Assembly: GCA_964544585.1 (NCBI GenBank)
Contig: CAZJBV010000001.1
Span: forward strand, 45,330-109,329
Direction: 5' to 3'
Origin: an uncultured Gammaproteobacteria bacterium
GTDB lineage: Bacteria > Patescibacteriota > Microgenomatia > 2-02-FULL-39-11
Length of the DNA stretch: 64,000 nucleotides
Program-made: the position numbers and the translations under genes
Part shown: one piece after another, positions 1 to 64,000 of the stretch
Layout of the letters: every line of letters starts with the position of its first letter
How positions within the stretch are numbered: position 1 is the first letter of the stretch
The notes under the pieces: model-generated
Seen by the model: the letters and a program-made list of their open reading frames with translations, nothing else
Told to the model about the DNA's origin: nothing
The model's database searches: none

Positions 1-240
1 TTCGGCGGGAATGATTTTTTGATACAGACCCTCTTCCTGGGTTAAAGCCTTATTCATTGCTTTTTGAATTTCCTGCCAGGTGCCTTTACCGTTGAATTGA
101 CCTCTGATAAATACTTTTCCGATTTTTAATTTATTCATCCAGTAAGGGCATGGTACAATTTGGCCATTATCTAAATTGATATTTTCGTATTTTTTGACTA
201 TTTGGTTTAGAATATCAGATATTAAGGCTTTTGCGGTCAT
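1..240 (-). CDS. Partial CDS (N-terminal ~80 aa; gene continues past window start), hypothetical protein
   Basis: Minus-strand ATG at 238-240 (MTAKALISDILNQIVKKYENINL...); open frame runs to window edge; 10 nt downstream of the preceding minus-strand gene stop. Confidence 0.3.
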   Translation of the reverse strand, partial: MTAKALISDILNQIVKKYENINLDNGQIVPCPYWMNKLKIGKVFIRGQFNGKGTWQEIQKAMNKALTQEEGLYQKIIPAE

Positions 241-249
241 GCTTATATC

Positions 250-885
250 CTACCAGAAAAAAAGTGCAAGTAAACCAAGTGAAAGTCCCAAAAATGTTCC
301 TCCGATGACGTCTGATAGCCAATGTTCACCTAAAGAAATTCTACTGACAAAAACTATAATGAACAGGGCCAAGGTTGTCGAATAGGCTATTAGTCTGTAT
401 GTCTTATTTTTTATCCAGAGGCTTATAAGAAAGATAATAATTACAGCAAAAAAAGCAGTTCTACCTACATGACCTGAGGGGAAGGCATAATTTGTATGAA
501 TAAAACTCGATGGAAAGCGTAATATAAATGTATTACGAAGATACTCTTGAGGGGGCCCTGGATGATAGATGGCAATTTTGCCAATAAGCTCGATGATTGC
601 TATCAAAAAGAATAATAAAATAGAGCTAAATATTTTCTTTTCTTTTAAGAAAATTAATATAAATAGAAGACCAACATAGATGAGGGAAAATTCAAATGAC
701 TGAACTACCGAAAGAGTCGAGAAAAAGGGATCTATCCAGACTGGAATTTTTGCTTGGAGGGCTAAAGTTACGGCTGGGTCGATTGGGTTGAAAAGACCAG
801 AATTGACGATTATAACGGTGATAATAAATAGGAAAAAAGAGAAGGAACTTGCTAAAATAAGCTTTTTCTTTGGGGTAGAAGTCAT
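250..885 (-). CDS. PAP2-family membrane phosphatase (undecaprenyl-diphosphatase/phosphatidic acid phosphatase type 2-like)
   Basis: Multi-TM ORF with PAP2 signature motifs PSGH (AFPSGHVGRT) and SRxxxxxHxxxD (SRISLGEHWLSD). Confidence 0.7.
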   Translation of the reverse strand: MTSTPKKKLILASSFSFFLFIITVIIVNSGLFNPIDPAVTLALQAKIPVWIDPFFSTLSVVQSFEFSLIYVGLLFILIFLKEKKIFSSILLFFLIAIIELIGKIAIYHPGPPQEYLRNTFILRFPSSFIHTNYAFPSGHVGRTAFFAVIIIFLISLWIKNKTYRLIAYSTTLALFIIVFVSRISLGEHWLSDVIGGTFLGLSLGLLALFFW

Positions 886-890
886 TAATT

Positions 891-1442
891 TTACCTTTCA
901 ATTGTAAAATATTGGCCTTTGGGAATATAATTTTTAATTTTATAATCGTAGTTGAATTTTTTATTATCGAGAAAGGCCTTCAGAATAACCATTGGGTCTC
1001 CATGCGATACAGCCAGTACGGTTCTACCAGGATATTTTTTCGTAATTAATCTTACGAATTTTAGCATTCTATTTTTTATCGACTCTGGTGATTCGATACC
1101 TTTTCTCTGCCACAATTTAGTATAAAATATTGGTTCAATAAATTTATGAAAATACTCAGTATTTATACTTTCGACGGGGCGACTATCAACTTCGATGAGA
1201 AGTCTCGTTATGATTGGTTTTTTATCTAAAAATTTGCCAATTAGATTTGCCGTTTGTTTGGTGCGAAGTAAGGGGCTCGTAAATATTATGTCGATGCTTT
1301 CATTCTGAAGTTTTTTAGCAATGTCTTTGATATCTTTTATTCCTTTTGTCGATAAGGGAAATCCGGAAAGTCTTCCGTAAACTTGCTTTTCTGGATTTTC
1401 CACCTCTCCATGACGAAGAAAGATAATTTTAGTTTTCGGCAT
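891..1442 (-). CDS. Histidine phosphatase superfamily (phosphoglycerate-mutase-like) protein
   Basis: N-terminal IIFLRHGE motif (RHG catalytic His) and overall size typical of the PGM/histidine phosphatase family. Confidence 0.6.
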   Translation of the reverse strand: MPKTKIIFLRHGEVENPEKQVYGRLSGFPLSTKGIKDIKDIAKKLQNESIDIIFTSPLLRTKQTANLIGKFLDKKPIITRLLIEVDSRPVESINTEYFHKFIEPIFYTKLWQRKGIESPESIKNRMLKFVRLITKKYPGRTVLAVSHGDPMVILKAFLDNKKFNYDYKIKNYIPKGQYFTIER

Positions 1443-2544
1443 TAAATAAACTAATTAATTTTTCTGCTGTCTTATTCCAAGTATACATTTTACTTATTTT
1501 TTCCCCAAACTTACCCATAGAAATTCTGAGATTATTGTCTTTGACAAGTCTGTCTAAACTATTCATAAGCTCACCTTTATCTCCAGGAGTAAAAAGATAG
1601 CCATTTTTTCCTTGCCTTATAATTTCTGGGAGTCCACCAACCCTGGAAGCAATAACAGGAAGACCGCACGACATGGCCTCAAGAGAAGTCAGGCCAAAAG
1701 TCTCGGCAAAGGATGGAATTATCAAGATATCTGCAGCGGTATAAAATTTAGGCAAAATTTTATAGGGAATGGCACCAAAAAATTTGATATACTCCGACTT
1801 TTCCTGAATAAGATTATTTCCCTCACCGACGATTACAAGTCTTGTGTCATAGTTTGTGCTACTATTCCATTTTTTATATACCGATAAAAGAAAGTTTATT
1901 CCTTTTATTTTTTCTGTTCTGCCGACAAAAAGAAGGATAAGGGGTGAAAGTGGCAGACCCACTTCGAGCCTTATATTTATTTTATTTTGGGGAAAAAATT
2001 GTTGATGATTGACTCCGGGGTAAATTATATGTATTTTATTTTTGGCATTTCCATAATATTTTTCTAAAATTTTTGTTTCATATTTTGAAAGAGGAATAAT
2101 TTTATCTGCAGAATCAAATACTTTTTTTTCGCTTGTAAATCTTTGTGGGTCGCGACCTTCGAATCCTTCCTTGATTTTAGAAAGAGAGTGGAATGTGTGA
2201 TATAAGGGGATGCCAAATTTTTTCTTTAGTTCTATTCCAACACAACCTGATAAATAATAATGGCTATAGAAAAAATCATATTTCTTGTTTTTCTTGTTTA
2301 TGTAATCGGCGATTTCTGTTGAAGTTTGTAAACTGTTTCGAAGATGAATTAAATGAATATTTTTGTCAATTAAGCTGACTTCATGGGTGTTTTGGTGAGA
2401 GCAAGTAAACACGTCTACTTCGATTTCTTTTTGGGATAGTTTTTTTATTAGATTGCGGATAAATATGCTCATGCCGCCGTTTTTGCCAAATCCAACCGTA
2501 GATAAAGGACACGACCAAGTGGAAATAAAGGCGATAGACGTCAT
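1429..2544 (-). CDS. GT4-family glycosyltransferase
   Basis: C-terminal GT-B motif EAMSCGLPVIASRVGGLPEII, ~370 aa, typical GT4 architecture. Confidence 0.7.
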   Translation of the reverse strand: MTSIAFISTWSCPLSTVGFGKNGGMSIFIRNLIKKLSQKEIEVDVFTCSHQNTHEVSLIDKNIHLIHLRNSLQTSTEIADYINKKNKKYDFFYSHYYLSGCVGIELKKKFGIPLYHTFHSLSKIKEGFEGRDPQRFTSEKKVFDSADKIIPLSKYETKILEKYYGNAKNKIHIIYPGVNHQQFFPQNKINIRLEVGLPLSPLILLFVGRTEKIKGINFLLSVYKKWNSSTNYDTRLVIVGEGNNLIQEKSEYIKFFGAIPYKILPKFYTAADILIIPSFAETFGLTSLEAMSCGLPVIASRVGGLPEIIRQGKNGYLFTPGDKGELMNSLDRLVKDNNLRISMGKFGEKISKMYTWNKTAEKLISLFNAEN

Positions 2545-3902
2545 TTGTTGAGTTTTTCTATGAATTCCTCTTCTTCTTTGGCTAACTGTTCATCGAGATC
2601 CGCAAGTCGATTCTCTTCATCGGTCAGCCAAAGATTGTTTTTCATTTTGTCAAGTATACGGGTGGCATTGGCCTTTCTTTGATAAAGAGAATCGAGTAAT
2701 TTTTGTAAGTCGTCTTTATCTACAGAATCATTTTCTTTGAGGCTTTCCCAGGATGGAATGACTTCATTTAATTTGTCGACGAGTTTTTGCCATGATTCTA
2801 TTGTATCTTTTGAATAATTGGGCGGTTTGTAACCTCCAAAGTGAATAACGATTGCTTGCACGGGACAGGCATTTATTTCTCCCAATACTACACCGATGCC
2901 AATATCCTGATACTGTCTATCAATAGCAATTTTTTTAGTTTCCGGAAATTGAAAAATATTTTCCAGAAGTTCTTCTTCGTCATAATAACCTTGGGAAACG
3001 GTTTCGGCAAAAAGTATATTTTTGTAACCGCTACTTTTTACAGCGTCTTCTAGCGTATACCCACTTTGAGTTGCCTCGATGGAAAAATCATTGGTTTGAA
3101 TCATAATTTCGGCGCGGCTTTTGGCTGAACTGGCGAGGAGTTGGTTTGGTTTTAATTGTGGTACACCTTCTTCTACCCTTTTATTATTTAAAAGGGAAAC
3201 AAAGTTTTGGGTATTTAAGGTAACTTGGTGGGCGGTATTCCCATCCATATCGGTATTGCGCCATAGCTTTTTGTACTCATCCTGCTCTTGAAATGGTAAA
3301 AAATGGAGAACATCTTTAATATTGACGAGACTTAGCTCATGTCGGGAGTCGAGACTAGCTTTTCTGTTGTCGCCCATAACGAAGATTTGGCCATCGAGCA
3401 CTGTCAGTTTTTTGCAATCTGCCAAAAATGAGCCTCCGAATGTGGAGCGAGGTTTGGCAGTATAAGGCTCTTTAATCAGCTGACCATTTCTATAGACAAA
3501 CCCGTCGCGAATTTCGATGGTATCACCGGGAAGACCAATAATTCTTTTAACGAATCCGGCTTTTTCTCCATATTTTTCTGTGCTGATTTTGTCTGTTGTG
3601 GCATTTTCAAAATCAACGATATCCCCAAAAGACAGATTTTGGGGGAAAAGATGAAGGCCTAATATATTTATACCTCCCGGATACGTCTTTACTTTAGGCC
3701 AAGCGACTGTATTTCTGGCATTTGTAACATCATTGTCACTAGTACCTTTGGGGAATGTGGGATACATGGATCCTGTGCCGGCTATTCTTATTTCGTCTTT
3801 GACTATACCTATATTTCGTAAAATCCCGCGTAAAGTGGCTGCGTTCAGACCAATTACTAGGGCGATGAGTAGAGTGCAAACTGCGAGAATAATTTTTTTC
3901 AT
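2541..3902 (-). CDS. lepB: Signal peptidase I (S26) with ~250-aa C-terminal extension ending in a coiled-coil
   Basis: N-terminal TM anchor; S26 boxes GSMYPTFPKG (Ser nucleophile) and GDNRKASLDSR; long extra C-terminal domain not present in canonical LepB. Confidence 0.65.
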   Translation of the reverse strand: MKKIILAVCTLLIALVIGLNAATLRGILRNIGIVKDEIRIAGTGSMYPTFPKGTSDNDVTNARNTVAWPKVKTYPGGINILGLHLFPQNLSFGDIVDFENATTDKISTEKYGEKAGFVKRIIGLPGDTIEIRDGFVYRNGQLIKEPYTAKPRSTFGGSFLADCKKLTVLDGQIFVMGDNRKASLDSRHELSLVNIKDVLHFLPFQEQDEYKKLWRNTDMDGNTAHQVTLNTQNFVSLLNNKRVEEGVPQLKPNQLLASSAKSRAEIMIQTNDFSIEATQSGYTLEDAVKSSGYKNILFAETVSQGYYDEEELLENIFQFPETKKIAIDRQYQDIGIGVVLGEINACPVQAIVIHFGGYKPPNYSKDTIESWQKLVDKLNEVIPSWESLKENDSVDKDDLQKLLDSLYQRKANATRILDKMKNNLWLTDEENRLADLDEQLAKEEEEFIEKLNK

Positions 3903-3912
3903 CTAAGAGATA

Positions 3913-4992
3913 CTAGTTATATCTTAGCACCAGGGAGAGAAGTGATTCCACATCCTCTAATGAATGTTGGGGGAAATTGGCAATTCTTATTTGTTTGTCT
4001 TTGAAATCTTTGTAACCACTTCCGACTATATAGCCTTTTTCTTTTAAATAATTAAGAATTTGTTTTGAACCTCCGGCTATATTTAAGACTGCGACTGTAA
4101 GGGATCTAAATCTTTCCTCTTTGACGAATGGTGTAAACTTGTTATTTTTTTGTGTTAAGTAATAAATTTTTCTTGCTTTTATTATAGTTTCTTTACGGAT
4201 TGCGTTTAATCCTTTTTTATTCATGTCTTGGCAAACTTTTCCGAAAAGATAAATATTTAAGACATTTGGAGTTTCTGGAGTTTCATTTTTTTCATAATAT
4301 TTTAAATAATTTTCAAAAGAGTGATATGATCCTTGGGAAGTTTTTTTCTTTTTGACGGACATTGCCCTATTGATGACGTTGGGTTTGAGAATAAGTACGC
4401 CAAGGCCTGCCGGAAGTCCAAATCCCTTTTGCACGGAGAAAAAAACACAGTCGATCAGGGAAAAATCTACATTCACAAATGGAGCCGATGAGACGATATC
4501 CAGGGCAATAAGAGACTTTGGGAATCTTTTTTGGAAAGAATAAATATCTTCCATCGGAATCATGACGCCTGTCGAAGTTTCGTTTTGGGTAAAACAGGCG
4601 ATTTCAAAATTTATTGGAATTTTTAATTTATTAAAATCAAAGCCTTCCCCCATAGGTACTTCTATTTTTTTAGTATTGATGCTGAGACTTGTGGCGACCT
4701 TATAGAAAAGATTTGAAAATGAGCCGTTGACAAAATGGAGGCTATCTTTGATAACTAAATTTTCGATTATCCGCTCCATAGCTTCGGTAGCGGAAGATAA
4801 AAAAAAGACATAATGGCCTTTTGGAACCCGATACAGTTTTTTAAATTGGGCGATGGCACCTGAATAAATTTCATGAAATTTGTCTCCCCTATGGGAAATT
4901 GAGGGAATATTTAATGCTAGCGCTTCCTTAATATAACGATTTACAGTGGGATAGAGTTGGGAGGGGCCGGGAGTAAAGAAGATCTTTTTCAT
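3913..4992 (-). CDS. serC: Phosphoserine aminotransferase (class V aminotransferase)
   Basis: N-terminus MKKIFFTPGPSQLYPTV typical of SerC; ~360 aa; adjacent to serB-serA fusion. Confidence 0.7.
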   Translation of the reverse strand: MKKIFFTPGPSQLYPTVNRYIKEALALNIPSISHRGDKFHEIYSGAIAQFKKLYRVPKGHYVFFLSSATEAMERIIENLVIKDSLHFVNGSFSNLFYKVATSLSINTKKIEVPMGEGFDFNKLKIPINFEIACFTQNETSTGVMIPMEDIYSFQKRFPKSLIALDIVSSAPFVNVDFSLIDCVFFSVQKGFGLPAGLGVLILKPNVINRAMSVKKKKTSQGSYHSFENYLKYYEKNETPETPNVLNIYLFGKVCQDMNKKGLNAIRKETIIKARKIYYLTQKNNKFTPFVKEERFRSLTVAVLNIAGGSKQILNYLKEKGYIVGSGYKDFKDKQIRIANFPQHSLEDVESLLSLVLRYN

Positions 4993-6912
4993 TTAATATA
5001 AGACTCTTAATTTGATGGTTTCGGGCATTTTTTTCAACGCATCTATGACGTCTTGTTGATATGTTTTATTTACATCGGTGATGACATAACCAATATATTC
5101 ATTGGTTTTGAGGTATTGACCCTCGATATTGATCTTATGCTCGGCGAGTAAACTATTAATTTTGGCTAAAACTCCAGGAACATTTTGATGTATGTGAATT
5201 AACCTGTGAGCATTTTTTAGTTCTGGGAGTTGAAGATTGGGGAAATTGAGACTGAGAGTAGTATTACCTGTATTTATATAATTTATTACTTTTTCGGGAA
5301 CAAATTTTCCCATATGAGCTTGGGCTTCTTCTGATCGACCGCCAATATGTGGCGTAAGAATGACATTTTCTAGATTTTGCAGCGGTGAAGAAAAAGGCTC
5401 CGTATTACTTTTGGGTTCTTTGGGAAAAACGTCGAGTCCGGCGCCAAGAATTTTTCCTGTTTTGATATATTTTATCAGTGCATTTATATCTACGATGTGT
5501 CCCCTACTGGTGTTGACCAAAATTGCACCTTCTTTCATTAAACGAAACTCTTTTTCGGAAATTAAATTTGTATTTTCCTTTCTTCCATCCATATGGAGGG
5601 TGATGACGTCTGCAGTTTGCAGTAATTCTTTTAATGATTTACAAGGTTTGGCATTGCCAAGTGGAAGCCTCTCAATAATGTCATAAAAATAGACTTCCAT
5701 GCCAAGCATTTCGGCCAGGATGGAAACTTGAGAACCAATATTGCCATAGCCAATGATGCCCAATTTTTTGCCTTTTACTTCGTGGCAATTTTTAGCGCTT
5801 TTATCCCAGATGCCTTTGTGCATTTTGACGCTTTTTTCAAAGGTTCTTCTATAGAGCAAAATTATCTCTCCGATGACCAATTCAACGACACTTCTGGTAT
5901 TACTAAATGGTGCATTAAAAACAATAATTCCTTTTTGGGCACATGCAGCAAGATTTATATTGTTGACGCCTATACCGAACCGAGCTACGGCCATTAATTT
6001 GGGTGAATTTTCAGCTATTAATTGAGTAATTTGGGTCCGAGAACCTATACCAACAACGTGTATGTCTTTTAAATTGTCGAAGAGTTCCTCTTCATCAATA
6101 GACTGGGGTAATGATTCTACTTGATATCCCTCTTTTTTAAATGCATCATAGGCATTTTTATGAATATTTTCTAAAAGAAGTACTTTAATTCTATTTTTGG
6201 GATATGAAAGGGCTCTGGGCATACGCATAATATACAAGAACTCGTCGAGATTTGGAAGAAGATAATCTGCTTTGTTGGCAACGCTTTCTCTTCTAATATT
6301 CTCGCTGAAGAGAAAAAATTTGTCTGCAGATCCTTCCTTTTTTATTTCGTAGTCTGTGAAGCCGTCGCCAATTGCATAGATTGTTCCTTTTAAATTAAGC
6401 GTTTTTATCCTTTTAAACTTTCCTCCTTTTTGGGAAAGAAGATTTTTTCTATCAAAACCTTTGATTTGGTCTTTTTTGTTAAAGATAAATTCATTTGCCA
6501 GGATGTGATTTTCCTTTATGCCAAATAGTTTGAAGATGGGAGCTATATATTCTTTAAATCCGCCCGAAATAATAAAAATGTTATCTTTGTATTGTTTGAA
6601 AAATTCTTTATTTCTTATAATCGATGGGGTAATATTTTTCCTTAGAATTTTAATCAATTTGGCTATATGGTTTTTATTGGCATTAAATAATTTAATTCTT
6701 TTCTCCAGTGAAGTATCAAATGGAATCTTACCCGTCATCCCCTGATTGGTAAAATCTCGTATTTTTTCCATGATTTCCGCTTTCTTGGGATTTTCTTCCA
6801 GCGATATTTCTGCCAGTTTCTCTAATGATTCGATTTTGATGAAAGTACTATCGAAATCGATAATAAAAAAGAGATTGTGACTTTTCATTGGGAGGATTAT
6901 AATGCAAATCAA
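4993..6912 (-). CDS. Fusion protein: phosphoserine phosphatase (HAD, SerB-like) + D-3-phosphoglycerate dehydrogenase with C-terminal ACT domain (SerA)
   Basis: HAD motifs DFDST, GDGFTD at N-terminus; 2-hydroxyacid dehydrogenase NAD fold GIIGYGNIGSQV...; ACT-like C-terminus; probable real start at MKSHNLFF (about 6888). Confidence 0.7.
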   Translation of the reverse strand: MICIIILPMKSHNLFFIIDFDSTFIKIESLEKLAEISLEENPKKAEIMEKIRDFTNQGMTGKIPFDTSLEKRIKLFNANKNHIAKLIKILRKNITPSIIRNKEFFKQYKDNIFIISGGFKEYIAPIFKLFGIKENHILANEFIFNKKDQIKGFDRKNLLSQKGGKFKRIKTLNLKGTIYAIGDGFTDYEIKKEGSADKFFLFSENIRRESVANKADYLLPNLDEFLYIMRMPRALSYPKNRIKVLLLENIHKNAYDAFKKEGYQVESLPQSIDEEELFDNLKDIHVVGIGSRTQITQLIAENSPKLMAVARFGIGVNNINLAACAQKGIIVFNAPFSNTRSVVELVIGEIILLYRRTFEKSVKMHKGIWDKSAKNCHEVKGKKLGIIGYGNIGSQVSILAEMLGMEVYFYDIIERLPLGNAKPCKSLKELLQTADVITLHMDGRKENTNLISEKEFRLMKEGAILVNTSRGHIVDINALIKYIKTGKILGAGLDVFPKEPKSNTEPFSSPLQNLENVILTPHIGGRSEEAQAHMGKFVPEKVINYINTGNTTLSLNFPNLQLPELKNAHRLIHIHQNVPGVLAKINSLLAEHKINIEGQYLKTNEYIGYVITDVNKTYQQDVIDALKKMPETIKLRVLY

Positions 6913-6925
6913 TTTATAAAAAAAT

Positions 6926-8014
6926 ATGGCTTCTTATAAAATTGCTGTTATACCTGGAGATGGGGTCGGGCAAGAAGTTTCCCAAGAGGCAATTAAAATT
7001 TTAAAAGCTGTCTCTAAAAAATACGCATTTAATGTAAGACTTAATACATTTGACTGGGGTTGTGACTATTATTTGAAAAATGGGAAAATGATGCCTCCCG
7101 ATGCTCTGGAAATTTTGAAGCCGTTTGAGGCAATATTTTTAGGGTGTATTGGGGATAGTAAAAAAGTTCCTGATCATATTGCTTTGACTTTACTGCTTAA
7201 GATTAGAAAAGGTTTTGATCAGTATGTAAACTTGAGGCCGATCAAACTCTATCGGGGAGTTACATCTGTTGTTAACACTGCTTTGCCTGAAACTATCGAT
7301 ATGATTGTAGTCCGAGAAAACACAGAGGGTGAATATTCTTCTACTGGAGGTTTTTTTAAAAAAGATACCCCCGACGGATTTGCAATACAAACAAGCATAT
7401 TTACACGAAGGGGATGCGAAAGAGTGATGCGCTATGCTTTTGAGCTGGCTCGCAAAAGAAAAAAATTTGGCCGAAAAAAACCTTTTGGGATGGTAACTAA
7501 CTGTACAAAATCGAATGCTTTAAATTATTCGATGGTGTTTTGGGATTCTGTTTATCAAAAAGTTTCTAAAGATTATTCGGATATTAAAACAGATATGGCT
7601 TTGGTTGATGCATTATGTATGTGGCTAGTTAAAAATCCCGGATATTTTGACGTGATTGTGGCATCAAATCTGTTTGGGGATATAATTACTGATTTGGGGG
7701 CTATGCTCCAAGGAGGGATGGGGTTTGCTGCTGGTGGAAATATAAATCCGGAAAAAGTTTATCCCTCGATGTTTGAACCAATTCATGGATCGGCGCCTAA
7801 ATATGCTGGTAAATCGATTGTCAATCCGATTGCATCAATTGAAGCTATCCGAATGATGCTTGAACATATTGGAGAAGAAAAGGCGGCAGACGATATCCAA
7901 AAATCTGTAGAAAAAGTTTTAATTGAGGGTAAAGTAAAAACTGCCGATATGGGAGGAAAAAATAAAACTTACGAAATGGGTGATGTTATAAAAAAGGCTC
8001 TACTTTCAGGTTAG
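6926..8014 (+). CDS. Isopropylmalate/tartrate dehydrogenase family (LeuB/TtuC-like) decarboxylating dehydrogenase
   Basis: N-terminal KIAVIPGDGVGQEV and C-terminal HGSAPKYAGK motifs of the IDH/IMDH family; 362 aa. Confidence 0.7.
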   Translation: MASYKIAVIPGDGVGQEVSQEAIKILKAVSKKYAFNVRLNTFDWGCDYYLKNGKMMPPDALEILKPFEAIFLGCIGDSKKVPDHIALTLLLKIRKGFDQYVNLRPIKLYRGVTSVVNTALPETIDMIVVRENTEGEYSSTGGFFKKDTPDGFAIQTSIFTRRGCERVMRYAFELARKRKKFGRKKPFGMVTNCTKSNALNYSMVFWDSVYQKVSKDYSDIKTDMALVDALCMWLVKNPGYFDVIVASNLFGDIITDLGAMLQGGMGFAAGGNINPEKVYPSMFEPIHGSAPKYAGKSIVNPIASIEAIRMMLEHIGEEKAADDIQKSVEKVLIEGKVKTADMGGKNKTYEMGDVIKKALLSG

Positions 8015-8218
8015 GGAAAAAAAACCTTCCAGATTAAAAAAATGATAACCACAACAAGTATAATCCCCAACCAAAAAGGTAAAAATGTCAAAAAAAGAAG
8101 AAAAAGACCTAAAGCTATAAGTGCAAGAAGGATTTTGGGGAAATTAATGGTCATTTGATTTCTATATTAAGAGTTCGAAATTCAGTTGTCAATGGTTTGA
8201 AATTTTTATCTTAGTTCT

Positions 8219-8245
8219 GGATAGTGGCATTTTTTCCATTTTTTA
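8219..8245 (+). repeat. Intergenic repeat copy 1 (ggatagtggcattttttccatttttta)
   Basis: 24 bp identical to 13579..13602; core GGATAGTGGCA also at 9103 and 10730. Confidence 0.85.
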
Positions 8246-8260
8246 AAACTTTCCACCTTT

Positions 8261-8689
8261 TTAATCTTTGTCTTTTAGAATGGTCAGAAAATCGTTGGGA
8301 GTAACCAGTGTTATTCCTTCATAGGAACTACCAATCTTTCTCATGAGTGGACCATCTCCGGTCACCAAATAATCTACTTGTGCACTTAATGCTGTCGCCA
8401 AGGTAAGATCGTCTTCAGGATGTGTAGCGACTCCTTCAATTTTGACTATTATGGGAGTAATGGTAGCTTCATTTTGTAATAATTCAATAAAAGATATTAC
8501 CTCGTTTGGGCTGACCCGCTGTTGGAAATATGGTTTTTGAAGTGTTCGGGTTAATTCAACCAAAATGTGTTCTGAAACCACAAGATTAAATTGTCCGTCT
8601 CTCCAAGCATCAAGTATTTGACCCGGAGGAGTTGAGGTGGTTAGTGTGCCGGATGCTAAGATATTGGTATCTAATACTGCGAAAACCAT
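8261..8689 (-). CDS. vapC: PIN-domain toxin (VapC-like)
   Basis: MVFAVLDTNIL N-terminus and LVTGD acidic motif typical of PIN nucleases; 4 nt from upstream antitoxin gene. Confidence 0.7.
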   Translation of the reverse strand: MVFAVLDTNILASGTLTTSTPPGQILDAWRDGQFNLVVSEHILVELTRTLQKPYFQQRVSPNEVISFIELLQNEATITPIIVKIEGVATHPEDDLTLATALSAQVDYLVTGDGPLMRKIGSSYEGITLVTPNDFLTILKDKD

Positions 8690-8692
8690 GCA

Positions 8693-8995
8693 TTAATTAC
8701 GATTATCACTTACTCGTTTTTCTTTTCTTACTTCACTAAGTGCATTGTTTACCTCTTTTGCTATCTCTTGTGGAGGAACATTTTTAAATGCTTCCCGGAT
8801 TCGATCTAAAACTTTGAATCGTTCTCTACGCTGTTTCTCAAGCTGTGTAAATCTTTCTAAATCTTCTGCTGATATAACAGCTGCCACCGGAATACCACTC
8901 TTTTTTACCACGACTCTGGTCTGTCCACGAAATATTTTATTAAGCAGTTGGCTCCATTGTTGTCTCACGTCTGAAGATTTCATTGTTTGAGTCAT
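8693..8995 (-). CDS. Phd/YefM-family antitoxin
   Basis: 100 aa; RQQWSQLLNKI...GQTRVVVKKSGIPVAAVISAEDLERF matches Phd/YefM fold; immediately upstream of PIN gene. Confidence 0.65.
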   Translation of the reverse strand: MTQTMKSSDVRQQWSQLLNKIFRGQTRVVVKKSGIPVAAVISAEDLERFTQLEKQRRERFKVLDRIREAFKNVPPQEIAKEVNNALSEVRKEKRVSDNRN

Positions 8996-9100
8996 ATTTA
9001 TACCTCCTGTTCGTACATATTAGTACGAAACTGTACGAAAGTCAAGCTTCGAGTTAGATTATTTGTGTAACAAATTAATAGAGCAATTTTTATTCGAGAT

Positions 9101-9114
9101 CAGGATAGTGGCAA
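9101..9114 (+). repeat. Intergenic repeat copy 2 (caggatagtggcaa)
   Basis: core GGATAGTGGCA. Confidence 0.7.
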
Positions 9115-9124
9115 CGTTTTCTGT

Positions 9125-9304
9125 TTAATTGATCTTCTTTTCCCTGTCATTGTTGATCTTTTTTATTCTTTCTTCAAAATGCTTTCCGTACATGGTACAA
9201 CCTTCTGTTCCGCATTTTATCAAGCCATTTTTATATCTTTCCTCTGAAATTTCTGCATGGCATGTACCAGTACAGACATAAACTTTAGTCATTTTGGAAT
9301 TCAT
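9125..9304 (-). CDS. Small zinc-ribbon protein (59 aa), not in supplied ORF track
   Basis: Manual translation MNSKMTKVYVCTGTCHAEISEERYKNGLIKCGTEGCTMYGKHFEERIKKINNDREKKIN: two Cys pairs CTGTC...CGTEGC; sits between antitoxin and ATPase genes. Confidence 0.3.
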   Translation of the reverse strand: MNSKMTKVYVCTGTCHAEISEERYKNGLIKCGTEGCTMYGKHFEERIKKINNDREKKIN

Positions 9305-9317
9305 ATTAATATGTATT

Positions 9318-10679
9318 TTAATTTAATAATAGTTTTCTCAATAGTGCTTTTTTTTCCATTTCCAATTTAGCTGCAGGAATATGATAGATATTTGATTTAT
9401 TTGCTGACTCTCTCTCCGCGGATTTAGTGATGAGGAATGCAAATGGAGCTTGATGATGTTTTATAAATTGGACTAGTTCTTTTTCATCATCAGGAGTAAT
9501 GCGATCGCTATATTTGACTTCCCATGGTACCTTCATTCCTCCATGTGTTGTAGTTACAAAATCAACTTCATGATTTTGGAAACGAAAAAACTCTACCGGA
9601 ACAGGTAATTGTTTGAGAAAGGAATAAACATATGTTTCGACTAAATTACCTAATGATGATTGTTGGGAAAAATTTGTTGATGTAAGATATACTTTTTTTG
9701 CTGTCCGGCTTGATTTGGCAATTTTTTTTGTTTGATTATGACAAAGGTCGATAAGAAATGCTTTTTTCAACCAATCAATATATGCGCGCGTCGTACGAAT
9801 ATCCACCCCTAAATCTCTGGAAAGATTATCATATAGAAGGAGATTGCCGGAATGCTCTTTCAGATAGGCAAAGATGATTTTGAGAATGTCAGGTCGTTTT
9901 ATAGGAAATGTTTGCGGCAGATCAATCTCTATGATTTTATCTTGAATAGTCTCTAAATATTCATTCGCTTCAGCTTGTCCATATTGATGAATTACGGGTT
10001 GAGGAAATTGTCCTATTCTTAGATATTTCTCAAAGAATGTAGCCATGTATTCAGGAAAAAAGTGGCTATATTTATCTAATTTATCCCCTCTAAAATCGTT
10101 TTCATAAATTTCTTTGTGGGCTTTTTGATCAAGTTTAAGATACTCAGCGAAAGTAAGAGGCATAATTGCAATTTCCTTTAATCTACCGGCCAAACTTTCT
10201 GTCGATCTTTTCCGAATAAATAGTGAGGATGATCCACTAAGGATAAACTTCACATTTTTGGCTGTATCATAGTAAGTCTTAATGATATCTTGCCAGTAAG
10301 GGATAATCTGTATTTCATCTAGAAAAATGAAGGTAGAAGTATCAGTAACGCTCAAAGGAGTATGGAGATAGGAAGTGGCATACGTCTCTAGTATTTGACG
10401 CAATGTATCTGGTTCATTTTTGACAATGGAGCGATCGAAGGAAAAATAAAAAAGATTCCGTGGCGTGATGGATTTATTAAGGAGATGTCCAAGTATTTGC
10501 TTTATGAGAGTACTTTTGCCTACTCTACGTAGGCCGGTCAATGAGATGATCAAATCTTTTTCAAGCCAACGTAGAATTTCTGGGTAGTATGGACGGTGAA
10601 ACCAGGTTGTCTCTTGAGGTCGAAATCTAGGATCAAACCATTGCTGATTTTGATCTCTTAATAATGCTTCTAGATTCAT
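9318..10679 (-). CDS. AAA+ ATPase with DUF4143-type C-terminal domain (COG1373-like)
   Basis: Walker A GLRRVGKSTLIKQ; Walker B IFLDEIQ; paralog of 12331..13512. Confidence 0.7.
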   Translation of the reverse strand: MNLEALLRDQNQQWFDPRFRPQETTWFHRPYYPEILRWLEKDLIISLTGLRRVGKSTLIKQILGHLLNKSITPRNLFYFSFDRSIVKNEPDTLRQILETYATSYLHTPLSVTDTSTFIFLDEIQIIPYWQDIIKTYYDTAKNVKFILSGSSSLFIRKRSTESLAGRLKEIAIMPLTFAEYLKLDQKAHKEIYENDFRGDKLDKYSHFFPEYMATFFEKYLRIGQFPQPVIHQYGQAEANEYLETIQDKIIEIDLPQTFPIKRPDILKIIFAYLKEHSGNLLLYDNLSRDLGVDIRTTRAYIDWLKKAFLIDLCHNQTKKIAKSSRTAKKVYLTSTNFSQQSSLGNLVETYVYSFLKQLPVPVEFFRFQNHEVDFVTTTHGGMKVPWEVKYSDRITPDDEKELVQFIKHHQAPFAFLITKSAERESANKSNIYHIPAAKLEMEKKALLRKLLLN

Positions 10680-10690
10680 ATTTTAGATGC

Positions 10691-10719
10691 ATTATAATGT
10701 ATCTAATGTATATTGTCAA
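10691..10719 (-). promoter_or_regulatory. Consensus sigma70-like promoter TTGACA-17nt-TATAAT giving a near-leaderless transcript for the DUF4143 ATPase
   Basis: Minus-strand reading: ccTTGACAatatacattagatacatTATAATgcatctaaaaATG; ATG about 11 nt after -10, no SD. Confidence 0.5.
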
Positions 10720-10727
10720 GGCTGTAC

Positions 10728-10743
10728 TTCAGGATAGTGGCAT
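10728..10743 (+). repeat. Intergenic repeat copy 3 (ttcaggatagtggcat)
   Basis: core GGATAGTGGCA, about 10 nt upstream of the -35 of the ATPase promoter (minus strand). Confidence 0.7.
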
Positions 10744-11597
10744 TAAGTCGGACTTGCAAGAGACTGTGTACTTGTCAAAAGTACATTTTTAAAATGCTTA
10801 CTAAAGTCAGTCACTGTTAGTGGTGACTGAATAAATGGTTCTAAATCCCGTCGGACATCAGCCGGGTCTAGTTGAGTGATCTTCTTAATTAACTGCTTTA
10901 CTACTTCCTCTTTTGAGTTTACTTTTAGAGCTTTGTAGAGTCTTTCCCAACGCGGGTTTAGCTTGTTAGTTTTTTGTCTTCTCTCAAAAAACCATACTAG
11001 ATCAAATACATCCCTGCCTTTAAAGGATATAGTTTGAGTTTTGCCTTTAAAAAAATCTCGTTGTAAGAAAGCAATGATTTTATTGGTAAAAAGGCTCGAT
11101 AAGTCATATGCTTTCACAAAAAAAGTAAATTCACTTGTCGTTATCGGTTTTACTTCGGTCCTATACATACCAAGCGTCTCCAGAGAAAAATCCACTCGGA
11201 CAAAAAGTTGCGTCGCATCACTTTTGTTTTTTACCAATCCTGCTTCGGTCAAAAGATTAGGAAATTTAATAAATATGGTTTGCTTATTGCCGGCGATTTT
11301 TGATTCAATCTCCCGATATTGAAGATTCTTCGTAAAATATAATAATACTTCAGATGCAAACGTTTGGATATTAAATGGCTTTATAGAATCAAAATCAATT
11401 TCTTCAGATAGTCGAGGCAAACCATAGATTTTTCTAAGTGCAGTTCCGCCAGTAAAAATGAGTTCTTTATACAGTTTGTGATTGTAAACAAAATACAAAA
11501 TATATTCTTGCAGTGCCTCTTTTATTAAAGTTCGCAGAAATAACGGGTGTCTTCTCCCCTCTTTTTCGACGATAAGACGAATTGTATCAATAATCAT
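10743..11597 (-). CDS. AbiEii/DUF1814-family nucleotidyltransferase toxin (type IV TA / abortive infection)
   Basis: N-terminal NTase motif FTGGTALRKIYGLPRLSEEIDFD; 284 aa; 4-nt overlap with upstream AbiEi-like gene. Confidence 0.6.
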   Translation of the reverse strand: MIIDTIRLIVEKEGRRHPLFLRTLIKEALQEYILYFVYNHKLYKELIFTGGTALRKIYGLPRLSEEIDFDSIKPFNIQTFASEVLLYFTKNLQYREIESKIAGNKQTIFIKFPNLLTEAGLVKNKSDATQLFVRVDFSLETLGMYRTEVKPITTSEFTFFVKAYDLSSLFTNKIIAFLQRDFFKGKTQTISFKGRDVFDLVWFFERRQKTNKLNPRWERLYKALKVNSKEEVVKQLIKKITQLDPADVRRDLEPFIQSPLTVTDFSKHFKNVLLTSTQSLASPT

Positions 11598-12265
11598 AGT
11601 ATTCCTTCCCGCCGTAAAATCTCTCCAATTTGTTGCATTTTTGCTGATTGTGAGTCGGTTAGGGCTTTTTTTAATTTATCTTTTTCTGCAGAACCTAGAG
11701 CATCCCACTGTATTCTTCCCGTGTCAAATAAATAGTCACGCATATCTTCTGTTGATTTAAACTCCTTGAAATACAAAAAATCAAACAGCGCTTTAAATGG
11801 ATATGCTATCTTGACAGATAAACCCGTAGTACCAAATATGAGTAAGCGGTACCCAGAGTAATAATTGAAAAAATCTTCTTTGAGGCTACGATAGATGAAG
11901 GAAACTTTTTCAGTGTTGTATATACGTGATGATTTTCTTGTCACAGAGGTTATTGCATACGTAGATTCTGGAATAAGATTGTATTTAGAAAGCACATATT
12001 CAAGCGAGACGTATGATGGACTTCGAAGTGTATTGGCAATGTAAAGCCAGTAGAGCTCTGATTGTTCCGGATCTCTGATAAATCCGTCCTGGTATGGCTT
12101 GGAAATATAGAATCCTTTTTTAAGAGGGATTAAATATTGCTCACGGGTGAGCTTTTTGATCCAATAGTTAAGGTCCTCCCCTTCTTTTCCCAGCGCCACA
12201 CCCAGATTTTGTTTCTTAAAGCAGGGTACTTCTGCTAAAGTTGAGATTAGTTGTGCAGTAAGCAT
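11594..12265 (-). CDS. AbiEi-like antitoxin/transcriptional regulator (putative)
   Basis: Position and translational coupling upstream of AbiEii-like NTase; N-terminal helix-rich region compatible with wHTH; weak direct motif support. Confidence 0.45.
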   Translation of the reverse strand: MLTAQLISTLAEVPCFKKQNLGVALGKEGEDLNYWIKKLTREQYLIPLKKGFYISKPYQDGFIRDPEQSELYWLYIANTLRSPSYVSLEYVLSKYNLIPESTYAITSVTRKSSRIYNTEKVSFIYRSLKEDFFNYYSGYRLLIFGTTGLSVKIAYPFKALFDFLYFKEFKSTEDMRDYLFDTGRIQWDALGSAEKDKLKKALTDSQSAKMQQIGEILRREGIL

Positions 12266-12330
12266 ATATTCCAGAATTAGTAAATATTACTACTAATTCT
12301 AGAACAAAATGGGTTAATTGTCAAGTTAGA

Positions 12331-13512
12331 TTAAAGAACTACTGGTGATAAAAACCCAGCTTTTTCCTGAAACTTCTTTGAGATTACAAAGGGTTGAGTT
12401 ATCCCAAGTTCAGATGATAACGCTGAAAGTTTGGTGAGATCTTGCGATGTACCAGTTAACTTTATCTCAAAAGCTGTATTTTTATCTAGGATAGCATCAA
12501 TTTCGGCAGTGTTACGTTTGTTATAAAAACTTACCTTACCGTAACTTGAAAGTTGATTGATAACAGCATTTTCAAATATTTGCGCTTCACTGAATTTTCC
12601 AATCACATTTAAAAGCCCTGTATCAGTAAAATAGACCTTTTTCCCTCCTGCCACAGCTCGATCGATACTTTTGCTAAACCGAGGCAGAAGTTTGATAAAA
12701 AATGTTCCTTGTAAGAATTCAAGAAATCGGTATATCTTAACTCTATCAATAGAAAGTTCACTTGATAGACGAGTTACATCAAGCATTGATCCAACTCGAG
12801 GTACTAGAAGTAAAATCATGTCCCGAAGTTCCCGAATATCTGAGTAATCGGATAAAATTTTAATATCTTTTTCAAAAAATGAGGCAAAGATATTTTTCAA
12901 AACCATTATCTTGGTATCCTTATCTTCTGTAGTTACTACCTCTGGAAAGCCACCATATGTTAGAAAATCCTCGTATTCAGCAATCCTGCCTTTATGAGTA
13001 AAAATACTATTTTTCTTATATGCATCTTGCAAAGTAAAATTTTGAACTTCTTTCAATGAAACCACATCTTTAAAATAAAGATATTCTTGGAAGCTTAAAG
13101 GAGGGATTTCATACAGGAATTTACGACCAGACAGTGATTCAGGAAATAGATTTTTAAGATAAAAGCTGGAAGAACCTGTTAAATAAAATTTAATGTTATG
13201 ATGGTCAATAAGATACTTAATGACTTTGGTAATTTCAGGGAAATTTTGAATTTCATCAATAAATACTGATAATTTGCCTTTCTTTTTTCCCATATCAGTC
13301 AGTCTTTTATAGATTACATTATAATCTTGATCTTCAAAGACTTTCTGATCGAGCGGGTTGTCAAAATCAAACCACAATTTTGGCTCTTTGACTTCCTCAA
13401 AGACTTGACGCATGAGGGTAGTCTTCCCAACCTGCCGCATTCCAGTAATAAGTAGTGCGTTTTTGTGATTAAGATACTTTACTAATTCGTAATATAAGAG
13501 CCTCTTTCTCAT
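12331..13512 (-). CDS. AAA+ ATPase with DUF4143-type C-terminal domain (COG1373-like), paralog
   Basis: Walker A GMRQVGKTTLMRQV; Walker B VFIDEIQ. Confidence 0.7.
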   Translation of the reverse strand: MRKRLLYYELVKYLNHKNALLITGMRQVGKTTLMRQVFEEVKEPKLWFDFDNPLDQKVFEDQDYNVIYKRLTDMGKKKGKLSVFIDEIQNFPEITKVIKYLIDHHNIKFYLTGSSSFYLKNLFPESLSGRKFLYEIPPLSFQEYLYFKDVVSLKEVQNFTLQDAYKKNSIFTHKGRIAEYEDFLTYGGFPEVVTTEDKDTKIMVLKNIFASFFEKDIKILSDYSDIRELRDMILLLVPRVGSMLDVTRLSSELSIDRVKIYRFLEFLQGTFFIKLLPRFSKSIDRAVAGGKKVYFTDTGLLNVIGKFSEAQIFENAVINQLSSYGKVSFYNKRNTAEIDAILDKNTAFEIKLTGTSQDLTKLSALSSELGITQPFVISKKFQEKAGFLSPVVL

Positions 13513-13559
13513 AGTGTAAATATATTATTACAAATCTGCACAAATTTGTAAAGTAATGT

Positions 13560-16244
13560 TTACACCCCTAATTGCGGGTAGTGGCATTTTTTCCATTTTT
13601 TACCCGACCCGCACCAGCAGGGGTCGTTGCGGCCGAGTTTTTTATTAGTTTGTGGTTTGTAGTTTGTAGGTTGTAGTTTATCTGCTTGTTTCTGAATGGG
13701 TGTTTGTTGCTCGCGGCGCATTTGTTGGAGTTGGTCCGGAGCGAGCTGGACCTGGACTTTGAATATTCTTTGGGTTATTTCGCTGTCGATTGCGAGAACG
13801 AGTCTTTCAAACATATCAAAGGCCTCATTTTTGTACTCGACTAGTGGGTCTCTCTGGCCATAACCGCGAAGGCCAATGCCTTCACGAAGGGTGTCGATGG
13901 CATCTAGATGATCCATCCAGAGATTGTCAACCACTTGAAGCATGACCCATTTTTCGACCTGCCTGGCTACAGCTTGCGTGAGTTGTTTTTCTCTCTGAAT
14001 GTATACGTCATGAACTAATTTATTTAAAAATAAAATAATATCTTCCTCAGTTTTATTTTGGGCAATTTTTTTGCTTAATTCCTCTTGTGAACGTGGATCA
14101 AAAGGAACAATCGAGGAAAATTCTGTAATAATTTCTTTTCTCTCATTCTCTGAGATACCACTTGCTGAGTGTACAGTAACGATGCGACTAATACTATTTT
14201 CCAGTTTTTCGATTATCATGGATTTGAGATTATTTCCTTCGAGTATTTTTTTTCTTAAGCCGTAAACTATTTCCCTTTGCTTATTGAGGACATCATCGTA
14301 TTCGACCAGATGCTTTCTTGAATCGAAATGAAAACCTTCTACTTTGACTTGGGCTTGTTCTATGGCGCGGCTCACCATGGCATGTTCGAGAGGAACGTCT
14401 TCCGGCAATTTAAAAATAGTCATCAATTTAGCCACTTGATCACCGCCAAAAAGGCGCATAATATCGTCATCGAGGGCAACATAGAATCTGGTCGAGCCCG
14501 GATCTCCTTGTCTTCCCGATCTTCCCCGCAGCTGATTGTCTATCCTTCTTGACTCGTGACGTTCTGTGCCGATGACATGGAGGCCGCCAAAAGAAACTAC
14601 TTCATCATGATTTTTCTGCCATCCATCATGGAGTTGTTTATATTCTTTATTTTTTTCACCACCCTCACTTAAGTATTTATCCGGCGGGAAACCGCCAAGG
14701 ATAATATCGACTCCGCGGCCGGCCATGTTGGTGGCTACAGTTACCGCACCTTTTTTGCCGGCATCGGCGATAAACATGGCTTCTTTTTCATGATTTTTGG
14801 CGTTTAGTAAATTGTGAGGAATGCCTTTTCTTCTTAAGAGTTCTGAAAGATATTCATTTTTTTCAATAGAAGTTGTACCTACTAGTACGGGTTGACCTCT
14901 TTTATATGAATCTTCGATATCTTTGACGACTGCATCAAATTTGGCTTTTGACGTTTTATAGACGCTATCCGGATAGTCGGTCCGTATCATTGGCTTATTT
15001 GTAGGAATTACAACAACATCCAGGTTATATATTTTGTGAAACTCTTCTGCCTCTGTAGCTGCAGTACCGGTCATGCCGGCGAGTTTTTCATACATTCTGA
15101 AATAGTTTTGCAGTGAAACTGTGGCGAGAGTTTTAGATTCCTGCTGGATGGGAACGCCTTCTTTGGCTTCTATGGCTTGATGCAATCCTTCGGAAAAACG
15201 TCGGCCGTGAAGAAGTCTTCCTGTAAATTCATCGACGATAATTACTTGATTGTCTTTGACGACATATTCTTTATCTATGTGGAATAGAGATTTGGCTTTG
15301 AGGGCAGCCTCCATATGATGGACGACTTCAAAATCTTTTTCGTATAGATTTTCTACTCCTAAAAGTTTTTCCACTTTTTCGATACCTTTTTCGGTTAAAT
15401 GAGCGGTGTGCATTTTTTCGTCGACGATAAATGATTCTCCCTCTTGTGAGACTCGATCGATTATTTTGGCATATTCGTAATACTTTTGGGTTGGTTCAGT
15501 ATCGGGAGCAGAAATGATATGAGGTGTACGAGCTTCATCGATCAAGACTGAGTCAACTTCATCAACTACTGCGTAATGGAATCCTCGTTGTGACATCTGG
15601 GAAATGTCGGAAACCATATTGTCGCGAAGGTAATCAAAACCAAATTCGCTGTTGATACCGTAAGTAACATCTGCTTTGTAAGCTTCTTTTCTTGTAATCT
15701 GCTTTAGGTTTCGGAGTCTCCAGTCTGTAGCAGAATTATCAGTAAAATCTGGATCAAATATAAAGGATTGGTCGTGAATAATGGCGGAGACGGAAACTCC
15801 CAAAAGATGAAAAATCGGCCCCATCCAGCCAGCATCACGTCTGGCTAGGTAATCGTTGACAGTGACAAGATGGACGCCTCTTCCGGTCAACGAGTTTAGG
15901 TAGAGTGCGGGAATGGCTGATAGAGTTTTTCCTTCTCCCGTTTTTTGCTCGGCGACGGCTCCTCGATGGAGGGTGTATGCAGCAACTAGCTGGACTTCAT
16001 AATGTTTTTCACCTATGGTTTTTTTGGCTGCTTCTCGGACGAGGGCGAATGCTTCGGGAAGAATATCATCAAGAGTTTCGCCTTTTGCCAGTCGACTTTT
16101 AAACTCGGCTGTTTTTTCCTTGAATTCGTCTTTTTTAAGCTTTGCCATTTGTTCGTCAAGAGAAAGGATCCTATCAATTGTAGGCTTTATTCTAACTATT
16201 TCTTTTTGATTTGCATCGAGGAATCGGGAGAGAAATTTGAACAT
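13560..16244 (-). CDS. secA: Preprotein translocase ATPase SecA
   Basis: 894 aa; DEAD-like motor motifs (GEGKTL, VDEVDS), C-terminal zinc-binding CWCGSGKKWKKCH. Confidence 0.95.
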   Translation of the reverse strand: MFKFLSRFLDANQKEIVRIKPTIDRILSLDEQMAKLKKDEFKEKTAEFKSRLAKGETLDDILPEAFALVREAAKKTIGEKHYEVQLVAAYTLHRGAVAEQKTGEGKTLSAIPALYLNSLTGRGVHLVTVNDYLARRDAGWMGPIFHLLGVSVSAIIHDQSFIFDPDFTDNSATDWRLRNLKQITRKEAYKADVTYGINSEFGFDYLRDNMVSDISQMSQRGFHYAVVDEVDSVLIDEARTPHIISAPDTEPTQKYYEYAKIIDRVSQEGESFIVDEKMHTAHLTEKGIEKVEKLLGVENLYEKDFEVVHHMEAALKAKSLFHIDKEYVVKDNQVIIVDEFTGRLLHGRRFSEGLHQAIEAKEGVPIQQESKTLATVSLQNYFRMYEKLAGMTGTAATEAEEFHKIYNLDVVVIPTNKPMIRTDYPDSVYKTSKAKFDAVVKDIEDSYKRGQPVLVGTTSIEKNEYLSELLRRKGIPHNLLNAKNHEKEAMFIADAGKKGAVTVATNMAGRGVDIILGGFPPDKYLSEGGEKNKEYKQLHDGWQKNHDEVVSFGGLHVIGTERHESRRIDNQLRGRSGRQGDPGSTRFYVALDDDIMRLFGGDQVAKLMTIFKLPEDVPLEHAMVSRAIEQAQVKVEGFHFDSRKHLVEYDDVLNKQREIVYGLRKKILEGNNLKSMIIEKLENSISRIVTVHSASGISENERKEIITEFSSIVPFDPRSQEELSKKIAQNKTEEDIILFLNKLVHDVYIQREKQLTQAVARQVEKWVMLQVVDNLWMDHLDAIDTLREGIGLRGYGQRDPLVEYKNEAFDMFERLVLAIDSEITQRIFKVQVQLAPDQLQQMRREQQTPIQKQADKLQPTNYKPQTNKKLGRNDPCWCGSGKKWKKCHYPQLGV
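13576..13602 (+). repeat. Intergenic repeat copy 4 (gggtagtggcattttttccatttttta)
   Basis: 24-bp perfect direct repeat of copy 1; lies between secA stop and second DUF4143 ATPase start. Confidence 0.85.
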
Positions 16245-16289
16245 AGCTTGAAACTATTCATTTTATCACGTTGGAGGCTAAATGGCTAC

Positions 16290-16931
16290 TTATTTCCAGC
16301 AAAAGATGAGGTGGTTGATAATGGGAGTTTGGACCAAAACAGTTGAGAATTCCTGTTTTAGTTTTTTTATATATTCTTCTATTTCTAATTTATTGTCTTT
16401 ATTTCTTAATCTATTAATAATAACTACTCCATTTGTGTTTAAAATATTTTTTAAATCTTTAATAAAAGATTTATGAGTTAGTTGCGGAGGTATATTTTTG
16501 CCGATGTAGAGATCGATGAGGATAAGATCAAATTTTTTTGTGTTATTTTTTTTGACCCAATTTATGACGTCGGAGATGATAATATTTACATTTTTTGCAT
16601 TATCTAAGTTAAAGTATTTTTGGCCAAGTTTTGTCATCAGTGGGTCTATTTCTATACCAGTAATTTTTGCATGCGGGTAGTATTTATTAATTAATTGAAT
16701 AATTGTTCCACCTCCGACGCCTAAAACCAAACAAGTTCGTAGTGGGTAGTTGGTAGTTTGTAGTTCTTTAAGGCCTGATTCCCAAAGATTTTTGACCAGG
16801 CTGCCGCTTTGGGAGAGTCCGGCGACATGGATTGAATAATTATTCCAGAATTTAACTATTTTTATTTTTCCGTTTAGGGGAGAATTTATTTCTTCTATAG
16901 TCTGTGGAAACAAGAATGAGAGTAATTTCAT
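16290..16931 (-). CDS. Spermidine synthase-like / class I SAM-dependent methyltransferase-fold protein
   Basis: Rossmann MTase motif VLGVGGGT, acidic IEIDP and DLILIDLY segments resembling polyamine aminopropyltransferases. Confidence 0.45.
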   Translation of the reverse strand: MKLLSFLFPQTIEEINSPLNGKIKIVKFWNNYSIHVAGLSQSGSLVKNLWESGLKELQTTNYPLRTCLVLGVGGGTIIQLINKYYPHAKITGIEIDPLMTKLGQKYFNLDNAKNVNIIISDVINWVKKNNTKKFDLILIDLYIGKNIPPQLTHKSFIKDLKNILNTNGVVIINRLRNKDNKLEIEEYIKKLKQEFSTVLVQTPIINHLIFCWK

Positions 16932-16948
16932 TGTTAGGGTAGTTAGGG

Positions 16949-18025
16949 TCAGACCTTGAAGTATTTAAGGTCTGACCCTGTTCTGACCCCTGTTCTGGCC
17001 CTGATGATGGCAATTTCGATTAGTTTCTTGAGAAATTGGGGATATGAAAATCCCGCTGTTTTTGCTGATCGCACTGCTCCATCTTCAGGGCCTATGCCTG
17101 GATTGACATTTATTTCCAAAAAATATGGCTTGTTTTTTTCATCAAGTCTGATATCAATTCTGGCGTAATCGCGGCAGCCGGATGAATTATACGCTTCTAG
17201 TGCATATTTTTTAATCTTTTTAATAATTTCATTATCTAGTTTTGCTGGGCAGATGCCGACCGTTTCATTATAATTTTCTGATTCTTCGATCCATTTTGCT
17301 TCAAAATCAACTATTTTCCATTTGCCTTTTTTTTCAAAAGTTGGGCCAAAAATTATTTCGGATATGGGAAGCATGATAGCATCTTTACCATTACCTACAA
17401 TTGTGACATTAAGTTCTCTGGTGTTGATGAATTTTTCCACCAGGACTGGTTCTCTATACTGTTGTAAAAGCTGCAATACTTTATGTTGTAATTGACTCTC
17501 GTTTGTAATTACGGCATCGGAATGGATTCCCAAACTGCAATCTTGGTAACCAGGTTTTACTATCAAAGGATATTTTAGATGACCATTTATGACTTTATCT
17601 TGTGGGGTAAAAACTTCATAAGCTGGGGTAGGAATTTTAAATTTCTGAAAAAGTTTTTTGGTGGCGATTTTATCTGTGGTGAGAATGATTGATTTATCAG
17701 AAGCTCCGGTATATGGCAAAGCTATTTTTTCTAATAATTTAGGGATTTCTTGCTCTGTTTTAGGGATTGAACCAATTCCGTAACAAAGATTAAAGAAAAA
17801 ATCTGTTTTATAAGTTAAGAGATCGGTATAATTTTTTTCATTTACTTCTAATAGTTCAACATTTAATTTTTCTTTTTGGAGTGTTTTGAATATGGCGTGG
17901 GCGGTTTTTACGGTATCGTCATCGGCGAGAATATCTTGGGGCGATCCTATGGATATACTTTTTACCTGATTATACAAAATGGTTATTTTGTATGAAGACA
18001 GATTGTGAGCAGGTGTTTGTATCAT
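16949..18025 (-). CDS. ATP-grasp ligase, D-alanine--D-alanine ligase family
   Basis: Ddl-like layout: N-domain, central PLIVKPGYQDCSLGI, C-terminal ATP-grasp YFLEINVNPG. Confidence 0.55.
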   Translation of the reverse strand: MIQTPAHNLSSYKITILYNQVKSISIGSPQDILADDDTVKTAHAIFKTLQKEKLNVELLEVNEKNYTDLLTYKTDFFFNLCYGIGSIPKTEQEIPKLLEKIALPYTGASDKSIILTTDKIATKKLFQKFKIPTPAYEVFTPQDKVINGHLKYPLIVKPGYQDCSLGIHSDAVITNESQLQHKVLQLLQQYREPVLVEKFINTRELNVTIVGNGKDAIMLPISEIIFGPTFEKKGKWKIVDFEAKWIEESENYNETVGICPAKLDNEIIKKIKKYALEAYNSSGCRDYARIDIRLDEKNKPYFLEINVNPGIGPEDGAVRSAKTAGFSYPQFLKKLIEIAIIRARTGVRTGSDLKYFKV

Positions 18026-18066
18026 TTTGAATCACAGGGAAAGAATAGATTTATTTTATTTAGTTG

Positions 18067-19449
18067 TCAAGGGCGAGAGGGATTACGTAGAGATTCGAGT
18101 TCCTCTTCGTAGATCTTCATGAGTGGTTTTGTTAAATCATAAGTGAGAGTTTTGGTAGTATGAATGCCGAAATAAATTTTGCGCAATTTCTTTTCTTTGT
18201 GCTTGGCGATTTTGAGAAATTTTTTGATAAAAAGATCCATTAGCGGACCTTTTACACCTTTTTGATAAGCCATGAGAAAGGCAAGCAATTGCTCGTCGCG
18301 ACCTATACCACTTTCGGCATAGGCACTATCTTTAACACCATCTCCATTAGAAAAAATTGTATATAATTTCTTTTTTTTATTAAGTAGCATATTTTCGGTA
18401 AAACCTACTCGCCTGGGATTTATACCTAGGGCGAGCATAAAAATATAAATCCTGGCGCATTTGGTGCATACTCCGCACCATCGTTTGGTCTTTGCCTGGT
18501 CCTCGTCGGCAAAACAGGACATTTGGTATTTGGCAATTTGAGGATATCGATAGTGAAGTATCTTCATAATAGCCAATTCGTGAATTGGTTCGACAAGAGA
18601 AGCAAAAATGGAATTTGATCCCATCACTTTGGCGATGGCATTGCTTGATAGGAGCCATTCGCAACTTTGTTCAAAAACGGGGTTGACGCGGTAACCATCT
18701 TCATCGGTAAATACTTCATTACAACTAGCCTCATTTGCCCAAAAAAGGTACTTACTGCGAGTACCGAAAATGTAAGGAATAAGAAGCAAAGTGTACTGGG
18801 TGAGAAGTAAATCCCATCCCCACCATTTGCCTGTTGTTTGCCGCAGCCATCCGGGGGTGACGGGAAAGATATTGACGTCGATATCGAATTCATCAAAAAA
18901 TCTTTGGGCAAGGCGATATTTGTGTCTATTTTCATAGGGACTTCTGGGTTCGCGGAAAAAAATTGGGTATGGTTCTATACTCAATTCTTTGGAGAGGGCA
19001 AATGTAAGTAAACTATCTTTGCCGAATGAAAAAGGAATGATTGATCTTTTGGTACTATTTCGATTGACATTTTTAAAACGTGCGTATCGAGGGCGTTTTC
19101 CAAACTCGATTTTAAAATGAGTATTATAAAGTTTTTTGAGAAGAGTCCCCATGGTGACGTTGCTTTCTGTGAGTGAGGTTTCGGGTAGAGAATAAACCAT
19201 ACCTTTGAAGAAAAATGATTCTGTTGGCGGCGGAGGAAAGTTATAGATAAGTTTTTTATGATTAGTGAGGCTAAGATGCATGGTCAAAAAATAAGTGACG
19301 GAGTCGGCAAAGTTTTGGCGGTAGACGTCAGGAAATTGCCTCCAAATGGATTGAGGATATGTCAGGAAGTAATCTTTTCTCCCGAGAGAAATTTCGATGC
19401 CATTGTGTAAAACTTTGCGACGGATGTGCAGTTCTCCGTTTTTGACCAT
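18067..19449 (-). CDS. PP-loop-like ATP pyrophosphatase superfamily protein with C-terminal Cys cluster (function unknown)
   Basis: SFGKDS (SGGxDS-like PP-loop) motif; C-terminal CFADEDQAKTKRWCGVCTKC cysteine cluster. Confidence 0.35.
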   Translation of the reverse strand: MVKNGELHIRRKVLHNGIEISLGRKDYFLTYPQSIWRQFPDVYRQNFADSVTYFLTMHLSLTNHKKLIYNFPPPPTESFFFKGMVYSLPETSLTESNVTMGTLLKKLYNTHFKIEFGKRPRYARFKNVNRNSTKRSIIPFSFGKDSLLTFALSKELSIEPYPIFFREPRSPYENRHKYRLAQRFFDEFDIDVNIFPVTPGWLRQTTGKWWGWDLLLTQYTLLLIPYIFGTRSKYLFWANEASCNEVFTDEDGYRVNPVFEQSCEWLLSSNAIAKVMGSNSIFASLVEPIHELAIMKILHYRYPQIAKYQMSCFADEDQAKTKRWCGVCTKCARIYIFMLALGINPRRVGFTENMLLNKKKKLYTIFSNGDGVKDSAYAESGIGRDEQLLAFLMAYQKGVKGPLMDLFIKKFLKIAKHKEKKLRKIYFGIHTTKTLTYDLTKPLMKIYEEELESLRNPSRP

Positions 19450-19450
19450 G

Positions 19451-20689
19451 TTAGCCTATAAGATCTTTTCCCATATATTTGTGTAATATTTTGGGAATTC
19501 TAATTTGACCCTTTTCGGTTTGAAAATTTTCCAGTATGGCAATTAATGCTCGAGATATGGCTATGGCTGTACCATTGAGCATGTGGACATATTCTGTTAC
19601 TCCATCTTTTTTTCTATATTTTATATTGAGACGCATGGCTTGATAATCGGTGCAATTGGATGTGGAAGTGATTTCGCCATATTCTGCCTTTCCCGGCATC
19701 CAGGCTTCGACGTCAAACTTCCGCACTGCTGGGGCGCCGAGATCTCCAGAAACTATGTCTACTACTCGATAAGGAATTTCCAGTTTTTGATATATTTTTT
19801 CTTCTATTGACAAAAGATAATCGTGCATTTTGGGAGACTCTTCGGGTAGACAGTAAATAAACATTTCTACTTTAGTAAATTGGTGGACACGATAAAGACC
19901 TCTTGAATATCTACCGTAGCCGCCGGCTTCTCTTCGGAAACAATGAGAGATGCCGGCATATTTGAGGGGCAGATCTTTGGCATTTAAGATCTCATCTTTG
20001 TGATAGCCACCTATGGTGACTTCGGCGGTGGCGATCAGGCCCAAATTTTCATCTTCTATTTTATAAATTTGAGATTCGGGCCCACGCGGTTTGTAACCGA
20101 TGCCATCTAAAACTTCCAATTTTGATAGATCCGGTGTTTCGATAAAAGTAAAGCCTTCTTCTTTTAAAATATCAAAGGCAAAATTTATAAGGGCATATTC
20201 TAGTAAAACAGCATCATTTTTGAGAAAATAAAATTGACTGCCTGTAACTTTGGCGCCTTTGTCAAAATCAATAATGTCCAATTTTTTTCCAAGTTCGACA
20301 TGATCGAGAGGTTGGAAATCGAATTTTGGTGGAGTCCCCCACTTTTTTATTTCAACTGCTTCATTTTCGTCGGTGCCGATAGGGGTTTTTGGGTCTAATG
20401 TATTTGGCAATGTCCAGAGGAGTTCTTTTAATTTTTTTTCTGAATCGACTAATTCTGGTTCTATTTTTTTTAATTCTTCTTTTACTTCTTTGCCTCTTTT
20501 TATGTTTGCATCAGAAAAATTTTTACTTATTTTGTTTCTTTCTTCTCGAAGTTTTTCAATTTTTTGAATAAGATCTATTCTTTTTTTGTCAAGTCCCAAT
20601 ATTTGCTCAACGTCTATGTTGACGTTTCTTTTTTTCAATATATCAATAGCTTGGCTTTTATTATTGCGAAGAAATTTTAGATCGATCAT
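19451..20689 (-). CDS. serS: Seryl-tRNA synthetase
   Basis: N-terminal coiled-coil MIDLKFLRNN...; class II core motifs; 412 aa. Confidence 0.9.
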   Translation of the reverse strand: MIDLKFLRNNKSQAIDILKKRNVNIDVEQILGLDKKRIDLIQKIEKLREERNKISKNFSDANIKRGKEVKEELKKIEPELVDSEKKLKELLWTLPNTLDPKTPIGTDENEAVEIKKWGTPPKFDFQPLDHVELGKKLDIIDFDKGAKVTGSQFYFLKNDAVLLEYALINFAFDILKEEGFTFIETPDLSKLEVLDGIGYKPRGPESQIYKIEDENLGLIATAEVTIGGYHKDEILNAKDLPLKYAGISHCFRREAGGYGRYSRGLYRVHQFTKVEMFIYCLPEESPKMHDYLLSIEEKIYQKLEIPYRVVDIVSGDLGAPAVRKFDVEAWMPGKAEYGEITSTSNCTDYQAMRLNIKYRKKDGVTEYVHMLNGTAIAISRALIAILENFQTEKGQIRIPKILHKYMGKDLIG

Positions 20690-20698
20690 GTTTGGGGA

Positions 20699-21457
20699 TT
20701 ATCTTGTTTCGTAGCCTAAAGTGACGGAGACGTTTACCTCTGTTTGTCCCGATTGCAGTTCTGTTGATTTTTCGTCTGGTGAGCCTGCCGCAGTTTCCGC
20801 CGCGCGGTAAATTGGAGGAAATGGTTCGATCGGGTTTTCATAGACATTGATAATTTTACCTAATGTAATTCCAGTTTCTTTTGCTATTTCTTGGGCTTTT
20901 TGTTTGGCTTTTTCTATTGCCTGTTTTCGTGCTTCTGCTCTATATTTTTCCATGTCATCGATTTCAAATGACACCCCCCCTATCTGATTGGCACCGTTTT
21001 TGGAGGCGATATCAATGACTTGGTTTCCCTTTTCCAGATCTCTTGCCTTTACTTGGATATTGACATTTATAGAGTAGCCTGTAATTTTTTGAGTGCCACC
21101 GGAGTAATCATAATTTGGATTTATATTGTATGTGGTGGTTCGAATATCTTTTTCTTCGATTCCAATATTTTTTAGATCCTGAGTAATGGAATTTATAATC
21201 TCATTGGCCCTAGTTTGCACCTGAGATACATTTGTTCCTTGAGTAGAGTAGCCAATATTCACAACAGCAATATCAGGTTTGGCATAGGCTTTGCCTTCTG
21301 CTGTAACTGAAAAATAATCATTTTTCATGGTGGAAATTTGATTGACATAAAGTGGGAAACTTAGACCAAGAGAAGTGGTGAGAAATAGACCAACTAAGAT
21401 TGAGATTATTACTGCAACGGAGATAATAAGAATTTGTCTAAATTCTTGCGGAATCAT
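20699..21457 (-). CDS. SIMPL/DUF541-domain secreted protein (putative)
   Basis: N-terminal TM/signal anchor, size and composition similar to DUF541 family; weak. Confidence 0.4.
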   Translation of the reverse strand: MIPQEFRQILIISVAVIISILVGLFLTTSLGLSFPLYVNQISTMKNDYFSVTAEGKAYAKPDIAVVNIGYSTQGTNVSQVQTRANEIINSITQDLKNIGIEEKDIRTTTYNINPNYDYSGGTQKITGYSINVNIQVKARDLEKGNQVIDIASKNGANQIGGVSFEIDDMEKYRAEARKQAIEKAKQKAQEIAKETGITLGKIINVYENPIEPFPPIYRAAETAAGSPDEKSTELQSGQTEVNVSVTLGYETR

Positions 21458-21469
21458 AAGATAATTATA

Positions 21470-22036
21470 CTATAAACCTAGTTCTTGTGATATCTCCTGC
21501 ATCGCTTTTAGAGCTTTGGTGATGAAATCTTCTTTTTTTATACCAAGTTTTTCTTCGCACATGGCGATTTGTTCTCTTTTGGCGCCGGCAGCAAAGGATT
21601 TTGTTTTATATTTTTTCATCACAGAATCTGTTGTAACTGATAATAATTTCTTATCCGGTCTGACAAGTGCCACAGCAACTATAAGACCTGTCAATTCATC
21701 GCAGCAAAAAAGCGACCACTCGAGATTGTTTTTGGGCGGGTTTTGGCCGGTGTGGGCAAAGTTATGGGAGGCAATCGCCGATAAAATTCTTTCATCAGTC
21801 TCCCCTACTTCTTTTAACCATTCAGACATCTTAATGGTGTGTAGTTCTGGTTTGTCTTTGACTTCTTCATAATCTCCATCATGTAAAAGTCCCACTATTC
21901 CGTATACTTCTTCATCTTCTCCGAAATGTTTTGCCAGTGCTCTCATCACTGCCTCTACAGAGAGACAGTGGCGAATGAGGTTTTTATTCTTCATGTGGGC
22001 GTCTAATAATTCCCAAGCTTGTTGACGTGTAATCAT
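21470..22036 (-). CDS. HD-domain phosphohydrolase
   Basis: HD motif H...LLHDGDYE; ~190 aa. Confidence 0.7.
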   Translation of the reverse strand: MITRQQAWELLDAHMKNKNLIRHCLSVEAVMRALAKHFGEDEEVYGIVGLLHDGDYEEVKDKPELHTIKMSEWLKEVGETDERILSAIASHNFAHTGQNPPKNNLEWSLFCCDELTGLIVAVALVRPDKKLLSVTTDSVMKKYKTKSFAAGAKREQIAMCEEKLGIKKEDFITKALKAMQEISQELGL

Positions 22037-22090
22037 AAAAGTAATTTTAAATTTTTAATTCTAAATTTTAAATCAATATTCAATTTTAAA

Positions 22091-22420
22091 TTATTTTGTG
22101 CTAATTGCAATTCTAGAAAATATTAAAGTCAATTCTTGTGCTTCTTTCCAGAGAACTCTGCATTCATCTCTTACTTTATCGTCTGCTTTAACAATTAATC
22201 TGAGCCAGTATTTTGTCTCTCTTGCTTCTTTCTTACAAATAACAATTTTGTTTTTAAAATCTTTTTTACTTCCTGCACCGTTTGCTTCGAAATAGTTTGC
22301 TCCTATACTGGTTGCTGCTCTGACCAATTGATTAATAATCGGCGATGTAATAGATGAAGGTTTAACTTTCTTACACATTTCTATTACTCTTTCGGAAAAA
22401 TCGGCTGTTCTTTCTTCCAA
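22091..22420 (-). CDS. Four-helix-bundle protein (23S rRNA intervening-sequence protein family)
   Basis: Characteristic GANYFEANGAGSKKDFKNKIVICKKEARETKYWLRL segment; 109 aa. Confidence 0.7.
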   Translation of the reverse strand: MEERTADFSERVIEMCKKVKPSSITSPIINQLVRAATSIGANYFEANGAGSKKDFKNKIVICKKEARETKYWLRLIVKADDKVRDECRVLWKEAQELTLIFSRIAISTK

Positions 22421-22447
22421 ATCGTATTTAGTATTTAAAATTTGGAT

Positions 22448-24751
22448 TTAAATTACTAATCCTTTCATCTCTACGCTTCCACCACAGTATTTTTGAATAA
22501 TAGCGATTGTTTCGTCGAGAGATCTTTGGACTTTTTGCCGAGTGGCGTCATAAATTCCATCAAGATTTAAAATAACATTTTTCGTATCCAGGGTGACTGC
22601 GGTTCTTTTTGCATCTCGAAAATTAAAATCAATATTGTATCCGCCGATAGCATCAAAATAGGCAATTTCTTTTTCTGTGTAGGCGGTAGGTTTTTCGTCG
22701 CCTAAAAGATGGATTTCTTCTCCTTTTTTGGCAAATCTGATGATGGTCGGCAATTTCATTTTATCCAGATCAAAGGCGCCGACAGAGACTCTATGCTTCA
22801 TAACAATTAGATTGTAAGAATCGACGCAAGTATTTATGGTGTATAATCCTTTTTTAAGAGCAACCCGACGAAGAAGGGCTTCGGGAGAAGGACGACGTGA
22901 ATGCCAGTCGATTCCCGTCTCTTTATAGAGTCTTCTATAACTTATAATCTCCGGATATTTTCCAAGTTCTTCTGTGGTGAGGCCTTGAATTGAAGATAGA
23001 AATTCTTCTTTTTCTTTTTCTAATTCAGGGTTTGTTTTTTCTACTTTTATTCCTTTAATAATGGCGATGCCTATTGAGATCGATGGATATTTTTCTTTTA
23101 ATTTGGGATCGATGGAAAAAATATCCGGTCGAGAAATAGTTTTAATTGTTGATATTTTTTCTTTAGTTTTTTGTTGTTTATTCAGCGTTAATCGTTCGCT
23201 GATTACATCTTTGGGAAATTTATTGAGTAGCCAACCAGCTCTAGGTCCATAAGGTTTATCAAGTATTACTGTATACAATGCTTTAAAGGCATCTTGGTAA
23301 TTGATATTAATGGATTTAGTTAGCTGAAAAATTTCAGATTGCAACTTTTCAGGGTCTTTTGATTCTTGCCAAATTTTTGCCAGACCATTCAAAAATTTCC
23401 ATTGATTTTCAGATAGCGTAATTTCAGGAAATGATTTTATTGATATTTGATACTTATATTCGTTAGGAGCATATTTACTTAACCAAACAGTGGCATTGGT
23501 AAGTCGGTCCTGCAAAATATCATTTTCTTCATCTGTGAGTGAAGATCCTTTAATTTGAGCAAATCGGTCCCAGAGTTTAACGTTTGGAAGTTGTCTAAAA
23601 TTCGCTATATCTCGAAAGCGGGGAATAAAAAGATTAGGATTTTTTGGCGGAATGTCATCAATTTGAGATAATTCATAGGCACGGGAGAGGTCGGGGTCAC
23701 CGCTTTTATTATATGCTTGCCAGCAACGATCGTACTCGTCAAAAAGATCAGGGATAGCCATGGTTTCGACAGGATCAAACTCGATGGCCTGTCGGTAGTC
23801 TGTCCTTGTAAACATAAACCGGACTAGGTATGGTGGCATAATATCTGAAACTTCTTTTGCAGACACACCCATACCTTTACTGGATGACATTTTTTTACCG
23901 CCGATGAGGAAAAATTCGTGCGAAAACCCAAAAGGAGTAGGATAATCAATCACACGTTTACATATTTGTTCTGCAATATCATGCGAGCCTCCGGCGCCCA
24001 TATGGTCTTTACCCGCGCCTTCAATTGTCACGCCAATTACTTTCCATTTGACCGCCCATTCTACTTTCCAAGATAACTTTCCAACAAATTTTCCATTGTT
24101 GCTAAATGGGCTAATTTTACCTTCATACCCGCATCCCTTAGTCCAGTCGACGGCATCTTCTTTGCAGGTAAAATGAACGTTTTCACTATCCCATTTGTAG
24201 ACTCTGGTGGTAGACTCTTTACCGCATTTCGGACAAACTACTTGGAATGGATACCAATCAGGTTGGAGCGACTTTTTGTACATTTTTTCATAAATATCCC
24301 GAATAATATCAGCTTTATCCAGACAAATTTTAATATCCTTGTTCATTTTGCCTGATTTATATAAATCAGCACTCCAGATGATTTTTGGTTCCGATCCAAT
24401 TTTATTGAACACGTGTTTGAATTCCAAAGCAAAGTACTCGGCATAATTTTTCGCAGCTTTGGGATCAGGCGAGGGAATAGTAAATAATGGTTGCCCTAAA
24501 TATTTTTCCCATTTTTCTTTCTCCAGATAAATTGGCAAACCATCCATGGGATCCTGGTCTTCAAAAACATAGCTGAATGTCACTTTTTGTCCGGAGTCTT
24601 TTAAAGCGCGGTTTATTGAGTCGTGTACAACAACGCCCCGAAGTGAACCGACATGAATCCTGCCCGAAGGAGTCTTCATGTCGTCAACCCAGTAGGGAGT
24701 GTATTTACCAGAATCTATTATCTTTTTTGCAATTTTATCGGCCCAGAACAT
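22448..24751 (-). CDS. lysS: Class I lysyl-tRNA synthetase fused to a C-terminal B3/4-like domain
   Basis: HIGH-like PSGRIHVGSLRG and KMSKS-like KMSSSKG; N-terminal catalytic body is about 530 aa (class I LysRS-sized) with a ~230-aa extra C-terminal domain resembling PheT B3/4. Confidence 0.7.
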   Translation of the reverse strand: MFWADKIAKKIIDSGKYTPYWVDDMKTPSGRIHVGSLRGVVVHDSINRALKDSGQKVTFSYVFEDQDPMDGLPIYLEKEKWEKYLGQPLFTIPSPDPKAAKNYAEYFALEFKHVFNKIGSEPKIIWSADLYKSGKMNKDIKICLDKADIIRDIYEKMYKKSLQPDWYPFQVVCPKCGKESTTRVYKWDSENVHFTCKEDAVDWTKGCGYEGKISPFSNNGKFVGKLSWKVEWAVKWKVIGVTIEGAGKDHMGAGGSHDIAEQICKRVIDYPTPFGFSHEFFLIGGKKMSSSKGMGVSAKEVSDIMPPYLVRFMFTRTDYRQAIEFDPVETMAIPDLFDEYDRCWQAYNKSGDPDLSRAYELSQIDDIPPKNPNLFIPRFRDIANFRQLPNVKLWDRFAQIKGSSLTDEENDILQDRLTNATVWLSKYAPNEYKYQISIKSFPEITLSENQWKFLNGLAKIWQESKDPEKLQSEIFQLTKSININYQDAFKALYTVILDKPYGPRAGWLLNKFPKDVISERLTLNKQQKTKEKISTIKTISRPDIFSIDPKLKEKYPSISIGIAIIKGIKVEKTNPELEKEKEEFLSSIQGLTTEELGKYPEIISYRRLYKETGIDWHSRRPSPEALLRRVALKKGLYTINTCVDSYNLIVMKHRVSVGAFDLDKMKLPTIIRFAKKGEEIHLLGDEKPTAYTEKEIAYFDAIGGYNIDFNFRDAKRTAVTLDTKNVILNLDGIYDATRQKVQRSLDETIAIIQKYCGGSVEMKGLVI

Positions 24752-25406
24752 AGACCTTTCCCTTTTTTGCTTTATTCCAATTATACGATAATATGGGCGC
24801 AGAGCATACTAGTGTCATGTTTTTATCGTGATAGTAATGCAGAGAAAAATAATCTGAAAAGCTTGGGTATTGGTTAAGAAAATAAAAACTTTTGCCGTCT
24901 GATAATCCTATATTCATGCCTTCAATTGAACGTGAATGGGAAATGAGAGTTTTGTGGACAGAATCTAAAGCCTGACTTAATGATTTTTTTTGCTTTTTAA
25001 ATAATTGAATAAGAGAAAAAATTTTTTGTGCTCCGATTTTTCCGAAAAGGGGAAGATTTAGGCGAACGCCTTTTAGCATTCCATTGAAAACAAAACAGAG
25101 ACCATCGTCTATATACGGTTGATTGTATTCAATAATCCCCTTTTGGTCGGGAAAGCCTGCGCTCCTGGCGTGGACAATAAGGATTTTAGTTTCAGGCAAT
25201 TGTGGGAAAAGTTTATTATCTTTCCAGATGGGATTAAGTGATTTTTTGGTGATCCATTTTCCCGATGTTTCCCAAGCTACTCCCCAACCGTCATTCTGTA
25301 AATCTCCGTCTGGTGTGCGGCTTTTTTGGCACATTTGGGAAAATGCAGTTAAAAAATGCTGCGGATTAAATTTCCTTTTTGATTTTATGAGAAGGAAACG
25401 GCACAT
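24735..25406 (-). CDS. Class II (Ntn) glutamine amidotransferase-like protein (YafJ/EgtC-like)
   Basis: Starts MCRF (Cys2 nucleophile), DGWGVAW and HARSAG motifs of GATase class II; overlaps lysS start by 17 nt and lies last in the lysine operon. Confidence 0.6.
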   Translation of the reverse strand: MCRFLLIKSKRKFNPQHFLTAFSQMCQKSRTPDGDLQNDGWGVAWETSGKWITKKSLNPIWKDNKLFPQLPETKILIVHARSAGFPDQKGIIEYNQPYIDDGLCFVFNGMLKGVRLNLPLFGKIGAQKIFSLIQLFKKQKKSLSQALDSVHKTLISHSRSIEGMNIGLSDGKSFYFLNQYPSFSDYFSLHYYHDKNMTLVCSAPILSYNWNKAKKGKVYVLGR

Positions 25407-25407
25407 A

Positions 25408-26553
25408 TTAATTTTTAAAAATTTCTTTTAGAGCGTTTATGACCATGTCTACTTCTTTTTTAGTTATCAAGTACGGAGGAAGAAAACGGACTATATTTGA
25501 TCCGGCTGGAATGGCAATAATATTTTTCTCTTGCAAAGCTTTTAGTAACCAGGTAGCATTTTCTTTCAATTGGATTCCAAGCATAAGACCAATACCTCTT
25601 GCCTCTAAAATTTTGTCTGAATCAATTTTTTTCAGTTGGGATAAAAAATATTCTCCAGTTTTTTTAATATGACTAAAGATATCTTTATTACCAAATTCAT
25701 CTAGAGTTGTAACAACACCGGCGCAGGCTAAGGGATTGCCACCAAAAGTAGTTGTATGAAGATGCATGGGAATTTTTTGCGCTATTTGTTCTGTCACGAG
25801 CGTTGCACCAATTGGTATTCCACCACCCAATCCTTTTCCAAGACAAAGAATGTCGGGTGAGATACCAAGTTGCTCTGATGCCAGGAATGTACTTGTTCTT
25901 CCTACTCCTGTTTGAATTTCATCAACAATGAGTAAAATATTGTTTTCCCGGCAGAAAGACTGAAGGGAGTGGAAGTATTCTTTTGACGCTAATTTGATTC
26001 CTCCTTCTCCTTGAATGGGTTCTGTAATAATTCCGGCGATATCTTTCGGTGCCATTTTTTTGAGAGCATTCACTTCACCAAAAGGAATATGAGTAAAATT
26101 CCAAAGAAGCGGAAGAAAGGGTACACGATATTTTTCTCCTCCCGTTGCTGAAAGAGCACCTAATGTTTTTCCATGATAGCCATGTTCCATAGCTATAAAA
26201 TGTTTTTTTCCAGTTGCAAGACAGGCAAATTTTAGAGCTGCCTCTATGGCTTCTGCGCCAGAATTTGAGAAAAATACTTTTGTTAATTTGCCCCCACAAA
26301 TAGTAATTAATTTCTCTGCAGCCTGATTTCTCATTTCGTTGTTAAATGAACCATGAAGATCAATAAGTTTAGATATTTGATTTACTAGTGCATCGTTTAT
26401 CTTTTGATATCCATAGCCAAAAATATTTACACCATAATTACTCCCGAGATCTAGATATTGTTTCCTGCTTGTGTCTATAAGATACATTCCTTTTCCTTTG
26501 ATAAAGGTAATACCCCTATTGGGGTATGAGGCGACTAAATGATTATTTAACAT
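25408..26553 (-). CDS. lysJ: Class III aminotransferase (LysJ/ArgD-type acetylornithine / LysW-gamma-lysine aminotransferase)
   Basis: PLP aminotransferase class III motifs (DEIQTG, catalytic Lys region LCLGKGLGGG). Confidence 0.7.
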   Translation of the reverse strand: MLNNHLVASYPNRGITFIKGKGMYLIDTSRKQYLDLGSNYGVNIFGYGYQKINDALVNQISKLIDLHGSFNNEMRNQAAEKLITICGGKLTKVFFSNSGAEAIEAALKFACLATGKKHFIAMEHGYHGKTLGALSATGGEKYRVPFLPLLWNFTHIPFGEVNALKKMAPKDIAGIITEPIQGEGGIKLASKEYFHSLQSFCRENNILLIVDEIQTGVGRTSTFLASEQLGISPDILCLGKGLGGGIPIGATLVTEQIAQKIPMHLHTTTFGGNPLACAGVVTTLDEFGNKDIFSHIKKTGEYFLSQLKKIDSDKILEARGIGLMLGIQLKENATWLLKALQEKNIIAIPAGSNIVRFLPPYLITKKEVDMVINALKEIFKN

Positions 26554-27341
26554 ATGGTTGTACCTCCACCTTTTAAGGCATTTGTAATAGGATGGGGAAT
26601 TCTGCCATCGCCGAAATAAATTTTTTTTGCTCCGAAATGGATTGCTTCCTTGACGCCGAGAAGTTTTTTTCTCATTCTGTCTTCTGTTTTTTTTATATAT
26701 TGATCTAACTGGTCAAATTTGATTGTTTTAATCATTGATTTTTTATCATCTCTATCCTCTAGTAAACCCGGGGCTTCAAAGAGGATGACTATTTTTTTTA
26801 TATTGAGATCGCGGACCATGACTGCGGCAGCTCTATCATTATCGACATTGATGAGTAGTCCATCAGCGGTTATTGCCGGAATGGTGATAACAGGAATAAA
26901 GCCGGATTTTATAAGCAAGGCTATCAGAGTTTTATTAACTGAAATTACATTTCCGGTGAGAGAGTTTCTTATTATTTTGGTTTTATTGCCTACTTTTGCA
27001 TAAATTACGTCTTTTTGTTTGCCAAGCCAGGTTTTGCCATCGGCTCCGGAAAGTCCAACTGCATTTAGGCCATGTTTTTGCAGTGTAGCGACAATTTTTT
27101 TGTTGATGAGACCACTATAGACCATAGTAAGTAACTCTATGGTTTGGCTATCAGTGTAGCGGCTGGTTTGGCCTGTGGGAGAGGTAATTATTTTTTCTTT
27201 TAACTTTAGTTTTTCGGTAATATCTTTCATCCAGGCATTTGCACCGTGCACTATCACATATTCTTCAGAAATGCTTTGCAAATCCGCGGCAATGTAATCC
27301 CAGTTGATAGCTTTTCCGCCACCAATTTTAATGATAATCAT
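26547..27341 (-). CDS. lysZ: Amino acid kinase LysZ/ArgB-type
   Basis: AAK fold: IIKIGG N-terminus, HGAN, 264 aa; within lys cluster. Confidence 0.7.
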   Translation of the reverse strand: MIIIKIGGGKAINWDYIAADLQSISEEYVIVHGANAWMKDITEKLKLKEKIITSPTGQTSRYTDSQTIELLTMVYSGLINKKIVATLQKHGLNAVGLSGADGKTWLGKQKDVIYAKVGNKTKIIRNSLTGNVISVNKTLIALLIKSGFIPVITIPAITADGLLINVDNDRAAAVMVRDLNIKKIVILFEAPGLLEDRDDKKSMIKTIKFDQLDQYIKKTEDRMRKKLLGVKEAIHFGAKKIYFGDGRIPHPITNALKGGGTTIC

Positions 27342-28350
27342 GACTTCTTTTTAAATTTTTTATAACTTCTTTTGTTACTTCTGTGGTTGTTGCATTGCCC
27401 CCGATATCCGGTGTGGTGCAGTTGTTTTTTATTGTTTTTATGATGGCTTCTTTTATTGCTTGGGAATACTTTTCCAGTTTCAAATATTCCAGCATCAGAC
27501 ATACTGCAAAAAAAGTGGCGAGAGGATTGATGCGGTTTTTCCCTTTGTATTTTGGCGCCGATCCGTGTACTGGTTCAAAAAGAGCATATTTGTTGCCTAT
27601 ATTTGCAGAAGCTGCTACTCCCAATCCTCCAACCAATGCTGCAGCAACATCAGATAAAATATCACCAAACATGTTGGTGGTAACAATAATGTCAAATGTT
27701 TCCGGTTTTTTTACCAAGTTCATTGCACATGAGTCGACCAACATATCATCAAAATAAATAGAAGAATATATTGGAGCAATTTTTTGTGCCATTGCCAAAA
27801 ATAGACCGTCAGTTAAACGCAATACATTAGATTTATGTACGACAGTCACTTTCTTTCGTTTTTGGTTGGTTGCTAAACGAAAGGCAGATTCAATGATGCG
27901 TTTACTTGCGTATGTAGTAATTACTCTTTCTGCTATAGCTCCTTCTTTTGTCTTTTTTTCTCTTCCTATATAGAGATCTTCGGTATTTTCTCTGACGATT
28001 GTAAAATTAATGTCCTGCCGGGTCCCTGGTAATGGCAGTGAAAAAAAAGGTCGGATATTAGCATAAAGATTTAAGTCTCTCCTCAATTTTACAATGGGGC
28101 TGAAATAATTTTTTATATGGGGAGGACTAGTAACGGCTCCAAAGAGTATGGCATCAGCCATTTTACATGTATCGATCGTATGAGAAGGTAAAGGAATACC
28201 GCAATTTAAATAGCAATCATATCCGGCTCTCGCTTCAACAAATCTAAAAGGTATAGGTAATTGCTCCAATAACTGAAGAGATTGGTCGATAACTTCCGGC
28301 CCTATACCATCTCCTTTGATGACACAAATAGTGTATTTATTAGTTTTCAT
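27328..28350 (-). CDS. Homoisocitrate/isopropylmalate dehydrogenase family enzyme (putative homoisocitrate dehydrogenase)
   Basis: ICVIKGDGIGPEV N-terminus, HGSAPKYKGK; 340 aa; between homoaconitase and lysZ. Confidence 0.7.
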   Translation of the reverse strand: MKTNKYTICVIKGDGIGPEVIDQSLQLLEQLPIPFRFVEARAGYDCYLNCGIPLPSHTIDTCKMADAILFGAVTSPPHIKNYFSPIVKLRRDLNLYANIRPFFSLPLPGTRQDINFTIVRENTEDLYIGREKKTKEGAIAERVITTYASKRIIESAFRLATNQKRKKVTVVHKSNVLRLTDGLFLAMAQKIAPIYSSIYFDDMLVDSCAMNLVKKPETFDIIVTTNMFGDILSDVAAALVGGLGVAASANIGNKYALFEPVHGSAPKYKGKNRINPLATFFAVCLMLEYLKLEKYSQAIKEAIIKTIKNNCTTPDIGGNATTTEVTKEVIKNLKRSHDYH

Positions 28351-28808
28351 TGAAATGTAATTATATTTTTTAAACTTTTTAAGCCATTTTTTTGTAAATA
28401 GGGAATAATTCCACCCTCATGGTATAAACGGAGCATCAGAGGAGGAATCAGCACTTTTCTTTCTATGTATAAATTTAAGTCATCTTTTTCATCAATTTTT
28501 GAAGTATCTACCTCGATTAGAAGCATGCCTATATTTAAACAATTTCGGTAAAAGATTCTGGCAAATGATTTTGCCAGGATGGCTTTCACTCCTGCGTACT
28601 TAAGCGCAATTGCCGCTGTCTCCCGGGAACTGCCGCAGCCGAAATTTTCTCCCGCAATAATAAAATCACCTTTTTTAACTTTTTTTCTGAATTCGGGCCT
28701 ATATTCTATAAAAGCAATTTCGGCCAATTTTTTAGCGTCGGTTGTGATGTTGTATCGACCGGGAGTGATAAGGTCAGTATTGATATTGTCGCCAAACATC
28801 CAATTCAT
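28347..28808 (-). CDS. Homoaconitase/3-isopropylmalate dehydratase small subunit (LeuD-like)
   Basis: MNWMFGDNINTDLITPGRY N-terminus typical of LeuD/LysU small subunit. Confidence 0.75.
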   Translation of the reverse strand: MNWMFGDNINTDLITPGRYNITTDAKKLAEIAFIEYRPEFRKKVKKGDFIIAGENFGCGSSRETAAIALKYAGVKAILAKSFARIFYRNCLNIGMLLIEVDTSKIDEKDDLNLYIERKVLIPPLMLRLYHEGGIIPYLQKNGLKSLKNIITFQ

Positions 28809-30082
28809 GATAAATACCTCCTTGGATCTGTAATATATCCAGTAATTGCACTAGCTGCTGCTGTTGCCGGGGACGCCAGATATATTAGAGCTTTGGCGCT
28901 TCCCATGCGGCCGGTAAAGTTTCTATTACTTGTCGATACGCAAATCTCACCATCGGCTAGAACTCCCTGATGCCGTCCGAGACACGGACCACAACCGGGA
29001 TTGGTTATAATCGCTCCAAGTTTGGTGAAAAATTCAATGTATCCTTTATGGAGAGCTTGAATATAGACCAACTTGGAAGCTGGAGTGATAATGACGCGAA
29101 GGCCGGGACGAAGTTTTTCTCCCTTCCACATGATATAGACTATATCGAGATCCTCAATACGACAATTGGTACAGGAGCCTATAAAAACTTGGTCAAGTTT
29201 TATCTTTTCTTTTTCTACTTCAATGACGGTAACGACATTGTCGATATCAGGAGGACGGGCAATAAGAGGTTTCAAATCAGCGACATTAAATGACATTACT
29301 TTTTCATAGTCTGCATCTTTATCACTTTTTAGTTCATTTTCAGAAAAGGCATAATCCCGACTATTTTTCTCTAAATACTCTTTTGTATTTTTGTCTGGTG
29401 GTACGATCGCGGCTTTGGCTCCCATTTCGGCAGACATATTGGTAAGGGTCAACCTATTGGGAACGTTAAAGCTTGATACTACTTCTCCACCATACTCTAA
29501 TACTTTATAGTTACCCCCGTCTGGTCCAATAACTTTTGCCACAGAGAGGATGACGTCTTTAGAAAAGACGCCTTTTTTAAGTCGTCCGTTTATTTCTATT
29601 TTGATTGTTTTTGGTACACGAAACCAGCATTTTCCTGTGGCCATAGCTATCGCTGCATCTGTAGAGCCTACTCCGATAGTTAAAGCGCCTACACCCCCTC
29701 CTGTGGGAGTATGAGAATCGGCACCTAATACCAGATTTCCGGGATTAATGAATCGTTCAGACATAATTTGGTGGCAGACTCCTTCTGTAGTAATTGGTAT
29801 CCTTTGCTCGTCGGCAAATTTGCGAATTGCTGCTTGAAGCGTAGCTACCTGGGTATTCGGTGCAGGAAACGCATGATCAAAAGGAATAAATATTTTCTTT
29901 TTATTCCAAACTTTTTTGGCAATGGCATAGAAAGGTTCTAGCGCCCACGCACAAGTCGTATCATGCGCCATAACTAAATCGAGATCTGCCAAGACAAAGT
30001 CTCCCGCATGTACTTTTTTTCGGGCATGATTAGAAAATATTTTTTCGGCAATAGTTTGTCCCATATTATTGTAAGTTTTCAA
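28805..30082 (-). CDS. Homoaconitase/3-isopropylmalate dehydratase large subunit (aconitase family, archaeal-type LeuC/LysT)
   Basis: MGQTIAEKIFSNH...LVMAHDTT and Fe-S ligand Cys region GSCTN / GCGPCLG. Confidence 0.8.
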   Translation of the reverse strand: MKTYNNMGQTIAEKIFSNHARKKVHAGDFVLADLDLVMAHDTTCAWALEPFYAIAKKVWNKKKIFIPFDHAFPAPNTQVATLQAAIRKFADEQRIPITTEGVCHQIMSERFINPGNLVLGADSHTPTGGGVGALTIGVGSTDAAIAMATGKCWFRVPKTIKIEINGRLKKGVFSKDVILSVAKVIGPDGGNYKVLEYGGEVVSSFNVPNRLTLTNMSAEMGAKAAIVPPDKNTKEYLEKNSRDYAFSENELKSDKDADYEKVMSFNVADLKPLIARPPDIDNVVTVIEVEKEKIKLDQVFIGSCTNCRIEDLDIVYIMWKGEKLRPGLRVIITPASKLVYIQALHKGYIEFFTKLGAIITNPGCGPCLGRHQGVLADGEICVSTSNRNFTGRMGSAKALIYLASPATAAASAITGYITDPRRYLS

Positions 30083-31307
30083 TCCTATTCATCAATATTT
30101 GTTGTTTCATAGGTAATTTTTCTAACTTAAATTCTTCTACGACTTTCTTTAAAAGTACTTCCGGACGGTTTCTTTTCGTAACTCTATGTATATGTTTTTT
30201 AAATAATTTTGCAATTACTTTGGCTTGATCGGGTGTAACATCATAATAGTCAATTTCGCGTAAATAATAATAAATGAGATTCCATCCGCTGAGTGGACCT
30301 AGTAATAACTGGTTTCTAGTTACACCAAATTTTTGTAAATCATGTGCTTCATAAAGTCCATGGTGATTCATTACTGCTTTTTGATGCACTCCTGCGGTAT
30401 GTGTGCGATTGGTAAGAGACACCGGTTCGTTGTAGGGAACATGCCATTTGAGGATTGCGCCCATCAGTACATTAAGAGGATATGCGTATTCTAAATTATA
30501 ATTTTTGCAAAGTTGCCTTTGTTCAAAAAATGAATTGAGAAGAATTCCGGTAAGAGAAGTAATTCCTGATCTTTCAGCCATGCCCCAGATTGATGTATCT
30601 ATATAAGAAACACCAGATTGAATAGCGGTAAGAGCGTTTATTAGAGATAGACCTCGGTCATTGTGGAAGTGGCCCTCTAACATGACTTTTGGGTAGCGTG
30701 TTTTTAAAGCGGTGACATGATGTTTTACTAAGTCTGGGGTGGCACAACCTACGGTATCGGGCATACCAAACATATCAACATATTTATAAATAGTATCGTA
30801 AATACGAAATGTATCTTTTAAAGGAGTCCGGAAACAATCTTCGACACTAAATCGTATTGAAAGGTGTGGATATTTTAAGCGGACTGCAATAATAGTGTCT
30901 TTAATCATTTTTGCAATTGTATCAAAAGAATATCCATGGCTATATTTTTGGGCTCTTTCGGCGATACCCATGTATATTTGTAGTCCATCAAAACCAGCTT
31001 GGATGGCTTCTTCTATATCTTTAGGGTGACAGCGTACATGTGCGTAACAGGAAATTTTTTCTTGCACATTTTGTTGAATAAATTCTCTTAATCGTAAGAA
31101 GTCGTTTTGTTCAGCTTTACTTACGACAGGCGAAAAAAATTCGAATCGGCGAACTCCTAATTGGATGAGACCGTTTAGGAGTACTTTTTTATCGGCAAAA
31201 GAAAAACGATATTTTCCACTATCAAACATTAGTGGGGATTGTTGCCCATCTCGAAATGTTGTATCTATAAAGCCTTTAAATGTATTTAGGTGATTATTTT
31301 TTTTCAT
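30066..31307 (-). CDS. Homocitrate synthase / 2-isopropylmalate synthase family (LeuA/NifV DRE-TIM)
   Basis: TFRDGQQ substrate motif and HFHNDRGLSL...GMAERSG metal-binding HxH motif. Confidence 0.7.
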   Translation of the reverse strand: MKKNNHLNTFKGFIDTTFRDGQQSPLMFDSGKYRFSFADKKVLLNGLIQLGVRRFEFFSPVVSKAEQNDFLRLREFIQQNVQEKISCYAHVRCHPKDIEEAIQAGFDGLQIYMGIAERAQKYSHGYSFDTIAKMIKDTIIAVRLKYPHLSIRFSVEDCFRTPLKDTFRIYDTIYKYVDMFGMPDTVGCATPDLVKHHVTALKTRYPKVMLEGHFHNDRGLSLINALTAIQSGVSYIDTSIWGMAERSGITSLTGILLNSFFEQRQLCKNYNLEYAYPLNVLMGAILKWHVPYNEPVSLTNRTHTAGVHQKAVMNHHGLYEAHDLQKFGVTRNQLLLGPLSGWNLIYYYLREIDYYDVTPDQAKVIAKLFKKHIHRVTKRNRPEVLLKKVVEEFKLEKLPMKQQILMNRIENLQ

Positions 31308-31309
31308 AT

Positions 31310-32377
31310 TTATATGGGGTGAAGTCCGGGAAACTCTAATCCCGTAGTTTCAGGAAACCCATACATAATGTTCATGGCCTGAATTGCCTGGCCGGCAGTA
31401 CCTTTGCCTAGATTATCTATGGCGCCGATTGCAACTAGGCGATTTTCTCTTTCGGAGAGAGCAAAACCGATGTCGCAGTAGTTTGTACCTGTGAGGATTT
31501 TTGGCTCGGGAAAGCGATAGTTGCCTGTTTCTTTTTTGACAAGTCTTACAAATGGTTCGTTTTCGTAAGCTTGGCGATAAGCTTTCCAGACATCAAGTTC
31601 TTTTACGCCATGATGTGGTATGGCGTGGATTGTAACGAGGAGGCCGCGAACTATTTCAATGGTGGTAGCAGTGACAGAGACTTTTAGGTTTTTGACATAT
31701 GGCGATAATTCCTGTTCTATTTCAGCTGTGTGACGATGATTTATTGGCTTGTAAGTTCTGACTACGCCATGACGTTCAGGATGATGTGAAGAATAGGAAG
31801 GAGTATTCCCCCCTTGGGAACTGCTCATTTTGGCATCGATGATAATATCCGGCTTGATAAGTTTGTATTTGACAAGAGGATAAAGAGTTAAGATGGAGAC
31901 AGTAGCCTCACAGCCACCACATGAAACAAACGATGTTTTTTTTATTTTATGGCGATTGAGTTCGGCGATACCGTAGACAAATTTATTTAAAAGGGATGGA
32001 TATAAGTGAGTCGTTTTATACCAATCAGCAAAAATGCTTTTATCGTGCAAGCGAAAATCAGCGCCGAGGTCTATAATTTTTCTGGCACTTTTTTGGGCAA
32101 GGCGCATATATTCCATGGATTTGCCGTTGGGAAGAGCCAGAAATATGAGGTCGGTTTTTTTAATATCTTTAAATCGACAAAAAGTAAGATCTGTTATTTT
32201 TCTTAAGTTAGGATGAACTTCGCCGACTGGCAAACCTGCAAATTTGCGGGAAGTGACATATTTTAATTCAATGTAAGGATGAAAGAGGAGAATGCGAAGT
32301 AACTCTCCGCCTGCATACCCGGACCCGCCAATTATAGAAACAGATATTTTCCTGTTCATGATATTTTTTCCAGACAA
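31310..32377 (-). CDS. lysY: N-acetyl-gamma-glutamyl-phosphate / LysW-aminoadipyl-phosphate reductase (ArgC/LysY)
   Basis: VSIIGGSGYAGGELLR NAD-binding N-terminus, catalytic Cys region; 355 aa. Confidence 0.8.
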   Translation of the reverse strand: MSGKNIMNRKISVSIIGGSGYAGGELLRILLFHPYIELKYVTSRKFAGLPVGEVHPNLRKITDLTFCRFKDIKKTDLIFLALPNGKSMEYMRLAQKSARKIIDLGADFRLHDKSIFADWYKTTHLYPSLLNKFVYGIAELNRHKIKKTSFVSCGGCEATVSILTLYPLVKYKLIKPDIIIDAKMSSSQGGNTPSYSSHHPERHGVVRTYKPINHRHTAEIEQELSPYVKNLKVSVTATTIEIVRGLLVTIHAIPHHGVKELDVWKAYRQAYENEPFVRLVKKETGNYRFPEPKILTGTNYCDIGFALSERENRLVAIGAIDNLGKGTAGQAIQAMNIMYGFPETTGLEFPGLHPI

Positions 32378-33204
32378 TAATTAATAATTTCTCCTGCAAT
32401 GTTTACGTTTGTGACTCTTTGAACGTTTTTAAACTCCATGGTGTGATTGACTTCGTTTATGAGGAGTCCATCGTTTGTTTCAAAGACGTCTATTCCCAAT
32501 ACTCCCTCGCCTATTGCGGCAATAGTTTTTTGGGCGATATCCTCTAAATCTTTGGTAATTTTGCAGTTAAGAGGCAAGGCTCCGCGAGCTGTATTAGTGA
32601 TCCAATGATCACTCTTTCTATATATTGCAGCTATTGCATTACGTCCAATAACATTTAAGCGTATATCTCTTCCGTGCTTTTCTATATATTGCTGCATATA
32701 GAAGGCGTGGTGTGATGGTCCTCCTAAGACTGTTTTACTTTCTAAAATGGACTCGAGACTATCTAAGTCGTTTATTTTGGCTATAAGCCTCCCCCACGAT
32801 CCTGAAACCGGTTTTATAACAACAGGGAATCCCCCCCACGCTTCGACTGCAATCTTTGCTTGACGCTCACTAAATACCATACAAAATTTGGGTGTGGCGA
32901 CTTTATGTTTCCAAAGAGCTAAAGAGGTAATGAATTTATTCTCGCAGACTTGGGCGACAGAAAGAGAGTTTACACAAGGAATATTTAAACTGGCAAAAAA
33001 TTCCAGGGCGTGCATTCCTTTGACGGTTGAGACGCAACGCTCAAGAACGACGTCAAAGCCATAAGAATTATCCGGGTCGAAAATCTGTTCCCGGACATCA
33101 ATAATGTCAAGTGAAACTCTATTTTTTTTAGCTGCCTCGATGATGAGTTTTTCGTCGCCTCTTATGGTTGTATGTAAAAGGCCAATTTTTTTATTTTTTA
33201 GCAT
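32356..33204 (-). CDS. lysX: RimK-type ATP-grasp ligase LysX (LysW--alpha-aminoadipate ligase)
   Basis: 282 aa ATP-grasp; immediately downstream of lysW. Confidence 0.75.
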   Translation of the reverse strand: MLKNKKIGLLHTTIRGDEKLIIEAAKKNRVSLDIIDVREQIFDPDNSYGFDVVLERCVSTVKGMHALEFFASLNIPCVNSLSVAQVCENKFITSLALWKHKVATPKFCMVFSERQAKIAVEAWGGFPVVIKPVSGSWGRLIAKINDLDSLESILESKTVLGGPSHHAFYMQQYIEKHGRDIRLNVIGRNAIAAIYRKSDHWITNTARGALPLNCKITKDLEDIAQKTIAAIGEGVLGIDVFETNDGLLINEVNHTMEFKNVQRVTNVNIAGEIINYCLEKIS

Positions 33205-33207
33205 ATT

Positions 33208-33393
33208 TTATTGCCCCCAATCTTCTTCAACTTTTGGAGCTTCTTTTAAATTAAATTTACTACTTTTGTTGTCGACTGAGACTACTTCAAGCTTTGAACC
33301 ACAATCCTTACAGGAAATAATTTCCGAAACTTCAACGGATGTAATCTTTATATTTGCGTCACATATGGGACAACTACCTAGCATAAAAATCAC
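33208..33393 (-). CDS. lysW: Amino-group carrier protein LysW
   Basis: 61 aa; zinc ribbon CPICD...CKDCG; acidic C-terminus EEDWGQ (LysW EDWGE-like tail); strong RBS AAGGAGGTG. Confidence 0.8.
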   Translation of the reverse strand: MIFMLGSCPICDANIKITSVEVSEIISCKDCGSKLEVVSVDNKSSKFNLKEAPKVEEDWGQ

Positions 33394-33518
33394 CTCCTTT
33401 TAGCCATATCCCAGTACTATGCTTACCTCAAGCCGGAGGCTTCCAGCCTCGCGCTCTTGAGGGGCGCAAGTACGGGATTTGCAAGAGTAATACTCGCAAA
33501 GCTCGTAAACTCTTGCAT

Positions 33519-33545
33519 AAAAAAACCCCTCATTTGAGGGGTTAG
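33519..33545 (-). terminator. Intrinsic terminator hairpin inside lysW leader (attenuator terminator)
   Basis: Minus-strand CCCCUC-AAAU-GAGGGG followed by U7 run. Confidence 0.6.
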
Positions 33546-33569
33546 TAGGTCACGAAACGACAACAGAAA

Positions 33570-33632
33570 CTAACCCCTAATAAAAGGGGGTCGCTTCTTG
33601 GGTTCGTTGACAATATAATTTGTTTGTTTCAT
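33570..33632 (-). CDS. Putative 20-aa leader peptide with tandem Lys codons (MKQTNYIVNEPKKRPPFIRG)
   Basis: ATG 8 nt after a TATAAT -10 (leaderless-like); AAG AAG immediately precedes first attenuator hairpin; stop lies inside antiterminator segment. Confidence 0.35.
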   Translation of the reverse strand: MKQTNYIVNEPKKRPPFIRG

Positions 33633-33671
33633 TATGGACTATTATACCAGAGATATTTATCGAGTCAAATT

Positions 33672-34136
33672 TTAATCAATCGAGAGTATTTTGTAAAGGA
33701 TTTTTCCAACCGGCGCCTCTACCTCTACCTTTTCTCCTACCTTCTTTCCCAGAAGGGCTTTGCCCAATGGTGAAGAGTGAGAAATCTTTTTTTGGGTGGG
33801 ATCTGCTTCCCATTCGCCGACTATGGTAAATACGTCTCTTTTGCCATTGAGGTGAAGGGTGACTCTGGAGCCAACGTCTACTTTTGACCTGGAATGGCTG
33901 GAGACTATTTTGGCTTCGTGAAGGATGGTCTCTAGCTCGGCAATTCTGCCGTCGATGAAGCCTAGATCCTGTTTAGCCGATGTGTATTCGCTATTCTCGG
34001 CTAGATCTCCTTGGGAGCGCGCGTTGGCAAGCCGAGAAACTAGTTCCGGCCTTTTTTTATTAAGAAGCTCGTCGTATTCTTTTTTGAGCTCCGTCATGCC
34101 GTCTTTGGTGAGTAATATTTTCTGTATGTTGTTCAT
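33672..34136 (-). CDS. greA: Transcription elongation factor GreA
   Basis: N-terminal coiled coil with LTKDGMTELKKEYDELL, acidic tip, C-terminal FKBP-like domain; 154 aa. Confidence 0.9.
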   Translation of the reverse strand: MNNIQKILLTKDGMTELKKEYDELLNKKRPELVSRLANARSQGDLAENSEYTSAKQDLGFIDGRIAELETILHEAKIVSSHSRSKVDVGSRVTLHLNGKRDVFTIVGEWEADPTQKKISHSSPLGKALLGKKVGEKVEVEAPVGKILYKILSID

Positions 34137-34256
34137 AGTTCGACTTCGCTCACTACAAGTTTTAGGCTAAATAAAAAGACCCCTTACGCATGAATTATTT
34201 GGGAAAGCGCTTGGTGGGTCGAATTATTATAAATATTTTAGCAAATCTTTTTTGGC

Positions 34257-34285
34257 TTGTCAAGACAATCTTGAGGCTATATAAT
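34257..34285 (+). promoter_or_regulatory. Putative sigma70-like promoter for tRNA-Glu (TTGTCA-17-TATAAT)
   Basis: ggcTTGTCAagacaatcttgaggctaTATAATacc about 28 nt upstream of tRNA 5' end. Confidence 0.35.
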
Positions 34286-35915
34286 ACCTACTGAGGCTAA
34301 ATAAAAGCTTTTTGCCGCCATCGTCTAGTGGCCCAGGACGGTACCTTCTCAAGGTACAAATCGGGGGTTCGAATCCCCCTGGCGGTACCCAGTTCCGACT
34401 TGTCGGGGCCGCCCGCAGGGCGGCCCAAGGTTCGCGCGCGTTACCGCGCGCTATTTTGTGGTTGAGAGTCAGGTTCGAGCCGAAGATTTTTTGGGCCAAT
34501 ACCTTTTTCTGGTATAAATCATTGCCCCTTGCGATGTTTGCCGCGCTAGCGGCATCTATAACCCATGTCCGCATGGGTTCGAGCCAAGCATTTTGCGTTT
34601 GTTCAAATGTTTTTACTTTCTCTTCCAGCGTCTTCTTGATATTTAACAGTTCAGCTTTTTTAAAGCGGTACGTTTCTATATCAATTTCCTGATCCAAATA
34701 AGCATCTAGAAGACGCTGTAACTTGATATTAATATTTTCAATTTCCATTTTTTTCATTTGAACAAACGCTCGGCAGGATTGGGCAGTGTCTTTTTCTTCC
34801 TCTTTGAGTTTAACTAACATTCTATTTGCCCAATCCTGACGTAAAGAAACTTTTTGAATAAGGCTGGATAGCTGCCTATCCAGGACTTCTTCGCGAATAT
34901 AAAGTTCGCGGCAAGAAATTGTTTTGGATTTTTTGGTACACCTATAATAAGTATGGCCTTTTTGAATTTCAGCTGTAATCATCATGCCGCAACTACTGCA
35001 GCGAAGAAGCCGGGCAAATGGTTTGGGGATTCTTCCCTTGTCTTTGATATGTTGGGGCTTACTCCTGTCTTTCAAAACCATTTGCACTTTATCAAAAAGT
35101 TTCTTGGAAATGATGGGCTCGTGGATTCCCTCGTATAATTCTCCACCAAACCGAAAGAAACCGACATAAAACGGGTCGGAAAGTACATATTTAATTCTGT
35201 CTTTATGAAGAGGCTTGTTACCTCTTGAGAAAATACCATGACGAGCCAAAAAGTCAGATATATCTTCAAGTCTTGATTCATTTTGGGCATAGATACCAAA
35301 TGCAAGGGAAATGTAGGGTGATTTAAATTTATCAACTACAATTTTCTTAGTCCTGACATTATTTAGATACCCGATGGGTGCCAGACTGGGAAATTCTCCT
35401 TTTCTTACTTTTTGGCGAAGTCCTCTTTTGGTATTTTCAGAGAGGGAATCCACATAGTACTTACTTTGCCCAAACGCAATATTGAGCATAAATTTACCCT
35501 GCGGAGTGGATTCAAACCAGAATTGGGGAAATTTGAGAAACTTGATTTTACCAGTATCAACTAGATAAATAATCCTTCCTCCATCTATACTATTGCGCGC
35601 AAGTCTATCCGGATGCCAAGCCAAGATACCGGCGGCTTCACCTTTTTCAATTCTCTCAATCATAGAATTGAAAACAGGACGGCCGGGAATCTTGGCCGAT
35701 TGTTTCTCAATAAGTTCCTCAATAATGGAAATTGACTCACGTTTGGCAAATTCCCTAAGCTCCGTAATCTGTGCCTCGATAGATAATACCTGTTTATCCT
35801 CTGTATCTGTAGACTTGCGCGCATACAAAAATAATTTTTGCAGAGTTGGTAATTGAGATCTTAAATACTCTTTTGGAGGTCTTGTTATGAGATTGTTGGC
35901 AGGAGTGGTAATCAT
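34260..35915 (-). CDS. Large serine recombinase (resolvase/invertase catalytic domain + recombinase domain + zinc ribbon + coiled coil); 3' end as drawn reads through inverted repeat and antisense tRNA
   Basis: YARKSTDTEDKQ...SIEAQ catalytic Ser region, zinc ribbon CSSCGMM...YYRCTKK, long coiled coil; C-terminal ~70 aa are Ala/Arg/Pro/Gly-rich translation of GC-rich IR and tRNA antisense, so true C-terminus uncertain. Confidence 0.75.
   Translation of the reverse strand: MITTPANNLITRPPKEYLRSQLPTLQKLFLYARKSTDTEDKQVLSIEAQITELREFAKRESISIIEELIEKQSAKIPGRPVFNSMIERIEKGEAAGILAWHPDRLARNSIDGGRIIYLVDTGKIKFLKFPQFWFESTPQGKFMLNIAFGQSKYYVDSLSENTKRGLRQKVRKGEFPSLAPIGYLNNVRTKKIVVDKFKSPYISLAFGIYAQNESRLEDISDFLARHGIFSRGNKPLHKDRIKYVLSDPFYVGFFRFGGELYEGIHEPIISKKLFDKVQMVLKDRSKPQHIKDKGRIPKPFARLLRCSSCGMMITAEIQKGHTYYRCTKKSKTISCRELYIREEVLDRQLSSLIQKVSLRQDWANRMLVKLKEEEKDTAQSCRAFVQMKKMEIENINIKLQRLLDAYLDQEIDIETYRFKKAELLNIKKTLEEKVKTFEQTQNAWLEPMRTWVIDAASAANIARGNDLYQKKVLAQKIFGSNLTLNHKIARGNAREPWAALRAAPTSRNWVPPGGFEPPICTLRRYRPGPLDDGGKKLLFSLSRYYIASRLS
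34314..34387 (+). tRNA. tRNA-Glu (anticodon CUC)
   Basis: Cloverleaf readable: acceptor GCCGCCA/UGGCGGU, D-arm TCGTCTAGTGGCCCAGGACG, anticodon stem GTACC/GGTAC with loop TTCTCAA (CTC), T-arm GGGGGTTCGAATCCCCC; CCA not encoded. Confidence 0.85.
34386..34485. repeat. IR1 left copy: ~100-bp GC-rich inverted repeat starting at the tRNA-Glu discriminator base
   Basis: acccagttccgacttgtcggggccgcccgcagggcggcccaaggttcgcgcgcgttaccgcgcgctattttgtggttgagagtca... reverse-complement of 36106..36200; contains internal palindromes GGCCGCCCGCAGGGCGGCC and GCGCGCGTTACCGCGCGC. Confidence 0.9.
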
Positions 35916-36105
35916 GAGCTAAGGAGTACTATACTTTTTCCTTCAAAATTTTCAATATGACTTAATGAATCAAACATAAGCAAAAAATTCTTTTTGTTCG
36001 TTTGCACGTAAAAAATGCTGATGCATTTTTCAGTGTAAAGGCAAAGTTTCCCCCACTATTTAGTGGGGGACAAATAACATCGCAAGGGGCAATTAATTAA
36101 AATTC

Positions 36106-36200
36106 TTCGGCTCATGACTCTCAACCACAAAATAGCGCGCGGTAACGCGCGCGAACCTTGGGCCGCCCTGCGGGCGGCCCCGACAAGTCGGAACTGGGTA
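36106..36200. repeat. IR1 right copy (inverted), abutting IR2
   Basis: Reverse complement matches 34386..34471 perfectly, then 4-5-nt indel, then gagccgaag matches again. Confidence 0.9.
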
Positions 36201-36387
36201 AGCCTTTACAGTTACGCTCGAAACTATTTTATAAATAATTCTTAGTATTATAAATAAAATGTTGCGATGAGGAAAAGGGGTAAAGGGGAAAAGGAATCAT
36301 CGCAACATAAACCTTATTGCTCGGCCGCTTCGCGGCCTCGCATTATCCCAGGCCTCTCCTTCTCATTCTCTCTTTGGGAAATTTTCG
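36199..36387. repeat. IR2 left copy: ~190-bp inverted repeat bounding the cargo module
   Basis: Reverse-complement of 45440..45629 essentially perfect over ~190 bp; internal palindromes (gttgcgatga...tcatcgcaac; GGCCGCTTCGCGGCC). Confidence 0.9.
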
Positions 36388-36569
36388 AAATTTTTTAAAG
36401 CCTTCTTATAGGTCGCTAACGAGAATATTTATTAGAAAAAGGAGAATATTTTGTCAGAAATATCATGAAAATAGCAAAATACTAGCTACCATATAAAACT
36501 GTCAACAAACGCATAGCTTCATAATTATTTTTACTGTCTTTATCTTTCCAAAGTTTTTCGGTCATAAAA

Positions 36570-39500
36570 TCAACTGGCATTATTTTTAAGCCATGTTTGT
36601 TTAAAGTCGTAGTATTTAGGATTTCTCTCCATGAGCCCAGCAAACAATTTTTCTACTTGCTCTTTGTGGGTTTTAATAGAAGTTAAGTATTCGACTGCAA
36701 CATCAAGGTCGTTTGCAATTAACAGATCAGTTGGATAATCAACGAGTTTTTTAAACCAACGTAAAAATTCTTGGTTGCCTTTTACCTGCGCAATTTTTAC
36801 CAATATTTTTCCATTATAGAAGAATGGCCACCAATACATGTCAGGAAGATTATCTTTAGTATAGTTATCTTTAAAATACTGATACTCCGTTTCAATACAT
36901 TTCTTCCAAAGGTCAAAACACACATCAAAATGTTCTTCAATATAATCCTCAACAAAACGATAGATATTCTCAAAAGTCCTGTGGTCGTAGGTTACTGTCA
37001 TATACTCAAGATAATAAGCGGCGAGTTTTACAGCATCTTCAAACTTCGGTGTATCTTTTACCTCATGGGGTATACGTACCATTTGCCAAGCAAAAATTTG
37101 CTTAATTTCTGGATCACCACTTTTTACCAGACTAATCAATAATTTCTTAAAGGGTCTGTCATCAAACTTTCCTAGTGGTTCCCAGTCCTTTGGCCAGTCC
37201 TTGAAAGATTGTATTCTGTATTCAGCAAAAAATATGTATAATGGTGCTGCTTCGCTTAATACATCTGCTAAATATGATTCATGTCCTCTTTGTTTGTCTT
37301 TTTTAGGATACTCATTTTTAAGAAATATTTGTAAAACTTCAAATGCCTTCTTTTGATCTATACTTCTCATGTAAGTAAACACCATCGCCAAATGTTTCAT
37401 AATGGCAGGTAATTCGTGATTAACCAAATCACGTAGCATCAAAAAAGCTAAATCCTCTATTTTCTTAGAAATTTCAACTTGCAGAAATCTCTCTTTTCTA
37501 TTATCTGGAAGCACAGTGTTACGATTTTTTACTAACTCTAAAAGGGGAATACAAGATTGTAATCGTACATAATAATTTTTATCCTTAGTTAGCTTTTCAA
37601 CTAGAGGTAGAATTGCAGGTATATGTTTTCTTCCATAAAGAGTCGCAAATTTTTGTAAAACCCACGCGCAGTAACCTCTGACAGAACCAATTGATAAGTC
37701 ATCTTCACCGCCTATAATTTTTTGATGTCTATTAAAATTACCTTCTGGATCATCAAAGTAATTCTCAAGTATAGGATCGCTATCTTTTATAAAAATATTT
37801 AGTATGTAAAGAGTCTCATCAAACAATTTTACTTCGGCCAGTTTTTCAGCAAACTGTACAATTTGCTCTCTTGAGTGTCGGTTCGTAATTCTTTCTTCAG
37901 TTTTTGATATGTCATCGCCTAGGTTTTGTAAGAACGGGTATACAAAATCTTTATAAACCCCTTGGATTACTTCTTTGTTTTCTTTTGGTAAATCGTTTAT
38001 TGAACTGCAAATTAGAATTTGTTGATTTAATGTAAGAGTTCTTGAAGAGCCCACTTCTTTTAAAATGCTTACTCCAATACCCAGGTTTTTGACTATAATC
38101 TTGGCAAGATTTTTAGCCACCTCCCATGTCTCCCAATCGTCATCCTTCTTAACAAATTCATCGCTTGTGATGTAACTTATAAAAATCTTAACACCCTCAT
38201 CAAAAGTTTCTGGATTATCTAAAAGTTTAGAGATATTACCCATTACATTAAACGAACCTATGGTTTGTCTTTTGTGATATTCGGGATTCGTTATCCAGCT
38301 TGCGATAATAGCAGCTGCTTCTTTGTGCCTTTCTGCCGCCAAATCTGAAGTTATTTGCTCAACAAAAACGTTAGCCGATAAATTATTATATTCATCAAGA
38401 CTGACTTTTATTAGCGCCCACTTTTGCTCTTTTGTATAATCACCTCTCAATTCTTGGAATATTAAGTCTGCTTTCCATGGAATACCTTTTCTCATTCTTA
38501 CGAAGTCGCTTAAAATGTCAAAGGCTTCGGAGCTATGTTTACCACCTTTATATTCTGCAAAAATAACTGGAATTGAAGCACGATTGAGGAAATCTGGCTT
38601 ATTACTAGAAACATCACTTATTTTCCTAGCTATACAATTTTTGATAATAAACTTCCAATTCTTTTCACTATTTTTGTATAGTTCTTGCAAAGCTGGTCTG
38701 ATAATGTATCTTACAAAGTGGTTGTCTAAGATCGAAAAATTACTACCTGATTGAGAAATTCCGCTACCTGCTAAATCCCATCCATCAAACTTCCATTTCA
38801 AGCGAAACCTACCATAAAAATTATTGTAATGCTTCACACAAAGCTCTTTAAACCAAATAATCCTTTCTTCCGGATTTTCTATTACATAATCTCTAAAAAT
38901 CTCGAAAATAGCGGTAGGGGTATAATGCCAGTACTCCCCATGATCTTCTATAAGATTGAAAGTTTTACTTAGGTATTCAATAATTTCTTCTTTAAGTTTT
39001 CTATCTTTTGTATCTTGATATAGTTTTGTTAATAATTTACTAATTTTCTCTCTTTCCCATTTATCGTCTCTATGTCTTGATTTTTTTTCGGTATAGAAAA
39101 AGTCACTGATACTCGGACTAAATAATTTCTTAATCACTTCAAAAACTTTGCGATTAAGCTTAGGATTTACATCTAAAATTTTTTGACACAGTCGTGCAAT
39201 ATCAGTTTTGATAAATTCTTCTCTAAAGAAGTTGTAACTTCCGTCTTCCAGCACTTTATCTGCAAAATCCAGCGAGTATTCTTGATTATCTTTTGTAGGT
39301 AAGTTGTTTTCAAATATTTGAAATAGGTGCACAGAAAATGCGCTCTTAACTGTAGCCTCCCATAGATTATCCCATTGACTTAAATTTAAGTTTTGCTTGT
39401 CTTTGAGTCTCATCAACGCGTAGTAAAATTCCGAAGGGAGATTAGAAAGTTCAGAAATCTTATTGTTAGCCCATTTTTTCTTCTCTGGATTTTCTATAGC

Positions 39501-40178
39501 TTCAATAAGCCCTTTGATGTCTTTTTCGGCAGTTTGTCTCTCTTTTTCATAACCTGCGTCTTCAAGTATTTGAGTTTTTCTTTTATCTAGTTTCTTCAAA
39601 AAAACCTCGGCTGTTAAAGTCTTCCCTGCTGCCGATCCATCGTACACTTCCTGTTTAACAAGATGATCTCTTATTTCCTCCAGTGTATGTTTTGGGACCC
39701 AAACCTGAAGAAGTTTTGCGACTAAAAGCTCTACTATTTTTTCACTCATTTCTTTTGGAACCTCCCAAATTTTTAACTGTGCCAAAAGTTCAAAATGATA
39801 ATCTTTAAAATTGTGTGGTTTTTTGGCGAGCCTCTCTCTTACTCGATCTTGAAAGTATTTATAATTTTCAATATCGTTCTTAGCAGATCTATTTACCCCT
39901 TTGCAAATAATCACTATTTCATCCTGTTTGGTTACTTGGCCGTGCTCGTGAATTTTATCGAGAATATCTCTAATATCTGCGTAGTTTAAAATTGAGTCTT
40001 TTGATTCACAAATTATTTTTCGGCCATCCTCAAAGACCAAATAAAAATCTTCAAGCTTGTCACCTTCAAAACCAATATATCTAAAATCTGAACGTTTAAC
40101 ATATTGAAGAAACAGCGACATAGCTGCCCAAGCTTGGGCATTAACTCCTTTAACGTTATATTGACCCTGCTTACTCAT
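36570..40178 (-). CDS. 1202-aa protein: N-terminal restriction-endonuclease-like (PD-(D/E)xK) domain followed by ~1000 aa of alpha-helical (HEAT/ARM-like) repeats
   Basis: N-terminal LEDFYLVFEDGRKIICESKD (D...ExK); remainder helical repeat composition (e.g. LPLVEKLTKDKNYYVRLQSCIPLLELV); start overlaps stop of upstream 209-aa gene (ATGA). Confidence 0.5.
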   Translation of the reverse strand: MSKQGQYNVKGVNAQAWAAMSLFLQYVKRSDFRYIGFEGDKLEDFYLVFEDGRKIICESKDSILNYADIRDILDKIHEHGQVTKQDEIVIICKGVNRSAKNDIENYKYFQDRVRERLAKKPHNFKDYHFELLAQLKIWEVPKEMSEKIVELLVAKLLQVWVPKHTLEEIRDHLVKQEVYDGSAAGKTLTAEVFLKKLDKRKTQILEDAGYEKERQTAEKDIKGLIEAIENPEKKKWANNKISELSNLPSEFYYALMRLKDKQNLNLSQWDNLWEATVKSAFSVHLFQIFENNLPTKDNQEYSLDFADKVLEDGSYNFFREEFIKTDIARLCQKILDVNPKLNRKVFEVIKKLFSPSISDFFYTEKKSRHRDDKWEREKISKLLTKLYQDTKDRKLKEEIIEYLSKTFNLIEDHGEYWHYTPTAIFEIFRDYVIENPEERIIWFKELCVKHYNNFYGRFRLKWKFDGWDLAGSGISQSGSNFSILDNHFVRYIIRPALQELYKNSEKNWKFIIKNCIARKISDVSSNKPDFLNRASIPVIFAEYKGGKHSSEAFDILSDFVRMRKGIPWKADLIFQELRGDYTKEQKWALIKVSLDEYNNLSANVFVEQITSDLAAERHKEAAAIIASWITNPEYHKRQTIGSFNVMGNISKLLDNPETFDEGVKIFISYITSDEFVKKDDDWETWEVAKNLAKIIVKNLGIGVSILKEVGSSRTLTLNQQILICSSINDLPKENKEVIQGVYKDFVYPFLQNLGDDISKTEERITNRHSREQIVQFAEKLAEVKLFDETLYILNIFIKDSDPILENYFDDPEGNFNRHQKIIGGEDDLSIGSVRGYCAWVLQKFATLYGRKHIPAILPLVEKLTKDKNYYVRLQSCIPLLELVKNRNTVLPDNRKERFLQVEISKKIEDLAFLMLRDLVNHELPAIMKHLAMVFTYMRSIDQKKAFEVLQIFLKNEYPKKDKQRGHESYLADVLSEAAPLYIFFAEYRIQSFKDWPKDWEPLGKFDDRPFKKLLISLVKSGDPEIKQIFAWQMVRIPHEVKDTPKFEDAVKLAAYYLEYMTVTYDHRTFENIYRFVEDYIEEHFDVCFDLWKKCIETEYQYFKDNYTKDNLPDMYWWPFFYNGKILVKIAQVKGNQEFLRWFKKLVDYPTDLLIANDLDVAVEYLTSIKTHKEQVEKLFAGLMERNPKYYDFKQTWLKNNAS

Positions 40179-40180
40179 AA

Positions 40181-40810
40181 CTAGATGACCCCACTTTCTA
40201 CCTCGGAAGATATTGGTAGTGTAATACCGTTTATATTGGTATCTTTATGTGAAATAATTTTTTGACAAAATTCTTCAAAGTTATCGCAAGAGAAAACATA
40301 AGTTTTACCGATCACCGGACTAAAGTCATGTATTAGTGTGCGCACAACTTCACTTAGTTTATTCAGATCAAAAACTCTAAAATTTCTGAATTTTTTATCT
40401 GCAAATACCTCTGAAGCAAGATAATCATTTGCATCTCTGTTAATGTTGCCGTTACAGATAAAGTAGAATTCTTCAATGTATACTTTTAATGAAAAATCTA
40501 TAGGAGAGGAGAGGGGAATATCTAAAGCTTCTTCTATGGCTCCCTTAAATGATCTAATGTCATTGTTTCCGCTTTTTGTTATATCACCAGCTTTTATAAA
40601 AACGCAACAATGTCGAGCTTTTTTGAATAAGTCTTTATAAGAAAAGTATAAATCCTTACCCTTTTCGTTCCGGCCATGCATATCAACAACTGGATGTGCA
40701 CCCATAGCTTTTAATAAAGGGATGAGTATTTTTATCCTAAGATCGTCTTCGAGAAGCTCTCCTAATAGTGTCTGAACATCTTTAACCATCTGTATTTTTT
40801 TCAACCACAT
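40181..40810 (-). CDS. Mrr-cat-like (type IV restriction endonuclease catalytic domain-like) small protein
   Basis: LLKAMGAHPVVDMHGRNEKGKD...CVFIKAG resembles Mrr catalytic core (LLEAMGY...D...QCK); translationally coupled to 1202-aa gene. Confidence 0.4.
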   Translation of the reverse strand: MWLKKIQMVKDVQTLLGELLEDDLRIKILIPLLKAMGAHPVVDMHGRNEKGKDLYFSYKDLFKKARHCCVFIKAGDITKSGNNDIRSFKGAIEEALDIPLSSPIDFSLKVYIEEFYFICNGNINRDANDYLASEVFADKKFRNFRVFDLNKLSEVVRTLIHDFSPVIGKTYVFSCDNFEEFCQKIISHKDTNINGITLPISSEVESGVI

Positions 40811-41047
40811 TGGTTTCTTCCTGCCTAAGGCCGTAGAGTTTATAAACTAACTCATCAATCTGCCGTTCGTGGCCGAGTGCTTGGTGCTTATCTTTTTCCA
40901 AGATGGTTTTCTTCCAGTCAGATGATAGTGCTTATATATAGGCTTGTCAATTGATCTAAAAAGAGGTAAAAGGATTCAGTATGAAATTCTCATGAGGTAT
41001 AATAATCAAATATAGTAAAGAGTTTAGTTTTACTAATATTTATTACA

Positions 41048-42475
41048 ATGATCGAAGCGACATTATCTCGGGGTCCACTACCTGATCAGTTCGGTCAACC
41101 AGAGCGAAGCGTTGCTTCTCCCAAAATAATATTTCTGCATGGATATACTTCATCCCCACAAAAAGATTGGTATCCAACTATTTCCAGGCAATTAACTACC
41201 ATGGGTATTGATCATGACATACCTGAATTACCAGGAGGAGAACACCCAAATCCACAAGAATGGATAGAAGCGATAGATAAAGAAGTAAAGTCTTTGGATG
41301 GTCGACCCTTTGTTCTTGTAGGTCATAGTTTAGGAGCAAGAGCTGCTCTTTTGTATCTTAAAGACAAAAAACCTGCAAATCTTGAAGGGTTATTTCTTGT
41401 ATCACCCCCAGCTAATCGAACAGAGGATTACAATGTAAAAGGTTCCCAGGGATTCGGTGATTTTTTCAAAGAAAAAATTGATATTTCTGAAATTAAGCCG
41501 TTGATAAAAAGAAAACCAGCAGTAATACACTCACCTACTGATCCAGATGTTCGAGTTGAGCAAGCAAGGGAATTAGCTGATGAATTAGGTGCCAGATTTA
41601 TTAGCATTCCCAATCGTGGCCACTTTAATGATGAATTTCATCCAGAAATGGATGCAGAGGAAATTTTAGATGTAGTTTATCATCAATTAAATAGTACACC
41701 ACTTCCTAAAGAATTTGAAGATAAAAATGTTCACTTTGGTATTTGGGGAGTAATTGGAGGTAATAATGATAGAAAATTAGACAGTTTGGAACCATTTAGG
41801 CAAAATATAGAAGCCAAAGGTATAGAAGCACTTAGAAAAATTACTGATGCTATGCCGATACATGATTTAGAGGTGGGGATTTATGATACTACTCGCCATA
41901 TTATCAGAGAAGAAGGAATGGGCGGATTTGCATGGGGTGATCATAATCGAGCTATGATTTTTTTTAATACGGAGTTGCCTGATGATGTGATAAAAAACGC
42001 AATAGAAAAATATATGGTTAGAACAGTGGCACATGAAGTGGATCATATAATGAGGATGAAAGAAGTTGGATTGCCCACCACACTTTTTAAGTCATTTATT
42101 TTAGAAGGACTCGCACAGCATTTTTCGGAAGAAATTGAGCCTGGTGATCATCCTTTGTATGCGGTTGCATTGCAGGATCCTGCACAAATCCATAATTTAC
42201 TTTTGAAGGCTCAACCAGAGTTTGATATAGACCTTACGGAGGAAGACTATAAAGAAAATGGCAGATATGATCAGTGGTTTTTTGGTAGAGGTACGACTGA
42301 AATTCCCAGATGGACTGGGTATACATTAGGGTATCAGATAGTTGGTGAATATTTAAAAGATCATCCTGGTTCTAAACCATCTACTGTTTATAATGTACCA
42401 GATGAAGACTTTCGTCCTTATATTGAAAAGGTTCTGGCAACAACAGAACAAAGTATACAGAAAAATAAAGATTAG
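41048..42475 (+). CDS. Fusion: RBBP9/YdeN-type alpha/beta serine hydrolase + HExxH zinc metallopeptidase-like domain
   Basis: N-terminus IIFLHGYTSSPQKDWYP with GHSLG nucleophile elbow; C-terminus VAHEVDHIMR (HExxH) plus downstream EGLAQHF. Confidence 0.55.
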   Translation: MIEATLSRGPLPDQFGQPERSVASPKIIFLHGYTSSPQKDWYPTISRQLTTMGIDHDIPELPGGEHPNPQEWIEAIDKEVKSLDGRPFVLVGHSLGARAALLYLKDKKPANLEGLFLVSPPANRTEDYNVKGSQGFGDFFKEKIDISEIKPLIKRKPAVIHSPTDPDVRVEQARELADELGARFISIPNRGHFNDEFHPEMDAEEILDVVYHQLNSTPLPKEFEDKNVHFGIWGVIGGNNDRKLDSLEPFRQNIEAKGIEALRKITDAMPIHDLEVGIYDTTRHIIREEGMGGFAWGDHNRAMIFFNTELPDDVIKNAIEKYMVRTVAHEVDHIMRMKEVGLPTTLFKSFILEGLAQHFSEEIEPGDHPLYAVALQDPAQIHNLLLKAQPEFDIDLTEEDYKENGRYDQWFFGRGTTEIPRWTGYTLGYQIVGEYLKDHPGSKPSTVYNVPDEDFRPYIEKVLATTEQSIQKNKD

Positions 42476-42756
42476 TTTTTAAAAAACTGAGAAAATCGCA
42501 ACTTATATAAACTCTCCAAGAAATCTGATCCGGCATAGCCAGCCAATAGAGACATTCTCCAATCTGCGTTGGCAATAAGGCCAGCCATTTGGCCTGTAAT
42601 TATAGAGACAATTATGGTAATTGCAAAATATTTCCACTGAAACTTAAATTTTTCGGGATCGAATTCTTTAGCTTTGGTGATACCGACTACTGCACGGACT
42701 AGACCTCCCATACCTCCCGCCAGAAATTGAAACGCTGTTATTTGAAAATCCATCAA
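42472..42756 (-). CDS. Small 2-TM membrane protein (holin-like, speculative)
   Basis: 94 aa with two hydrophobic helices and charged C-terminus. Confidence 0.3.
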   Translation of the reverse strand: MMDFQITAFQFLAGGMGGLVRAVVGITKAKEFDPEKFKFQWKYFAITIIVSIITGQMAGLIANADWRMSLLAGYAGSDFLESLYKLRFSQFFKN

Positions 42757-42780
42757 TAATCACCTCCTATTTATACTATT

Positions 42781-43227
42781 TTAAGAGATATTTTTACTGT
42801 AAATAATATAATCCTGATGGTCATGATGATTGAAATGTTCTCCGGTTTTTACAAACCCGAGAGATTCATAAAACTTGGATGTTCTTTTAGTTTTTGAAGT
42901 ATTGAGAAATATTTTATGGGCTTTGAGTGATTGAGCTATCTTTATAGCTTCTTTTACAAGTTCGGTTCCAATACCCTGTCTGTGCTTTTCGTGTTTCACG
43001 ATTAGGCTTTCAATTCTGACTACTCCTGCCATGAGAGATAATTCTAAAAAACCTACCATTGTCCCGTTTTCTGTTGCTTTTAGAATCTTTCTTTGCTTTG
43101 TCCAATCTATTTTGGTACCAAACTCCTCCAGGTCTGCCAGTGCCCATTCTTTCTTTTGAAATTCTTCTATCTCTTTGGTGGTTTGATTGATTTCCTGTAT
43201 GGATATCATATGTTTTGTTTTGACCAA
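42781..43227 (-). CDS. GNAT-family N-acetyltransferase
   Basis: Acetyl-CoA binding motif HRQGIGTELV and GNAT fold length (148 aa). Confidence 0.75.
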   Translation of the reverse strand: MVKTKHMISIQEINQTTKEIEEFQKKEWALADLEEFGTKIDWTKQRKILKATENGTMVGFLELSLMAGVVRIESLIVKHEKHRQGIGTELVKEAIKIAQSLKAHKIFLNTSKTKRTSKFYESLGFVKTGEHFNHHDHQDYIIYSKNIS

Positions 43228-43766
43228 ATTCCTAACTTTTTTGATTTTGCTTCTTTTTCTGCAGATAATAATTGTTGCTGATAAATAAGTGGTTTTCTTT
43301 TTTCGTATATTGTAACTTTGGCTAATCCTCTTTTTGCCAACTCAATCGCAAGATTTTTGTCACTAATAATAATGTATGCAAGAATTCTTCCGAATCTGTC
43401 TGATTTATACTCATCGTATTCAATATTTACTTTTTTTCCTTCAACGAGTCTTTTAGCAAATTCTGTAGACTCTTCATCAAAAGGTTGTCCGTGATCCGGA
43501 GTATTTACTCCGACAAGTCGGACGATTTGTCCGTTTTGTAATTCGAGAGTATCCCCATCTATGACTCTTTTGATTTTGGCTTCTTTGGGAAACTCTATGA
43601 CTTGACTGGAGTTTATAATAGGCTGGTTTTCAATCGCATCTTTAATCTCACTTTCATACTTAGTCCCTGCAAAAAATGAGGAGAATGATAAAAGCAGGGC
43701 AAGAGGAATAAGGACATATTTGTTTTTATTTGACTTTTTGTTTTGGGGTTTGGATTTTGGTTTCAT
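43206..43766 (-). CDS. Thermonuclease / staphylococcal nuclease (SNase) homolog, secreted
   Basis: N-terminal signal anchor; SNase core VIDGDTLEL...VRLVGVNTPD...RFGRILAYI. Confidence 0.75.
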   Translation of the reverse strand: MKPKSKPQNKKSNKNKYVLIPLALLLSFSSFFAGTKYESEIKDAIENQPIINSSQVIEFPKEAKIKRVIDGDTLELQNGQIVRLVGVNTPDHGQPFDEESTEFAKRLVEGKKVNIEYDEYKSDRFGRILAYIIISDKNLAIELAKRGLAKVTIYEKRKPLIYQQQLLSAEKEAKSKKLGIWSKQNI

Positions 43767-44853
43767 AAAGTGTATTTTGCCCCACCTCGAATACCCTGTT
43801 GTTTGAGTAATCCCTTCTTTTCCAGTTCAGTCAGATAGTTAGTGGCAGTGCTTTGAGATACTCGACATAATCTTTGCACATCGGTGTTGGTTATGGTTCC
43901 CGTTTCTTTGATAAAGAGCATGATTTTATCTAAGTTTTTCTGTCTTTTGTTGAGTCTTTTTGCGTTGGCTTTCTGGCGAAGAGAGGATATGCCTTCCTTC
44001 GCTGAAGCTTCGGCGGCTAAAGGAGATTGGGGTAATGGGGGAGATGGGGGAATTTGGGGAGTAACCGCAGGAGATGGCTTCGGTGGGACGATGGGTTCTA
44101 TATTTATTTTTGGTTCATCCTGCAGGGACTGGTCTAATTGGGAGGGAGAGGTGTTTCCATGCAAGATATCTCCAAACGAAGATGGCTTGGGAAGAATAGA
44201 AGGAGCAGAAGAAATAGGAGGATTTGATGAAGATGGCGGATTTTCTTTCGCTAGGATCTCGCCGAAAGAGCTTTTGGGAGAGGTGGGAGGCTTAATTTCT
44301 TCTGTTTTTTGAGAATTGCCATTGGCCAATGGAGCGTTCTGGACTGGTTTTGGTGGCTCAGTCTTGATATTGGCCAAGTCGGGAGGAACTTGAAATGTTG
44401 TATTTATAGATGCACTATCTGACGGGCCGGATTGCACTTGAGACGGTGCAATTGGAGTAGTAGTGACAGAAACGGGAGGTGTAGAAATGTCGTTAGGAGA
44501 TGAAGGAGATTGGGGTAATGGGGGAGATATGGGAGAGTCGGAATCGTCCGATGAGGACGGATTGGCCAGATTGGAGGAAGATGTAATCTCGGTGGGTTTC
44601 GGCTCAATCGATGGTGGAGCAACATGGCCAGAATCCGTAGCCGTCTGATTGGTCAAGTCTGGATGAGCCGAACTATTATTGGCCAATGGAGTTTCTACTG
44701 ATTGGCCAGATGTTGATGCTTCCTTGGGAGCCTCATTGGCCATTTTGGTGGAAATTGGCCAAGTGGGATCAGATGTATTGGCCAATTGTGAATCGGCCAG
44801 CTTATCCTGAACTTGGCCAATAATACTTCCTTGCTGGAACTGATCATCAGCCA
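43763..44853 (-). CDS. Pro/Ser-rich low-complexity protein with C-terminal winged-helix DNA-binding domain
   Basis: Likely start MADDQF (44853) rather than ORF-track start; C-terminus ITNTDVQRLCRVSQSTATNYLTELEKKGLLKQQG is wHTH-like; internal ~30-bp direct repeats encode PISPPLPQSP repeats. Confidence 0.45.
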
Positions 44854-44975
44854 TATTAAATCCAGTATACAACAAAGTAAATGGCCAAGTGATTGGCCAA
44901 CACAAAAAGCAACATGGCCATTTTGGTGGAAATTGGCCAAGTGGAAAAAATAATTGGCCAAGTAATAATCGCCAG
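44680..44975. repeat. Dense cluster of ~13 ATTGGCCAA (TGGCCA palindrome) motifs incl. a 28-bp direct repeat
   Basis: TGGCCA occurs about 13 times in ~300 bp spanning the 5' end/upstream region of the wHTH gene; ccattttggtggaaattggccaagtgg repeated at 44738 and 44917. Confidence 0.8.
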
Positions 44976-44999
44976 TGGTCACCCACCCGTGCAATGCTC

Positions 45000-45420
45000 T
45001 CATGATGACACCGATGGAATACAAAGAGGGGTCATCGCACGGGGGGTGAAGGAATTTCTCCCCCGAGTGCCACGGGCACACCGGAAGCACGGGGTAGGGG
45101 GACCCCCGTGAGTGCAAACCCAGAGGACGAAGTCCGACTGGATGCACGAACGGAGGGAGACCCCCCGTGGGAAGTGATTGGAAAATACCTCTGAGGGAAC
45201 CAGGCTCTATAGCACTACGGGCACGGCAGGGGGTACGTGCGAAAAACCTATGACCTGATATAACAGAGAAACTCTCACAGTCTCCAAAAGCGAACCCCAC
45301 TGGCGACATATATAAATGTATATTTGGGAGTACCTTGTTGTTGTCCGCGGATGGGATGGGTGCCCATAAAAAATCGCTGAGGCGATTTTTCAGGGTAAAG
45401 GCCAAGGACAACTACAAATA
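45000..45420. other. GC-rich, hairpin-dense, apparently non-coding ~400-nt region (candidate structured RNA or cis-acting DNA site) ending in a bidirectional terminator-like hairpin
   Basis: Local GC far above window average; many stable stem-loops (GTGCCACGGGCAC; CACGGGG...CCCCGTG; GTGCA...CCAG..GGACGAAGTCC..CTGG..TGCAC); overlapping ORFs have implausible Pro/Gly/Trp/His/Cys-rich composition; aaaatcgctgaggcgatttt hairpin at about 45370-45395. Confidence 0.35.
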
Positions 45421-45439
45421 ATTTCCCCTTACCTTATAA

Positions 45440-45629
45440 CGAAAATTTCCCAAAGAGAGAATGAGAAGGAGAGGCCTGGGATAATGCGAGGCCGCGAAGC
45501 GGCCGAGCAATAAGGTTTATGTTGCGATGATTCCTTTTCCCCTTTACCCCTTTTCCTCATCGCAACATTTTATTTATAATACTAAGAATTATTTATAAAA
45601 TAGTTTCGAGCGTAACTGTAAAGGCTTAC
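45440..45629. repeat. IR2 right copy (inverted)
   Basis: cgaaaatttcccaaagagagaatgagaaggagaggcctggg...tagtttcgagcgtaactgtaaaggcttac is the reverse complement of 36199..36387. Confidence 0.9.
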
Positions 45630-47179
45630 AAAGTCTCTGCGTCTCTTTTAGTTATAACCGTAAATTTATAGGGGCTAGATTTGTTTGAAAAGTAGGCAGT
45701 ATTGGGTAATTGTTCAATATCCTGACCAAAATAGTACTTTAAAATCAAGCGAAAAGTATTTACTGGAGTTATTTCTGGGTATATTAGTTTATCCCCTCCG
45801 AGAGGTAAGTAATAAGCATTGAGGATGGCCATTTTTTGTCTCTTTTCTTCTTCTGTTGCATTTTTCCAATCAAAATTCAGTTCACCTTTTCTGTATGCTT
45901 CCGGGTATGGTCCTTCATCGCCCTGAATAATTATAATGGGTGGATTTTCTTTTGATTTTTCCATGATCGTGTTTACCAATTCCTGTATTTTTTTATTGGC
46001 GAATACTATTTGTTCCTCATAGTTTCTTTTTTCACTTCTTTTATCCGTTTCCTCCTGACTTAAGCAATTTCCATCTTTGTCAAAGACATATGGTTCATGC
46101 GTTAGGAGAAAATGAGCAAATGTAAACGTAGGTTTTGAAATATCAGGCACTTTGGCAATTTCGTCAAACTTGTAGTAAGGTCTTTTGCAGTGAGTGAGCC
46201 GGCTATTAAAAAGCGGGATATTTAGCTTTATTGTAAGTGGATGAAATAATGATTTGCTATACACAATCTCTGAAAACTCAGAGAGCGAAGGCAAATTAAT
46301 ATTTTTATCTGCATTTCTATTCCAGGCCGTTGGACCCCACCATGAGCCGGCATGGATATAGAGATAACCATTTGATTTTAGAAATCTTAAGACAGAATAA
46401 TCCTCAATAAGATCAATAAGGGGTCTAATATCATCTGATTGTCTACCTAAAGATTTTATTAGATCGTCATGATATTCCATATTCAAAGATGAGGATAATG
46501 ATAATTGAGTTTGGGTATAATTTGCCCATGATTTTTGGGGAATAGAAAAATTGCTATCCTGTAGAAACTTTATAAATTGAGAATTGTCAAACTGGTACAC
46601 ATTTTCTAAAATATCGCTTCTTCCATAACGGTCGAATACAAAATAGTAAATATCAGGAGGATTTTTCTGATTTGAGCTGGTCACCTGCCAGGTATATGTT
46701 TTTTCATTCACAGCATAATTCAAAGAATATAATATGTCATATTTTATTATTTCGAAAAGAGATGGAATTAAGAGTGCAATTCCAATAAAGTTAGATATCA
46801 GCATTATCGATATTAGATTGGATTTACTCTTAAGGATTAGGTAGCTTGTTAAGAAAATTATTGCTATTGCAGCAATAAAACCAGGGGTTTGTTTTCCTTG
46901 GAGAAGACTATCTAAAGGTGACTGCCGAAGCAAATCAAAAATATGCCCGTAGCTTAGAATGACTAGTGCTGAGAGGGAAACAATAAGTGATGATTTATAA
47001 ATATTCTTTATAAATATATTCAGAAGAGCAAAGACAAACAAGGTACAGGCCACAATAAAAAATAGAGGCAAAAAAATGCCTGAAATGTGAATTCCTGTAA
47101 TGTTGTGGCTGTAGATAAAAAAGATAGGATAGGAAGAAATAAGAATGGGAAGGAGGATGGGAAATAAATTTTTTCTCAT
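45626..47179 (-). CDS. Membrane-anchored sulfatase/alkaline-phosphatase-superfamily protein (LTA synthase / phosphotransferase-like)
   Basis: N-terminal ~5 TM helices; extracytoplasmic sulfatase-like domain (YYFVFDRYGRSD...); 517 aa. Confidence 0.55.
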   Translation of the reverse strand: MRKNLFPILLPILISSYPIFFIYSHNITGIHISGIFLPLFFIVACTLFVFALLNIFIKNIYKSSLIVSLSALVILSYGHIFDLLRQSPLDSLLQGKQTPGFIAAIAIIFLTSYLILKSKSNLISIMLISNFIGIALLIPSLFEIIKYDILYSLNYAVNEKTYTWQVTSSNQKNPPDIYYFVFDRYGRSDILENVYQFDNSQFIKFLQDSNFSIPQKSWANYTQTQLSLSSSLNMEYHDDLIKSLGRQSDDIRPLIDLIEDYSVLRFLKSNGYLYIHAGSWWGPTAWNRNADKNINLPSLSEFSEIVYSKSLFHPLTIKLNIPLFNSRLTHCKRPYYKFDEIAKVPDISKPTFTFAHFLLTHEPYVFDKDGNCLSQEETDKRSEKRNYEEQIVFANKKIQELVNTIMEKSKENPPIIIIQGDEGPYPEAYRKGELNFDWKNATEEEKRQKMAILNAYYLPLGGDKLIYPEITPVNTFRLILKYYFGQDIEQLPNTAYFSNKSSPYKFTVITKRDAETL

Positions 47180-47237
47180 AGTTTAAATTCAATTATAAAA
47201 GATTATGACGTCTAATGTACGGGTCTCGGGTACAAAA

Positions 47238-48356
47238 TTATTCCTTTAAATCGATGACTCGGATCGCGCGGGTGGGAGACAGGCGCGGAGAAGGAGAAGG
47301 TGGCGGTCCGATGGAAGAGTGAATGTAAAACTTTACCTCTTCCCATTTATTTTTTCCTTTTTGGGGAATGAGAATATACTGACCGTCATCGGAATAGTCG
47401 TATTTCAAGACATTATCTATATCTGGCGATACGGTATAGACTTTATAATCATCTTTGTGTGGCGCTTGTGACAGGAGAGAGGTTATATCAAGGGGTGTGA
47501 GGTCTGTTTGCACATAAAGACTTAGGGTTTCAAACAGTGAGGGAATTTTGGGCAGAATTGAGGGATTTAAAAGCTTTTTTGATAGTGCCTCCAAAATAAG
47601 TTGCTGCCTTTTGGCGCGGGCAAAATCTCCTTGTTCGCCGGCTCCGTGACGGGATCTGACATACTTTAAGGCTGTATCTCCATCCATGGTTTTTATACCG
47701 GCGCTAAAAGTAGCTATCTCAAATCTACAAGGAAAAGATTGCCGGGGCTTATCTTTAAATTCTTCAAGCGCTTTTTCCAGTTCCTCTCCCTCTTTTCCGC
47801 AGGTGTCTGCCTCTTTGCCGGCGATGGGGAATTCTTTATCCTCGAATGATTTTTCGACATTGACAGTTATCCCGCCAAGATTGTCGATTGCCTGAATAAA
47901 TCCATCAAAGTTGACTATAACTACTTTTGTTACGGGAAAACCGGTTATTTGGGAAATTGTCCTTTTTATAAGTTCTGAATCTGATGTGGGGTCGTGCTGT
48001 TTTTTATTTTTATTGAAACGTTCCAGTTGATATAAAGTATTTATTTTTGCAAACGTGCCTTTTTTATCGGGTCTTTCTACCCAAAGGTCACGGGGAATTG
48101 AAATTAAGGAAGCTATTTTTTTTGTTTTATTTATGCTGACCGTAAGGATAGTATCTGTGAGAAATGCGCCATCGTGTTTCCCCCCGGGGTAGCCTAGAAG
48201 AAGGATAGAATATATATCATCTGATGGTGTGGGGATAGGCATATTTCCAAAGAGTGGGCTTTTTGTAGTTTGGGAATTTTTGGACAAGGTCTTCCATCCG
48301 AAAAATATTATCAATCCAATAATAGAAATAATGATAAAAGACTTGAGCTTTTGCAC
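47238..48356 (-). CDS. LytR-CpsA-Psr (LCP) family cell-wall polymer transferase
   Basis: LCP core LLGYPGG...GAFLTDTILTVSIN...ISIPRDLWV; ORF-track start (48440) overlaps the plus-strand response regulator, so a GTG start about 48356 is more plausible. Confidence 0.65.
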   Translation of the reverse strand: MQKLKSFIIISIIGLIIFFGWKTLSKNSQTTKSPLFGNMPIPTPSDDIYSILLLGYPGGKHDGAFLTDTILTVSINKTKKIASLISIPRDLWVERPDKKGTFAKINTLYQLERFNKNKKQHDPTSDSELIKRTISQITGFPVTKVVIVNFDGFIQAIDNLGGITVNVEKSFEDKEFPIAGKEADTCGKEGEELEKALEEFKDKPRQSFPCRFEIATFSAGIKTMDGDTALKYVRSRHGAGEQGDFARAKRQQLILEALSKKLLNPSILPKIPSLFETLSLYVQTDLTPLDITSLLSQAPHKDDYKVYTVSPDIDNVLKYDYSDDGQYILIPQKGKNKWEEVKFYIHSSIGPPPSPSPRLSPTRAIRVIDLKE

Positions 48357-48386
48357 TATTAAATTATAATAGTAGATAAACAATTT

Positions 48387-48749
48387 ATGAAGAAAGTACT
48401 TTTTATTGATGATGATGCGAGTCTGACGAGGGTGTACCACCAGCGATTATCGGCTGAGGGATATGAAGTAATAAGCGCCGCAACGGCAGAAGATGGATTG
48501 AAAATTTTAGAAACTAACCAACCTGATTTGGTGGTTTTGGATATTATGCTTCCGGGAGCGATGAGTGGCATGGACCTCTTGGAAAAAATTAAAAGAGATT
48601 ATAAACTTAATAAGATTCCGACAATTATGCTGTCAAATATTGACAGTCACATGGTCAAATCGCTTGAATTGGGGGCAACGTGGTATTTTGTCAAAGCGAA
48701 TTCTTCTTTGGATGAAGTAATAAAAAAGGTGAAGTCAATCATCGGCTAG
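48387..48749 (+). CDS. Stand-alone response-regulator receiver (CheY-like REC) protein
   Basis: KKVLFIDDD...DLVVLDIMLPG...TIMLS with phospho-acceptor Asp; 120 aa, no output domain. Confidence 0.8.
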   Translation: MKKVLFIDDDASLTRVYHQRLSAEGYEVISAATAEDGLKILETNQPDLVVLDIMLPGAMSGMDLLEKIKRDYKLNKIPTIMLSNIDSHMVKSLELGATWYFVKANSSLDEVIKKVKSIIG

Positions 48750-49639
48750 GTGATATTGCGAGGAAGAAGTACACTAAATTCAGTGCCTTTGTCTACAGTT
48801 GAAGAGACCTTTATTTTCCCGTTCATAGCGTCAATTATAGCTTTGACTAAATAGAGACCTAGTCCGTGTCCACTAGGAGCAAAACTTTTGGCATTGGAAG
48901 CCCGAAAAAGTTTTGCGAAAATTTTATCTATTTCTTTTACGGGAATGCCGATACCGGTATCTTTAACTTTTATTTCAACTTCTTTAGGATCATCCAAAAT
49001 GGCAACCTCTAGAATCCCCCCAGTTTTACTATACTTGACGGCATTTTCTAATAGGTTTTTGACGACTATTTTAAAAACATTTTCTTCCATAGGCATGAAA
49101 ACTTGCCCGCTTCCATATTTTGTCCTAAATGACAATTGTTTTGCCGATATTTCTGGTCTCAATTCCGTCACGACCTGTTTTGTCAGATTGATAATGTTGG
49201 ACTTTTGGATAGCCGGTAGTTGCCTGAGCGCACCGAATGTAGAGATATTTAAAAGGACGTCGGTCAATTCCGCCAATCTTTTTGACTCTGTACCAATATC
49301 ATCTAAAACTCTTTTTATATCTTTGCCTAGATTTTTCTTCTTGAGTAAGCCCTCTGTCTCCCATCTAATATGAGTAATGGGGTTTCGCAGTTGATGGGCG
49401 GCAAAAGCGATAAAGTCCTCTTTGGTTCTAACCTCTTTTAAATTATTCGCCAATTCAAGTTCCTCGTCTCTTTTTCTTAGGATGTACCAACAAATAATGA
49501 TGATATTAAGGCCTACCAATAAACTCAGAATGTGAATAATACTAAGTTGGGCCCCCTGAAAAATATGAAGGCTGACTTTGAGGAGATTGTATGAAAAAAA
49601 AATGCCACCGAGGAGTGTACCAATAAGGAGAAGTTTCAT
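48746..49639 (-). CDS. Sensor histidine kinase (HisKA + HATPase_c)
   Basis: H-box FAAHQLRNP; G-boxes DTGIGIP and GHGLGLYLV; start set at MKLLLIGTLL to avoid 80-nt overlap with sortase gene. Confidence 0.75.
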   Translation of the reverse strand: MKLLLIGTLLGGIFFSYNLLKVSLHIFQGAQLSIIHILSLLVGLNIIIICWYILRKRDEELELANNLKEVRTKEDFIAFAAHQLRNPITHIRWETEGLLKKKNLGKDIKRVLDDIGTESKRLAELTDVLLNISTFGALRQLPAIQKSNIINLTKQVVTELRPEISAKQLSFRTKYGSGQVFMPMEENVFKIVVKNLLENAVKYSKTGGILEVAILDDPKEVEIKVKDTGIGIPVKEIDKIFAKLFRASNAKSFAPSGHGLGLYLVKAIIDAMNGKIKVSSTVDKGTEFSVLLPRNIT

Positions 49640-49676
49640 ATTAGTAATTCTACTATGGCAAATTGGGGTTTCGCGG

Positions 49677-50213
49677 TCAAGTAAGGAGGGCGACGATGAC
49701 AAATCGTTTGGAATCAAAAAAGCCGGTACAGGTATATAGAGTAAGGCGAACGTCATTGGAGGGATCGAGAATCTGAAAGTCTGTAGGACTGACTACGGTC
49801 GTATATTTAATAGTAAATTTTTTAATGGAGCGATCATCAAATTCTATGACTATTTCCTGACCTGGCCGGGCATTGGGCAGGTTTCCCAAGAGATTTGTCC
49901 AATTATGTCCGTATAAAATGCTATTTCCAACTTCGCCGGGGATAACTGATGATGAGAGGTAAGAGACTCCTTCGGTTGATGCCTCCCACTGTCCTTTTGC
50001 TAGAGTGGCCGGATAAATAGGAAGATCAATGCCGAGTTTTTTAATGGTTATTCTTTTGGGGAGTCTTTTAACGGCAAGAGTGTTCTTGGATGGATAAGTG
50101 TTGATGTCAAAAGAGAGACGACGAGGGGAATTTCTCTGCCAGACTAAATATGATGTAAAAATTAATGAAAGAAGACCAATAGTTATAAATGTGTAAGAGA
50201 AGAAGCGCTTCAT
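49677..50213 (-). CDS. Sortase (class E-like)
   Basis: Catalytic His in ILYGHNW, Cys in TLYTCTG (TLxTC), downstream Arg; N-terminal membrane anchor. Confidence 0.75.
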   Translation of the reverse strand: MKRFFSYTFITIGLLSLIFTSYLVWQRNSPRRLSFDINTYPSKNTLAVKRLPKRITIKKLGIDLPIYPATLAKGQWEASTEGVSYLSSSVIPGEVGNSILYGHNWTNLLGNLPNARPGQEIVIEFDDRSIKKFTIKYTTVVSPTDFQILDPSNDVRLTLYTCTGFFDSKRFVIVALLT

Positions 50214-50797
50214 TTCTCTTTTTTTAGATAAAGTCCCAGAGAAAGTGAGATAAAGCCAAGTGAGCCTAGGATAAAGATTGGAAGAATGCCTCCTGTTGCG
50301 GCGAGTCCTAAAACAGATCCGATGGAGGTCGAGGTTCCGGCGACAGTTCCTCCCCCGCTGCCGTTATCAGAGGTTGATCCATTTGTTCCTCCACTGCAGG
50401 AATAGTTGGCATTTTGGACTAAATATGGATCGTCTTCGAGTCCCCAAACAACACCAGTAGGAATGAATGTCCAGCCCTGGGAAAGAAGAATATCTATTTC
50501 TTGCCCTGTCAACGAATTTACATTCCACCAGTTTGTTTGAATTCCATTGCCGTCCTCAGCACAGAAGCACTGGACGTGATTTCCCGAGCCTAAATCATAA
50601 ACTGTATCGGACCCGGAAAATGAACTAGTATTACCTGGAATTCCGTGGGTACCTGATGGATAACTGACTTTGACTGTGCCTGTCGGATTTGTGCATGATG
50701 GGAATGAAGGAGGAGTTGTCTGGGCCAGAACAACTGAATGAACGCTGAATAAAAATGCGATGGCGATCGTTAAGCTTTGAATTATTTTTCTGGACAT
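50210..50797 (-). CDS. Secreted cell-wall-anchored protein with LAATG sorting signal
   Basis: Signal peptide; C-terminal LAATGG + hydrophobic segment + KKEK tail (LAxTG is the class E sortase motif); gene overlaps sortase start. Confidence 0.65.
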   Translation of the reverse strand: MSRKIIQSLTIAIAFLFSVHSVVLAQTTPPSFPSCTNPTGTVKVSYPSGTHGIPGNTSSFSGSDTVYDLGSGNHVQCFCAEDGNGIQTNWWNVNSLTGQEIDILLSQGWTFIPTGVVWGLEDDPYLVQNANYSCSGGTNGSTSDNGSGGGTVAGTSTSIGSVLGLAATGGILPIFILGSLGFISLSLGLYLKKEK

Positions 50798-50876
50798 TTT
50801 TGGGGGGCAAGAGGACAGCTTGTTTTATAGGAAATATTATGGGATTATAACATACTCCTTCAATTTTTACTAATTT

Positions 50877-52109
50877 TTACCATCCTAGGAGTTTGTATAG
50901 ATTTTTAAGAAATTTATAAATTAAATCAGGGTCCTTTTTAGACATAATGATAGGATCTTGATTTATATTATTCGGATCAAGTGTTATTGAGTAATATCCC
51001 GAAGCTTCAATTTTTAGACTTTTGCCGTGATTACTATAAAATAAGCTAAAATTGCCATTTTTATCTGTAGTTATAGACTGGGAAGAAATAGATACAGAAG
51101 CACCTATTATGGGCTGTTTTAATTCGTTAATTATTTTACCTTTAATAATTTTAGGAGAATAATATGATGTCACGACGTCTGCTGCCATTCTTTTTGTCCC
51201 GTCCGGATTCCAAAGTTGGGTCGAACCACCGACGCTGACCCAATAGTTTAGACCGATGAGATTTTTCTCGCTGGTTAATTTTTCCAGGGTCTCGGCTAAA
51301 TATTGAGCTTGATCGGTTTCACTTAAATTACCATGGATATCCGGAATGGGAGCACCGAATTCGCCCAAAATTATCTTTCCTCCCGAATTTAGGGCATAAT
51401 TTTTGATATCCTTTAATAGTTTATCCGGACTTCTGACATAATGATCGATGACGACTACTCCGTCGAGGGCTTTGGTTGTCGGGCGATCCATAATTATACT
51501 GGCGACGTCTCCATTCATAGAATATGTATTAGCCATGACATTTTTGCCAATTTTATTAAATGCATTTTTGGCAGCTTGGTATTCCTCAATGAGAAATTTA
51601 CGGTGGCCAGTGATGTCTCCGGTGCGTCTCGGGTCTCCGGGACCACCGTTTTCGCATTCGGTGCATGATGTAAAAAGATCGCCATCTTCGAATAATTCAG
51701 GATTTCTTTCAATAAAATCTTTTGTCTTTTGGATGTGTTCTTCTCTATTTATGCTTGTGTAGCCAAACCATTTTTCCCAACCAGAAAAATTGCCACGGAA
51801 CCAGACATTGAGGTCATACTTTCTGGCGGTGGAAACCCAGCGTTTTAGGAAGGGAATAAATTCTTCGTCGTAGGGGGTGCCGATGGCAATATGAGTTGCT
51901 CCTGTTTGGGAAATATTTCTGACCTGTTCATCGATAGTTCTGTCGAAGCTTTTGTCTTTTAATTTTTCCCGGGCAATGTCGCGGGAATATTTCATGACAT
52001 CTATAGACTGGATTTGCCACCAGGAATGACGGGGGTCGATTGCCTCCGGTTTTTCGATTAAGAGAAAAAAGAAGCTGAAAATTAAAAGTAAAATCAAATA
52101 CTTGGTCAT
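50877..52109 (-). CDS. Putative secreted glycoside hydrolase (TIM-barrel, GH5/GH113-like) with C-terminal carboxypeptidase-regulatory-like beta-sandwich
   Basis: ILGEFGAP nucleophile-like segment; C-terminal GASVSISSQSITTDKNGNFSLFY motif; weak. Confidence 0.4.
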   Translation of the reverse strand: MTKYLILLLIFSFFFLLIEKPEAIDPRHSWWQIQSIDVMKYSRDIAREKLKDKSFDRTIDEQVRNISQTGATHIAIGTPYDEEFIPFLKRWVSTARKYDLNVWFRGNFSGWEKWFGYTSINREEHIQKTKDFIERNPELFEDGDLFTSCTECENGGPGDPRRTGDITGHRKFLIEEYQAAKNAFNKIGKNVMANTYSMNGDVASIIMDRPTTKALDGVVVIDHYVRSPDKLLKDIKNYALNSGGKIILGEFGAPIPDIHGNLSETDQAQYLAETLEKLTSEKNLIGLNYWVSVGGSTQLWNPDGTKRMAADVVTSYYSPKIIKGKIINELKQPIIGASVSISSQSITTDKNGNFSLFYSNHGKSLKIEASGYYSITLDPNNINQDPIIMSKKDPDLIYKFLKNLYKLLGW

Positions 52110-52110
52110 A

Positions 52111-53733
52111 TTATTTATTATTTTTTAAAGTAGGATCAGTATTTAGTTCGGCAATAAATTCTTCTCTCAGTTGATAAACGTCAGCAAATGGATATTCTGC
52201 CACTTTGTCATATAGCTTAAATCCGGGGACGCGGCTGACTGCTTTCCAAGTTAGGTCGTTGTCGTCGTGCGTCCTCATGACGATCCAGCGGGCCCAGCGA
52301 TCCGGAGAAGTGGTGGCGCTTTCCCAGTATGAGCCCGTTCCTTCGTGGATAAAGCGCTTCATGGGTAATCCCGATGAGAAGATAATGGCGTCGTGGGAGG
52401 CAGCAGAGATAAGGATAAAACCTTTTTTGTCTGTGGCATGTGCTTTTAAATATCCGCTTACTTCTGAGACATTTTTCTGGCTGGAGCCGACGAGGGCATC
52501 ATCTATCGTGACCGCATCGCCATTGAGAAAAGAAAATGTAGTTACAAAAAGAAGGAGTCCAACGATAACCCATTTAAGATTTGCAAGTCTATAGATTAGA
52601 TAACCAACAAAGATGGCAATTGAAGGCATCATCATCACACCGTAGCGGACATTAAACCAGGTATCGCCTGATATCCCCTGAACGAAAAGAACGCTGTGAC
52701 CTAATACCAAGGCTAAAATATTGAAAAGAAAGGGGGTAAAAAGAAGGCCAATTATGCTTGCGCGCAGACTTAATTTTATGGATTTATCGAGGAGTAAAAG
52801 TATTGCGCCTACCAAACCTAACAGAGCGGTAAAGGCGCCGGAATTGAATATAAGTGCATAGAGATAGACTTTTAGGGATAAGATTAGATCTCCTTTGGTG
52901 GCGAGAACGCCTGCTTCTTCGAGCTGCTGCTGCTGGGCTCTGGCTGAAAATGGTCCAAAAGCAAAGTAGAGAGCGTCTTTAAAGATTAATTGGTTCCAGA
53001 GAAACCAAAGTGCGATTCCAAACCCTGCCAGTGTGACAAAAAGAATTGTCAGTCCCTCTGCGGTTTTGTATCCTTTTTCTTTTAATACTTTGAGGCCAAC
53101 AAGAAGTGTTGACATAAAAAGTAGAAACCAACCGTCATAGCGGACGAGGGTAGCGAGCATAATCCAAAATGCGGCCCGAATAATATAAATTATTTCAACT
53201 TTTTTAAACCAGGTGACAAGCTCGTAGACACCGAGTGTCATTGTGCCTATGAGTAACAATTCCGTCATGGCAATTGATTGAAGATATAAGACGTTTAAAT
53301 TAGCCACAAAGACAAAAACTCCTACCAGACGGCCGAATAAGCCGACTTTTAAGAAAGAGAGGAATTTATAGATAACGATGCTGGTAATGACAAACGAGAT
53401 CATTGACTGGAGGCTTCCAGAGAGTCCTGAGTGCCAGAAGAAATCATTCCAGACAGTCGGAACCATGAGGACGTGAGGAAGCGGGAGCCAGACTGATCCG
53501 AGTTGAGCAAGTCCGGGTTTTAAACCTTCCACGACACGGCGGCCTATATCCAGATGTGATCGGGCATCATTGTAAGAAAGACTGAGGCCAATCTGATAAT
53601 AATAGACAAAGAGAATTACTGATACGGAAGATAAAAAACCTATGATAAATATGAATAGATACTTATTGGAATTGTCTTTTAGAGAAGTGAAAATTTTTTC
53701 CGGTAGCGTAATTGTCAATTCTAGTGATTTCAT
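52111..53733 (-). CDS. Large polytopic membrane protein (GT-C-like / DUF2079-like, putative glycosyltransferase)
   Basis: About 12 predicted TM helices with large C-terminal soluble domain; in glycosylation gene cluster. Confidence 0.4.
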   Translation of the reverse strand: MKSLELTITLPEKIFTSLKDNSNKYLFIFIIGFLSSVSVILFVYYYQIGLSLSYNDARSHLDIGRRVVEGLKPGLAQLGSVWLPLPHVLMVPTVWNDFFWHSGLSGSLQSMISFVITSIVIYKFLSFLKVGLFGRLVGVFVFVANLNVLYLQSIAMTELLLIGTMTLGVYELVTWFKKVEIIYIIRAAFWIMLATLVRYDGWFLLFMSTLLVGLKVLKEKGYKTAEGLTILFVTLAGFGIALWFLWNQLIFKDALYFAFGPFSARAQQQQLEEAGVLATKGDLILSLKVYLYALIFNSGAFTALLGLVGAILLLLDKSIKLSLRASIIGLLFTPFLFNILALVLGHSVLFVQGISGDTWFNVRYGVMMMPSIAIFVGYLIYRLANLKWVIVGLLLFVTTFSFLNGDAVTIDDALVGSSQKNVSEVSGYLKAHATDKKGFILISAASHDAIIFSSGLPMKRFIHEGTGSYWESATTSPDRWARWIVMRTHDDNDLTWKAVSRVPGFKLYDKVAEYPFADVYQLREEFIAELNTDPTLKNNK

Positions 53734-55247
53734 ATATTTTCCCTTTCTCTAATTTGATCTTTTTGAGTAGCAATTAAGCTAATAAATAATATAGATGATA
53801 TTACTACTAGATAGGACGTGACAAAATATCTTGCGGAAATAAATTTTGCGAAATATAGATTGTAGGCAATTGAACTTGAGAAATCTTTTTCCAACAATTT
53901 CAGATTATATTGGTATGTATGAGGAATGGGCTCTGATAAATTGACTGCTTCTACTTTGGGCGGAACAGCATTGGTGGTGATTGCACCGACGAGAGAGATT
54001 GTTATGCTATATATGGAAATAACAGCAAACACGATCACGAAAGTTTTGTTTTGTTTAAATTTTTCTATTAATACTCCAATACCTGCTGAGGCTATTGCCG
54101 TTGCCGGAAGTAAGTATCTGGGACCAAAGGACCAGCCACCCCAAGGATCGCCAAACATAGAGTAGGAAGTAACAACTGTGAGGATGACGGCTACAGCCAA
54201 TATGGTATTGCCATTTACGTTTTTCTTCTTTAAGCTGACATACAGACCTATAAATCCAATGATAATAACTGGAGAATAAATCAACCAACCTCTTTCGTCG
54301 CTTATAAGAAGTATATAAAGACCGTTTAGTTGATTTCTGGTATCGAAGGGTAGCTTTTTTTCTATTTGCAATTTCTTTGTTCCACTTCGTGGTTTGGCGA
54401 TAATTTTTCCATTTACCTCCATCACATCCGATCTTCCGATTAGCTGGCCGGTTAAGGTATATGAGCCGGTGAGAGTATGATTGTACCAACCAAAAAGGGC
54501 AAGAAAAGGCAGTATGCCAAATATCAGTCCTACTATATTTAATTTTAGTGAAAGAGCGACTTTTTCCTCAATTTGCTTTTTGTCAAATGATTTATAAAGA
54601 GCATAAAGTAGAACCGGTATAAAGAAAAAGGCGTTAGGTATATCTGCCAATAATCCTATTCCGAATAAACCTCCCAGGACAACATTCTTGAGAAATGTTC
54701 TTTTACCGAAGAGATTTAAAAGCGAAAGAAGAATGACCAAAATGGTGAGGTGATGCTGGGTATATGTGGTGGCATAGGATAGTGCATTGGTGCCGAAAAG
54801 GAAAATAAATCCTGCTATATATGATGCTATATTGCCTGCACCGAATTTTCTGGATAGTTTTGCCACAAGGAGCATGTTTATAAAGGCAAGGATGACGTTT
54901 AGAAGATAGGTAGTGAATTGAGGAAAGCCAAAATATTTTCCTATTATATATAGCGGTACGCCTAAAAATGATACACCCGGGGTAAAGATGGAGAAAAATT
55001 TTCCATTGTGATAGACGACGTCGGGTGTAGCAAATTTGGCCTCTTTGGGGGTCAATTCAAAAGAGAATCGATCGGCTATAGCTTGAGTTAGTGCATAACG
55101 CGAGCTATTGTTGGAAGACTCAAATGGACCGCCAAGTGTAGTATCGTATTCTTTCTGATAAGCAATCGGCTCGCCCACTTTGCCTCTAACTAAACCCAAA
55201 AGAAATATTAAGCTCATAATTATTATTAGTAATTTGAATTTTTTCAT
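53730..55247 (-). CDS. GT-C family (GT39/83, ArnT/PMT-like) membrane glycosyltransferase
   Basis: N-terminal TM + first extracytoplasmic loop with acidic residues, about 11 TM helices, 505 aa. Confidence 0.5.
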   Translation of the reverse strand: MKKFKLLIIIMSLIFLLGLVRGKVGEPIAYQKEYDTTLGGPFESSNNSSRYALTQAIADRFSFELTPKEAKFATPDVVYHNGKFFSIFTPGVSFLGVPLYIIGKYFGFPQFTTYLLNVILAFINMLLVAKLSRKFGAGNIASYIAGFIFLFGTNALSYATTYTQHHLTILVILLSLLNLFGKRTFLKNVVLGGLFGIGLLADIPNAFFFIPVLLYALYKSFDKKQIEEKVALSLKLNIVGLIFGILPFLALFGWYNHTLTGSYTLTGQLIGRSDVMEVNGKIIAKPRSGTKKLQIEKKLPFDTRNQLNGLYILLISDERGWLIYSPVIIIGFIGLYVSLKKKNVNGNTILAVAVILTVVTSYSMFGDPWGGWSFGPRYLLPATAIASAGIGVLIEKFKQNKTFVIVFAVISIYSITISLVGAITTNAVPPKVEAVNLSEPIPHTYQYNLKLLEKDFSSSIAYNLYFAKFISARYFVTSYLVVISSILFISLIATQKDQIRERENI

Positions 55248-56152
55248 GTTGTGACCTTTTTGGAACTTGTGACAATATCGTATCTTGAGTGGTGTTTGGG
55301 TTCTATTTTGTACATAAGCCTAATCCAGGCGTTTAGGAGTAGGTAGGCGACAGTTGAGATGGGGCGGGTAATGAAAAACTTCATGAGTGTAAGAATGATG
55401 ATAGTTTTCGGGATGTAGTATTCTTGGCGTAAAAATTCCTTCGGGAAGAATTCCTCGAGTTTTTTCTTGCCATAGATATAGCGATTGCTTTGTTTTATAT
55501 GCCCTTTTATATTTTTGGGACAACGGAATTTGACATATGCTTTTTTGGCAAACGCGAATTCGAAGCCCCTTTTGATGCAGGCTAGATATGAATATGCATC
55601 TTCGGGACAATTATCCGGCCAGCGTAACTGGGTATAAAATTCTTGGGAAAATGCTCTGGCTTTACCATTGCAAAGATAAATATTGTTGCCTTTGTTTATT
55701 CTTTTAAACATGTATTGTTTTAAATGGTGACTGTTTCCTAAGAATCGTTCTAGGTGAGTCATGGGGGGTACAGTGAACGCATTTCCACCAACGAGTCCAA
55801 CTTTTTTATCCAGAAGGATTGGTTTTACAATTTCTTCAATAAAGGTTGGGCTTGCCGGAAGTACATCTGCATTGATAATGACTAAAATGTCTTCGCCTGC
55901 ATTTTTAAGTATTTCATTTTGAGCTAAGTTAACTCCTACTCTTGTTTTAAGTTCTATTAACTTAACCTTCGGGTCGGCTATTTCTTTTACTTTTTTTACG
56001 GTTTTATCCGTACTGCCGTCAGAAACGATAATAATTTTTTTTAATTTATAAGTATTAGCTTTTTGTGATAACAGAGATCGAATAAGCTCTTTGATATTAG
56101 CTTCTTCGTTGTATGCTGGAATTCCCACTGAAACTGAAATTTTTCTTTTCAT
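55244..56152 (-). CDS. GT2-family glycosyltransferase
   Basis: VSVGIPAYNEEANI...IIVSDGSTDKT (GT-A DxD region). Confidence 0.75.
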   Translation of the reverse strand: MKRKISVSVGIPAYNEEANIKELIRSLLSQKANTYKLKKIIIVSDGSTDKTVKKVKEIADPKVKLIELKTRVGVNLAQNEILKNAGEDILVIINADVLPASPTFIEEIVKPILLDKKVGLVGGNAFTVPPMTHLERFLGNSHHLKQYMFKRINKGNNIYLCNGKARAFSQEFYTQLRWPDNCPEDAYSYLACIKRGFEFAFAKKAYVKFRCPKNIKGHIKQSNRYIYGKKKLEEFFPKEFLRQEYYIPKTIIILTLMKFFITRPISTVAYLLLNAWIRLMYKIEPKHHSRYDIVTSSKKVTT

Positions 56153-57054
56153 AAGTTTAGTTTTCTTTTTGTAGAATAGGCAATAGCCCAGTGGTCGGTA
56201 AATTTGGCATTATTTAGTTTGGTCTTAAGCCAGAGAGCGATTAAAAAATAAAGAATAAAATAAAGTGGGAAATAGATAAGAAATTGGAAAGTCATTAATA
56301 GCTTTAGAAGAACTGGTCGATTGTAAAATTGGTCAATACTTTCCTTTGGGAAGTATTGTCTTAAGCTGTGTATACTCGATTTTATTTTTTGTCTTTGTTT
56401 TAATAAGTCTTCCAGACTTTCGGGAGGCTGATAAAAGCAAAGAGCATCTTTAGTAAAATAAGTTTTTATATTCATTTCTTGACACCACAGATATGCAAAT
56501 ACGTCTTCAGGTACATTTAGAGGCCAGATTAGATTTTTATAGACTTTTTTTGAAAAAGCCCTTCCACCCCTACCCGTACAGGACCAGTCCGTATTCCCTC
56601 TATACTTCAAGCTTATCTGATGGTAGATATATTGTTGCGTCCCAAGAATTTTGCTTAATAAATTCTTTGAAAGCGAGGGTGAAGAGTTTCCCTGGACATA
56701 GTCGACTTGAGAATCTTTGATCATAGGCTCTAAAAGAGTTTCCAGATACCTGTTGTTTGCGGGAAGTGTATCTCCCTCAAGAAGAATAACTATGTCTGAT
56801 TCTGTCTGATGAAAAATAAGATTTTGACAATAGATTTGACCAAATCTTTCCAAATTTTTTATAAGTTTTATTTTCTTATTTCTAATTGACTTAACTTCTT
56901 CTATTGTTTTGTCATTACTACCGTCAGAAATTACAATAATTTCTTTAAGATTGAAATTGTTTTGTTTTTGACCGAGAAGTACTAAAAGCAATCTTTTAAT
57001 ATTAGCTTCTTCGTTGTATGCAGGGACACCAATGGTAATAGATGGCTTCCTCAT
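56149..57054 (-). CDS. GT2-family glycosyltransferase (tandem paralog)
   Basis: ITIGVPAYNEEANI...IIVISDGSNDKT; same architecture as neighbour. Confidence 0.75.
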   Translation of the reverse strand: MRKPSITIGVPAYNEEANIKRLLLVLLGQKQNNFNLKEIIVISDGSNDKTIEEVKSIRNKKIKLIKNLERFGQIYCQNLIFHQTESDIVILLEGDTLPANNRYLETLLEPMIKDSQVDYVQGNSSPSLSKNLLSKILGTQQYIYHQISLKYRGNTDWSCTGRGGRAFSKKVYKNLIWPLNVPEDVFAYLWCQEMNIKTYFTKDALCFYQPPESLEDLLKQRQKIKSSIHSLRQYFPKESIDQFYNRPVLLKLLMTFQFLIYFPLYFILYFLIALWLKTKLNNAKFTDHWAIAYSTKRKLNL

Positions 57055-58235
57055 ATTAGTTGTTGATAAATTTTATTTACTTTCATGGCGATATCATTCC
57101 ATGAATTTTTTAAGGATTTTTTTTTATTAACTTCACTCATCTTTTGCATTTTTTTTGAATTTATATTTTCTAAAACGTATTTTAAATTCTCAGCAAATTC
57201 TCTATAATTATTTGTTTCAACACAGTAGCCATTAATTCCATTTTTTACAAGAAATGGTAGATTGGTATTATTGGCAACAATGCAGATTTTTCCCTGGCTT
57301 AATCCTTCGTTTACTGCATGGCAGAAACTTTCATTTTTAGATGTGTGAATTAAAGCTTGGGCTTTTTTGATAAGATAATATTTGTCAATCTTAGTTATTA
57401 CTCCTAAAAATATAACTCTACTTTGAAGATTTAAGTCTGTTACCACTTGGTTTATCTTTTTTGCGTATTCCTTATCCATGATAGGTCCTATAATTACCAA
57501 TTTTATATTGTCTGAAAGAAGACTTAAGGCATGGATTGAAGTTTCGTAATTTTTAATCGGATGAATTCTGCCGATTTGGATAATATATCGATCAAGCCTT
57601 TTTATTTGATTTTTAATGTTGATACTGGCTAAACTATCTATATTTTCATACGCCTCTTCTTCAATACCATTTCCGATGGTTATTAATTTGGGTTTAACTA
57701 TACCTCTTTTAGATAATTCTATTTTTTCCCATTCAGATATAGGGATAAGATAATCGACAATATGATTAATAAGCAATGCGCCAAGAGTAAAATGGTATAT
57801 TTTCTTTAATAAACCGAAAAAAAATGGAAAAGTTGACCATTCAGGAGTAAAACCGCCTTGAGGGCTTAATACTAAAGTGAATTTCTTTTTACCCAAGAGT
57901 TTAAGGACATGGCTAAAACTTAATATATAAAAATGGGGGAAAACGTCAAAGTTGAATAAATGCACTATTTTTGTGTTTTGGTAGTCGATTTTGGGGAAGT
58001 AACCAAAGAACCTAAGAGGATAGCGATTAATGTTTACTCCGTCTACAACTTCAAAATCTTTTAGTACGCCTTTACTCGATAATGTATTTTTTGATGCATG
58101 CATGTTGATATTCCATCCCTTTTTATAAAGAGCTGGATAGACATTAATGAGAAATGTTTCTATACCTGCTGTCACCGGGTAATAATATCTATTGATGACA
58201 TCGATACTTAGTTTTGTATTAGTTTTTTGATTCAT
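57051..58235 (-). CDS. GT4-family glycosyltransferase
   Basis: GT-B C-terminal motif EGLSQGKICIVANNTNLPFLVKNGINGY. Confidence 0.7.
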   Translation of the reverse strand: MNQKTNTKLSIDVINRYYYPVTAGIETFLINVYPALYKKGWNINMHASKNTLSSKGVLKDFEVVDGVNINRYPLRFFGYFPKIDYQNTKIVHLFNFDVFPHFYILSFSHVLKLLGKKKFTLVLSPQGGFTPEWSTFPFFFGLLKKIYHFTLGALLINHIVDYLIPISEWEKIELSKRGIVKPKLITIGNGIEEEAYENIDSLASINIKNQIKRLDRYIIQIGRIHPIKNYETSIHALSLLSDNIKLVIIGPIMDKEYAKKINQVVTDLNLQSRVIFLGVITKIDKYYLIKKAQALIHTSKNESFCHAVNEGLSQGKICIVANNTNLPFLVKNGINGYCVETNNYREFAENLKYVLENINSKKMQKMSEVNKKKSLKNSWNDIAMKVNKIYQQLI

Positions 58236-59151
58236 ATATTTTTTTGGTTGATAAGTCTATTTCCCAATTGGCGTTGAGGACGCGGCTTGGGTTTAGTTTT
58301 GCAAATCTACTGATCGTAAAAATGAAAAAGTAGGCAATTGTTTTTAATGGGTGAGAAAATAATTCTTCCAACAATGCTTGAAAAATTGTCAATCTGGGAA
58401 TTTTGTATTCTTTATCTAAATTGCCGAAATAGGAAGACATTTCTTTTTTGGAATACTGGAAGCGGCTACTTTTACGCATGAATTCTTTTATCGACTGTGG
58501 ATTTTTGAAGTAAACTGAGACAGTAGGAATATATTCGTACTTTCCGCCATTTTTTTTGTTGGCAAAATAGAAATAGGCATCGGTTGTAGCTACATCATCT
58601 GGAATTTCGGCCCATGATTTGAGAAATTCTGTACGGATTGCCTCGCATCTACCTATCACAGAAAGATAGTTGTCTCCCTTTTTCCAGAGATAGGCAATTC
58701 TATTGGCTATTCTTGTTCCGACGGTTAAGATATCTTCGATCGGATGGGTGGGAGCGATTGCTTTGTTGTGGATACTAATAAATGTTGTTTGGGGATGAAG
58801 TTTGAAGCGCTCCATAATACGGGCGATGGCATAACTATCAAAGAGAACGTCGTCGTTTGTGAGTAATAAAATGTCAGTATTACATTTAGCGATAATTTGC
58901 TTTTTTTTTGGCATTTGACCGCTTTCGTATTTATTTTCAATAAGCTCGACGTTAAGTTTTTTCAATTCCTTTTTTACCTTGGGTTTGATTGGATTTCTGT
59001 CGGCGACGATAATAAAGCGAAATTTCCCTATTCCTTTGGAGTTTCTAATCGAATGAACCGTATCAAGTATTGATTCATCTCCATAGCAGGTGGTGAAGCC
59101 AACTGTAAGTGTAAGTTTTTGATTTTTCATAGAGATTGTTGTTCCTTCCAT
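58219..59151 (-). CDS. GT2-like glycosyltransferase (putative)
   Basis: N-terminal GT-A-like LTVGFTTCYGDE...IIVADRNP; weak. Confidence 0.45.
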   Translation of the reverse strand: MEGTTISMKNQKLTLTVGFTTCYGDESILDTVHSIRNSKGIGKFRFIIVADRNPIKPKVKKELKKLNVELIENKYESGQMPKKKQIIAKCNTDILLLTNDDVLFDSYAIARIMERFKLHPQTTFISIHNKAIAPTHPIEDILTVGTRIANRIAYLWKKGDNYLSVIGRCEAIRTEFLKSWAEIPDDVATTDAYFYFANKKNGGKYEYIPTVSVYFKNPQSIKEFMRKSSRFQYSKKEMSSYFGNLDKEYKIPRLTIFQALLEELFSHPLKTIAYFFIFTISRFAKLNPSRVLNANWEIDLSTKKIYESKN

Positions 59152-60350
59152 AATTTGTCGGAGATTCTGTTTTGGGGCAAGGAAACATGGCTAAATTTTA
59201 TGGCTGTATCTTTGGGGATATCTTTTCTTAAGATGCAATTTTCGGAAAGTCCCATTGGTAATAAGTTTTCTTTTGTTGCGACTTCTGAATTTTCGATTGT
59301 GCCGTAGCAGGTGAACCCGCCGATACCATCCAGTCTTTCTCCTTTTTTGAGATCTTTTTTGGCAATGGTAATAACGTCACAAAATTTTCCAGTGGGTGCA
59401 AGGGCGGCATCTTTGAAAAGATACGCACGGGCAACAGTGAGAGGCGCCTCAAGAGGGCTAAGATGGTAAGGAGTGTAAAATGTATACACTGGCCCATCCC
59501 CCATTTTGTAGACTTTCATGTATTTTTGACGAATAGGATTTTCGGAATATCCCAAGACAAAAACGCCAAATGATGGCTCGGCGCCGAGAATATAGTCTAC
59601 CCAGCCACGCTTTAAGAGTTTTTCGATAGGAAATAGTTTTGCGGCTTCTTCGACTCGAGCGCAGGATGGACCTGTCATACCGCGTCTGTCTACCTTAAAT
59701 CCGGTAGCATTGGCGGCAGTCGCCATTTCAAAGGAAATTTTGGTGCCATCGGCAAAAGAAGTGATGTGTTTTGGTCTTTGAAAATGAGCTCTGGCAAAAT
59801 TGGCCTGGGTCTCGGGTGTGCGATAGTGATCGATGAGGCTTTTTATATTGCCGAGTAAGATTGGCTTGAATCCCAGGGACTTGACTTCCCTATAAAGATT
59901 CATTAACTTTGCCGGTTGGTCGCCGTCGGCTTGAGAGTAAATAACGCCTTTTTTATCTGCATAGGATTTGAGAATTGGGCCTAAAGTACCATCGAGCTCG
60001 GCATTGATGAGGATAATGTGTTTTCCATTTTTGATGGCGGAGAGAGCAACTTTGGCACCAAATTCTACTTCGCCTGTAGCCTCTATAATAACATCAATAT
60101 CGCCAGATGAACACAAAAATTCTGCATTATCTGTAATTGAATACTTCTTTTGATCAAATCCGTTCTCTTGGAGCAGTTCTTTAGCATGTTCGACTGTTCT
60201 ATTAGCTACTGCAACCAGTTTAATTCCTTTTTGAAGGGTCAAAAGCTGTAAGGCAAATCCGCGGGCGGCAAAGCCTGCGCCCACCAGACCGACTCTGATC
60301 GGTTTTCCTTCAATTTCAAGTTTTTCTAATAATTTATCGATAATAATCAT
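59127..60350 (-). CDS. NAD-binding oxidoreductase with C-terminal SAF domain (COG4091 homoserine-dehydrogenase-like family)
   Basis: Rossmann N-terminus IRVGLVGAGFAARG; dehydrogenase-like middle; SAF-like C-terminus. Confidence 0.5.
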   Translation of the reverse strand: MIIIDKLLEKLEIEGKPIRVGLVGAGFAARGFALQLLTLQKGIKLVAVANRTVEHAKELLQENGFDQKKYSITDNAEFLCSSGDIDVIIEATGEVEFGAKVALSAIKNGKHIILINAELDGTLGPILKSYADKKGVIYSQADGDQPAKLMNLYREVKSLGFKPILLGNIKSLIDHYRTPETQANFARAHFQRPKHITSFADGTKISFEMATAANATGFKVDRRGMTGPSCARVEEAAKLFPIEKLLKRGWVDYILGAEPSFGVFVLGYSENPIRQKYMKVYKMGDGPVYTFYTPYHLSPLEAPLTVARAYLFKDAALAPTGKFCDVITIAKKDLKKGERLDGIGGFTCYGTIENSEVATKENLLPMGLSENCILRKDIPKDTAIKFSHVSLPQNRISDKLWKEQQSL

Positions 60351-60360
60351 TTAAAATTAT

Positions 60361-60420
60361 CCACCATCCGAGGAGTCATGGCTTGCGCTGCCGCTTCAGC
60401 CTGCCACCTCGGAGGTGCTC
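60361..60420. repeat. ~58-bp conserved 5'-UTR stem-loop element (copy A)
   Basis: CCACCATCCGAGGAGTCATGGCTT...TCAGCCTGCCACCTCGGAGGTG; second copy at 61983..62040. Confidence 0.8.
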
Positions 60421-60951
60421 TTTTAATTGGAAATTCTCCCAACTTTTATCTTTTTGAGAAACTGTGGTCACGGGATTAGGCCAGTCTATATTGAATAAGG
60501 GATCGTCATAGCGGATACCATGCTCATATTCCTGTGAATAAAGAGCACTTGTAAGGTTTAATACTTCGGTATCGTCCTCGAGAGATAAAATAGCGTGGGC
60601 AAAGAGGGGTGGGATATAGAGCATTTTGTATTCATTGGCGTGGACAGAAAATCCGGCCCATTTTTTGTAAGTTTTAGATTTTGGGCGGAGATCGATGATA
60701 GCCTCAAAGATCGAACCTCGGGTACAGCGAATAAGTTTGGCTTCCTCTTTCGGACTTATTTGATAGTGGAATCCACGCAGTGTTCCTTTTTTTTCCGTTT
60801 TGGTCATGTAGCTTTGTTTGATGGTGAAATCTATGCCATGATGGTAAAATTCCTTCGTATCAAATGTGCGAGCGAGGAAACCACGATTATCTTCATGTCT
60901 TTGCAGATCAATAAAATAAACACCGTCAAATTTGGTGGGGATAAATTTCAT
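60376..60951 (-). CDS. RmlC-like cupin sugar-nucleotide 3,5-epimerase
   Basis: MKFIPTKFDGVYFIDLQRHEDNRGFLARTFD typical of dTDP/CDP-4-dehydro-6-deoxyhexose 3,5-epimerases. Confidence 0.7.
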   Translation of the reverse strand: MKFIPTKFDGVYFIDLQRHEDNRGFLARTFDTKEFYHHGIDFTIKQSYMTKTEKKGTLRGFHYQISPKEEAKLIRCTRGSIFEAIIDLRPKSKTYKKWAGFSVHANEYKMLYIPPLFAHAILSLEDDTEVLNLTSALYSQEYEHGIRYDDPLFNIDWPNPVTTVSQKDKSWENFQLKEHLRGGRLKRQRKP

Positions 60952-62000
60952 ATATTTTTCCAGTAATATTTTTCATCGATTGAATTTTGGGAAAGAAGAT
61001 ATTTAATTTGTTTGATTCTGATGAATTCCTTGGACTCAAACATTTGCCGAGTAAGATTAATTTGACCAAAGAGTTTTACAAGCTCTTCTATGCCATCTTG
61101 GAGGGAAATTCTGGCTTTGAATCCGGGAAGAGCGGCCTCTATTTTTTGGAAACCGACACGATAGTTTCTTTTATCTTTGCCTTCGGGGTTTAAGCTCACT
61201 TTACAATCTGGAAGTACCCTTTTGATGGCAACTGCTATATCTTTGATTTGGTAATTGCTTTTTGAGGAGCCGACATTGAAAATCTGTCTATGAGTCTTTT
61301 GTCTTGGGCTATTGACTACCGCTATAACTGCTCTTCCAATATCTTCTGTATGAATAAATGGTCGCCAGGAGCTGCCGTCGGATTCCATTTTGATAGTTCC
61401 GGTAGTAAAAGCTATGCCGACGAGATTGTTTACTACCAGATCAAACCTCATTTTGGGAGATGGGCCAAAGGCTGTCGCCAGTCTTAGTATTACGGGAGAG
61501 AATGTTTTTGATGCTTGTTTTAAAAGATACTTTTCATTTAAGACTTTGCATTTGGCATAGGTGGTAAGAGGATTGGCAGGCGATGCCTCATCGACAATAT
61601 TGTCCGATGAACCGTAGACGCTACATGAGGAAAAATAAATAAACCTGGCTACGCCTATCTCTTTGGCCATTTTTATCAGATGAACTGTGCCTCTGTGATT
61701 TATATCCATGGTAGTTTTTGGGTCTGTTTCGCCTAGAGGATCGTTTGATAGCTCTCCCAAGTGGATAACCGCATCATAGCCAATGAGATCTTTCTTTGAT
61801 ATTTTTCTGGTATCTTTATCGATGACGATAGGTGGCTTTTTTACTCCATTGTAGAGCCAGCCGTCTCGATAGAAGCCGGTGTCAAGACCCACGATTTCAT
61901 ATCCCTGCCTCAAGAGAGCCTGGGTAAGAGGAACTCCTAGATATCCTTCTGAACCTGTGACTAATATTTTCATGTGATTCCTCCACCTCGGAGGAGTCAT
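60948..62000 (-). CDS. NAD-dependent epimerase/dehydratase (extended SDR; CDP-/UDP-sugar dehydratase or epimerase)
   Basis: ILVTGSEGYLG glycine-rich NAD motif; YxxxK region; 350 aa. Confidence 0.7.
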   Translation of the reverse strand: MTPPRWRNHMKILVTGSEGYLGVPLTQALLRQGYEIVGLDTGFYRDGWLYNGVKKPPIVIDKDTRKISKKDLIGYDAVIHLGELSNDPLGETDPKTTMDINHRGTVHLIKMAKEIGVARFIYFSSCSVYGSSDNIVDEASPANPLTTYAKCKVLNEKYLLKQASKTFSPVILRLATAFGPSPKMRFDLVVNNLVGIAFTTGTIKMESDGSSWRPFIHTEDIGRAVIAVVNSPRQKTHRQIFNVGSSKSNYQIKDIAVAIKRVLPDCKVSLNPEGKDKRNYRVGFQKIEAALPGFKARISLQDGIEELVKLFGQINLTRQMFESKEFIRIKQIKYLLSQNSIDEKYYWKNI

Positions 62001-62040
62001 GGCTTCTCTTCGTTCAGCCTGCCACCATCCGAGGTGTCTT
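61983..62040. repeat. ~58-bp conserved 5'-UTR stem-loop element (copy B, stem arms swapped)
   Basis: CCACCTCGGAGGAGTCATGGCTT...TCAGCCTGCCACCATCCGAGGTG. Confidence 0.8.
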
Positions 62041-62084
62041 TGAGCTAGTACTGTTTTAGCATTGTTATCTATTTATTAATTTTT

Positions 62085-62861
62085 TTATTTCCATAATTTC
62101 CAGGGAGCCTGACCTTCATCCCATAATTTTTCCAGAACATTTTTATCACGAAGAGTATCCATGGGATGCCAGAAACCAGTGTGTCTGTATGCGGCCAGAT
62201 TTCCTTCGTGAGCAAGCTCTCTCAGGGGTCGGCCTTCCCAGATTTCACTATCGCCGTCGATATAATCCAAAACTTGTGGTTCCAGAACAAAAAATCCGCC
62301 ATTGACCCAGGTGCCGTCGCCGGGGACTTTTTCTTTGAATGTATGGACTTTGTTTTCACCTTTTTTGATATTGATGGCCCCAAATCTTCCGGGAGGTTCA
62401 ACTGCGGTGACTGTAGCAAGAACATTTTGCGTTTTATGAAAGTCAATGAGGCTTTTTATATTTATATTAGATACTCCGTCGCCGTAAGTCAGACAAAATG
62501 TTTCGTTGCCAATATAATCTTTGACTCTTTTTAGCCTTCCACCGGTCATCGTCCCCTCTCCGGTATCGACCAGGGTAACTTTCCAATTTTCGGCGCCATT
62601 TTTGTGGACTTTTATATCATGGGTTTTTAAGTCAAAAGTGATATCGGCGTTTTTAAGGTGATAGTTGGCAAAATAATCTTTGATAATTTCGCCTTTATAG
62701 CCACAGCAGATGATAAATTCATTTATGCCGTGGTGGGAAAAAATCTTCATGATATGCCAGAGGATGGGCTTTCCGCCAATTTCGACCATGGGTTTGGGGC
62801 GGACGCCGCTTTCCTCGCTAATTCTTGTTCCGTAGCCTCCTGCTAATATGACTGCTTTCAT
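62085..62861 (-). CDS. rfbF: Glucose-1-phosphate cytidylyltransferase
   Basis: [38 protein letters not shown]; 258 aa, RfbF length and motifs. Confidence 0.8.
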
Positions 62862-62903
62862 AAAGAATTTAGTATTATAATATATTCTATAGGTTATTTC
62901 AAT

Positions 62904-63953
62904 TTATTCGGCGATGGCGACTTTACCTGTATATATGCGTTGATAATCCTCTTTATAATTACTTCGCACAATATTTAATATTTTCTCCGCTCCCCTTTCC
63001 CAGTTGAATGTCTTTGCCCAATCATAGGCTCTTTTGGACATGTGGCGGCGGGTTTTTTCGTCGGTAAAAAGCTCTTCGATGGCTTTGGAAAATGCATTTG
63101 TGCTTTCTTGTGGAACTAGAATCCCCGTCTTTCTGTTTACAATAGAATCCCTTAGGCCTGGAACATTGGCGGCAACTACAGGGGTTCCGGAAATATTGGC
63201 TTCAATGACGGTAATTCCCCAGCCTTCGATCAGTGATGGCTGCACTAGAACCCAGGATTGTGCGAGGAGATTTGCTTTTTCTTTTTGGGAAACTTTTCCT
63301 TTGAAGGAAATGTTTTTGTGTAGACCGAGTCTGACGACGAGATTTGCTAGCTTTATTTGACTTTCCCCTTCTCCGGCGATAGTAAAGTATGCATCTTTAT
63401 ACGTTTTTAAAACTTCTGCAAATGCGTTTATTGCCAGATCAATATTTTTGTAGGGCTTTAGCCTGCCTAAATATAAAAGGGATGGGTGGGATGTTTTTTT
63501 CAGTCTGGTAAAGAGAGTAGGGTCTATGCCAGGGGAAACAACATAAATTTCCTCTTCTTTGGTAATACCCAGCTTTTGGATATCTTTTTTGGATGACTCG
63601 GAGACGGTGATAATCTTGGCATTTTTGTAACATATAGGCATAAGGCGCGATTCGATAAACATGGCAATTTTATTTAGGGGAAAATGGAGATGATTTCTAA
63701 AAACATCCTGGTGGATGTGGTGGATGAGAAGAAATCTGGGTAAGCCAACATATAAGGGCGTGAAAAAAGGGATGCCGTTTTCACTATCGATAACTACATC
63801 GTATTGCCCACGGAATTTGAAAAGATAATAAAGCATCGCCCAAATGTAAACTGTATAAAAGCCTCCGCGCCTGACGATTTTTAGGCCGTCTATGGTTTCA
63901 AATCTTTTGTGCTTTTCGTCGTTGCCACAGAAGAGAGTCACCGTATGCCCCAA
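62904..63953 (-). CDS. GT4-family glycosyltransferase
   Basis: EGWGITVIEANISGTPVVAANVPGLRDSI GT-B motif. Confidence 0.7.
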   Translation of the reverse strand: MGHTVTLFCGNDEKHKRFETIDGLKIVRRGGFYTVYIWAMLYYLFKFRGQYDVVIDSENGIPFFTPLYVGLPRFLLIHHIHQDVFRNHLHFPLNKIAMFIESRLMPICYKNAKIITVSESSKKDIQKLGITKEEEIYVVSPGIDPTLFTRLKKTSHPSLLYLGRLKPYKNIDLAINAFAEVLKTYKDAYFTIAGEGESQIKLANLVVRLGLHKNISFKGKVSQKEKANLLAQSWVLVQPSLIEGWGITVIEANISGTPVVAANVPGLRDSIVNRKTGILVPQESTNAFSKAIEELFTDEKTRRHMSKRAYDWAKTFNWERGAEKILNIVRSNYKEDYQRIYTGKVAIAE

Positions 63954-64000
63954 TGAAACCCAACGTTTGGCAAGTTCATGGATATAGACTTCGGCACCTC

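Follow-up and report, generated by a model that had tools for sequence, protein, structure and literature searches.

The window analysed here is a stretch of 64,000 nucleotides (64 kb) from an uncultured groundwater bacterium, which belongs to the Microgenomates (CPR/Patescibacteria) and whose best LysX matches come from 'Candidatus Gottesmanbacteria' bins. The minus strand carries lysW (33208-33384, ATG at 33384; TIGR01206, 61.8 bits, cutoff 53.2), preceded by a Shine-Dalgarno (SD) sequence, GGAGGTGA (33390-33397), which is present before lysW in all relatives. It is the first structural gene of a run that continues through 33204-22448 with overlaps or gaps of at most 4 nt, in the order lysX (NCBIfam, 306 bits, cutoff 275.6), lysY (argC-type reductase), hcs (homocitrate-synthase-like), hacA and hacB (homoaconitase subunits), hicdh (homoisocitrate dehydrogenase), lysZ (26547-27341, Lys-specific [LysW]-aminoadipate kinase model, 271 bits, cutoff 223), the lysJ-type transaminase gene (25408-26553), a small GATase-like gene (24735-25406) and lysS, encoding a class I lysyl-tRNA synthetase (22448-24751; TIGR00467, 353 bits). 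All these genes lie on the same strand and no convincing internal terminator was predicted on the minus strand within the lysW-lysS run, so the regulated unit probably comprises 11 genes, extending through lysZ and lysJ to lysS. Upstream, greA (33672-34136, minus strand) ends 3 nt before the -35 box of the promoter described below. No terminator of its own was predicted for greA before the lysW leader, and the terminator of that leader therefore probably ends greA transcripts as well. The order greA-leader-lysW is common to the related loci L003, L004, L081, L164 and L173.

Between greA and lysW we detected a strong sigma-70-type promoter (33641-33668, minus strand), with the -35 box TTGACT at 33668-33663, a 16-nt spacer and the -10 box TATAAT at 33646-33641, the latter extended by TG at 33649-33648 (TGgTATAAT). 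The pattern TTGAC-N14-16-TGnTATAAT has a single match in the 64-kb window, which is the leader promoter, with 0.01 expected from shuffled sequences; the looser TTGAC...TATAAT has two matches, the leader promoter among them, versus 0.22 expected. The ATG of a short open reading frame, MKQTNYIVNEPKKRPPFIRG (33570-33632, minus strand; 20 codons and TAG), follows at 33632-33630, 8 nt past the -10 box and without an SD, and its stop codon is at 33572-33570. The ORF contains the tandem Lys codons AAG AAG (33594-33599), followed by CGA (Arg) and CCC (Pro), and one AAA. The preliminary description of this DNA, made from the letters alone, had named a TTGACT-16-TATAAT promoter followed after 8 nt by the ATG of a 20-codon ORF with tandem AAG AAG, and we recovered these elements base for base on the minus strand. 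On the plus strand, the leader region has nothing but spurious ORFs lying antisense to greA and a single promoter-like match (10/12) at 33607-33635.

The distance between the promoter and the start codon is a family trait. Relatives have TTGACA-17-TAAAAT-type promoters at the equivalent position and homologous ORFs of 15-28 codons, and the -10-to-ATG distance is 7-14 nt across the CPR leaders with a recognisable promoter. In most leaders the 20 nt upstream of the ATG pair poorly with the anti-SD sequence (-2.9 kcal/mol or weaker); L002b, the one leader located inside an operon (before hcs), does have an SD. A 5' UTR of 0 to about 7 nt would fit the promoter-ATG pattern, and it is plausible that the leader peptide mRNA is leaderless or nearly so, a reading for which the evidence consists of the conserved distance and the absence of the SD.

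Downstream of the Lys codons, four segments can form mutually exclusive structures. Segment 1 is CCCCC (33586-33590), segment 2 is AGGGGUUAGU (33569-33578; core AGGGGTTAG, 33578-33570) and contains the TAG stop codon, and segment 3 is ACUAACCCCU (33537-33546; core CTAACCCCT, 33545-33537), the 3' strand of the antiterminator, which overlaps the 5' arm of a predicted intrinsic terminator (33519-33543). The terminator has an 8-bp stem (AACCCCUC/GAGGGGUU) with an AAAU loop, followed by U7; in DNA letters the hairpin is AACCCCTC-AAAT-GAGGGGTT at 33543-33524 and T7 is at 33525-33519. All coordinates are on the minus strand. The 1:2, 2:3 and 3:4 pairings and the U7 tract of the preliminary description were all found in place, and two of them can now be drawn more precisely. 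The 1:2 pairing CCCCC:AGGGG (-7.3 kcal/mol) exists, as only the core of a larger anti-antiterminator hairpin (about 33549-33611, -22.3 kcal/mol), whose stem also takes in the Lys codons (AGAAGC), paired with GUUUCU directly 3' of the stop codon. The complementarity of segments 2 and 3 also stands, and the helix that it forms has 10 bp and -14.3 kcal/mol (-16.3 kcal/mol with a small internal hairpin), compared with the -13.4 kcal/mol computed for the competing 3:4 terminator. The duplex of segment 2 with segment 3 (-16.6 kcal/mol) is stronger than in shuffled sequences (z = -4.7, p = 0.002), and so is the fold of the 114-nt leader (-35.7 kcal/mol, z = -4.0 against dinucleotide shuffles).

The geometry of these elements was analysed by folding with a ribosome placed on the leader. 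With the ribosome on either AAG (masked to nt 48-51), the fold of lowest energy before segment 4 emerges is the 2:3 helix (-16.3 kcal/mol), and with the ribosome on TAG (masked to nt 75) the terminator is the sole possible fold. Segment 2, which includes the stop codon, begins 15-16 nt past the last Lys codon. Once segment 4 has been transcribed, the terminator together with an alternative segment-2 pairing reaches -18.7 kcal/mol versus -16.3 kcal/mol for the antiterminator, an equilibrium difference of 2.4 kcal/mol in favour of termination; read-through must therefore be kinetic. In the E. coli trp attenuator read-through is likewise kinetic.

We propose that the leader is a ribosome-mediated transcription attenuator, which ties lysW operon expression to the supply of charged tRNA-Lys, and we put the probability of this reading at about 0.85. 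Transcription would begin at, or a few nt from, the leader ATG, and a ribosome would load without an SD and trail RNA polymerase. Under a shortage of Lys-tRNA, the ribosome would stall at AAG AAG, the rare Lys codon of this genome at both positions, and cover segment 1; segment 2 would then be free to pair with the emerging segment 3, the terminator would not form and the polymerase would continue into lysW. When Lys-tRNA is plentiful, the ribosome would reach the TAG inside segment 2 and mask that segment, so that segment 3 would pair with segment 4 and transcription would terminate at U7. An untranslated leader would form the 1:2 hairpin and terminate, which would apply to transcripts reading through from greA. 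Some relatives (L001, L003) have only a weak 1:2 hairpin or none, and these would read through when the leader is untranslated.

The comparison set consisted of 80 genome and 80 metagenome loci collected via LysX, and 13 more loci obtained by exact-protein look-ups. Runs SRR12113430 and SRR12113385 contain the identical locus. The contig of the closest LysX homologue (P0002, 83% identity) has no upstream region. Homologous leaders, in each case composed of a promoter, a short Lys-codon ORF and a terminator immediately 5' of lysW, were detected in uncultured Gottesmanbacteria-like Microgenomates. The loci and their leader peptides are L001 (MANILTQDTRKPAKRTRQEEGSLLR), L002 and L170 (MINNFVLLRKGEKKPFYMTGCLL), L003 (MRSQIRFVHDSKKAKKRTHLRRGSIFVV), L004 (MTRNFQITVENKRPLLI), L081 (MKIDIYLFRKEAKKPFLVEG), L082/L083 (MKKDTYKGRKNAKKPLVLEG in L082), L085 (MHKTFIKSEKISNKRPFSIRG), L086 (MISTISLLHKKEVKKPRN), L097 (MKFEQFIISESKKRLS), L105 (MEIRNIQKKKGKKLL), L119 (MISQTNPKQKKEKKPFP), L164 (MIVNLINTRKPAKRILNLEVGLLR), L165 (MMTFTIINVRKDRKELLIKEERLL), L166 (MNTDFYLFRNEVKKPFLIEGCSL), L171/L172 (MTANIYKFTAENNKRPPSVARG in L171) and L173 (MRKNLNIKTANKRPRN). 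Extra copies precede hcs-type genes in L001 (L001b) and L002 (L002b). Among more distant loci, the genome L077, labelled Chloroflexia, has two tandem analogous units (MNPRLFKKSKKPITER and MIVNFVDTQKKQSKKPDDPSGSLCCA), and L043 and L053 have one each. Altogether, at least about 20 distinct leader occurrences are found in CPR, Chloroflexota-like and other genomes.

Tandem-Lys ORFs are specifically associated with the terminators in front of lysW. After removal of identical sequences, an ATG-initiated ORF of 8-45 codons with a KK pair precedes 14 of the 23 lysW-proximal terminators (within 260 nt upstream of the gene) versus 17 of all 333 other predicted terminators in the same DNA (odds ratio 29, Fisher p = 3e-11, where the compared loci are phylogenetically related and the p-values therefore overstate independence). 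Lys alone was enriched among the tandem residues tested (0.61 versus 0.05), and no fewer than 5 of the 17 background cases turned out to be Lys leaders before hcs-type genes, namely L001b, L002b and three Thermus loci. The antiterminator is also retained: in 12 of 16 leaders, scanned from the last Lys codon to the terminator, a segment is significantly complementary to the terminator 5' arm (mean z = -2.7), and this segment sits at the stop codon, at about -26 to +19 nt from it across the family. The complementarity is kept with sequences that differ from leader to leader, for example AGGGGUUAG : CUAACCCCU in the window and L004, GGGUGCUUGUUA : UAACGAGCCCC in L002, and GGGAAGAGGUUAGUUC in L119, where the partner is the 5' arm of a different terminator (CAACUUCUUUC...). 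The wider family keeps the promoter-near ATG, the open frame, 2-7 Lys codons and the stop at segment 2, and the sequence itself varies. These comparisons support the lysine attenuator suggested by the preliminary description: orthologous lysW leaders preserve the Lys codons, the ORF, the stop position, the antiterminator complementarity and the terminator.

Three blocks, AAGCGACCC, GGGGTTAG and CTAACCCC, are invariant in the closest subfamily (the window, L171, L085, L173 and L004) and correspond exactly to segments 1, 2 and 3; the sequence of the linkers and of the terminator loop differs between members. The stop codon shifts by a few bases among these leaders and always remains at segment 2. 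At the position of AAG AAG, where the window leader has two Lys codons, L004, L173, L085 and L171 have a single one, and the conservation of AAGCGACCC may partly reflect RNA pairing rather than decoding. The codon usage of the leaders is distinct from that of the genes: Lys accounts for 18% of codons in leaders versus 9% in genes, and AAG for 48% of the Lys codons in CPR leaders versus 16% in window genes. CGA codons adjoin the Lys codons in the CPR leaders, an observation from which a reading that includes Arg and Pro decoding, weighed below, takes its start.

Other Microgenomates lineages (L005-L020, L087-L092) have lysW without a leader. In these loci lysW is preceded by a divergently transcribed gene, the palindrome TGTTAAnAnTTTAACA and a promoter, an arrangement that suggests control by a repressor or an activator.

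A GC-rich spacer of 134 nt separates the U-tract from the lysW SD, and it is strongly structured (-56.5 kcal/mol, z = -6.0; the minimum-energy structure accounts for 35% of the ensemble). Directly past the U-tract it forms a hairpin, HP1 (33480-33517, minus strand), which a pattern-plus-pairing scan found at the same place in L001, L164 and L166 and nowhere else in the window. Its inner sequence, UUACGA...GAGUAUUAC, is conserved, and its outer stem covaries among relatives with full compensation (CAAGAGT/ACTCTTG, TGAGAGT/ACTCTCA, GATTCGT/ACGAATC). The second domain is a long, GC-rich, irregular hairpin (33408-33478, minus strand), whose closing helix and overall layout are common to the window and L166; a different conserved domain occupies this position in L002, L173, L001 and L167. 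There is no spacer at all in L003, L004, L081 and L170, the last being otherwise nearly identical to L002, and since it is missing from these loci the spacer appears to be dispensable, yet under structural constraint where present. Automatic alignments of the spacers and of HP1 (MAFFT, RNAalifold) were poor and gave no usable consensus, and by BLAST the spacer could be aligned only in L002 and L173 among the 173 loci. Three other identities of the spacer were considered and rejected. It is single-copy by BLAST in the window and the 173 loci, which speaks against a repeat or MITE; a second promoter was not predicted inside it, a TTGACG-like word in HP1 standing at variable spacing to -10-like words; and the ORF that starts with ATG just past the U-tract is not conserved, L001 reading ATG TGA. 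A wider view of the lysW 5' region, speculative and in our opinion rather doubtful, is a two-layer control in which the Lys attenuator family and an independent regulatory RNA govern lysine synthesis and lysS together. The first layer may be an undescribed, widespread, leaderless or near-leaderless family whose K-[K/R]-P core uses the rare codons AAG, CGA and CCC, and the second, between the terminator and the SD, may be formed by HP1 and the long hairpin of conserved architecture.

Three readings compete with the tRNA-Lys attenuator. According to the simplest of them, the hairpin and U7 are a plain greA terminator, the constitutive lysW promoter lies upstream of it by chance, and the ORF with its Lys codons is fortuitous. 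The closeness of greA to the -35 box and the lack of another terminator agree with this, open frames of 20 codons are no rarity in AT-rich DNA, and we estimate the chance of a KK pair at roughly 5%; but a promoter placed before a strong terminator without an override would be futile, and lysW has the same leader in loci without an adjacent greA (L001, L002, L165) or with no greA in the fetched DNA (L085, L097, L105, L119), and hcs-type genes are preceded by it as well. As the Lys enrichment and the antiterminator complementarity are in addition highly non-random, the comparison of loci already appears to have largely refuted the simple terminator, which we regard as extremely improbable. The switch might instead be operated by a small-molecule-binding RNA, a tRNA or an RNA-binding protein, with the ORF untranslated and AAGCGACCC / GGGGUUAG serving as a binding site or structure. 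Blocks whose nucleotides do not vary within the closest subfamily, a frame that shifts near the stop between members, members with only one Lys codon at the tandem position and the conserved structured spacer past the terminator would all suit such a switch. Rfam scans, however, detected neither the L-box (RF00168) nor the T-box (RF00230) at E ≤ 10 in 33200-33900, nor either of them at gathering score across the whole window, which bears out the absence of L-box and T-box signatures noted in the preliminary description, and six related loci scanned at E ≤ 0.5 gave no riboswitch, T-box or leader family; apart from tRNAs, the scans gave a single T-box match, below threshold and at another place in L004. 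The best Rfam match of the window leader is Phe_leader (RF01859; 26 bits, E = 0.05), below the gathering score of 55; the leader is not a member of that family and resembles it in architecture only. Furthermore, the region available for sensing is only about 60 nt, the wider family keeps the signature of a translated leader while its sequence is not conserved, and Lys is the sole enriched residue, all of which makes a switch without a ribosome very unlikely.

The remaining competitor accepts the ribosome and extends the signal beyond lysine, to Arg-tRNA, EF-P-dependent Pro stalling or general translation capacity. CGA makes up 10 of the 21 Arg codons in the CPR leaders versus 12% in window genes. 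About 10 of 14 CPR leaders, like those of Thermus, have an Arg codon no more than two codons away from the Lys run, and the motifs K-K-P, K-R-P and R-P-P recur. In some archaea LysW pathways are bifunctional for Lys and Arg, which can be counted on the same side. CCC likewise accounts for 11 of the 13 Pro codons (85%) in the CPR leaders versus 27% in window genes, but this bias is explained by the role of CCC as segment 1, which pairs with the GGG of segment 2. The kinase of the operon best fits the Lys-specific model (271 bits, cutoff 223) and not the bifunctional one, the homocitrate branch encoded in the operon is specific to lysine, and the Arg codons stem from only about 3-4 independent ancestries. 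We consider a signal broader than lysine unlikely and retain attenuation by tRNA-Lys charging as the preferred reading.

The proposed mechanism is the textbook trp/his/thr scheme, and its use for lysine is already known in Thermus; no new mechanism is involved. Lys leader-peptide attenuation of the alpha-aminoadipate cluster was reportedly shown experimentally in Thermus thermophilus, in work by Tsubouchi and colleagues from 2005. As a positive control, the scan that recovered the window leader also recovered the Thermus one: the loci L071, L075 and L080 contain a 14-codon ORF, MLAR[G/E]KKL..., and a GC-rich terminator directly 5' of hcs, which we take to be the published Thermus leader. The two systems have in common the pathway, the logic, the tandem Lys codons, the terminator before the first biosynthetic gene and the short distance to the ATG, the Thermus promoter ending about 10 nt before it and that of the window 8 nt. 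Their peptides and hairpins, judged by eye and in elements that are very short, have no obvious similarity, and the Thermus element precedes hcs whereas that of the window precedes lysW. The window system further differs in its low-GC CPR host, in the extended 1:2 hairpin that includes the Lys codons, in the spacer past the terminator and in the apparent inclusion of lysS.

The enterobacterial trp, his, thr, leu and phe leaders have the same 1:2 / 2:3 / 3:4 architecture, with the regulatory codons in a short ORF and a stop codon whose position lets a terminating ribosome block segment 2, and differ from the window leader in the amino acid sensed. In these leaders an SD is present and the 5' UTR measures at least about 25 nt, whereas the ATG of the window is 8 nt from the -10 box. 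The L-box and T-box also choose between terminator and antiterminator at lysine-biosynthesis or lysyl-tRNA synthetase genes, but the window leader is far too short for either of them and carries a conserved ORF. A likeness in geometry is found among actinobacterial attenuators, whose leaderless leader peptides have little or no 5' UTR and the same attenuation logic, in another phylum and for another amino acid. Mycobacterial polycysteine sORFs are leaderless. A leaderless leader peptide is documented for the Corynebacterium glutamicum ilvBNC attenuator (PMC11857589); in the window, unlike in C. glutamicum, leaderlessness is read from promoter geometry alone.

New here are the host group, a leader family without an Rfam model, the near-leaderless geometry conserved in it and, probably, lysS as part of the regulated unit. 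Our literature search found no report linking CPR with leader-peptide attenuation, and CPR bacteria are not known to couple transcription to translation. The lysW leader would extend ribosome-mediated attenuation, and by implication transcription-translation coupling, to the Candidate Phyla Radiation, in which sister Microgenomates lineages appear to regulate lysW differently, through a divergent gene and a palindromic operator. For annotation it provides a rule, by which a Lys-rich short ORF, with its stop codon inside the antiterminator strand and a terminator after it, would mark such a leader. Should the read-through transcript extend as far as the class I lysS, the lysine supply and the charging enzyme would both be under a single sensor of Lys-tRNA charging.

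Two of the related genomes carry a second leader ORF with Lys codons in addition to the first, at L001 1958-1976 and L002 8650-8668, each followed by the terminator ACCCCTCC...GAGGGGT. The L001 second leader, MSHLSQNLVNKSKKQTHLRRGISA, lies upstream of a divergent 475-aa homocitrate-synthase-like gene, and that of L002, MKINYYKKGKKQGSLNGGYF, has an SD and is located upstream of hcs. CGA, a rare Arg codon, directly adjoins the Lys codons in most CPR leaders (ORFs of the window, L001-L004, L081, L082 and L085), and it accounts for 10 of the 21 Arg codons of the CPR leaders vs 12% in the genes of the window. The motifs K-K-P, K-R-P and R-P-P are recurrent in the leader ORFs, and these features may reflect the tuning of ribosome pausing or an RNA-pairing effect.

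The Lys leader was absent upstream of lysW in other Microgenomates lineages (L005-L020, L087-L092). About 60-130 nt upstream of lysW, these loci have a divergently transcribed gene together with a TTGACA promoter and a palindrome, TGTTAAnAnTTTAACA, that is conserved, suggesting that the same operon is under transcription-factor control there. On a related Gottesmanbacteria contig (L004), the segment 8592-8801 matches the T-box leader below threshold, at 54.7 bits vs the gathering score of 93, and T-box-like leaders may be present in the Gottesmanbacteria-related group.

A GC-rich spacer of 134 nt (33385-33518, minus strand) with a very stable fold (-56.5 kcal/mol, z = -6.0) separates the terminator of the attenuator from the SD of lysW. 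The outer stem of its first hairpin, HP1 (33480-33517), is fully compensated in L001, L164 and L166. The spacer, which is present in one copy only within the window and has no Rfam family match, is wholly absent from close relatives (L170 lacks it vs L002, which has it).

A perfect 86-nt inverted repeat (34386-34471 and 36115-36200) has its arms on either side of a large serine recombinase ORF (551 aa, 34260-35915, minus strand), one arm overlapping tRNA-Glu(CTC) at 34313-34391. The repeat and recombinase may form an element that is invertible or has integrated at the tRNA gene, or the arrangement may be an assembly artefact.

The last of the string of lysine-biosynthesis genes encodes a class I (archaeal-type) lysyl-tRNA synthetase of 767 aa (22448-24751, minus strand), with residues 1-522 covered by the model match and about 245 additional residues at the C-terminal end. 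Immediately downstream of this lysS gene is a 109-aa ORF with a match to the '23S rRNA-intervening sequence protein' family (22091-22420, minus strand; PF05635, 60 bits). The lysyl-tRNA synthetase gene and the preceding gene overlap by 17 nt; the synthetase gene may be co-transcribed with the lysine genes and hence be under the control of the putative Lys attenuator.

What the first reader, a model, noticed from the sequence alone, without database searches (positions are those of the whole stretch)
34314..45629. tRNA-Glu-abutting ~11.3-kb element built from two adjacent inverted-repeat-bounded modules (serine recombinase module + 9-kb cargo)
Sequence: a tRNA-Glu(CUC) at 34314-34387 is immediately followed by a ~100-bp GC-rich inverted repeat (IR1, 34386-34485) that begins at the tRNA discriminator base. 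The second IR1 copy (36106-36200) lies on the far side of a 551-aa large serine recombinase gene. IR1 directly abuts a second, unrelated ~190-bp near-perfect inverted-repeat pair (IR2, 36199-36387 and 45440-45629). IR2 brackets a 9-kb cargo of nucleases, GNAT, hydrolase-protease, HTH protein, a TGGCCA repeat cluster and a GC-rich structured region. Established knowledge: large serine recombinases integrate elements at tRNA genes, and Hin-type invertible segments carry their recombinase inside the inverted repeats. Inference: this geometry (IR-recombinase-IR next to IR-cargo-IR) does not look like a standard IS, Tn3, integron or prophage layout. It is either an integrative island with two recombinase-invertible segments, or an undescribed serine-recombinase element with very long structured terminal repeats.
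Basis: partly seen in the sequence, partly recalled or inferred. Interest (0 to 1): 0.85.

Follow-up and report, generated by a model that had tools for sequence, protein, structure and literature searches.

The report
tRNA-targeting serine-recombinase element, duplicated attP
This is a real 11.2-kb mobile element inserted at the end of a tRNA-Glu gene, and its two odd pairs of inverted repeats arise because the element carries two inverted copies of its own attachment site, which lies inside the 3' end of its recombinase gene; I found no description of the family in the literature I could search.

Summary
tRNA-Glu(CUC), an 86-nt perfect IR1 around a 551-aa large serine recombinase (LSR) gene, and an abutting 190-nt IR2 around 9 kb of cargo are all present. 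They are the only long inverted repeats in the window.

The layout is not a one-off. In 161 related loci from Patescibacteria (CPR), 135 have the LSR 3' end abutting the 3' end of a tRNA gene (31 anticodons). 131 have IR1, and 34 of 47 loci with enough sequence have IR2.

All three junctions share tRNA nucleotides 72-74. Read through the internal IR1|IR2 junction, the LSR frame gives a conserved 13-16-aa tail plus a stop codon, with synonymous variation. So the native LSR gene spans attP.

One contig (L118) is an exact 8,416-bp repeat. It shows the closed form: an intact LSR flanked by two complete 304-nt inverted repeats.

Best model: a circle carries two inverted copies of the LSR 3' end with attP. 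Integration through one copy at tRNA positions 72-74 splits that copy. IR1 and IR2 are its halves, pairing with the intact internal copy.

The role of the spare copy is inferred, not shown. This is a new variant of LSR integrative elements.

The parts
34314..34387 (+). tRNA-Glu(CUC). Its 3' end (T-arm and acceptor) is the attB left half-site.
   Evidence: In 135 of 161 related loci a convergent tRNA gene abuts the LSR 3' end.
34257..34285 (+). Promoter-like site upstream of the tRNA (TTGTCA-17-TATAAT).
   Evidence: This is a consensus match only.
34386..34388 (+). attL crossover region, TAC (tRNA nt 72, 73, 74). The same trinucleotide occurs at all three junctions.
   Evidence: Junction comparison. 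The minimum shared identity in other loci is also N72-N73-C74 (CAC, CTC, TAC).
34386..34471 (+). IR1 left arm (X), the P'-type half of the split attP copy. It extends imperfectly to about 34538. On the minus strand it encodes LSR residues ..SNLTLNHKIARGNAREPWAALRAAPTSRNWV.
   Evidence: IR1 was found in 131 of 161 loci, median 114 nt and 98.8% identity.
34406..34451 (+). Two GC-rich hairpins. GGGCCGCCC-GCA-GGGCGGCCC is conserved family-wide with covariation. GCGCGCG-TTAC-CGCGCGC followed by TATTTT is a terminator-like site just after the tRNA.
   Evidence: terminator scan. (8-bp hairpin; 6 of 8 pairs have compensatory changes in 27 sequences).
34260..35915 (-). Large serine recombinase gene as it stands in the integrated state (551 aa). 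The last ~42 codons are antisense tRNA plus flank, and they replace the native tail.
   Evidence: The catalytic YxRxS[TS] motif is present in 158 of 161 family members. The nearest solved structures are the SPbeta and A118 integrases.
35928..35955 (-). Promoter-like site for the LSR gene (TTGAAA-16-TATAGT).
   Evidence: This is a consensus match only.
36076..36200 (+). IR1 right arm (X'). It is perfect from 36115 and is the first half of the intact internal attP copy.
36198..36200 (+). Core of the internal, intact attP copy: GTA, the reverse complement of TAC.
36201..36245 (+). Spare copy of the native LSR C-terminal tail, SLYSYARNYFINNS plus stop, in frame with the X' arm. It contains the T-loop-like motif GCTCGAA.
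   Evidence: The tail is conserved with synonymous codon changes and a conserved stop in 40 loci. In an AF2 model of the tail-bearing homolog P0060, the tail is a helix with block-mean pLDDT 87 over residues 491-500 and 69 over 481-490.
36198..36387 (+). IR2 left arm (Z): the tail-coding part followed by a hairpin-rich 3' UTR-like region.
   Evidence: The Z motif lies beyond the upstream IR1 arm in at least 88 loci.
36388..45439 (.). Cargo segment of 9,052 bp. ORFs: 1202 aa of unknown function (36570-40178 -), 209 aa (40181-40810 -), Ser_hydrolase+DUF2268 (41048-42475 +), 94-aa membrane protein (42472-42756 -), GNAT (42781-43227 -), SNase (43206-43766 -), P/S-rich wHTH protein (43763-44986 -), and 238 aa (44695-45411 -; this ORF overlaps the wHTH ORF, so it may not be a real gene).
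   Evidence: Cargo is unrelated between family members.
45440..45629 (+). IR2 right arm (Z'), the P-type half of the split attP copy. The attR core TAC is at 45627-45629.
   Evidence: An IR2 partner was found in 34 of 47 loci with at least 2.5 kb of upstream sequence.
45626..47179 (-). Host flank: a sulfatase-like gene whose TAA stop codon overlaps the attR core.
   Evidence: The flanks are chromosomal: GreA, LysW/LysX and an ArgC-like gene on the left, an LCP-family gene on the right.

Best explanation
The span 34386-45629 is one integrated mobile element of 11.2 kb. It belongs to a large Patescibacteria (CPR) family driven by a large serine recombinase (LSR).

In its closed (circular) form the element has two unique segments, the LSR gene body and a variable cargo. 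They are separated by two inverted copies of a repeat of about 310 bp. That repeat is the 3' end of the LSR gene. It comprises the last ~30 codons (X'), the crossover core, about 15 codons of a conserved C-terminal tail, and a hairpin-rich 3' UTR (Z). attP therefore lies inside the LSR ORF.

The LSR recombines one attP copy with the 3' end of a tRNA gene, with the crossover within tRNA nt 72-74. The Z half-site carries the same TCGAA motif as the tRNA T-loop, but 4 bp further from the core. This is the attP/attB offset known for LSR DBD2.

Integration splits that attP copy. Its X half ends up next to the tRNA: it supplies CCA-like bases and a terminator, and the LSR tail is replaced by antisense-tRNA junk. 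Its Z half goes to the far end. Each half pairs with the intact internal copy, and this produces the picture of 'IR1 around the recombinase, IR2 around the cargo'.

Shown: the anatomy, its family-wide conservation, the coding nature of the tail, the closed form, and the chromosomal flanks.

Inferred: the crossover is a 2-bp LSR exchange; loss of the tail changes LSR activity; the internal copy serves as a spare intact 3' end and attP that inversion of the LSR segment can reconnect.
For: The repeats are real and unique in the window. The LSR domains are present.

Family survey. Of 161 loci, 135 have the LSR 3' end abutting a tRNA 3' end, covering 31 anticodons and 14 amino acids. IR1 occurs in 131 loci, and IR2 in 34 of 47 informative loci.

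Junctions. In 15 loci the three junctions share only tRNA nt 72-74, with or without CCA.

Tail. Reading X' through the core into Z gives a conserved tail plus stop. Synonymous variation is clear: Leu CTT/TTA/CTG/TTG, Arg CGA/CGG/AGA, and stops TAA/TAG/TGA.

Closed form. L118 is an exact 8,416-bp period with 0 mismatches over 8,225 nt. Its LSR carries the tail, two complete 304-nt inverted repeats flank the gene, and there is no tRNA.

Half-site offset. TCGAA sits at +16 from N73 in the tRNA half (52 of 71 loci) and at +20 in the Z half (40 of 71). This matches the 4-5-bp DBD2 offset reported for LSRs (PMC11722253).

Other support. Relative L161 has a homologous cargo block in inverted orientation. 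The hairpin in X is kept by covariation. An independent assembly has the same structure. Cargo is unrelated between loci, including R-M systems, a DGR and Hyd maturase-like genes.
Against: No empty attB for this tRNA-Glu was found. A related strain, L165, has a different gene context.

L118 could be a tandem array rather than a free circle. The exact 2-bp crossover cannot be fixed within the 3-nt identity. No recombination directionality factor was identified.

Why about 97% of integrated copies carry the truncated LSR, and what the internal attP copy does, are both unexplained by data. Flipped isomers (L035, L045, L046, L074) all stop at contig ends, so an assembly phasing error cannot be fully excluded. 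No reads were available to test heterogeneity.
Confidence: 0.8

Rival explanations
1. Two separate mobile elements were inserted in tandem. One is a 1.8-kb IS-like unit (IR1-LSR-IR1) with a palindromic attP. The other is an independent, non-autonomous IR2-bounded cargo element mobilised in trans.
For: Each segment has its own terminal inverted repeats, and the junctions share the same core. L047 shows an LSR unit between two tRNA genes with no Z. L118 has an extra partial Z copy.
Against: Z follows the upstream IR1 arm in at least 88 loci across many phyla and tRNA targets. Z encodes the conserved in-frame C-terminal tail and stop of the LSR, so it is part of the LSR gene. The closed form L118 has X and Z contiguous on both sides of the LSR. 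No solitary Z-cargo-Z' or X-only units were seen.
Confidence: 0.07
2. The repeats exist mainly as recombinase-driven inversion switches (Hin/Gin-like phase variation) that flip the LSR segment and the cargo segment to control expression. Integration is secondary.
For: The geometry allows inversion of either segment. The cargo block is inverted between the window and L161. About 3% of loci have the tRNA at the LSR 5' arm.
Against: The enzyme is a 551-aa LSR, not a ~190-aa invertase. The repeats are 86-300 bp, not ~26-bp hix-like sites. Orientation is strongly skewed, with 135 of 161 loci having the LSR pointing toward the tRNA. Cargo differs totally between loci, so there is no common regulated gene. 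A closed form and many tRNA targets show mobility.
Confidence: 0.08
3. This is an assembly artefact or a chimeric contig at repeats, or ordinary MITE insertions unrelated to the recombinase.
For: Inverted repeats break short-read assemblies. Many related contigs end about 120-140 nt beyond IR1, and Logan contigs stop about 26-30 nt into Z'.
Against: The same architecture occurs in dozens of independent assemblies with host DNA on both sides. A second assembly of the same organism agrees at 100% identity. There are no other copies in the 64-kb window. The repeats carry conserved coding and att features.
Confidence: 0.02

Closest known systems
Large serine integrases of phages and integrative elements (phiC31, Bxb1, A118/LI, SPbeta SprA, TnpX/TndX, CcrAB)
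   Same: The Resolvase, Recombinase and zinc-ribbon domains plus long coiled-coil helices are shared. There is a short crossover core shared by attP and attB. The attP-type half-site carries its outer motif 4 bp further out than the attB-type half-site.
   Different: The target is the extreme 3' end of many different tRNA genes. attP lies inside the recombinase ORF. attP is duplicated in inverted orientation within a repeat of about 310 bp. The elements are tiny (3.4-11.2 kb), with no phage, conjugation or conserved RDF genes. No relatives were found in IMG/VR.
SSV-type 'suicidal' integrases of archaea (PMC7253208); from my own knowledge, Myxococcus phage Mx8 IntP/IntX and the integration-dependent immunity of mycobacteriophages (review located, PMC9262239, not read)
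   Same: attP lies within a gene of the element, so integration splits or re-tails that gene. Here the LSR loses a conserved C-terminal helix.
   Different: Those systems use tyrosine recombinases and have a single attP. This element uses a serine recombinase and keeps an intact inverted spare of the 3' end and attP.
Yeast 2-micron plasmid (FLP/FRT in 599-bp inverted repeats); the comparison rests on my own knowledge
   Same: The closed form has two unique segments separated by a pair of long inverted repeats that contain the recombinase target. The recombinase gene sits in one segment (L118).
   Different: FLP is a tyrosine recombinase, and the 2-micron circle is a replicating plasmid that uses flipping for copy-number amplification. 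No replication gene is seen here, and the element lives integrated at tRNA genes.
Hin/Gin/Cin/Pin invertible segments
   Same: A serine recombinase gene is associated with inverted repeats, and inversion is geometrically possible.
   Different: Those use small invertases with short hix-type sites and a Fis enhancer, and they do not integrate. None of this fits here.
tRNA-targeting genomic islands and tycheposons (bioRxiv 10.1101/2020.12.28.424599, listed, not read)
   Same: These are small cargo-carrying islands that insert at tRNA genes and diversify streamlined genomes.
   Different: Classical islands use tyrosine integrases and duplicate a stretch of the tRNA 3' part as direct repeats. Here only 3-6 nt are shared, and the flanking repeats are inverted.

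Membership tests
Large serine recombinase (LSR) integrases | N-terminal resolvase catalytic domain with a nucleophilic serine | tested here: met
   PF00239, E = 2.9e-22, residues 29-174. The motif YARKST is present in the window protein, and YxRxS[TS] in 158 of 161 relatives.
Large serine recombinase (LSR) integrases | Recombinase domain (DBD1) plus a zinc-ribbon domain (DBD2) with an inserted coiled coil | tested here: met
   PF07508 and PF13408. The AF2 model of homolog P0060 has long helices at 338-385 and 391-418 after the Zn ribbon. There are weak sequence matches to SPbeta (9dxh) and A118 (4kis) integrases.
Large serine recombinase (LSR) integrases | attP x attB exchange at a 2-bp core identical in both sites | tested here: inconclusive
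   All three junctions share 3-6 nt, with a minimum of N72-N73-C74. This is compatible with a 2-bp core, but the dinucleotide cannot be fixed without experiments.
Large serine recombinase (LSR) integrases | The DBD2 motif lies 4-5 bp closer to the centre in attB than in attP half-sites | tested here: met
   TCGAA sits at +16 in the tRNA half and at +20 in the Z half. The literature values are 4-5 bp.
Large serine recombinase (LSR) integrases | A separate recombination directionality factor for excision | tested here: not met
   No gene is conserved across the cargos of 15 loci, apart from a small XRE-type HTH protein in 5. RDFs are diverse, so absence is not proven.
Hin/Gin-type DNA invertases | A small (~190 aa) serine recombinase with a C-terminal HTH, ~26-bp inverted sites and a Fis-dependent enhancer | tested here: not met
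   The protein is 551 aa with LSR domains. The repeats are 86 and 190 nt.
IS607-family serine transposons | A small serine recombinase with an N-terminal MerR-like HTH, no terminal inverted repeats, often paired with TnpB | tested here: not met
   The domain order is catalytic domain first, followed by the LSR DNA-binding domains. Long inverted repeats are present. No TnpB was seen.
Tn3-family transposons / resolvase systems | A DDE transposase with ~38-bp terminal IRs and a res site with a small resolvase | tested here: not met
   No transposase domain was found in any ORF of the element.
MITE / solitary repeat insertions | Many dispersed, solitary copies without a linked recombinase | tested here: not met
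   No other copy exists in the 64-kb window. The repeats flank an LSR in 131 of 161 loci. The rest of the genome was not available.
SSV-type self-splitting ('suicidal') integrases | attP lies inside the integrase ORF, so integration disrupts the gene | tested here: met
   The conserved in-frame tail and stop lie beyond the core. In the integrated state the ORF runs into antisense tRNA.
SSV-type self-splitting ('suicidal') integrases | Tyrosine recombinase catalytic fold | tested here: not met
   The domains are those of a serine recombinase.
2-micron-type flip-flop circles | A circle with two unique regions separated by long inverted repeats that contain the recombinase target | tested here: met
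   L118 has an exact 8,416-bp period, with 304-nt inverted repeats (99.7% identical) flanking the LSR.
2-micron-type flip-flop circles | Autonomous replication (an origin and Rep functions) | tested here: inconclusive
   No replication protein domain was found in the L118 or window cargo. Origins cannot be tested with these tools.

The most novel reading that the evidence does not exclude
Integration rewrites the recombinase itself. Crossing over inside the LSR ORF swaps a conserved C-terminal helix for junk. This would give an RDF-free directionality or lock switch: the tail-bearing enzyme integrates, and the tail-less enzyme is either inert or competent for excision. The internal inverted spare of the 3' end and attP would let inversion of the LSR segment rebuild the full-length gene while the element is still integrated. 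It could also let the element use a second tRNA site, as in cassette exchange or chromosomal inversion. Recognition of the universal tRNA T-loop motif would explain how one LSR family uses at least 31 different tRNA genes.
Probability: 0.3. Interest if true: 0.85.

Novelty: new variant of a known kind. Interest (0 to 1): 0.75.

Why it matters
Patescibacteria have tiny genomes and few recognised mobile elements. This family appears to be a widespread, active vehicle for accessory genes. The search returned thousands of LSR homologs, although only the top ~120 proteins and the 161 surveyed loci were actually examined. The elements sit at 31 tRNA targets and carry R-M systems, DGRs and metabolic genes. 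They probably also cause assembly breaks in CPR MAGs.

Mechanistically, the family offers three things. It is an LSR that reads a universal tRNA feature. It has an attP embedded in its own ORF. It has a built-in duplicated attP. Together these could reveal a way to control serine-integrase directionality without an RDF. They could also supply compact integrases aimed at conserved tRNA sites for genome engineering.

Tried and rejected
- Rfam scan of 33-47 kb: only the tRNA was found.
- Exact-match search for the reconstructed empty site in JGI metagenomes: 0 hits.
- IMG/VR scan for LSR relatives: none, so there is no support for a phage.
- PADLOC scan on the window cargo: only an SNase-like hit and weak HTH hits, and no recognisable defence system.
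- Look-ups of the flanking GreA and sulfatase-like proteins. These gave an independent assembly with the same structure. They also gave k=31 Logan contigs that stop inside the repeats, and a strain with Dus next to GreA and no tRNA. The last is not an empty site.
- Six literature searches: no description of this family or architecture was found.
- Cluster look-up for the organism name: no names returned.
- The MITE, Tn3, IS607, integron and Hin-type readings were rejected on domain content and repeat distribution.
- I considered an idea that the two inverted attP copies pair in single-stranded DNA to form a duplex attP. I dropped it because a double-strand exchange on such a hairpin would cap the chromosome ends.
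- AF2 gave a confident tail helix, but I could not inspect its contacts.


Full report
OBSERVATION

ARAGORN and Rfam find one tRNA in the window, tRNA-Glu(CUC) at 34314-34387. The repeat finder reports two inverted-repeat pairs. IR1 is 34386-34471 / 36115-36200, 86 nt and 100% complementary. With indels it continues to about 34538 / 36076. IR2 is 36193-36387 / 45440-45634, 195 nt at 99%. By eye the shared part of IR2 is 36198-36387 / 45440-45629.

These are the only inverted repeats of 35 nt or more in all 64 kb, and no solitary copies exist. The ORF 34260-35915 (-) is a large serine recombinase (LSR) with Resolvase, Recombinase and Zn_ribbon_recom domains and a YARKST catalytic motif. The flanking genes are chromosomal: GreA, LysW/LysX and an ArgC-like gene on one side, and a sulfatase-like gene and an LCP-family gene on the other.

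An independent assembly of the same organism (L163, GCA_016186845.1) has the same order and orientation at 100% identity. It differs only by a 61-nt gap at 36340-36400.

FIRST CLUE

The LSR ORF does not stop before IR1. Its last ~75 codons are encoded by the left IR1 arm and then by the antisense strand of the tRNA. A homolog search returned thousands of Patescibacteria proteins with 55-76% identity. All carry the same C-terminal stretch..FGSNLxLxxKxARGxAxxxWAALRAAPxSR... They then run into the antisense translation of different tRNAs (..GFEP....GIEP....GVEP..). Abutting a tRNA 3' end is thus a property of the family, not of this locus.

FAMILY SURVEY

I fetched 80 loci from GTDB genomes and 80 from JGI metagenomes. 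Counting the window, that makes 161 loci.
- 135 have a convergent tRNA gene at the LSR 3' end, covering 31 anticodons and 14 amino acids.
- 131 have an IR1-type inverted repeat flanking the LSR gene, with median length 114 nt and median identity 98.8%. Most of the rest lack upstream sequence.
- Beyond the upstream IR1 arm the flank is again conserved in at least 88 loci.
- In 34 of 47 loci with at least 2.5 kb upstream, this flank has an inverted partner 1.3-9 kb away, which is IR2.
- Whole elements measure 3.4-11.2 kb, and the window's is the largest seen.
- Cargo is unrelated between loci: restriction-modification genes with XRE/C-protein-like HTH proteins, HydE/F/G-like proteins, tRNA-synthetase-like genes, a GT39-like protein, permeases and a DGR.
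- 138 of 160 LSR matches are uninterrupted.

JUNCTIONS

I wrote out three junctions for 15 loci: tRNA|X, the internal Z|X junction, and Z|flank. They share only tRNA positions 72-73-74, sometimes with CA added. Examples are TAC in the window, and CAC, CTC, CGCAC and CCACCA elsewhere.

In the window the junctions read ..ggcgg-TAC-ccagttcc....aaaggct-TAC-ccagttcc.. (the internal junction, on the reverse strand) and ..aaaggct-TAC-aaagtctc... This is what an LSR exchange between attB (tRNA-core-flank) and attP (Z'-core-X) produces, with an inverted intact copy of attP kept inside the element.

THE LSR GENE SPANS attP

Reading the LSR frame through the internal junction (X' to core to Z) gives a 13-16-residue tail ending in a stop codon in about 40 loci. 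Examples are ELYNSARTFFERN*, YIYDFARTYFIKNS* and WLYNEVRTYFTENS*. In the window it is (NWV)SLYSYARNYFINNS*.

The codons vary synonymously: Leu CTT/TTA/CTG/TTG, Arg CGA/CGG/AGA, Thr ACT/ACA/ACC/ACG, and stops TAA/TAG/TGA. The tail is therefore conserved as protein. Some database homologs end with this tail (P0022, P0023, P0046, P0055, P0056, P0060). In an AF2 model of P0060 the tail is a helix, with block-mean pLDDT 87 over residues 491-500 and 69 over 481-490.

It follows that the native gene crosses the attP core, and that integration next to a tRNA replaces the tail by junk. Z consists of the tail codons followed by a hairpin-rich 3' UTR. IR1 plus IR2 at 36076-36387 is therefore an inverted spare copy of the LSR gene's 3' end.

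CLOSED FORM

Contig L118 is 16,641 nt long and is an exact 8,416-bp period, with 0 mismatches over 8,225 compared positions. It has no tRNA. Its LSR ends in the native tail, and two complete 304-nt inverted repeats (X+Z, 99.7% identical) flank the LSR gene. Its cargo includes a DGR, with a reverse transcriptase and bAvd. L118 is either the circular form or a tandem array. Either way it contains the Z'-core-X junction that the model predicts.

HALF-SITES

The tRNA half-site carries the T-loop TCGAA at +16 from nt 73 (52 of 71 loci). The Z half-site carries TCGAA at +20 (40 of 71). LSR DBD2 motifs lie 4-5 bp closer to the centre in attB than in attP (PMC11722253). Z therefore behaves as a P-type version of the tRNA half-site. 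This offers a reason why many different tRNAs can serve as targets (inference).

THE X ARM

The X arm contains an 8-bp GC hairpin kept by compensatory changes at 6 of 8 pairs in 27 diverse sequences. In the window a second hairpin followed by TATTTT scores as a terminator just after the tRNA.

INVERSION

Relative L161 has an LSR 76% identical to the window's and sits at tRNA-Glu(UUC). It shares the 94-aa / SNase / 407-aa cargo block with the window. In L161 the block is inverted and lies next to the inner Z arm instead of the outer one. This is what flipping of the cargo segment would give.

A few loci have the tRNA at the LSR 5' arm (L035, L045, L046, L074; L047 has tRNAs at both ends). The orientation is nevertheless strongly skewed toward the truncated-LSR state. 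I cannot explain this skew from the data. Possible reasons are preferential use of the 3' copy, or instability of copies that keep an intact LSR. Both are inference.

RIVALS

Two independent elements in tandem is unlikely. Z is part of the LSR gene and always accompanies it. Hin-like switches fit neither the enzyme class, nor the repeat length, nor the variable cargo. MITEs and assembly artefacts are excluded by distribution and by independent assemblies.

WHAT IS KNOWN

The enzyme is a bona fide LSR. The closest analogies are the following.
- Ordinary serine integrases, for the chemistry and the half-site logic.
- SSV-type 'suicidal' integrases (PMC7253208), for attP inside a gene. From my own knowledge, Mx8 IntP/IntX and integration-dependent immunity in mycobacteriophages are also comparable; a review on the latter (PMC9262239) was listed but not read.
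- The 2-micron plasmid, for a circle with the recombinase target inside long inverted repeats (my own knowledge).

Six full-text searches found no description of a tRNA-3'-end-targeting LSR family in Patescibacteria, or of a duplicated inverted attP. That is absence of evidence within one library only.

VERDICT

It is best explained as an integrated member of an apparently undescribed LSR element family. Its two inverted-repeat pairs are the halves of a split attP-bearing repeat paired with an intact internal copy. The functional meaning of the tail swap and of the spare copy is the open and interesting part.

Noticed in passing
L118:1-16641 (Hainich groundwater contig ERZ1292625.2540): An exact 8,416-bp periodic contig carries an LSR of this family plus a diversity-generating retroelement (RT 11235-12314, bAvd 12222-12611, 616-aa candidate target 12684-14534). 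A third, partial 155-nt copy of the distal Z region forms a direct repeat around a 2.5-kb sub-segment.
   Followed up: partly
L161:6500-8700 versus window 42470-44990: The homologous cargo block (94-aa protein, SNase, P/S-rich wHTH protein; 65-77% aa identity) is in the opposite orientation and at the opposite end of the cargo segment in a relative whose IR1 is decayed (88%) and which has no detectable IR2 partner.
   Followed up: partly
window 36340-36400 versus L163:3798: The independent assembly GCA_016186845.1 is 100% identical across the element but lacks these 61 nt at the inner end of IR2-left. This could be a real polymorphism or a repeat-edge assembly difference.
   Followed up: no
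L165:1-1052 versus window 34165 onward: A strain with an identical GreA protein has a dihydrouridine synthase (Dus) gene 25 nt upstream of greA, where the window has tRNA-Glu plus the element. This is a rearrangement breakpoint just outside the tRNA promoter.
   Followed up: partly
window 45626-45629: The TAA stop codon of the flanking sulfatase-like gene overlaps the attR core. In the reconstructed empty site this gene would read 12 codons further, into the tRNA antisense strand.
   Followed up: no
window 34472-34481 and 34576-34585: Two further copies of the T-loop-like decamer GGTTCGAGCC lie 104 nt apart in the LSR 3' region. On the coding strand they give the conserved FGSNL and WLEP motifs. 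The first marks the inner edge of IR1 in most family members, so it may be an accessory binding site.
   Followed up: no
window 43763-44986 (-), with repeats at 44020-44069, 44494-44536, 44737-44766 and 44915-44944: The 'GC-rich structured region' and the GGGGA and TGGCCA repeats lie in the Pro/Ser-rich low-complexity N-terminal part of a 407-aa protein with a C-terminal winged-helix domain. A perfect 30-nt direct repeat (TGGCCATTTTGGTGGAAATTGGCCAAGTGG) occurs twice, 178 nt apart.
   Followed up: partly
L042:3000-3040 (attR flank); L047:9748-11575: In L042 the sequence beyond attR looks like the X arm of another element, which suggests tandem accretion. In L047 an LSR unit sits between two convergent tRNA genes (Val and Leu) with no Z, as expected from a cassette-exchange or tRNA-to-tRNA inversion event. 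The L047 locus lies at a contig end.
   Followed up: no
Proteins P0004, P0006, P0009, P0011, P0045 and P0117: Several database homologs are 865-932 aa, about 400 residues longer than the family norm. One also hits PF07697. They may be read-through fusions with neighbouring genes or tandem LSRs.
   Followed up: no
L007 and L014 (same MAG, JAUXSN01); L011 and L015 (same MAG, CAYIXE01): Single MAGs carry two family members at different tRNA genes. Many related contigs are only 1.6-4 kb long or end 120-140 nt beyond IR1. This suggests that these elements routinely fragment short-read CPR assemblies.
   Followed up: no
window 36570-40178 (-): The largest cargo gene encodes a 1202-aa protein with no Pfam or PADLOC family match (only a sub-threshold HEAT hit).
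   Followed up: partly

Follow-up and report, generated by a model that had tools for sequence, protein, structure and literature searches.

In the window, by which we mean the whole 64,000-nucleotide stretch of DNA that was analysed, a GC-rich inverted repeat (IR1) lies beside a tRNA-Glu gene. Our best explanation, to which we assign a probability of roughly 0.78, is that the left copy of IR1 is the attL junction of an 11.2-kb element that owes its mobility to a large serine recombinase (LSR), that has its attP site inside its own recombinase gene and that contains this site once more in inverted orientation. IR1 itself is not a stand-alone DNA signal: it belongs to coding sequence, forming the 3′ end of the recombinase open reading frame, a segment that we call X.

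The inverted repeat is the coding end of a recombinase gene

The tRNA-Glu gene (anticodon CTC; 34314-34387, plus strand; 61.5 bits with the Rfam tRNA model; 34313-34391 according to ARAGORN) is the putative integration target and would provide one half, B′, of attB. A repeat search of the window returned two IR1 arms, at 34386-34471 and 36115-36200, which are 86 nt long and 100% complementary, and a 47-nt core of the repeat has two exact copies in the window where none is expected (100 shuffles). An earlier note on this DNA had described a 100-bp inverted repeat; the repeat is real, but only 86 nt of it are perfect. A further ~65 nt are degenerate, for ~150 nt in all, and this imperfect continuation contains indels and reaches 34538 and 36076 (repeat pairs I15 and I2). 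On the left, this inner continuation (34472-34538, minus strand; 93% in I15 and 92% in I2, with indels) holds further recombinase codons (...NIARGNDLYQKKVLAQKIFGS), and the right arm as a whole occupies 36076-36200 on the plus strand, degenerate over 36076-36114 and perfect from there on. The start of IR1 had been placed exactly at the discriminator A of the tRNA, which needs correcting by one base: the repeat begins at T34386, tRNA position 72, since the discriminator A is position 34387, the last base of the Rfam tRNA (34314-34387). The remaining descriptive claims agreed with our reading of the sequence, including a mate ending in ...GTCGGAACTGGGTA at 36200, a GC content of about 65% against about 35% (we obtained 0.69 over 34350-34449 and 0.62 over 34400-34499, with ~0.35 in the surroundings) and two nested palindromes, GGGCCGCCC-GCA-GGGCGGCCC at 34406-34426 and GCGCGCG-TTAC-CGCGCGC at 34434-34451.

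Pfam and open-reading-frame analysis placed the LSR gene, body and X as far as the core, at 34389-35915 on the minus strand, preceded directly upstream of its ATG by a promoter-like site, TTGAAA-16-TATAGT (35928-35955, minus strand; 10/12 matches in a consensus scan). The frame itself runs on from 35915 to 34260, passing through IR1 and then through the tRNA in antisense without a stop, which gives a tRNA-fused form of 551 aa. The left arm (34386-34471, minus strand), the element side of attL, translates as the last part of the recombinase coding region (...FGSNLTLNHKIARGNAREPWAALRAAPTSRNWV), and the C-terminal region encoded within X is homologous in relatives. The protein contains Resolvase (PF00239, E=2.9e-22), Recombinase (PF07508) and Zn_ribbon_recom (PF13408) domains; the serine nucleophile S35 in the motif YARKSTD is invariant across 23 homologues, as are four Cys residues of the zinc ribbon in the homologue alignment, and AlphaFold2 predicted long helices at residues 367-446 after the ribbon, as expected of an inserted coiled coil. 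Once joined to the tail described below, the recombinase would have ~524 aa; its C-terminal domains are those of an LSR.

Homologues are abundant, with 7,888 protein-cluster matches at E<=1e-10, and identity to any characterised or solved LSR is at most 28%. The best match in plasmid and phage collections likewise did not exceed 28% identity, and viral contigs contained only distant relatives (<=45% identity), so that a phage origin is unsupported. An exact look-up of the hypothetical re-joined recombinase of the window in a protein collection found no entry.

Three junctions align as attL, attP and attR

A second repeat, IR2 (36198-36387 and 45440-45629), is 190 nt long with 100% identity between its arms, begins at the last 3 nt of IR1 and codes for a conserved 14-codon tail plus stop. 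The coding nature of IR1 and the presence of IR2 were both absent from the earlier note. The proximal arm (36198-36387, plus strand) consists of a core, the tail and a non-coding segment, Y, with a hairpin at 36262-36308; the distal arm (45440-45629, minus strand) holds Y, tail and core TAC (45627-45629), and host sequence follows from 45630 onwards. The tail (SLYSYARNYFINNS and stop; 36201-36245, plus strand) is in frame with X in the open reading frame 36114-36245, and in the present orientation is split from the recombinase body.

A three-way alignment places the core TAC at 34386-34388 in attL, corresponding to tRNA positions 72-74, and as GTA at 36198-36200 in the internal site, in each case where IR1 and IR2 overlap. 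Because the three junctions align as attL, attP and attR around TAC, the window contains an 11.2-kb integrated element (34386-45629). The earlier note had suggested a recombination or att-type site, or a structured terminal repeat; the att-type reading was thus well founded for the left IR1 copy, which is attL and aligns with the other two sites as a half-site chimera. The right copy does not mark the opposite end: it supplies the X half of an attP module that is internal, intact and inverted and that adjoins the recombinase promoter, and the true right end is attR at 45629. The crossover at attL would lie in or at the TAC core, a placement that is inconclusive as to the exact dinucleotide and has no biochemistry behind it. 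Besides the window element, 12 further complete elements showed half-site chimeras of the same kind, the size range being 3.4-11.2 kb. The common cores of these 13 elements measure 2-10 nt and always include N73′, with no single dinucleotide fitting all loci: at one locus (L117) the three sites have only N73′N72′ in common, and at another (L136) the shared core ends before N72′.

Conservation among elements does not extend to the attB half-site in the host flank. A search of JGI metagenomes for the empty attB of the window site gave 0 matches; the empty site is predicted to read ...CCCTGGCGGTAC joined to AAAGTCTCTGCG, with AAAGTCTC following tRNA-Glu. The reconstructed attB would lengthen the neighbouring host open reading frame by 14 codons into the tRNA, and this odd extension may mean that the right flank has been rearranged. 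Separately, we observed that the tail arm has 4 nt more between the core and the motif TCGAAC than the tRNA arm has. LSRs have an offset of the zinc-ribbon motif between attP and attB, which the spacing difference recalls by analogy; we treat this as a lead only.

Several observations bear on the tail. Its codon-position entropies are 0.96/0.65/1.14, with synonymous changes at Leu and Arg codons, and the pattern xLYxxARTYFxxN-stop is conserved 3′ of the distal arm in ~50 loci. AlphaFold2 gave the tail no more than a terminal helix (pLDDT 55-72). Judged by its pattern of substitutions, the tail is real coding sequence; there is no evidence that activity requires it.

The cargo segment (36388-45439; ORFs, Pfam, PADLOC) encodes proteins of 1202 and 209 aa that are unknowns, a serine hydrolase/DUF2268 fusion, a 94-aa membrane protein, a GNAT protein, an SNase nuclease and a 407-aa winged-HTH protein; CTTGGCCAAT repeats were also recorded. 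A defence-system search of the cargo returned an SNase-type match only. The SNase, 94-aa and ~410-aa genes also occur in the element of the closest relative (L095), and in this relative and the window the backbone cargo genes have opposite orientations with respect to the recombinase.

The same design recurs at many tRNA genes in CPR bacteria

We collected 172 recombinase copies in 168 related CPR loci, and the design recurs in most of these (over 100 loci). A tRNA adjoins 113 of the 172 copies, with 14 amino-acid specificities represented, and ~8 copies are located at non-tRNA sites. Near-identical X sequences are found at Gly, Ile, Val and Leu tRNAs, and regardless of the tRNA the outer end of the repeat reads ...TGG-N73′-N72′ in most relatives, with GGG instead in the window. 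Among the 120 closest protein clusters, 92 continue into antisense tRNA and at least 13 terminate in the tail. The window orientation was checked on both sides at 73 loci; at four others (L021, L042, L049, L133) the tRNA is upstream and the recombinase reads away from it, and at a further four (L097, L100, L098, L156) both arms have tails attached. All three predicted arrangements were therefore seen, namely recombinase into tRNA, recombinase away from tRNA and both arms tailed, and forms without a tRNA on either arm exist as well. At a few loci (L001, L015) the internal copy was not seen within 3.6-4 kb.

The median identity between arms is 99.2% within a locus, compared to 88% to the nearest other locus, and by this comparison the repeat arms are shown to evolve in concert. 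Such homogenised arms, the occurrence of both orientations among relatives and long inverted repeats that have a crossover-type core at their outer ends, like the cix sites of the phage P1 C segment, could also point to a resident invertible switch, in which the recombinase switches its own C-terminus by acting as an invertase at the IR1 arms, perhaps along with tRNA or cargo transcription as a form of phase variation, and the 11-kb block is ordinary chromosome. We consider this unlikely: cassettes that are nearly identical turn up across many CPR phyla, both beside 14 kinds of tRNA and at non-tRNA sites, the third site (attR) borders variable cargo with unrelated host DNA beyond it, some relatives have no tRNA on either arm, and the zinc ribbon and coiled coil belong to a large serine recombinase and not to an invertase of the Hin/Gin type.

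Many of the relatives come from contigs of 1.6-2 kb, and since the recombinase sits between inverted repeats of 86-150 nt with the end of its gene inside one of them, a ~1.8-kb IS-like transposon that inserts beside tRNA genes, with the IR1 arms as its terminal inverted repeats, was also considered. This is very improbable, as the short contigs are accounted for by assembly breaks at repeats, target-site duplications are absent, and outside the right arm there is not target DNA but the conserved, in-frame, protein-selected tail and its stop, repeated 9 kb away (45440-45629). Contig ends were also rejected as evidence of flipping: assemblers break contigs at any repeat longer than the k-mer, so ends that fall inside repeats prove neither circles nor flipping. 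One relative (L097) and a cargo-only contig (L102) are consistent with a 13.1-kb circle containing two repeats of at least 354 nt, and two more loci (L100, L156) are likewise consistent with a twin-repeat circle; the contigs are not closed.

Hairpins within the repeat

The first palindrome forms a GC-rich 9-bp hairpin within X (34406-34426) whose structure is conserved family-wide. In a covariation analysis of 39 loci, pairing reached 84% versus 66% in shuffles and 35-52% in slid controls, with 53 double-change cells versus 14. A consensus scan additionally identified a terminator-like hairpin, GCGCGCGTTACCGCGCGC then TATTTTGTGG, 3′ of the tRNA (34434-34461, plus strand), which is mirrored at 36152-36125 on the minus strand. 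We rejected this hairpin as a general tRNA terminator, as only 12/39 loci have a T-run of at least four past it in the tRNA direction; a minor, lineage-specific terminator role remains a possibility. An Rfam scan of 33500-37000 for known structured RNA gave the tRNA only, and a scan of 12 related loci gave zero matches in their second repeats; by these Rfam scans, a known RNA family was ruled out.

The earlier note had held that its interpretation would fall if related genomes carried the same GC-rich sequence downstream of tRNA-Glu without any recombinase; in the 168 related loci, the sequence was never found 3′ of a tRNA without one. Since it accompanies the recombinase, and the tRNAs concerned cover 14 amino-acid specificities, it is not a conserved tRNA-Glu trailer. 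The broader idea that the GC-rich sequence mainly serves the tRNA, as a structured RNA or terminator, its duplication being incidental, can draw on the consensus terminator, the covarying first hairpin and the T-runs at 12 of 39 loci, but is hardly tenable for a sequence that never occurs without the recombinase, is an open reading frame in all members, lacks an Rfam match and has no terminator feature general to the family, and a secondary terminator function, although possible, would leave the repeat unexplained.

Proposed mechanism and implications

Under the integrated-element interpretation, attP would lie within the 3′ end of the recombinase gene in the order X, short core, 14-codon tail, Y, and, as inferred from the anatomy of the loci, would recombine with a tRNA gene at its 3′ acceptor end, either on the discriminator base or beside it. 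After integration, X would abut the tRNA, and the tail and Y would have moved to the opposite end of the element, where they form attR; as a consequence of this displacement, integration would sever the recombinase tail and the frame would continue into antisense tRNA. In most relatives the TGG of X would restore CCA; the tRNA-Glu gene of the window reads ...TA-CCC because X carries GGG there. The second complete X-core-tail-Y module, inverted and directly upstream of the recombinase promoter, would account for both repeats, pairing with attL as IR1 (X with X) and with attR as IR2 (tail-Y with tail-Y), and either a flip between repeats or excision would be predicted to rebuild the full recombinase gene.

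We infer that the free form is a circle in which two long inverted repeats part the recombinase segment from the cargo segment. Recombination between the IR1 arms, by host homologous recombination or by the recombinase, is inferred to flip the recombinase segment and re-join body and tail, and the tail-less, tRNA-fused arrangement that dominates in assemblies is inferred to be a locked or low-activity state. Canonical LSRs, to our knowledge, do not recombine attL with attP, so that flipping driven by the enzyme would be non-canonical.

A more far-reaching version, possible but in our view doubtful, is that of a self-editing integrase. Here, integration would remove a C-terminal helix and so lock the element next to the tRNA, and a flip at the spare site, by host RecA (and so tied to DNA damage) or by the integrase, would re-arm the enzyme. 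Recognition of a generic acceptor/T-arm shape and discriminator would allow almost any tRNA gene to be entered, with CCA restored. If true, these elements would constitute a widespread family of episomes in CPR bacteria (Patescibacteria) whose directionality is controlled without the separate RDF protein of serine integrases.

Literature searches, including full text, did not find a description of a CPR tRNA-targeting integrase family with twin sites. Few mobile elements have been characterised in CPR bacteria and genetic tools for them are scarce, and the recombinase family appears to be among their commonest integrative elements. For CPR organisms, and possibly for others, a serine integrase that uses universal tRNA 3′ ends, rebuilds CCA and depends on only one conserved half-site is a candidate tool for integration. 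The location of attP in the integrase gene, together with the inverted spare, suggests that a recombination product may switch its own enzyme off and on. In addition, most database entries of the family have C-termini translated from antisense tRNA (92/120 closest clusters), which is an annotation artefact.

Comparison with known systems

The window recombinase has a domain set like that of known LSRs (phiC31, Bxb1, A118/LI, SPbeta SprA, TnpX, CcrAB), comprising Resolvase, Recombinase and zinc ribbon/coiled coil, and as in LSR elements the attL and attR ends each combine part of attP with part of attB across a very short core. It differs in that attP lies inside the 3′ coding end of the recombinase, so that integration alters the recombinase protein; in that the family can use essentially any tRNA gene as its target, at the 3′ acceptor end, tRNA 3′-end targeting being, as far as we know, a habit of tyrosine integrases; in that the attB half-site in the host flank is not conserved; and in that the element retains a second, inverted attP module.

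Serine-invertase switches such as Hin, Gin and Cin include the C segment of phage P1, which has 0.6-kb repeats with cix sites at their outer ends. The window resembles these systems in that crossover-type cores bound long inverted repeats on the outside and in that inversion would exchange the C-terminal end of a protein. Those enzymes, however, are small (~190 aa) with a C-terminal HTH, require an enhancer and Fis, and exchange the ends of tail fibres and not the recombinase's own end, whereas the window protein would have ~524 aa when joined to its tail.

The yeast 2-micron plasmid is circular and has a pair of long inverted repeats, both of which contain a recombination site (FRT) for Flp. 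The inferred free circle is alike in having two inverted repeats of ~300-480 nt with a recombinase site and two unique segments, one of which encodes the recombinase. Flp, in contrast, is a tyrosine recombinase, and the 2-micron repeats serve copy-number amplification in a plasmid that does not integrate; for the CPR element, circularity and replication have not been shown.

The 'suicidal' tyrosine integrases of the SSV1 type, from archaeal viruses and plasmids, have attP within the integrase open reading frame, and the integrase gene is split when the element enters a tRNA gene (PMC7253208, PMC8371274). To the extent that the available parts of these reports allow a comparison, attP in the integrase frame, the tRNA target and gene splitting on integration are shared with the window family. 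The same material describes tyrosine recombinases of archaea that are split into two large fragments, whereas the window enzyme has serine-recombinase Pfam domains only and its family loses only a 13-15-codon tail; an inverted spare copy of the site is not described there for the SSV1 type. The window element follows the same logic as the SSV-type integrases in an unrelated class of enzyme.

Inverted repeat and recombinase gene

An earlier note on this DNA had described a 100-bp inverted repeat starting exactly at the 3′ end of tRNA-Glu. A repeat search of the window confirmed the repeat, but its perfect part (IR1) measures 86 nt (34386–34471 versus 36115–36200), with an indel-bearing extension to 34538 on the left and 36076 on the right; a 47-nt core of it has exactly two copies in the window, where shuffles predict none. 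Rfam places tRNA-Glu(CTC) at 34314–34387 and ARAGORN at 34313–34391; IR1 therefore abuts the tRNA as proposed, but starts at tRNA position 72, one base ahead of the discriminator. The described GC-rich contrast was borne out (up to 0.69 against ~0.35 in the surroundings), and both nested palindromes were recovered.

The minus-strand recombinase ORF (35915 to 34260, 551 codons) contains the three-domain set of large serine recombinases (LSRs), and by this domain content the enzyme is an LSR, with at most 28% identity to characterised or solved members. The ORF is stop-free across the IR1 left arm, which encodes ...FGSNLTLNHKIARGNAREPWAALRAAPTSRNWV, and continues through the antisense tRNA-Glu. 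The right arm carries the code for this peptide on the plus strand, where SLYSYARNYFINNS and then a stop codon come next (ORF call, 36114–36245). At attL, the tRNA-side junction, the IR1 left arm forms the 3′ end of the integrase gene itself. Below, X denotes this 3′ coding end, the tail its 14 conserved codons plus stop, Y the non-coding part, and primes inverted copies.

In the tail, Leu and Arg codons vary synonymously across loci and the codon-position entropy is 0.96/0.65/1.14, so at some point in the life cycle of the element the tail is translated. For a relative that has the tail, AlphaFold2 predicted a confident helical domain after the coiled coil and, with moderate confidence, a terminal helix formed by the tail; that the tail matters for enzyme activity is an inference. 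An exact look-up in a protein collection did not find the re-joined (body plus tail) recombinase of this window.

The first GC-rich palindrome (34406–34426) keeps its structure through compensatory changes (84% pairing versus 66% in shuffles; 53 versus 14 double-change cells), indicating that not only the reading frame but also the nucleic acid is under selection. In a consensus scan, the second palindrome and its T-run together match a terminator lying downstream of tRNA-Glu, and a mirror copy faces the cargo; this is not a general trait across the recombinase family.

Recurrence among relatives

The recombinase had 7,888 protein matches at E ≤ 1e-10, and the source-named ones among those listed were mostly from CPR/Patescibacteria, at 60–76% identity. 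Most relatives terminate in G[FILV]EP-type peptides, the translated antisense T-arm of a tRNA, while a minority have xLYxxARTYFxxN-stop at their ends, which is the tail that also borders the right arm in the window. Among the 120 closest protein clusters, 92 have the antisense-tRNA C-terminus and at least 13 the tail; the former reflects a gene-calling error that affects this family systematically.

We retrieved 80 genome and 80 metagenome loci and classified 172 recombinase copies, 113 of them tRNA-adjacent (14 amino-acid specificities) and about 8 at non-tRNA sites. Nearly all loci with both flanks carry this same inverted repeat, at 70–180 nt, the internal copy going undetected in a few. 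Regardless of the tRNA, the outer end of the repeat is always ...TGG-N73′-N72′, the complement of tRNA N72-N73-CCA, and the conserved tail and stop follow in frame just past the distal arm.

Attachment junctions

At 14 related loci the first repeat adjoins a second inverted repeat, whose outer end consists precisely of core plus tail; beyond that end lies unrelated host DNA, often a terminator. In the window this repeat (IR2, 36198–36387 versus 45440–45629) spans 190 nt at 100% identity, starts with the last 3 nt of IR1 (GTA) and has the outer end ...GGCTTAC|AAAGTCTC. A three-junction alignment of the window and 12 other complete elements (3.4–11.2 kb) showed attL to be the left half of attP, the element's own site, plus tRNA, and attR to be host DNA plus the right half. 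The att-type reading of the repeat is thereby supported: its left copy is attL, and the mate is an internal spare attP, not the element's other end.

The common core is 2–10 nt long across the 13 elements (TAC in the window, tRNA positions 72–74) and always includes the complement of the discriminator. One element, L117, has only N73′N72′ common to its sites, and in another, L136, the shared core ends short of N72′, so the junction alignment does not pin the crossover down to one dinucleotide.

Immediately outside attR of L122 and L136 the host flank resembles the element's X arm at 11/17 and 12/17 positions outside the shared core (16/22 and 17/22 with it), only a few positions matching at other loci; the likeness may have been left behind by a previous occupant of that site. 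In the window, the stop codon of a sulfatase-like host ORF (45626..47179, minus) comprises two core bases and one element base (45626–45629), and if the empty site is reconstructed, the ORF would extend 14 codons further, into antisense tRNA-Glu. This points either to truncation of the host protein by integration or to rearrangement of the flank; no empty site for this tRNA-Glu locus was found in JGI metagenomes.

Model and predicted arrangements

We propose that 34386–45629 is an integrated element. From left to right it reads tRNA-Glu, core and X′ (attL); the body of the recombinase gene and its promoter-like site (35955–35928, minus, consensus scan); a complete and intact attP module (X-core-tail-Y) in inverted orientation; a cargo region of 9 kb; and Y′-tail′-core against the host (attR). 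Because attP sits in the recombinase 3′ end, integration would strip the tail from the gene. Excision between attL and attR would yield a circle with a complete recombinase gene, in which two inverted X-core-tail-Y repeats separate the recombinase segment from the cargo segment.

Integrated forms with the recombinase toward the tRNA were verified on both sides at 73 loci; in L021, L042, L049 and L133 it points away and the tRNA is joined to the upstream arm. The tRNA-facing arrangement is commoner by ~10 to 1, for reasons that can only be inferred. Both arms are joined to tails, as predicted for the free form, in, for example, L097, L100, L098 (where the two tails differ) and L156 (whose terminal inverted repeat measures 476 nt). 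The L102 contig is only the cargo of the L097 element with inverted Y arms at its ends, and the L097 contig ends lie 77 nt apart within one repeat copy, which fits, but does not prove, a 13.1-kb circle; no contig was closed into a circle. Contig breaks at repeats were not accepted as a sign of flipping.

Relative to the recombinase, the backbone cargo genes have opposite orientations in the window and in L095, its closest relative. Arm identity has a median of 99.2% within a locus versus 88% to the nearest other locus, which implies ongoing exchange between arms (concerted evolution). Flipping between the arms is inferred, and so is its agent, either host recombination or the enzyme.

Separately, in the 9.7-kb contig L101 (1–9724; also proteins P0004, P0006, P0009, P0011 and P0045) several recombinase genes and gene fragments form an array, spaced by at least 5 pairs of 80–110-nt perfect inverted repeats and including a 911-aa ORF that resembles two fused recombinases; such elements seem to integrate at one another's sites or to recombine with them. 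L051, from Nomurabacteria, has a group I intron match (6953–7185; Rfam, 78 bits) ~0.8 kb beyond the element-hosting tRNA cluster.

Cargo and possible replication

Just inside the distal repeat lies a GC-rich, apparently non-coding stretch of ~320 nt (45020–45340, minus; fold z=−2.75) without an Rfam match. After it, upstream of a 407-aa winged-HTH gene, are ~4 copies of a TTGGCCAAT-type motif (44880–44990); at the equivalent position in L102 there are about six repeats of the (G)TTGTGG type. Taken together, these features resemble an iteron-bearing origin with a gene for an initiator-like protein, and episomal replication of the element is therefore possible.

Y contains a 10-bp hairpin (GTTGCGATGA...TCATCGCAAC; 36262–36308 and 45512–45558) whose 27-nt purine-rich loop, GGAAAAGGGGTAAAGGGGAAAAGGAA, is kept along with it in L095. 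Two minus-strand cargo genes (36570–40810) encode proteins of 1202 aa and 209 aa without a Pfam or PADLOC family, the larger giving only a weak HEAT-repeat match; the L097 element has a comparable pair (1132 aa and 165 aa) in reversed order.

Comparison with known systems

Literature searches found no published description of this recombinase or element family. The yeast 2-micron plasmid is a twin-repeat circle, which the inferred circle of our element recalls, and in the phage P1 C segment, as in this element, long repeats carry the cores at their outer ends. Archaeal SSV-type tyrosine integrases have attP inside the integrase gene and target a tRNA (PMC7253208, PMC8371274); the window element shares both traits, but its enzyme belongs to the serine rather than the tyrosine recombinase class.
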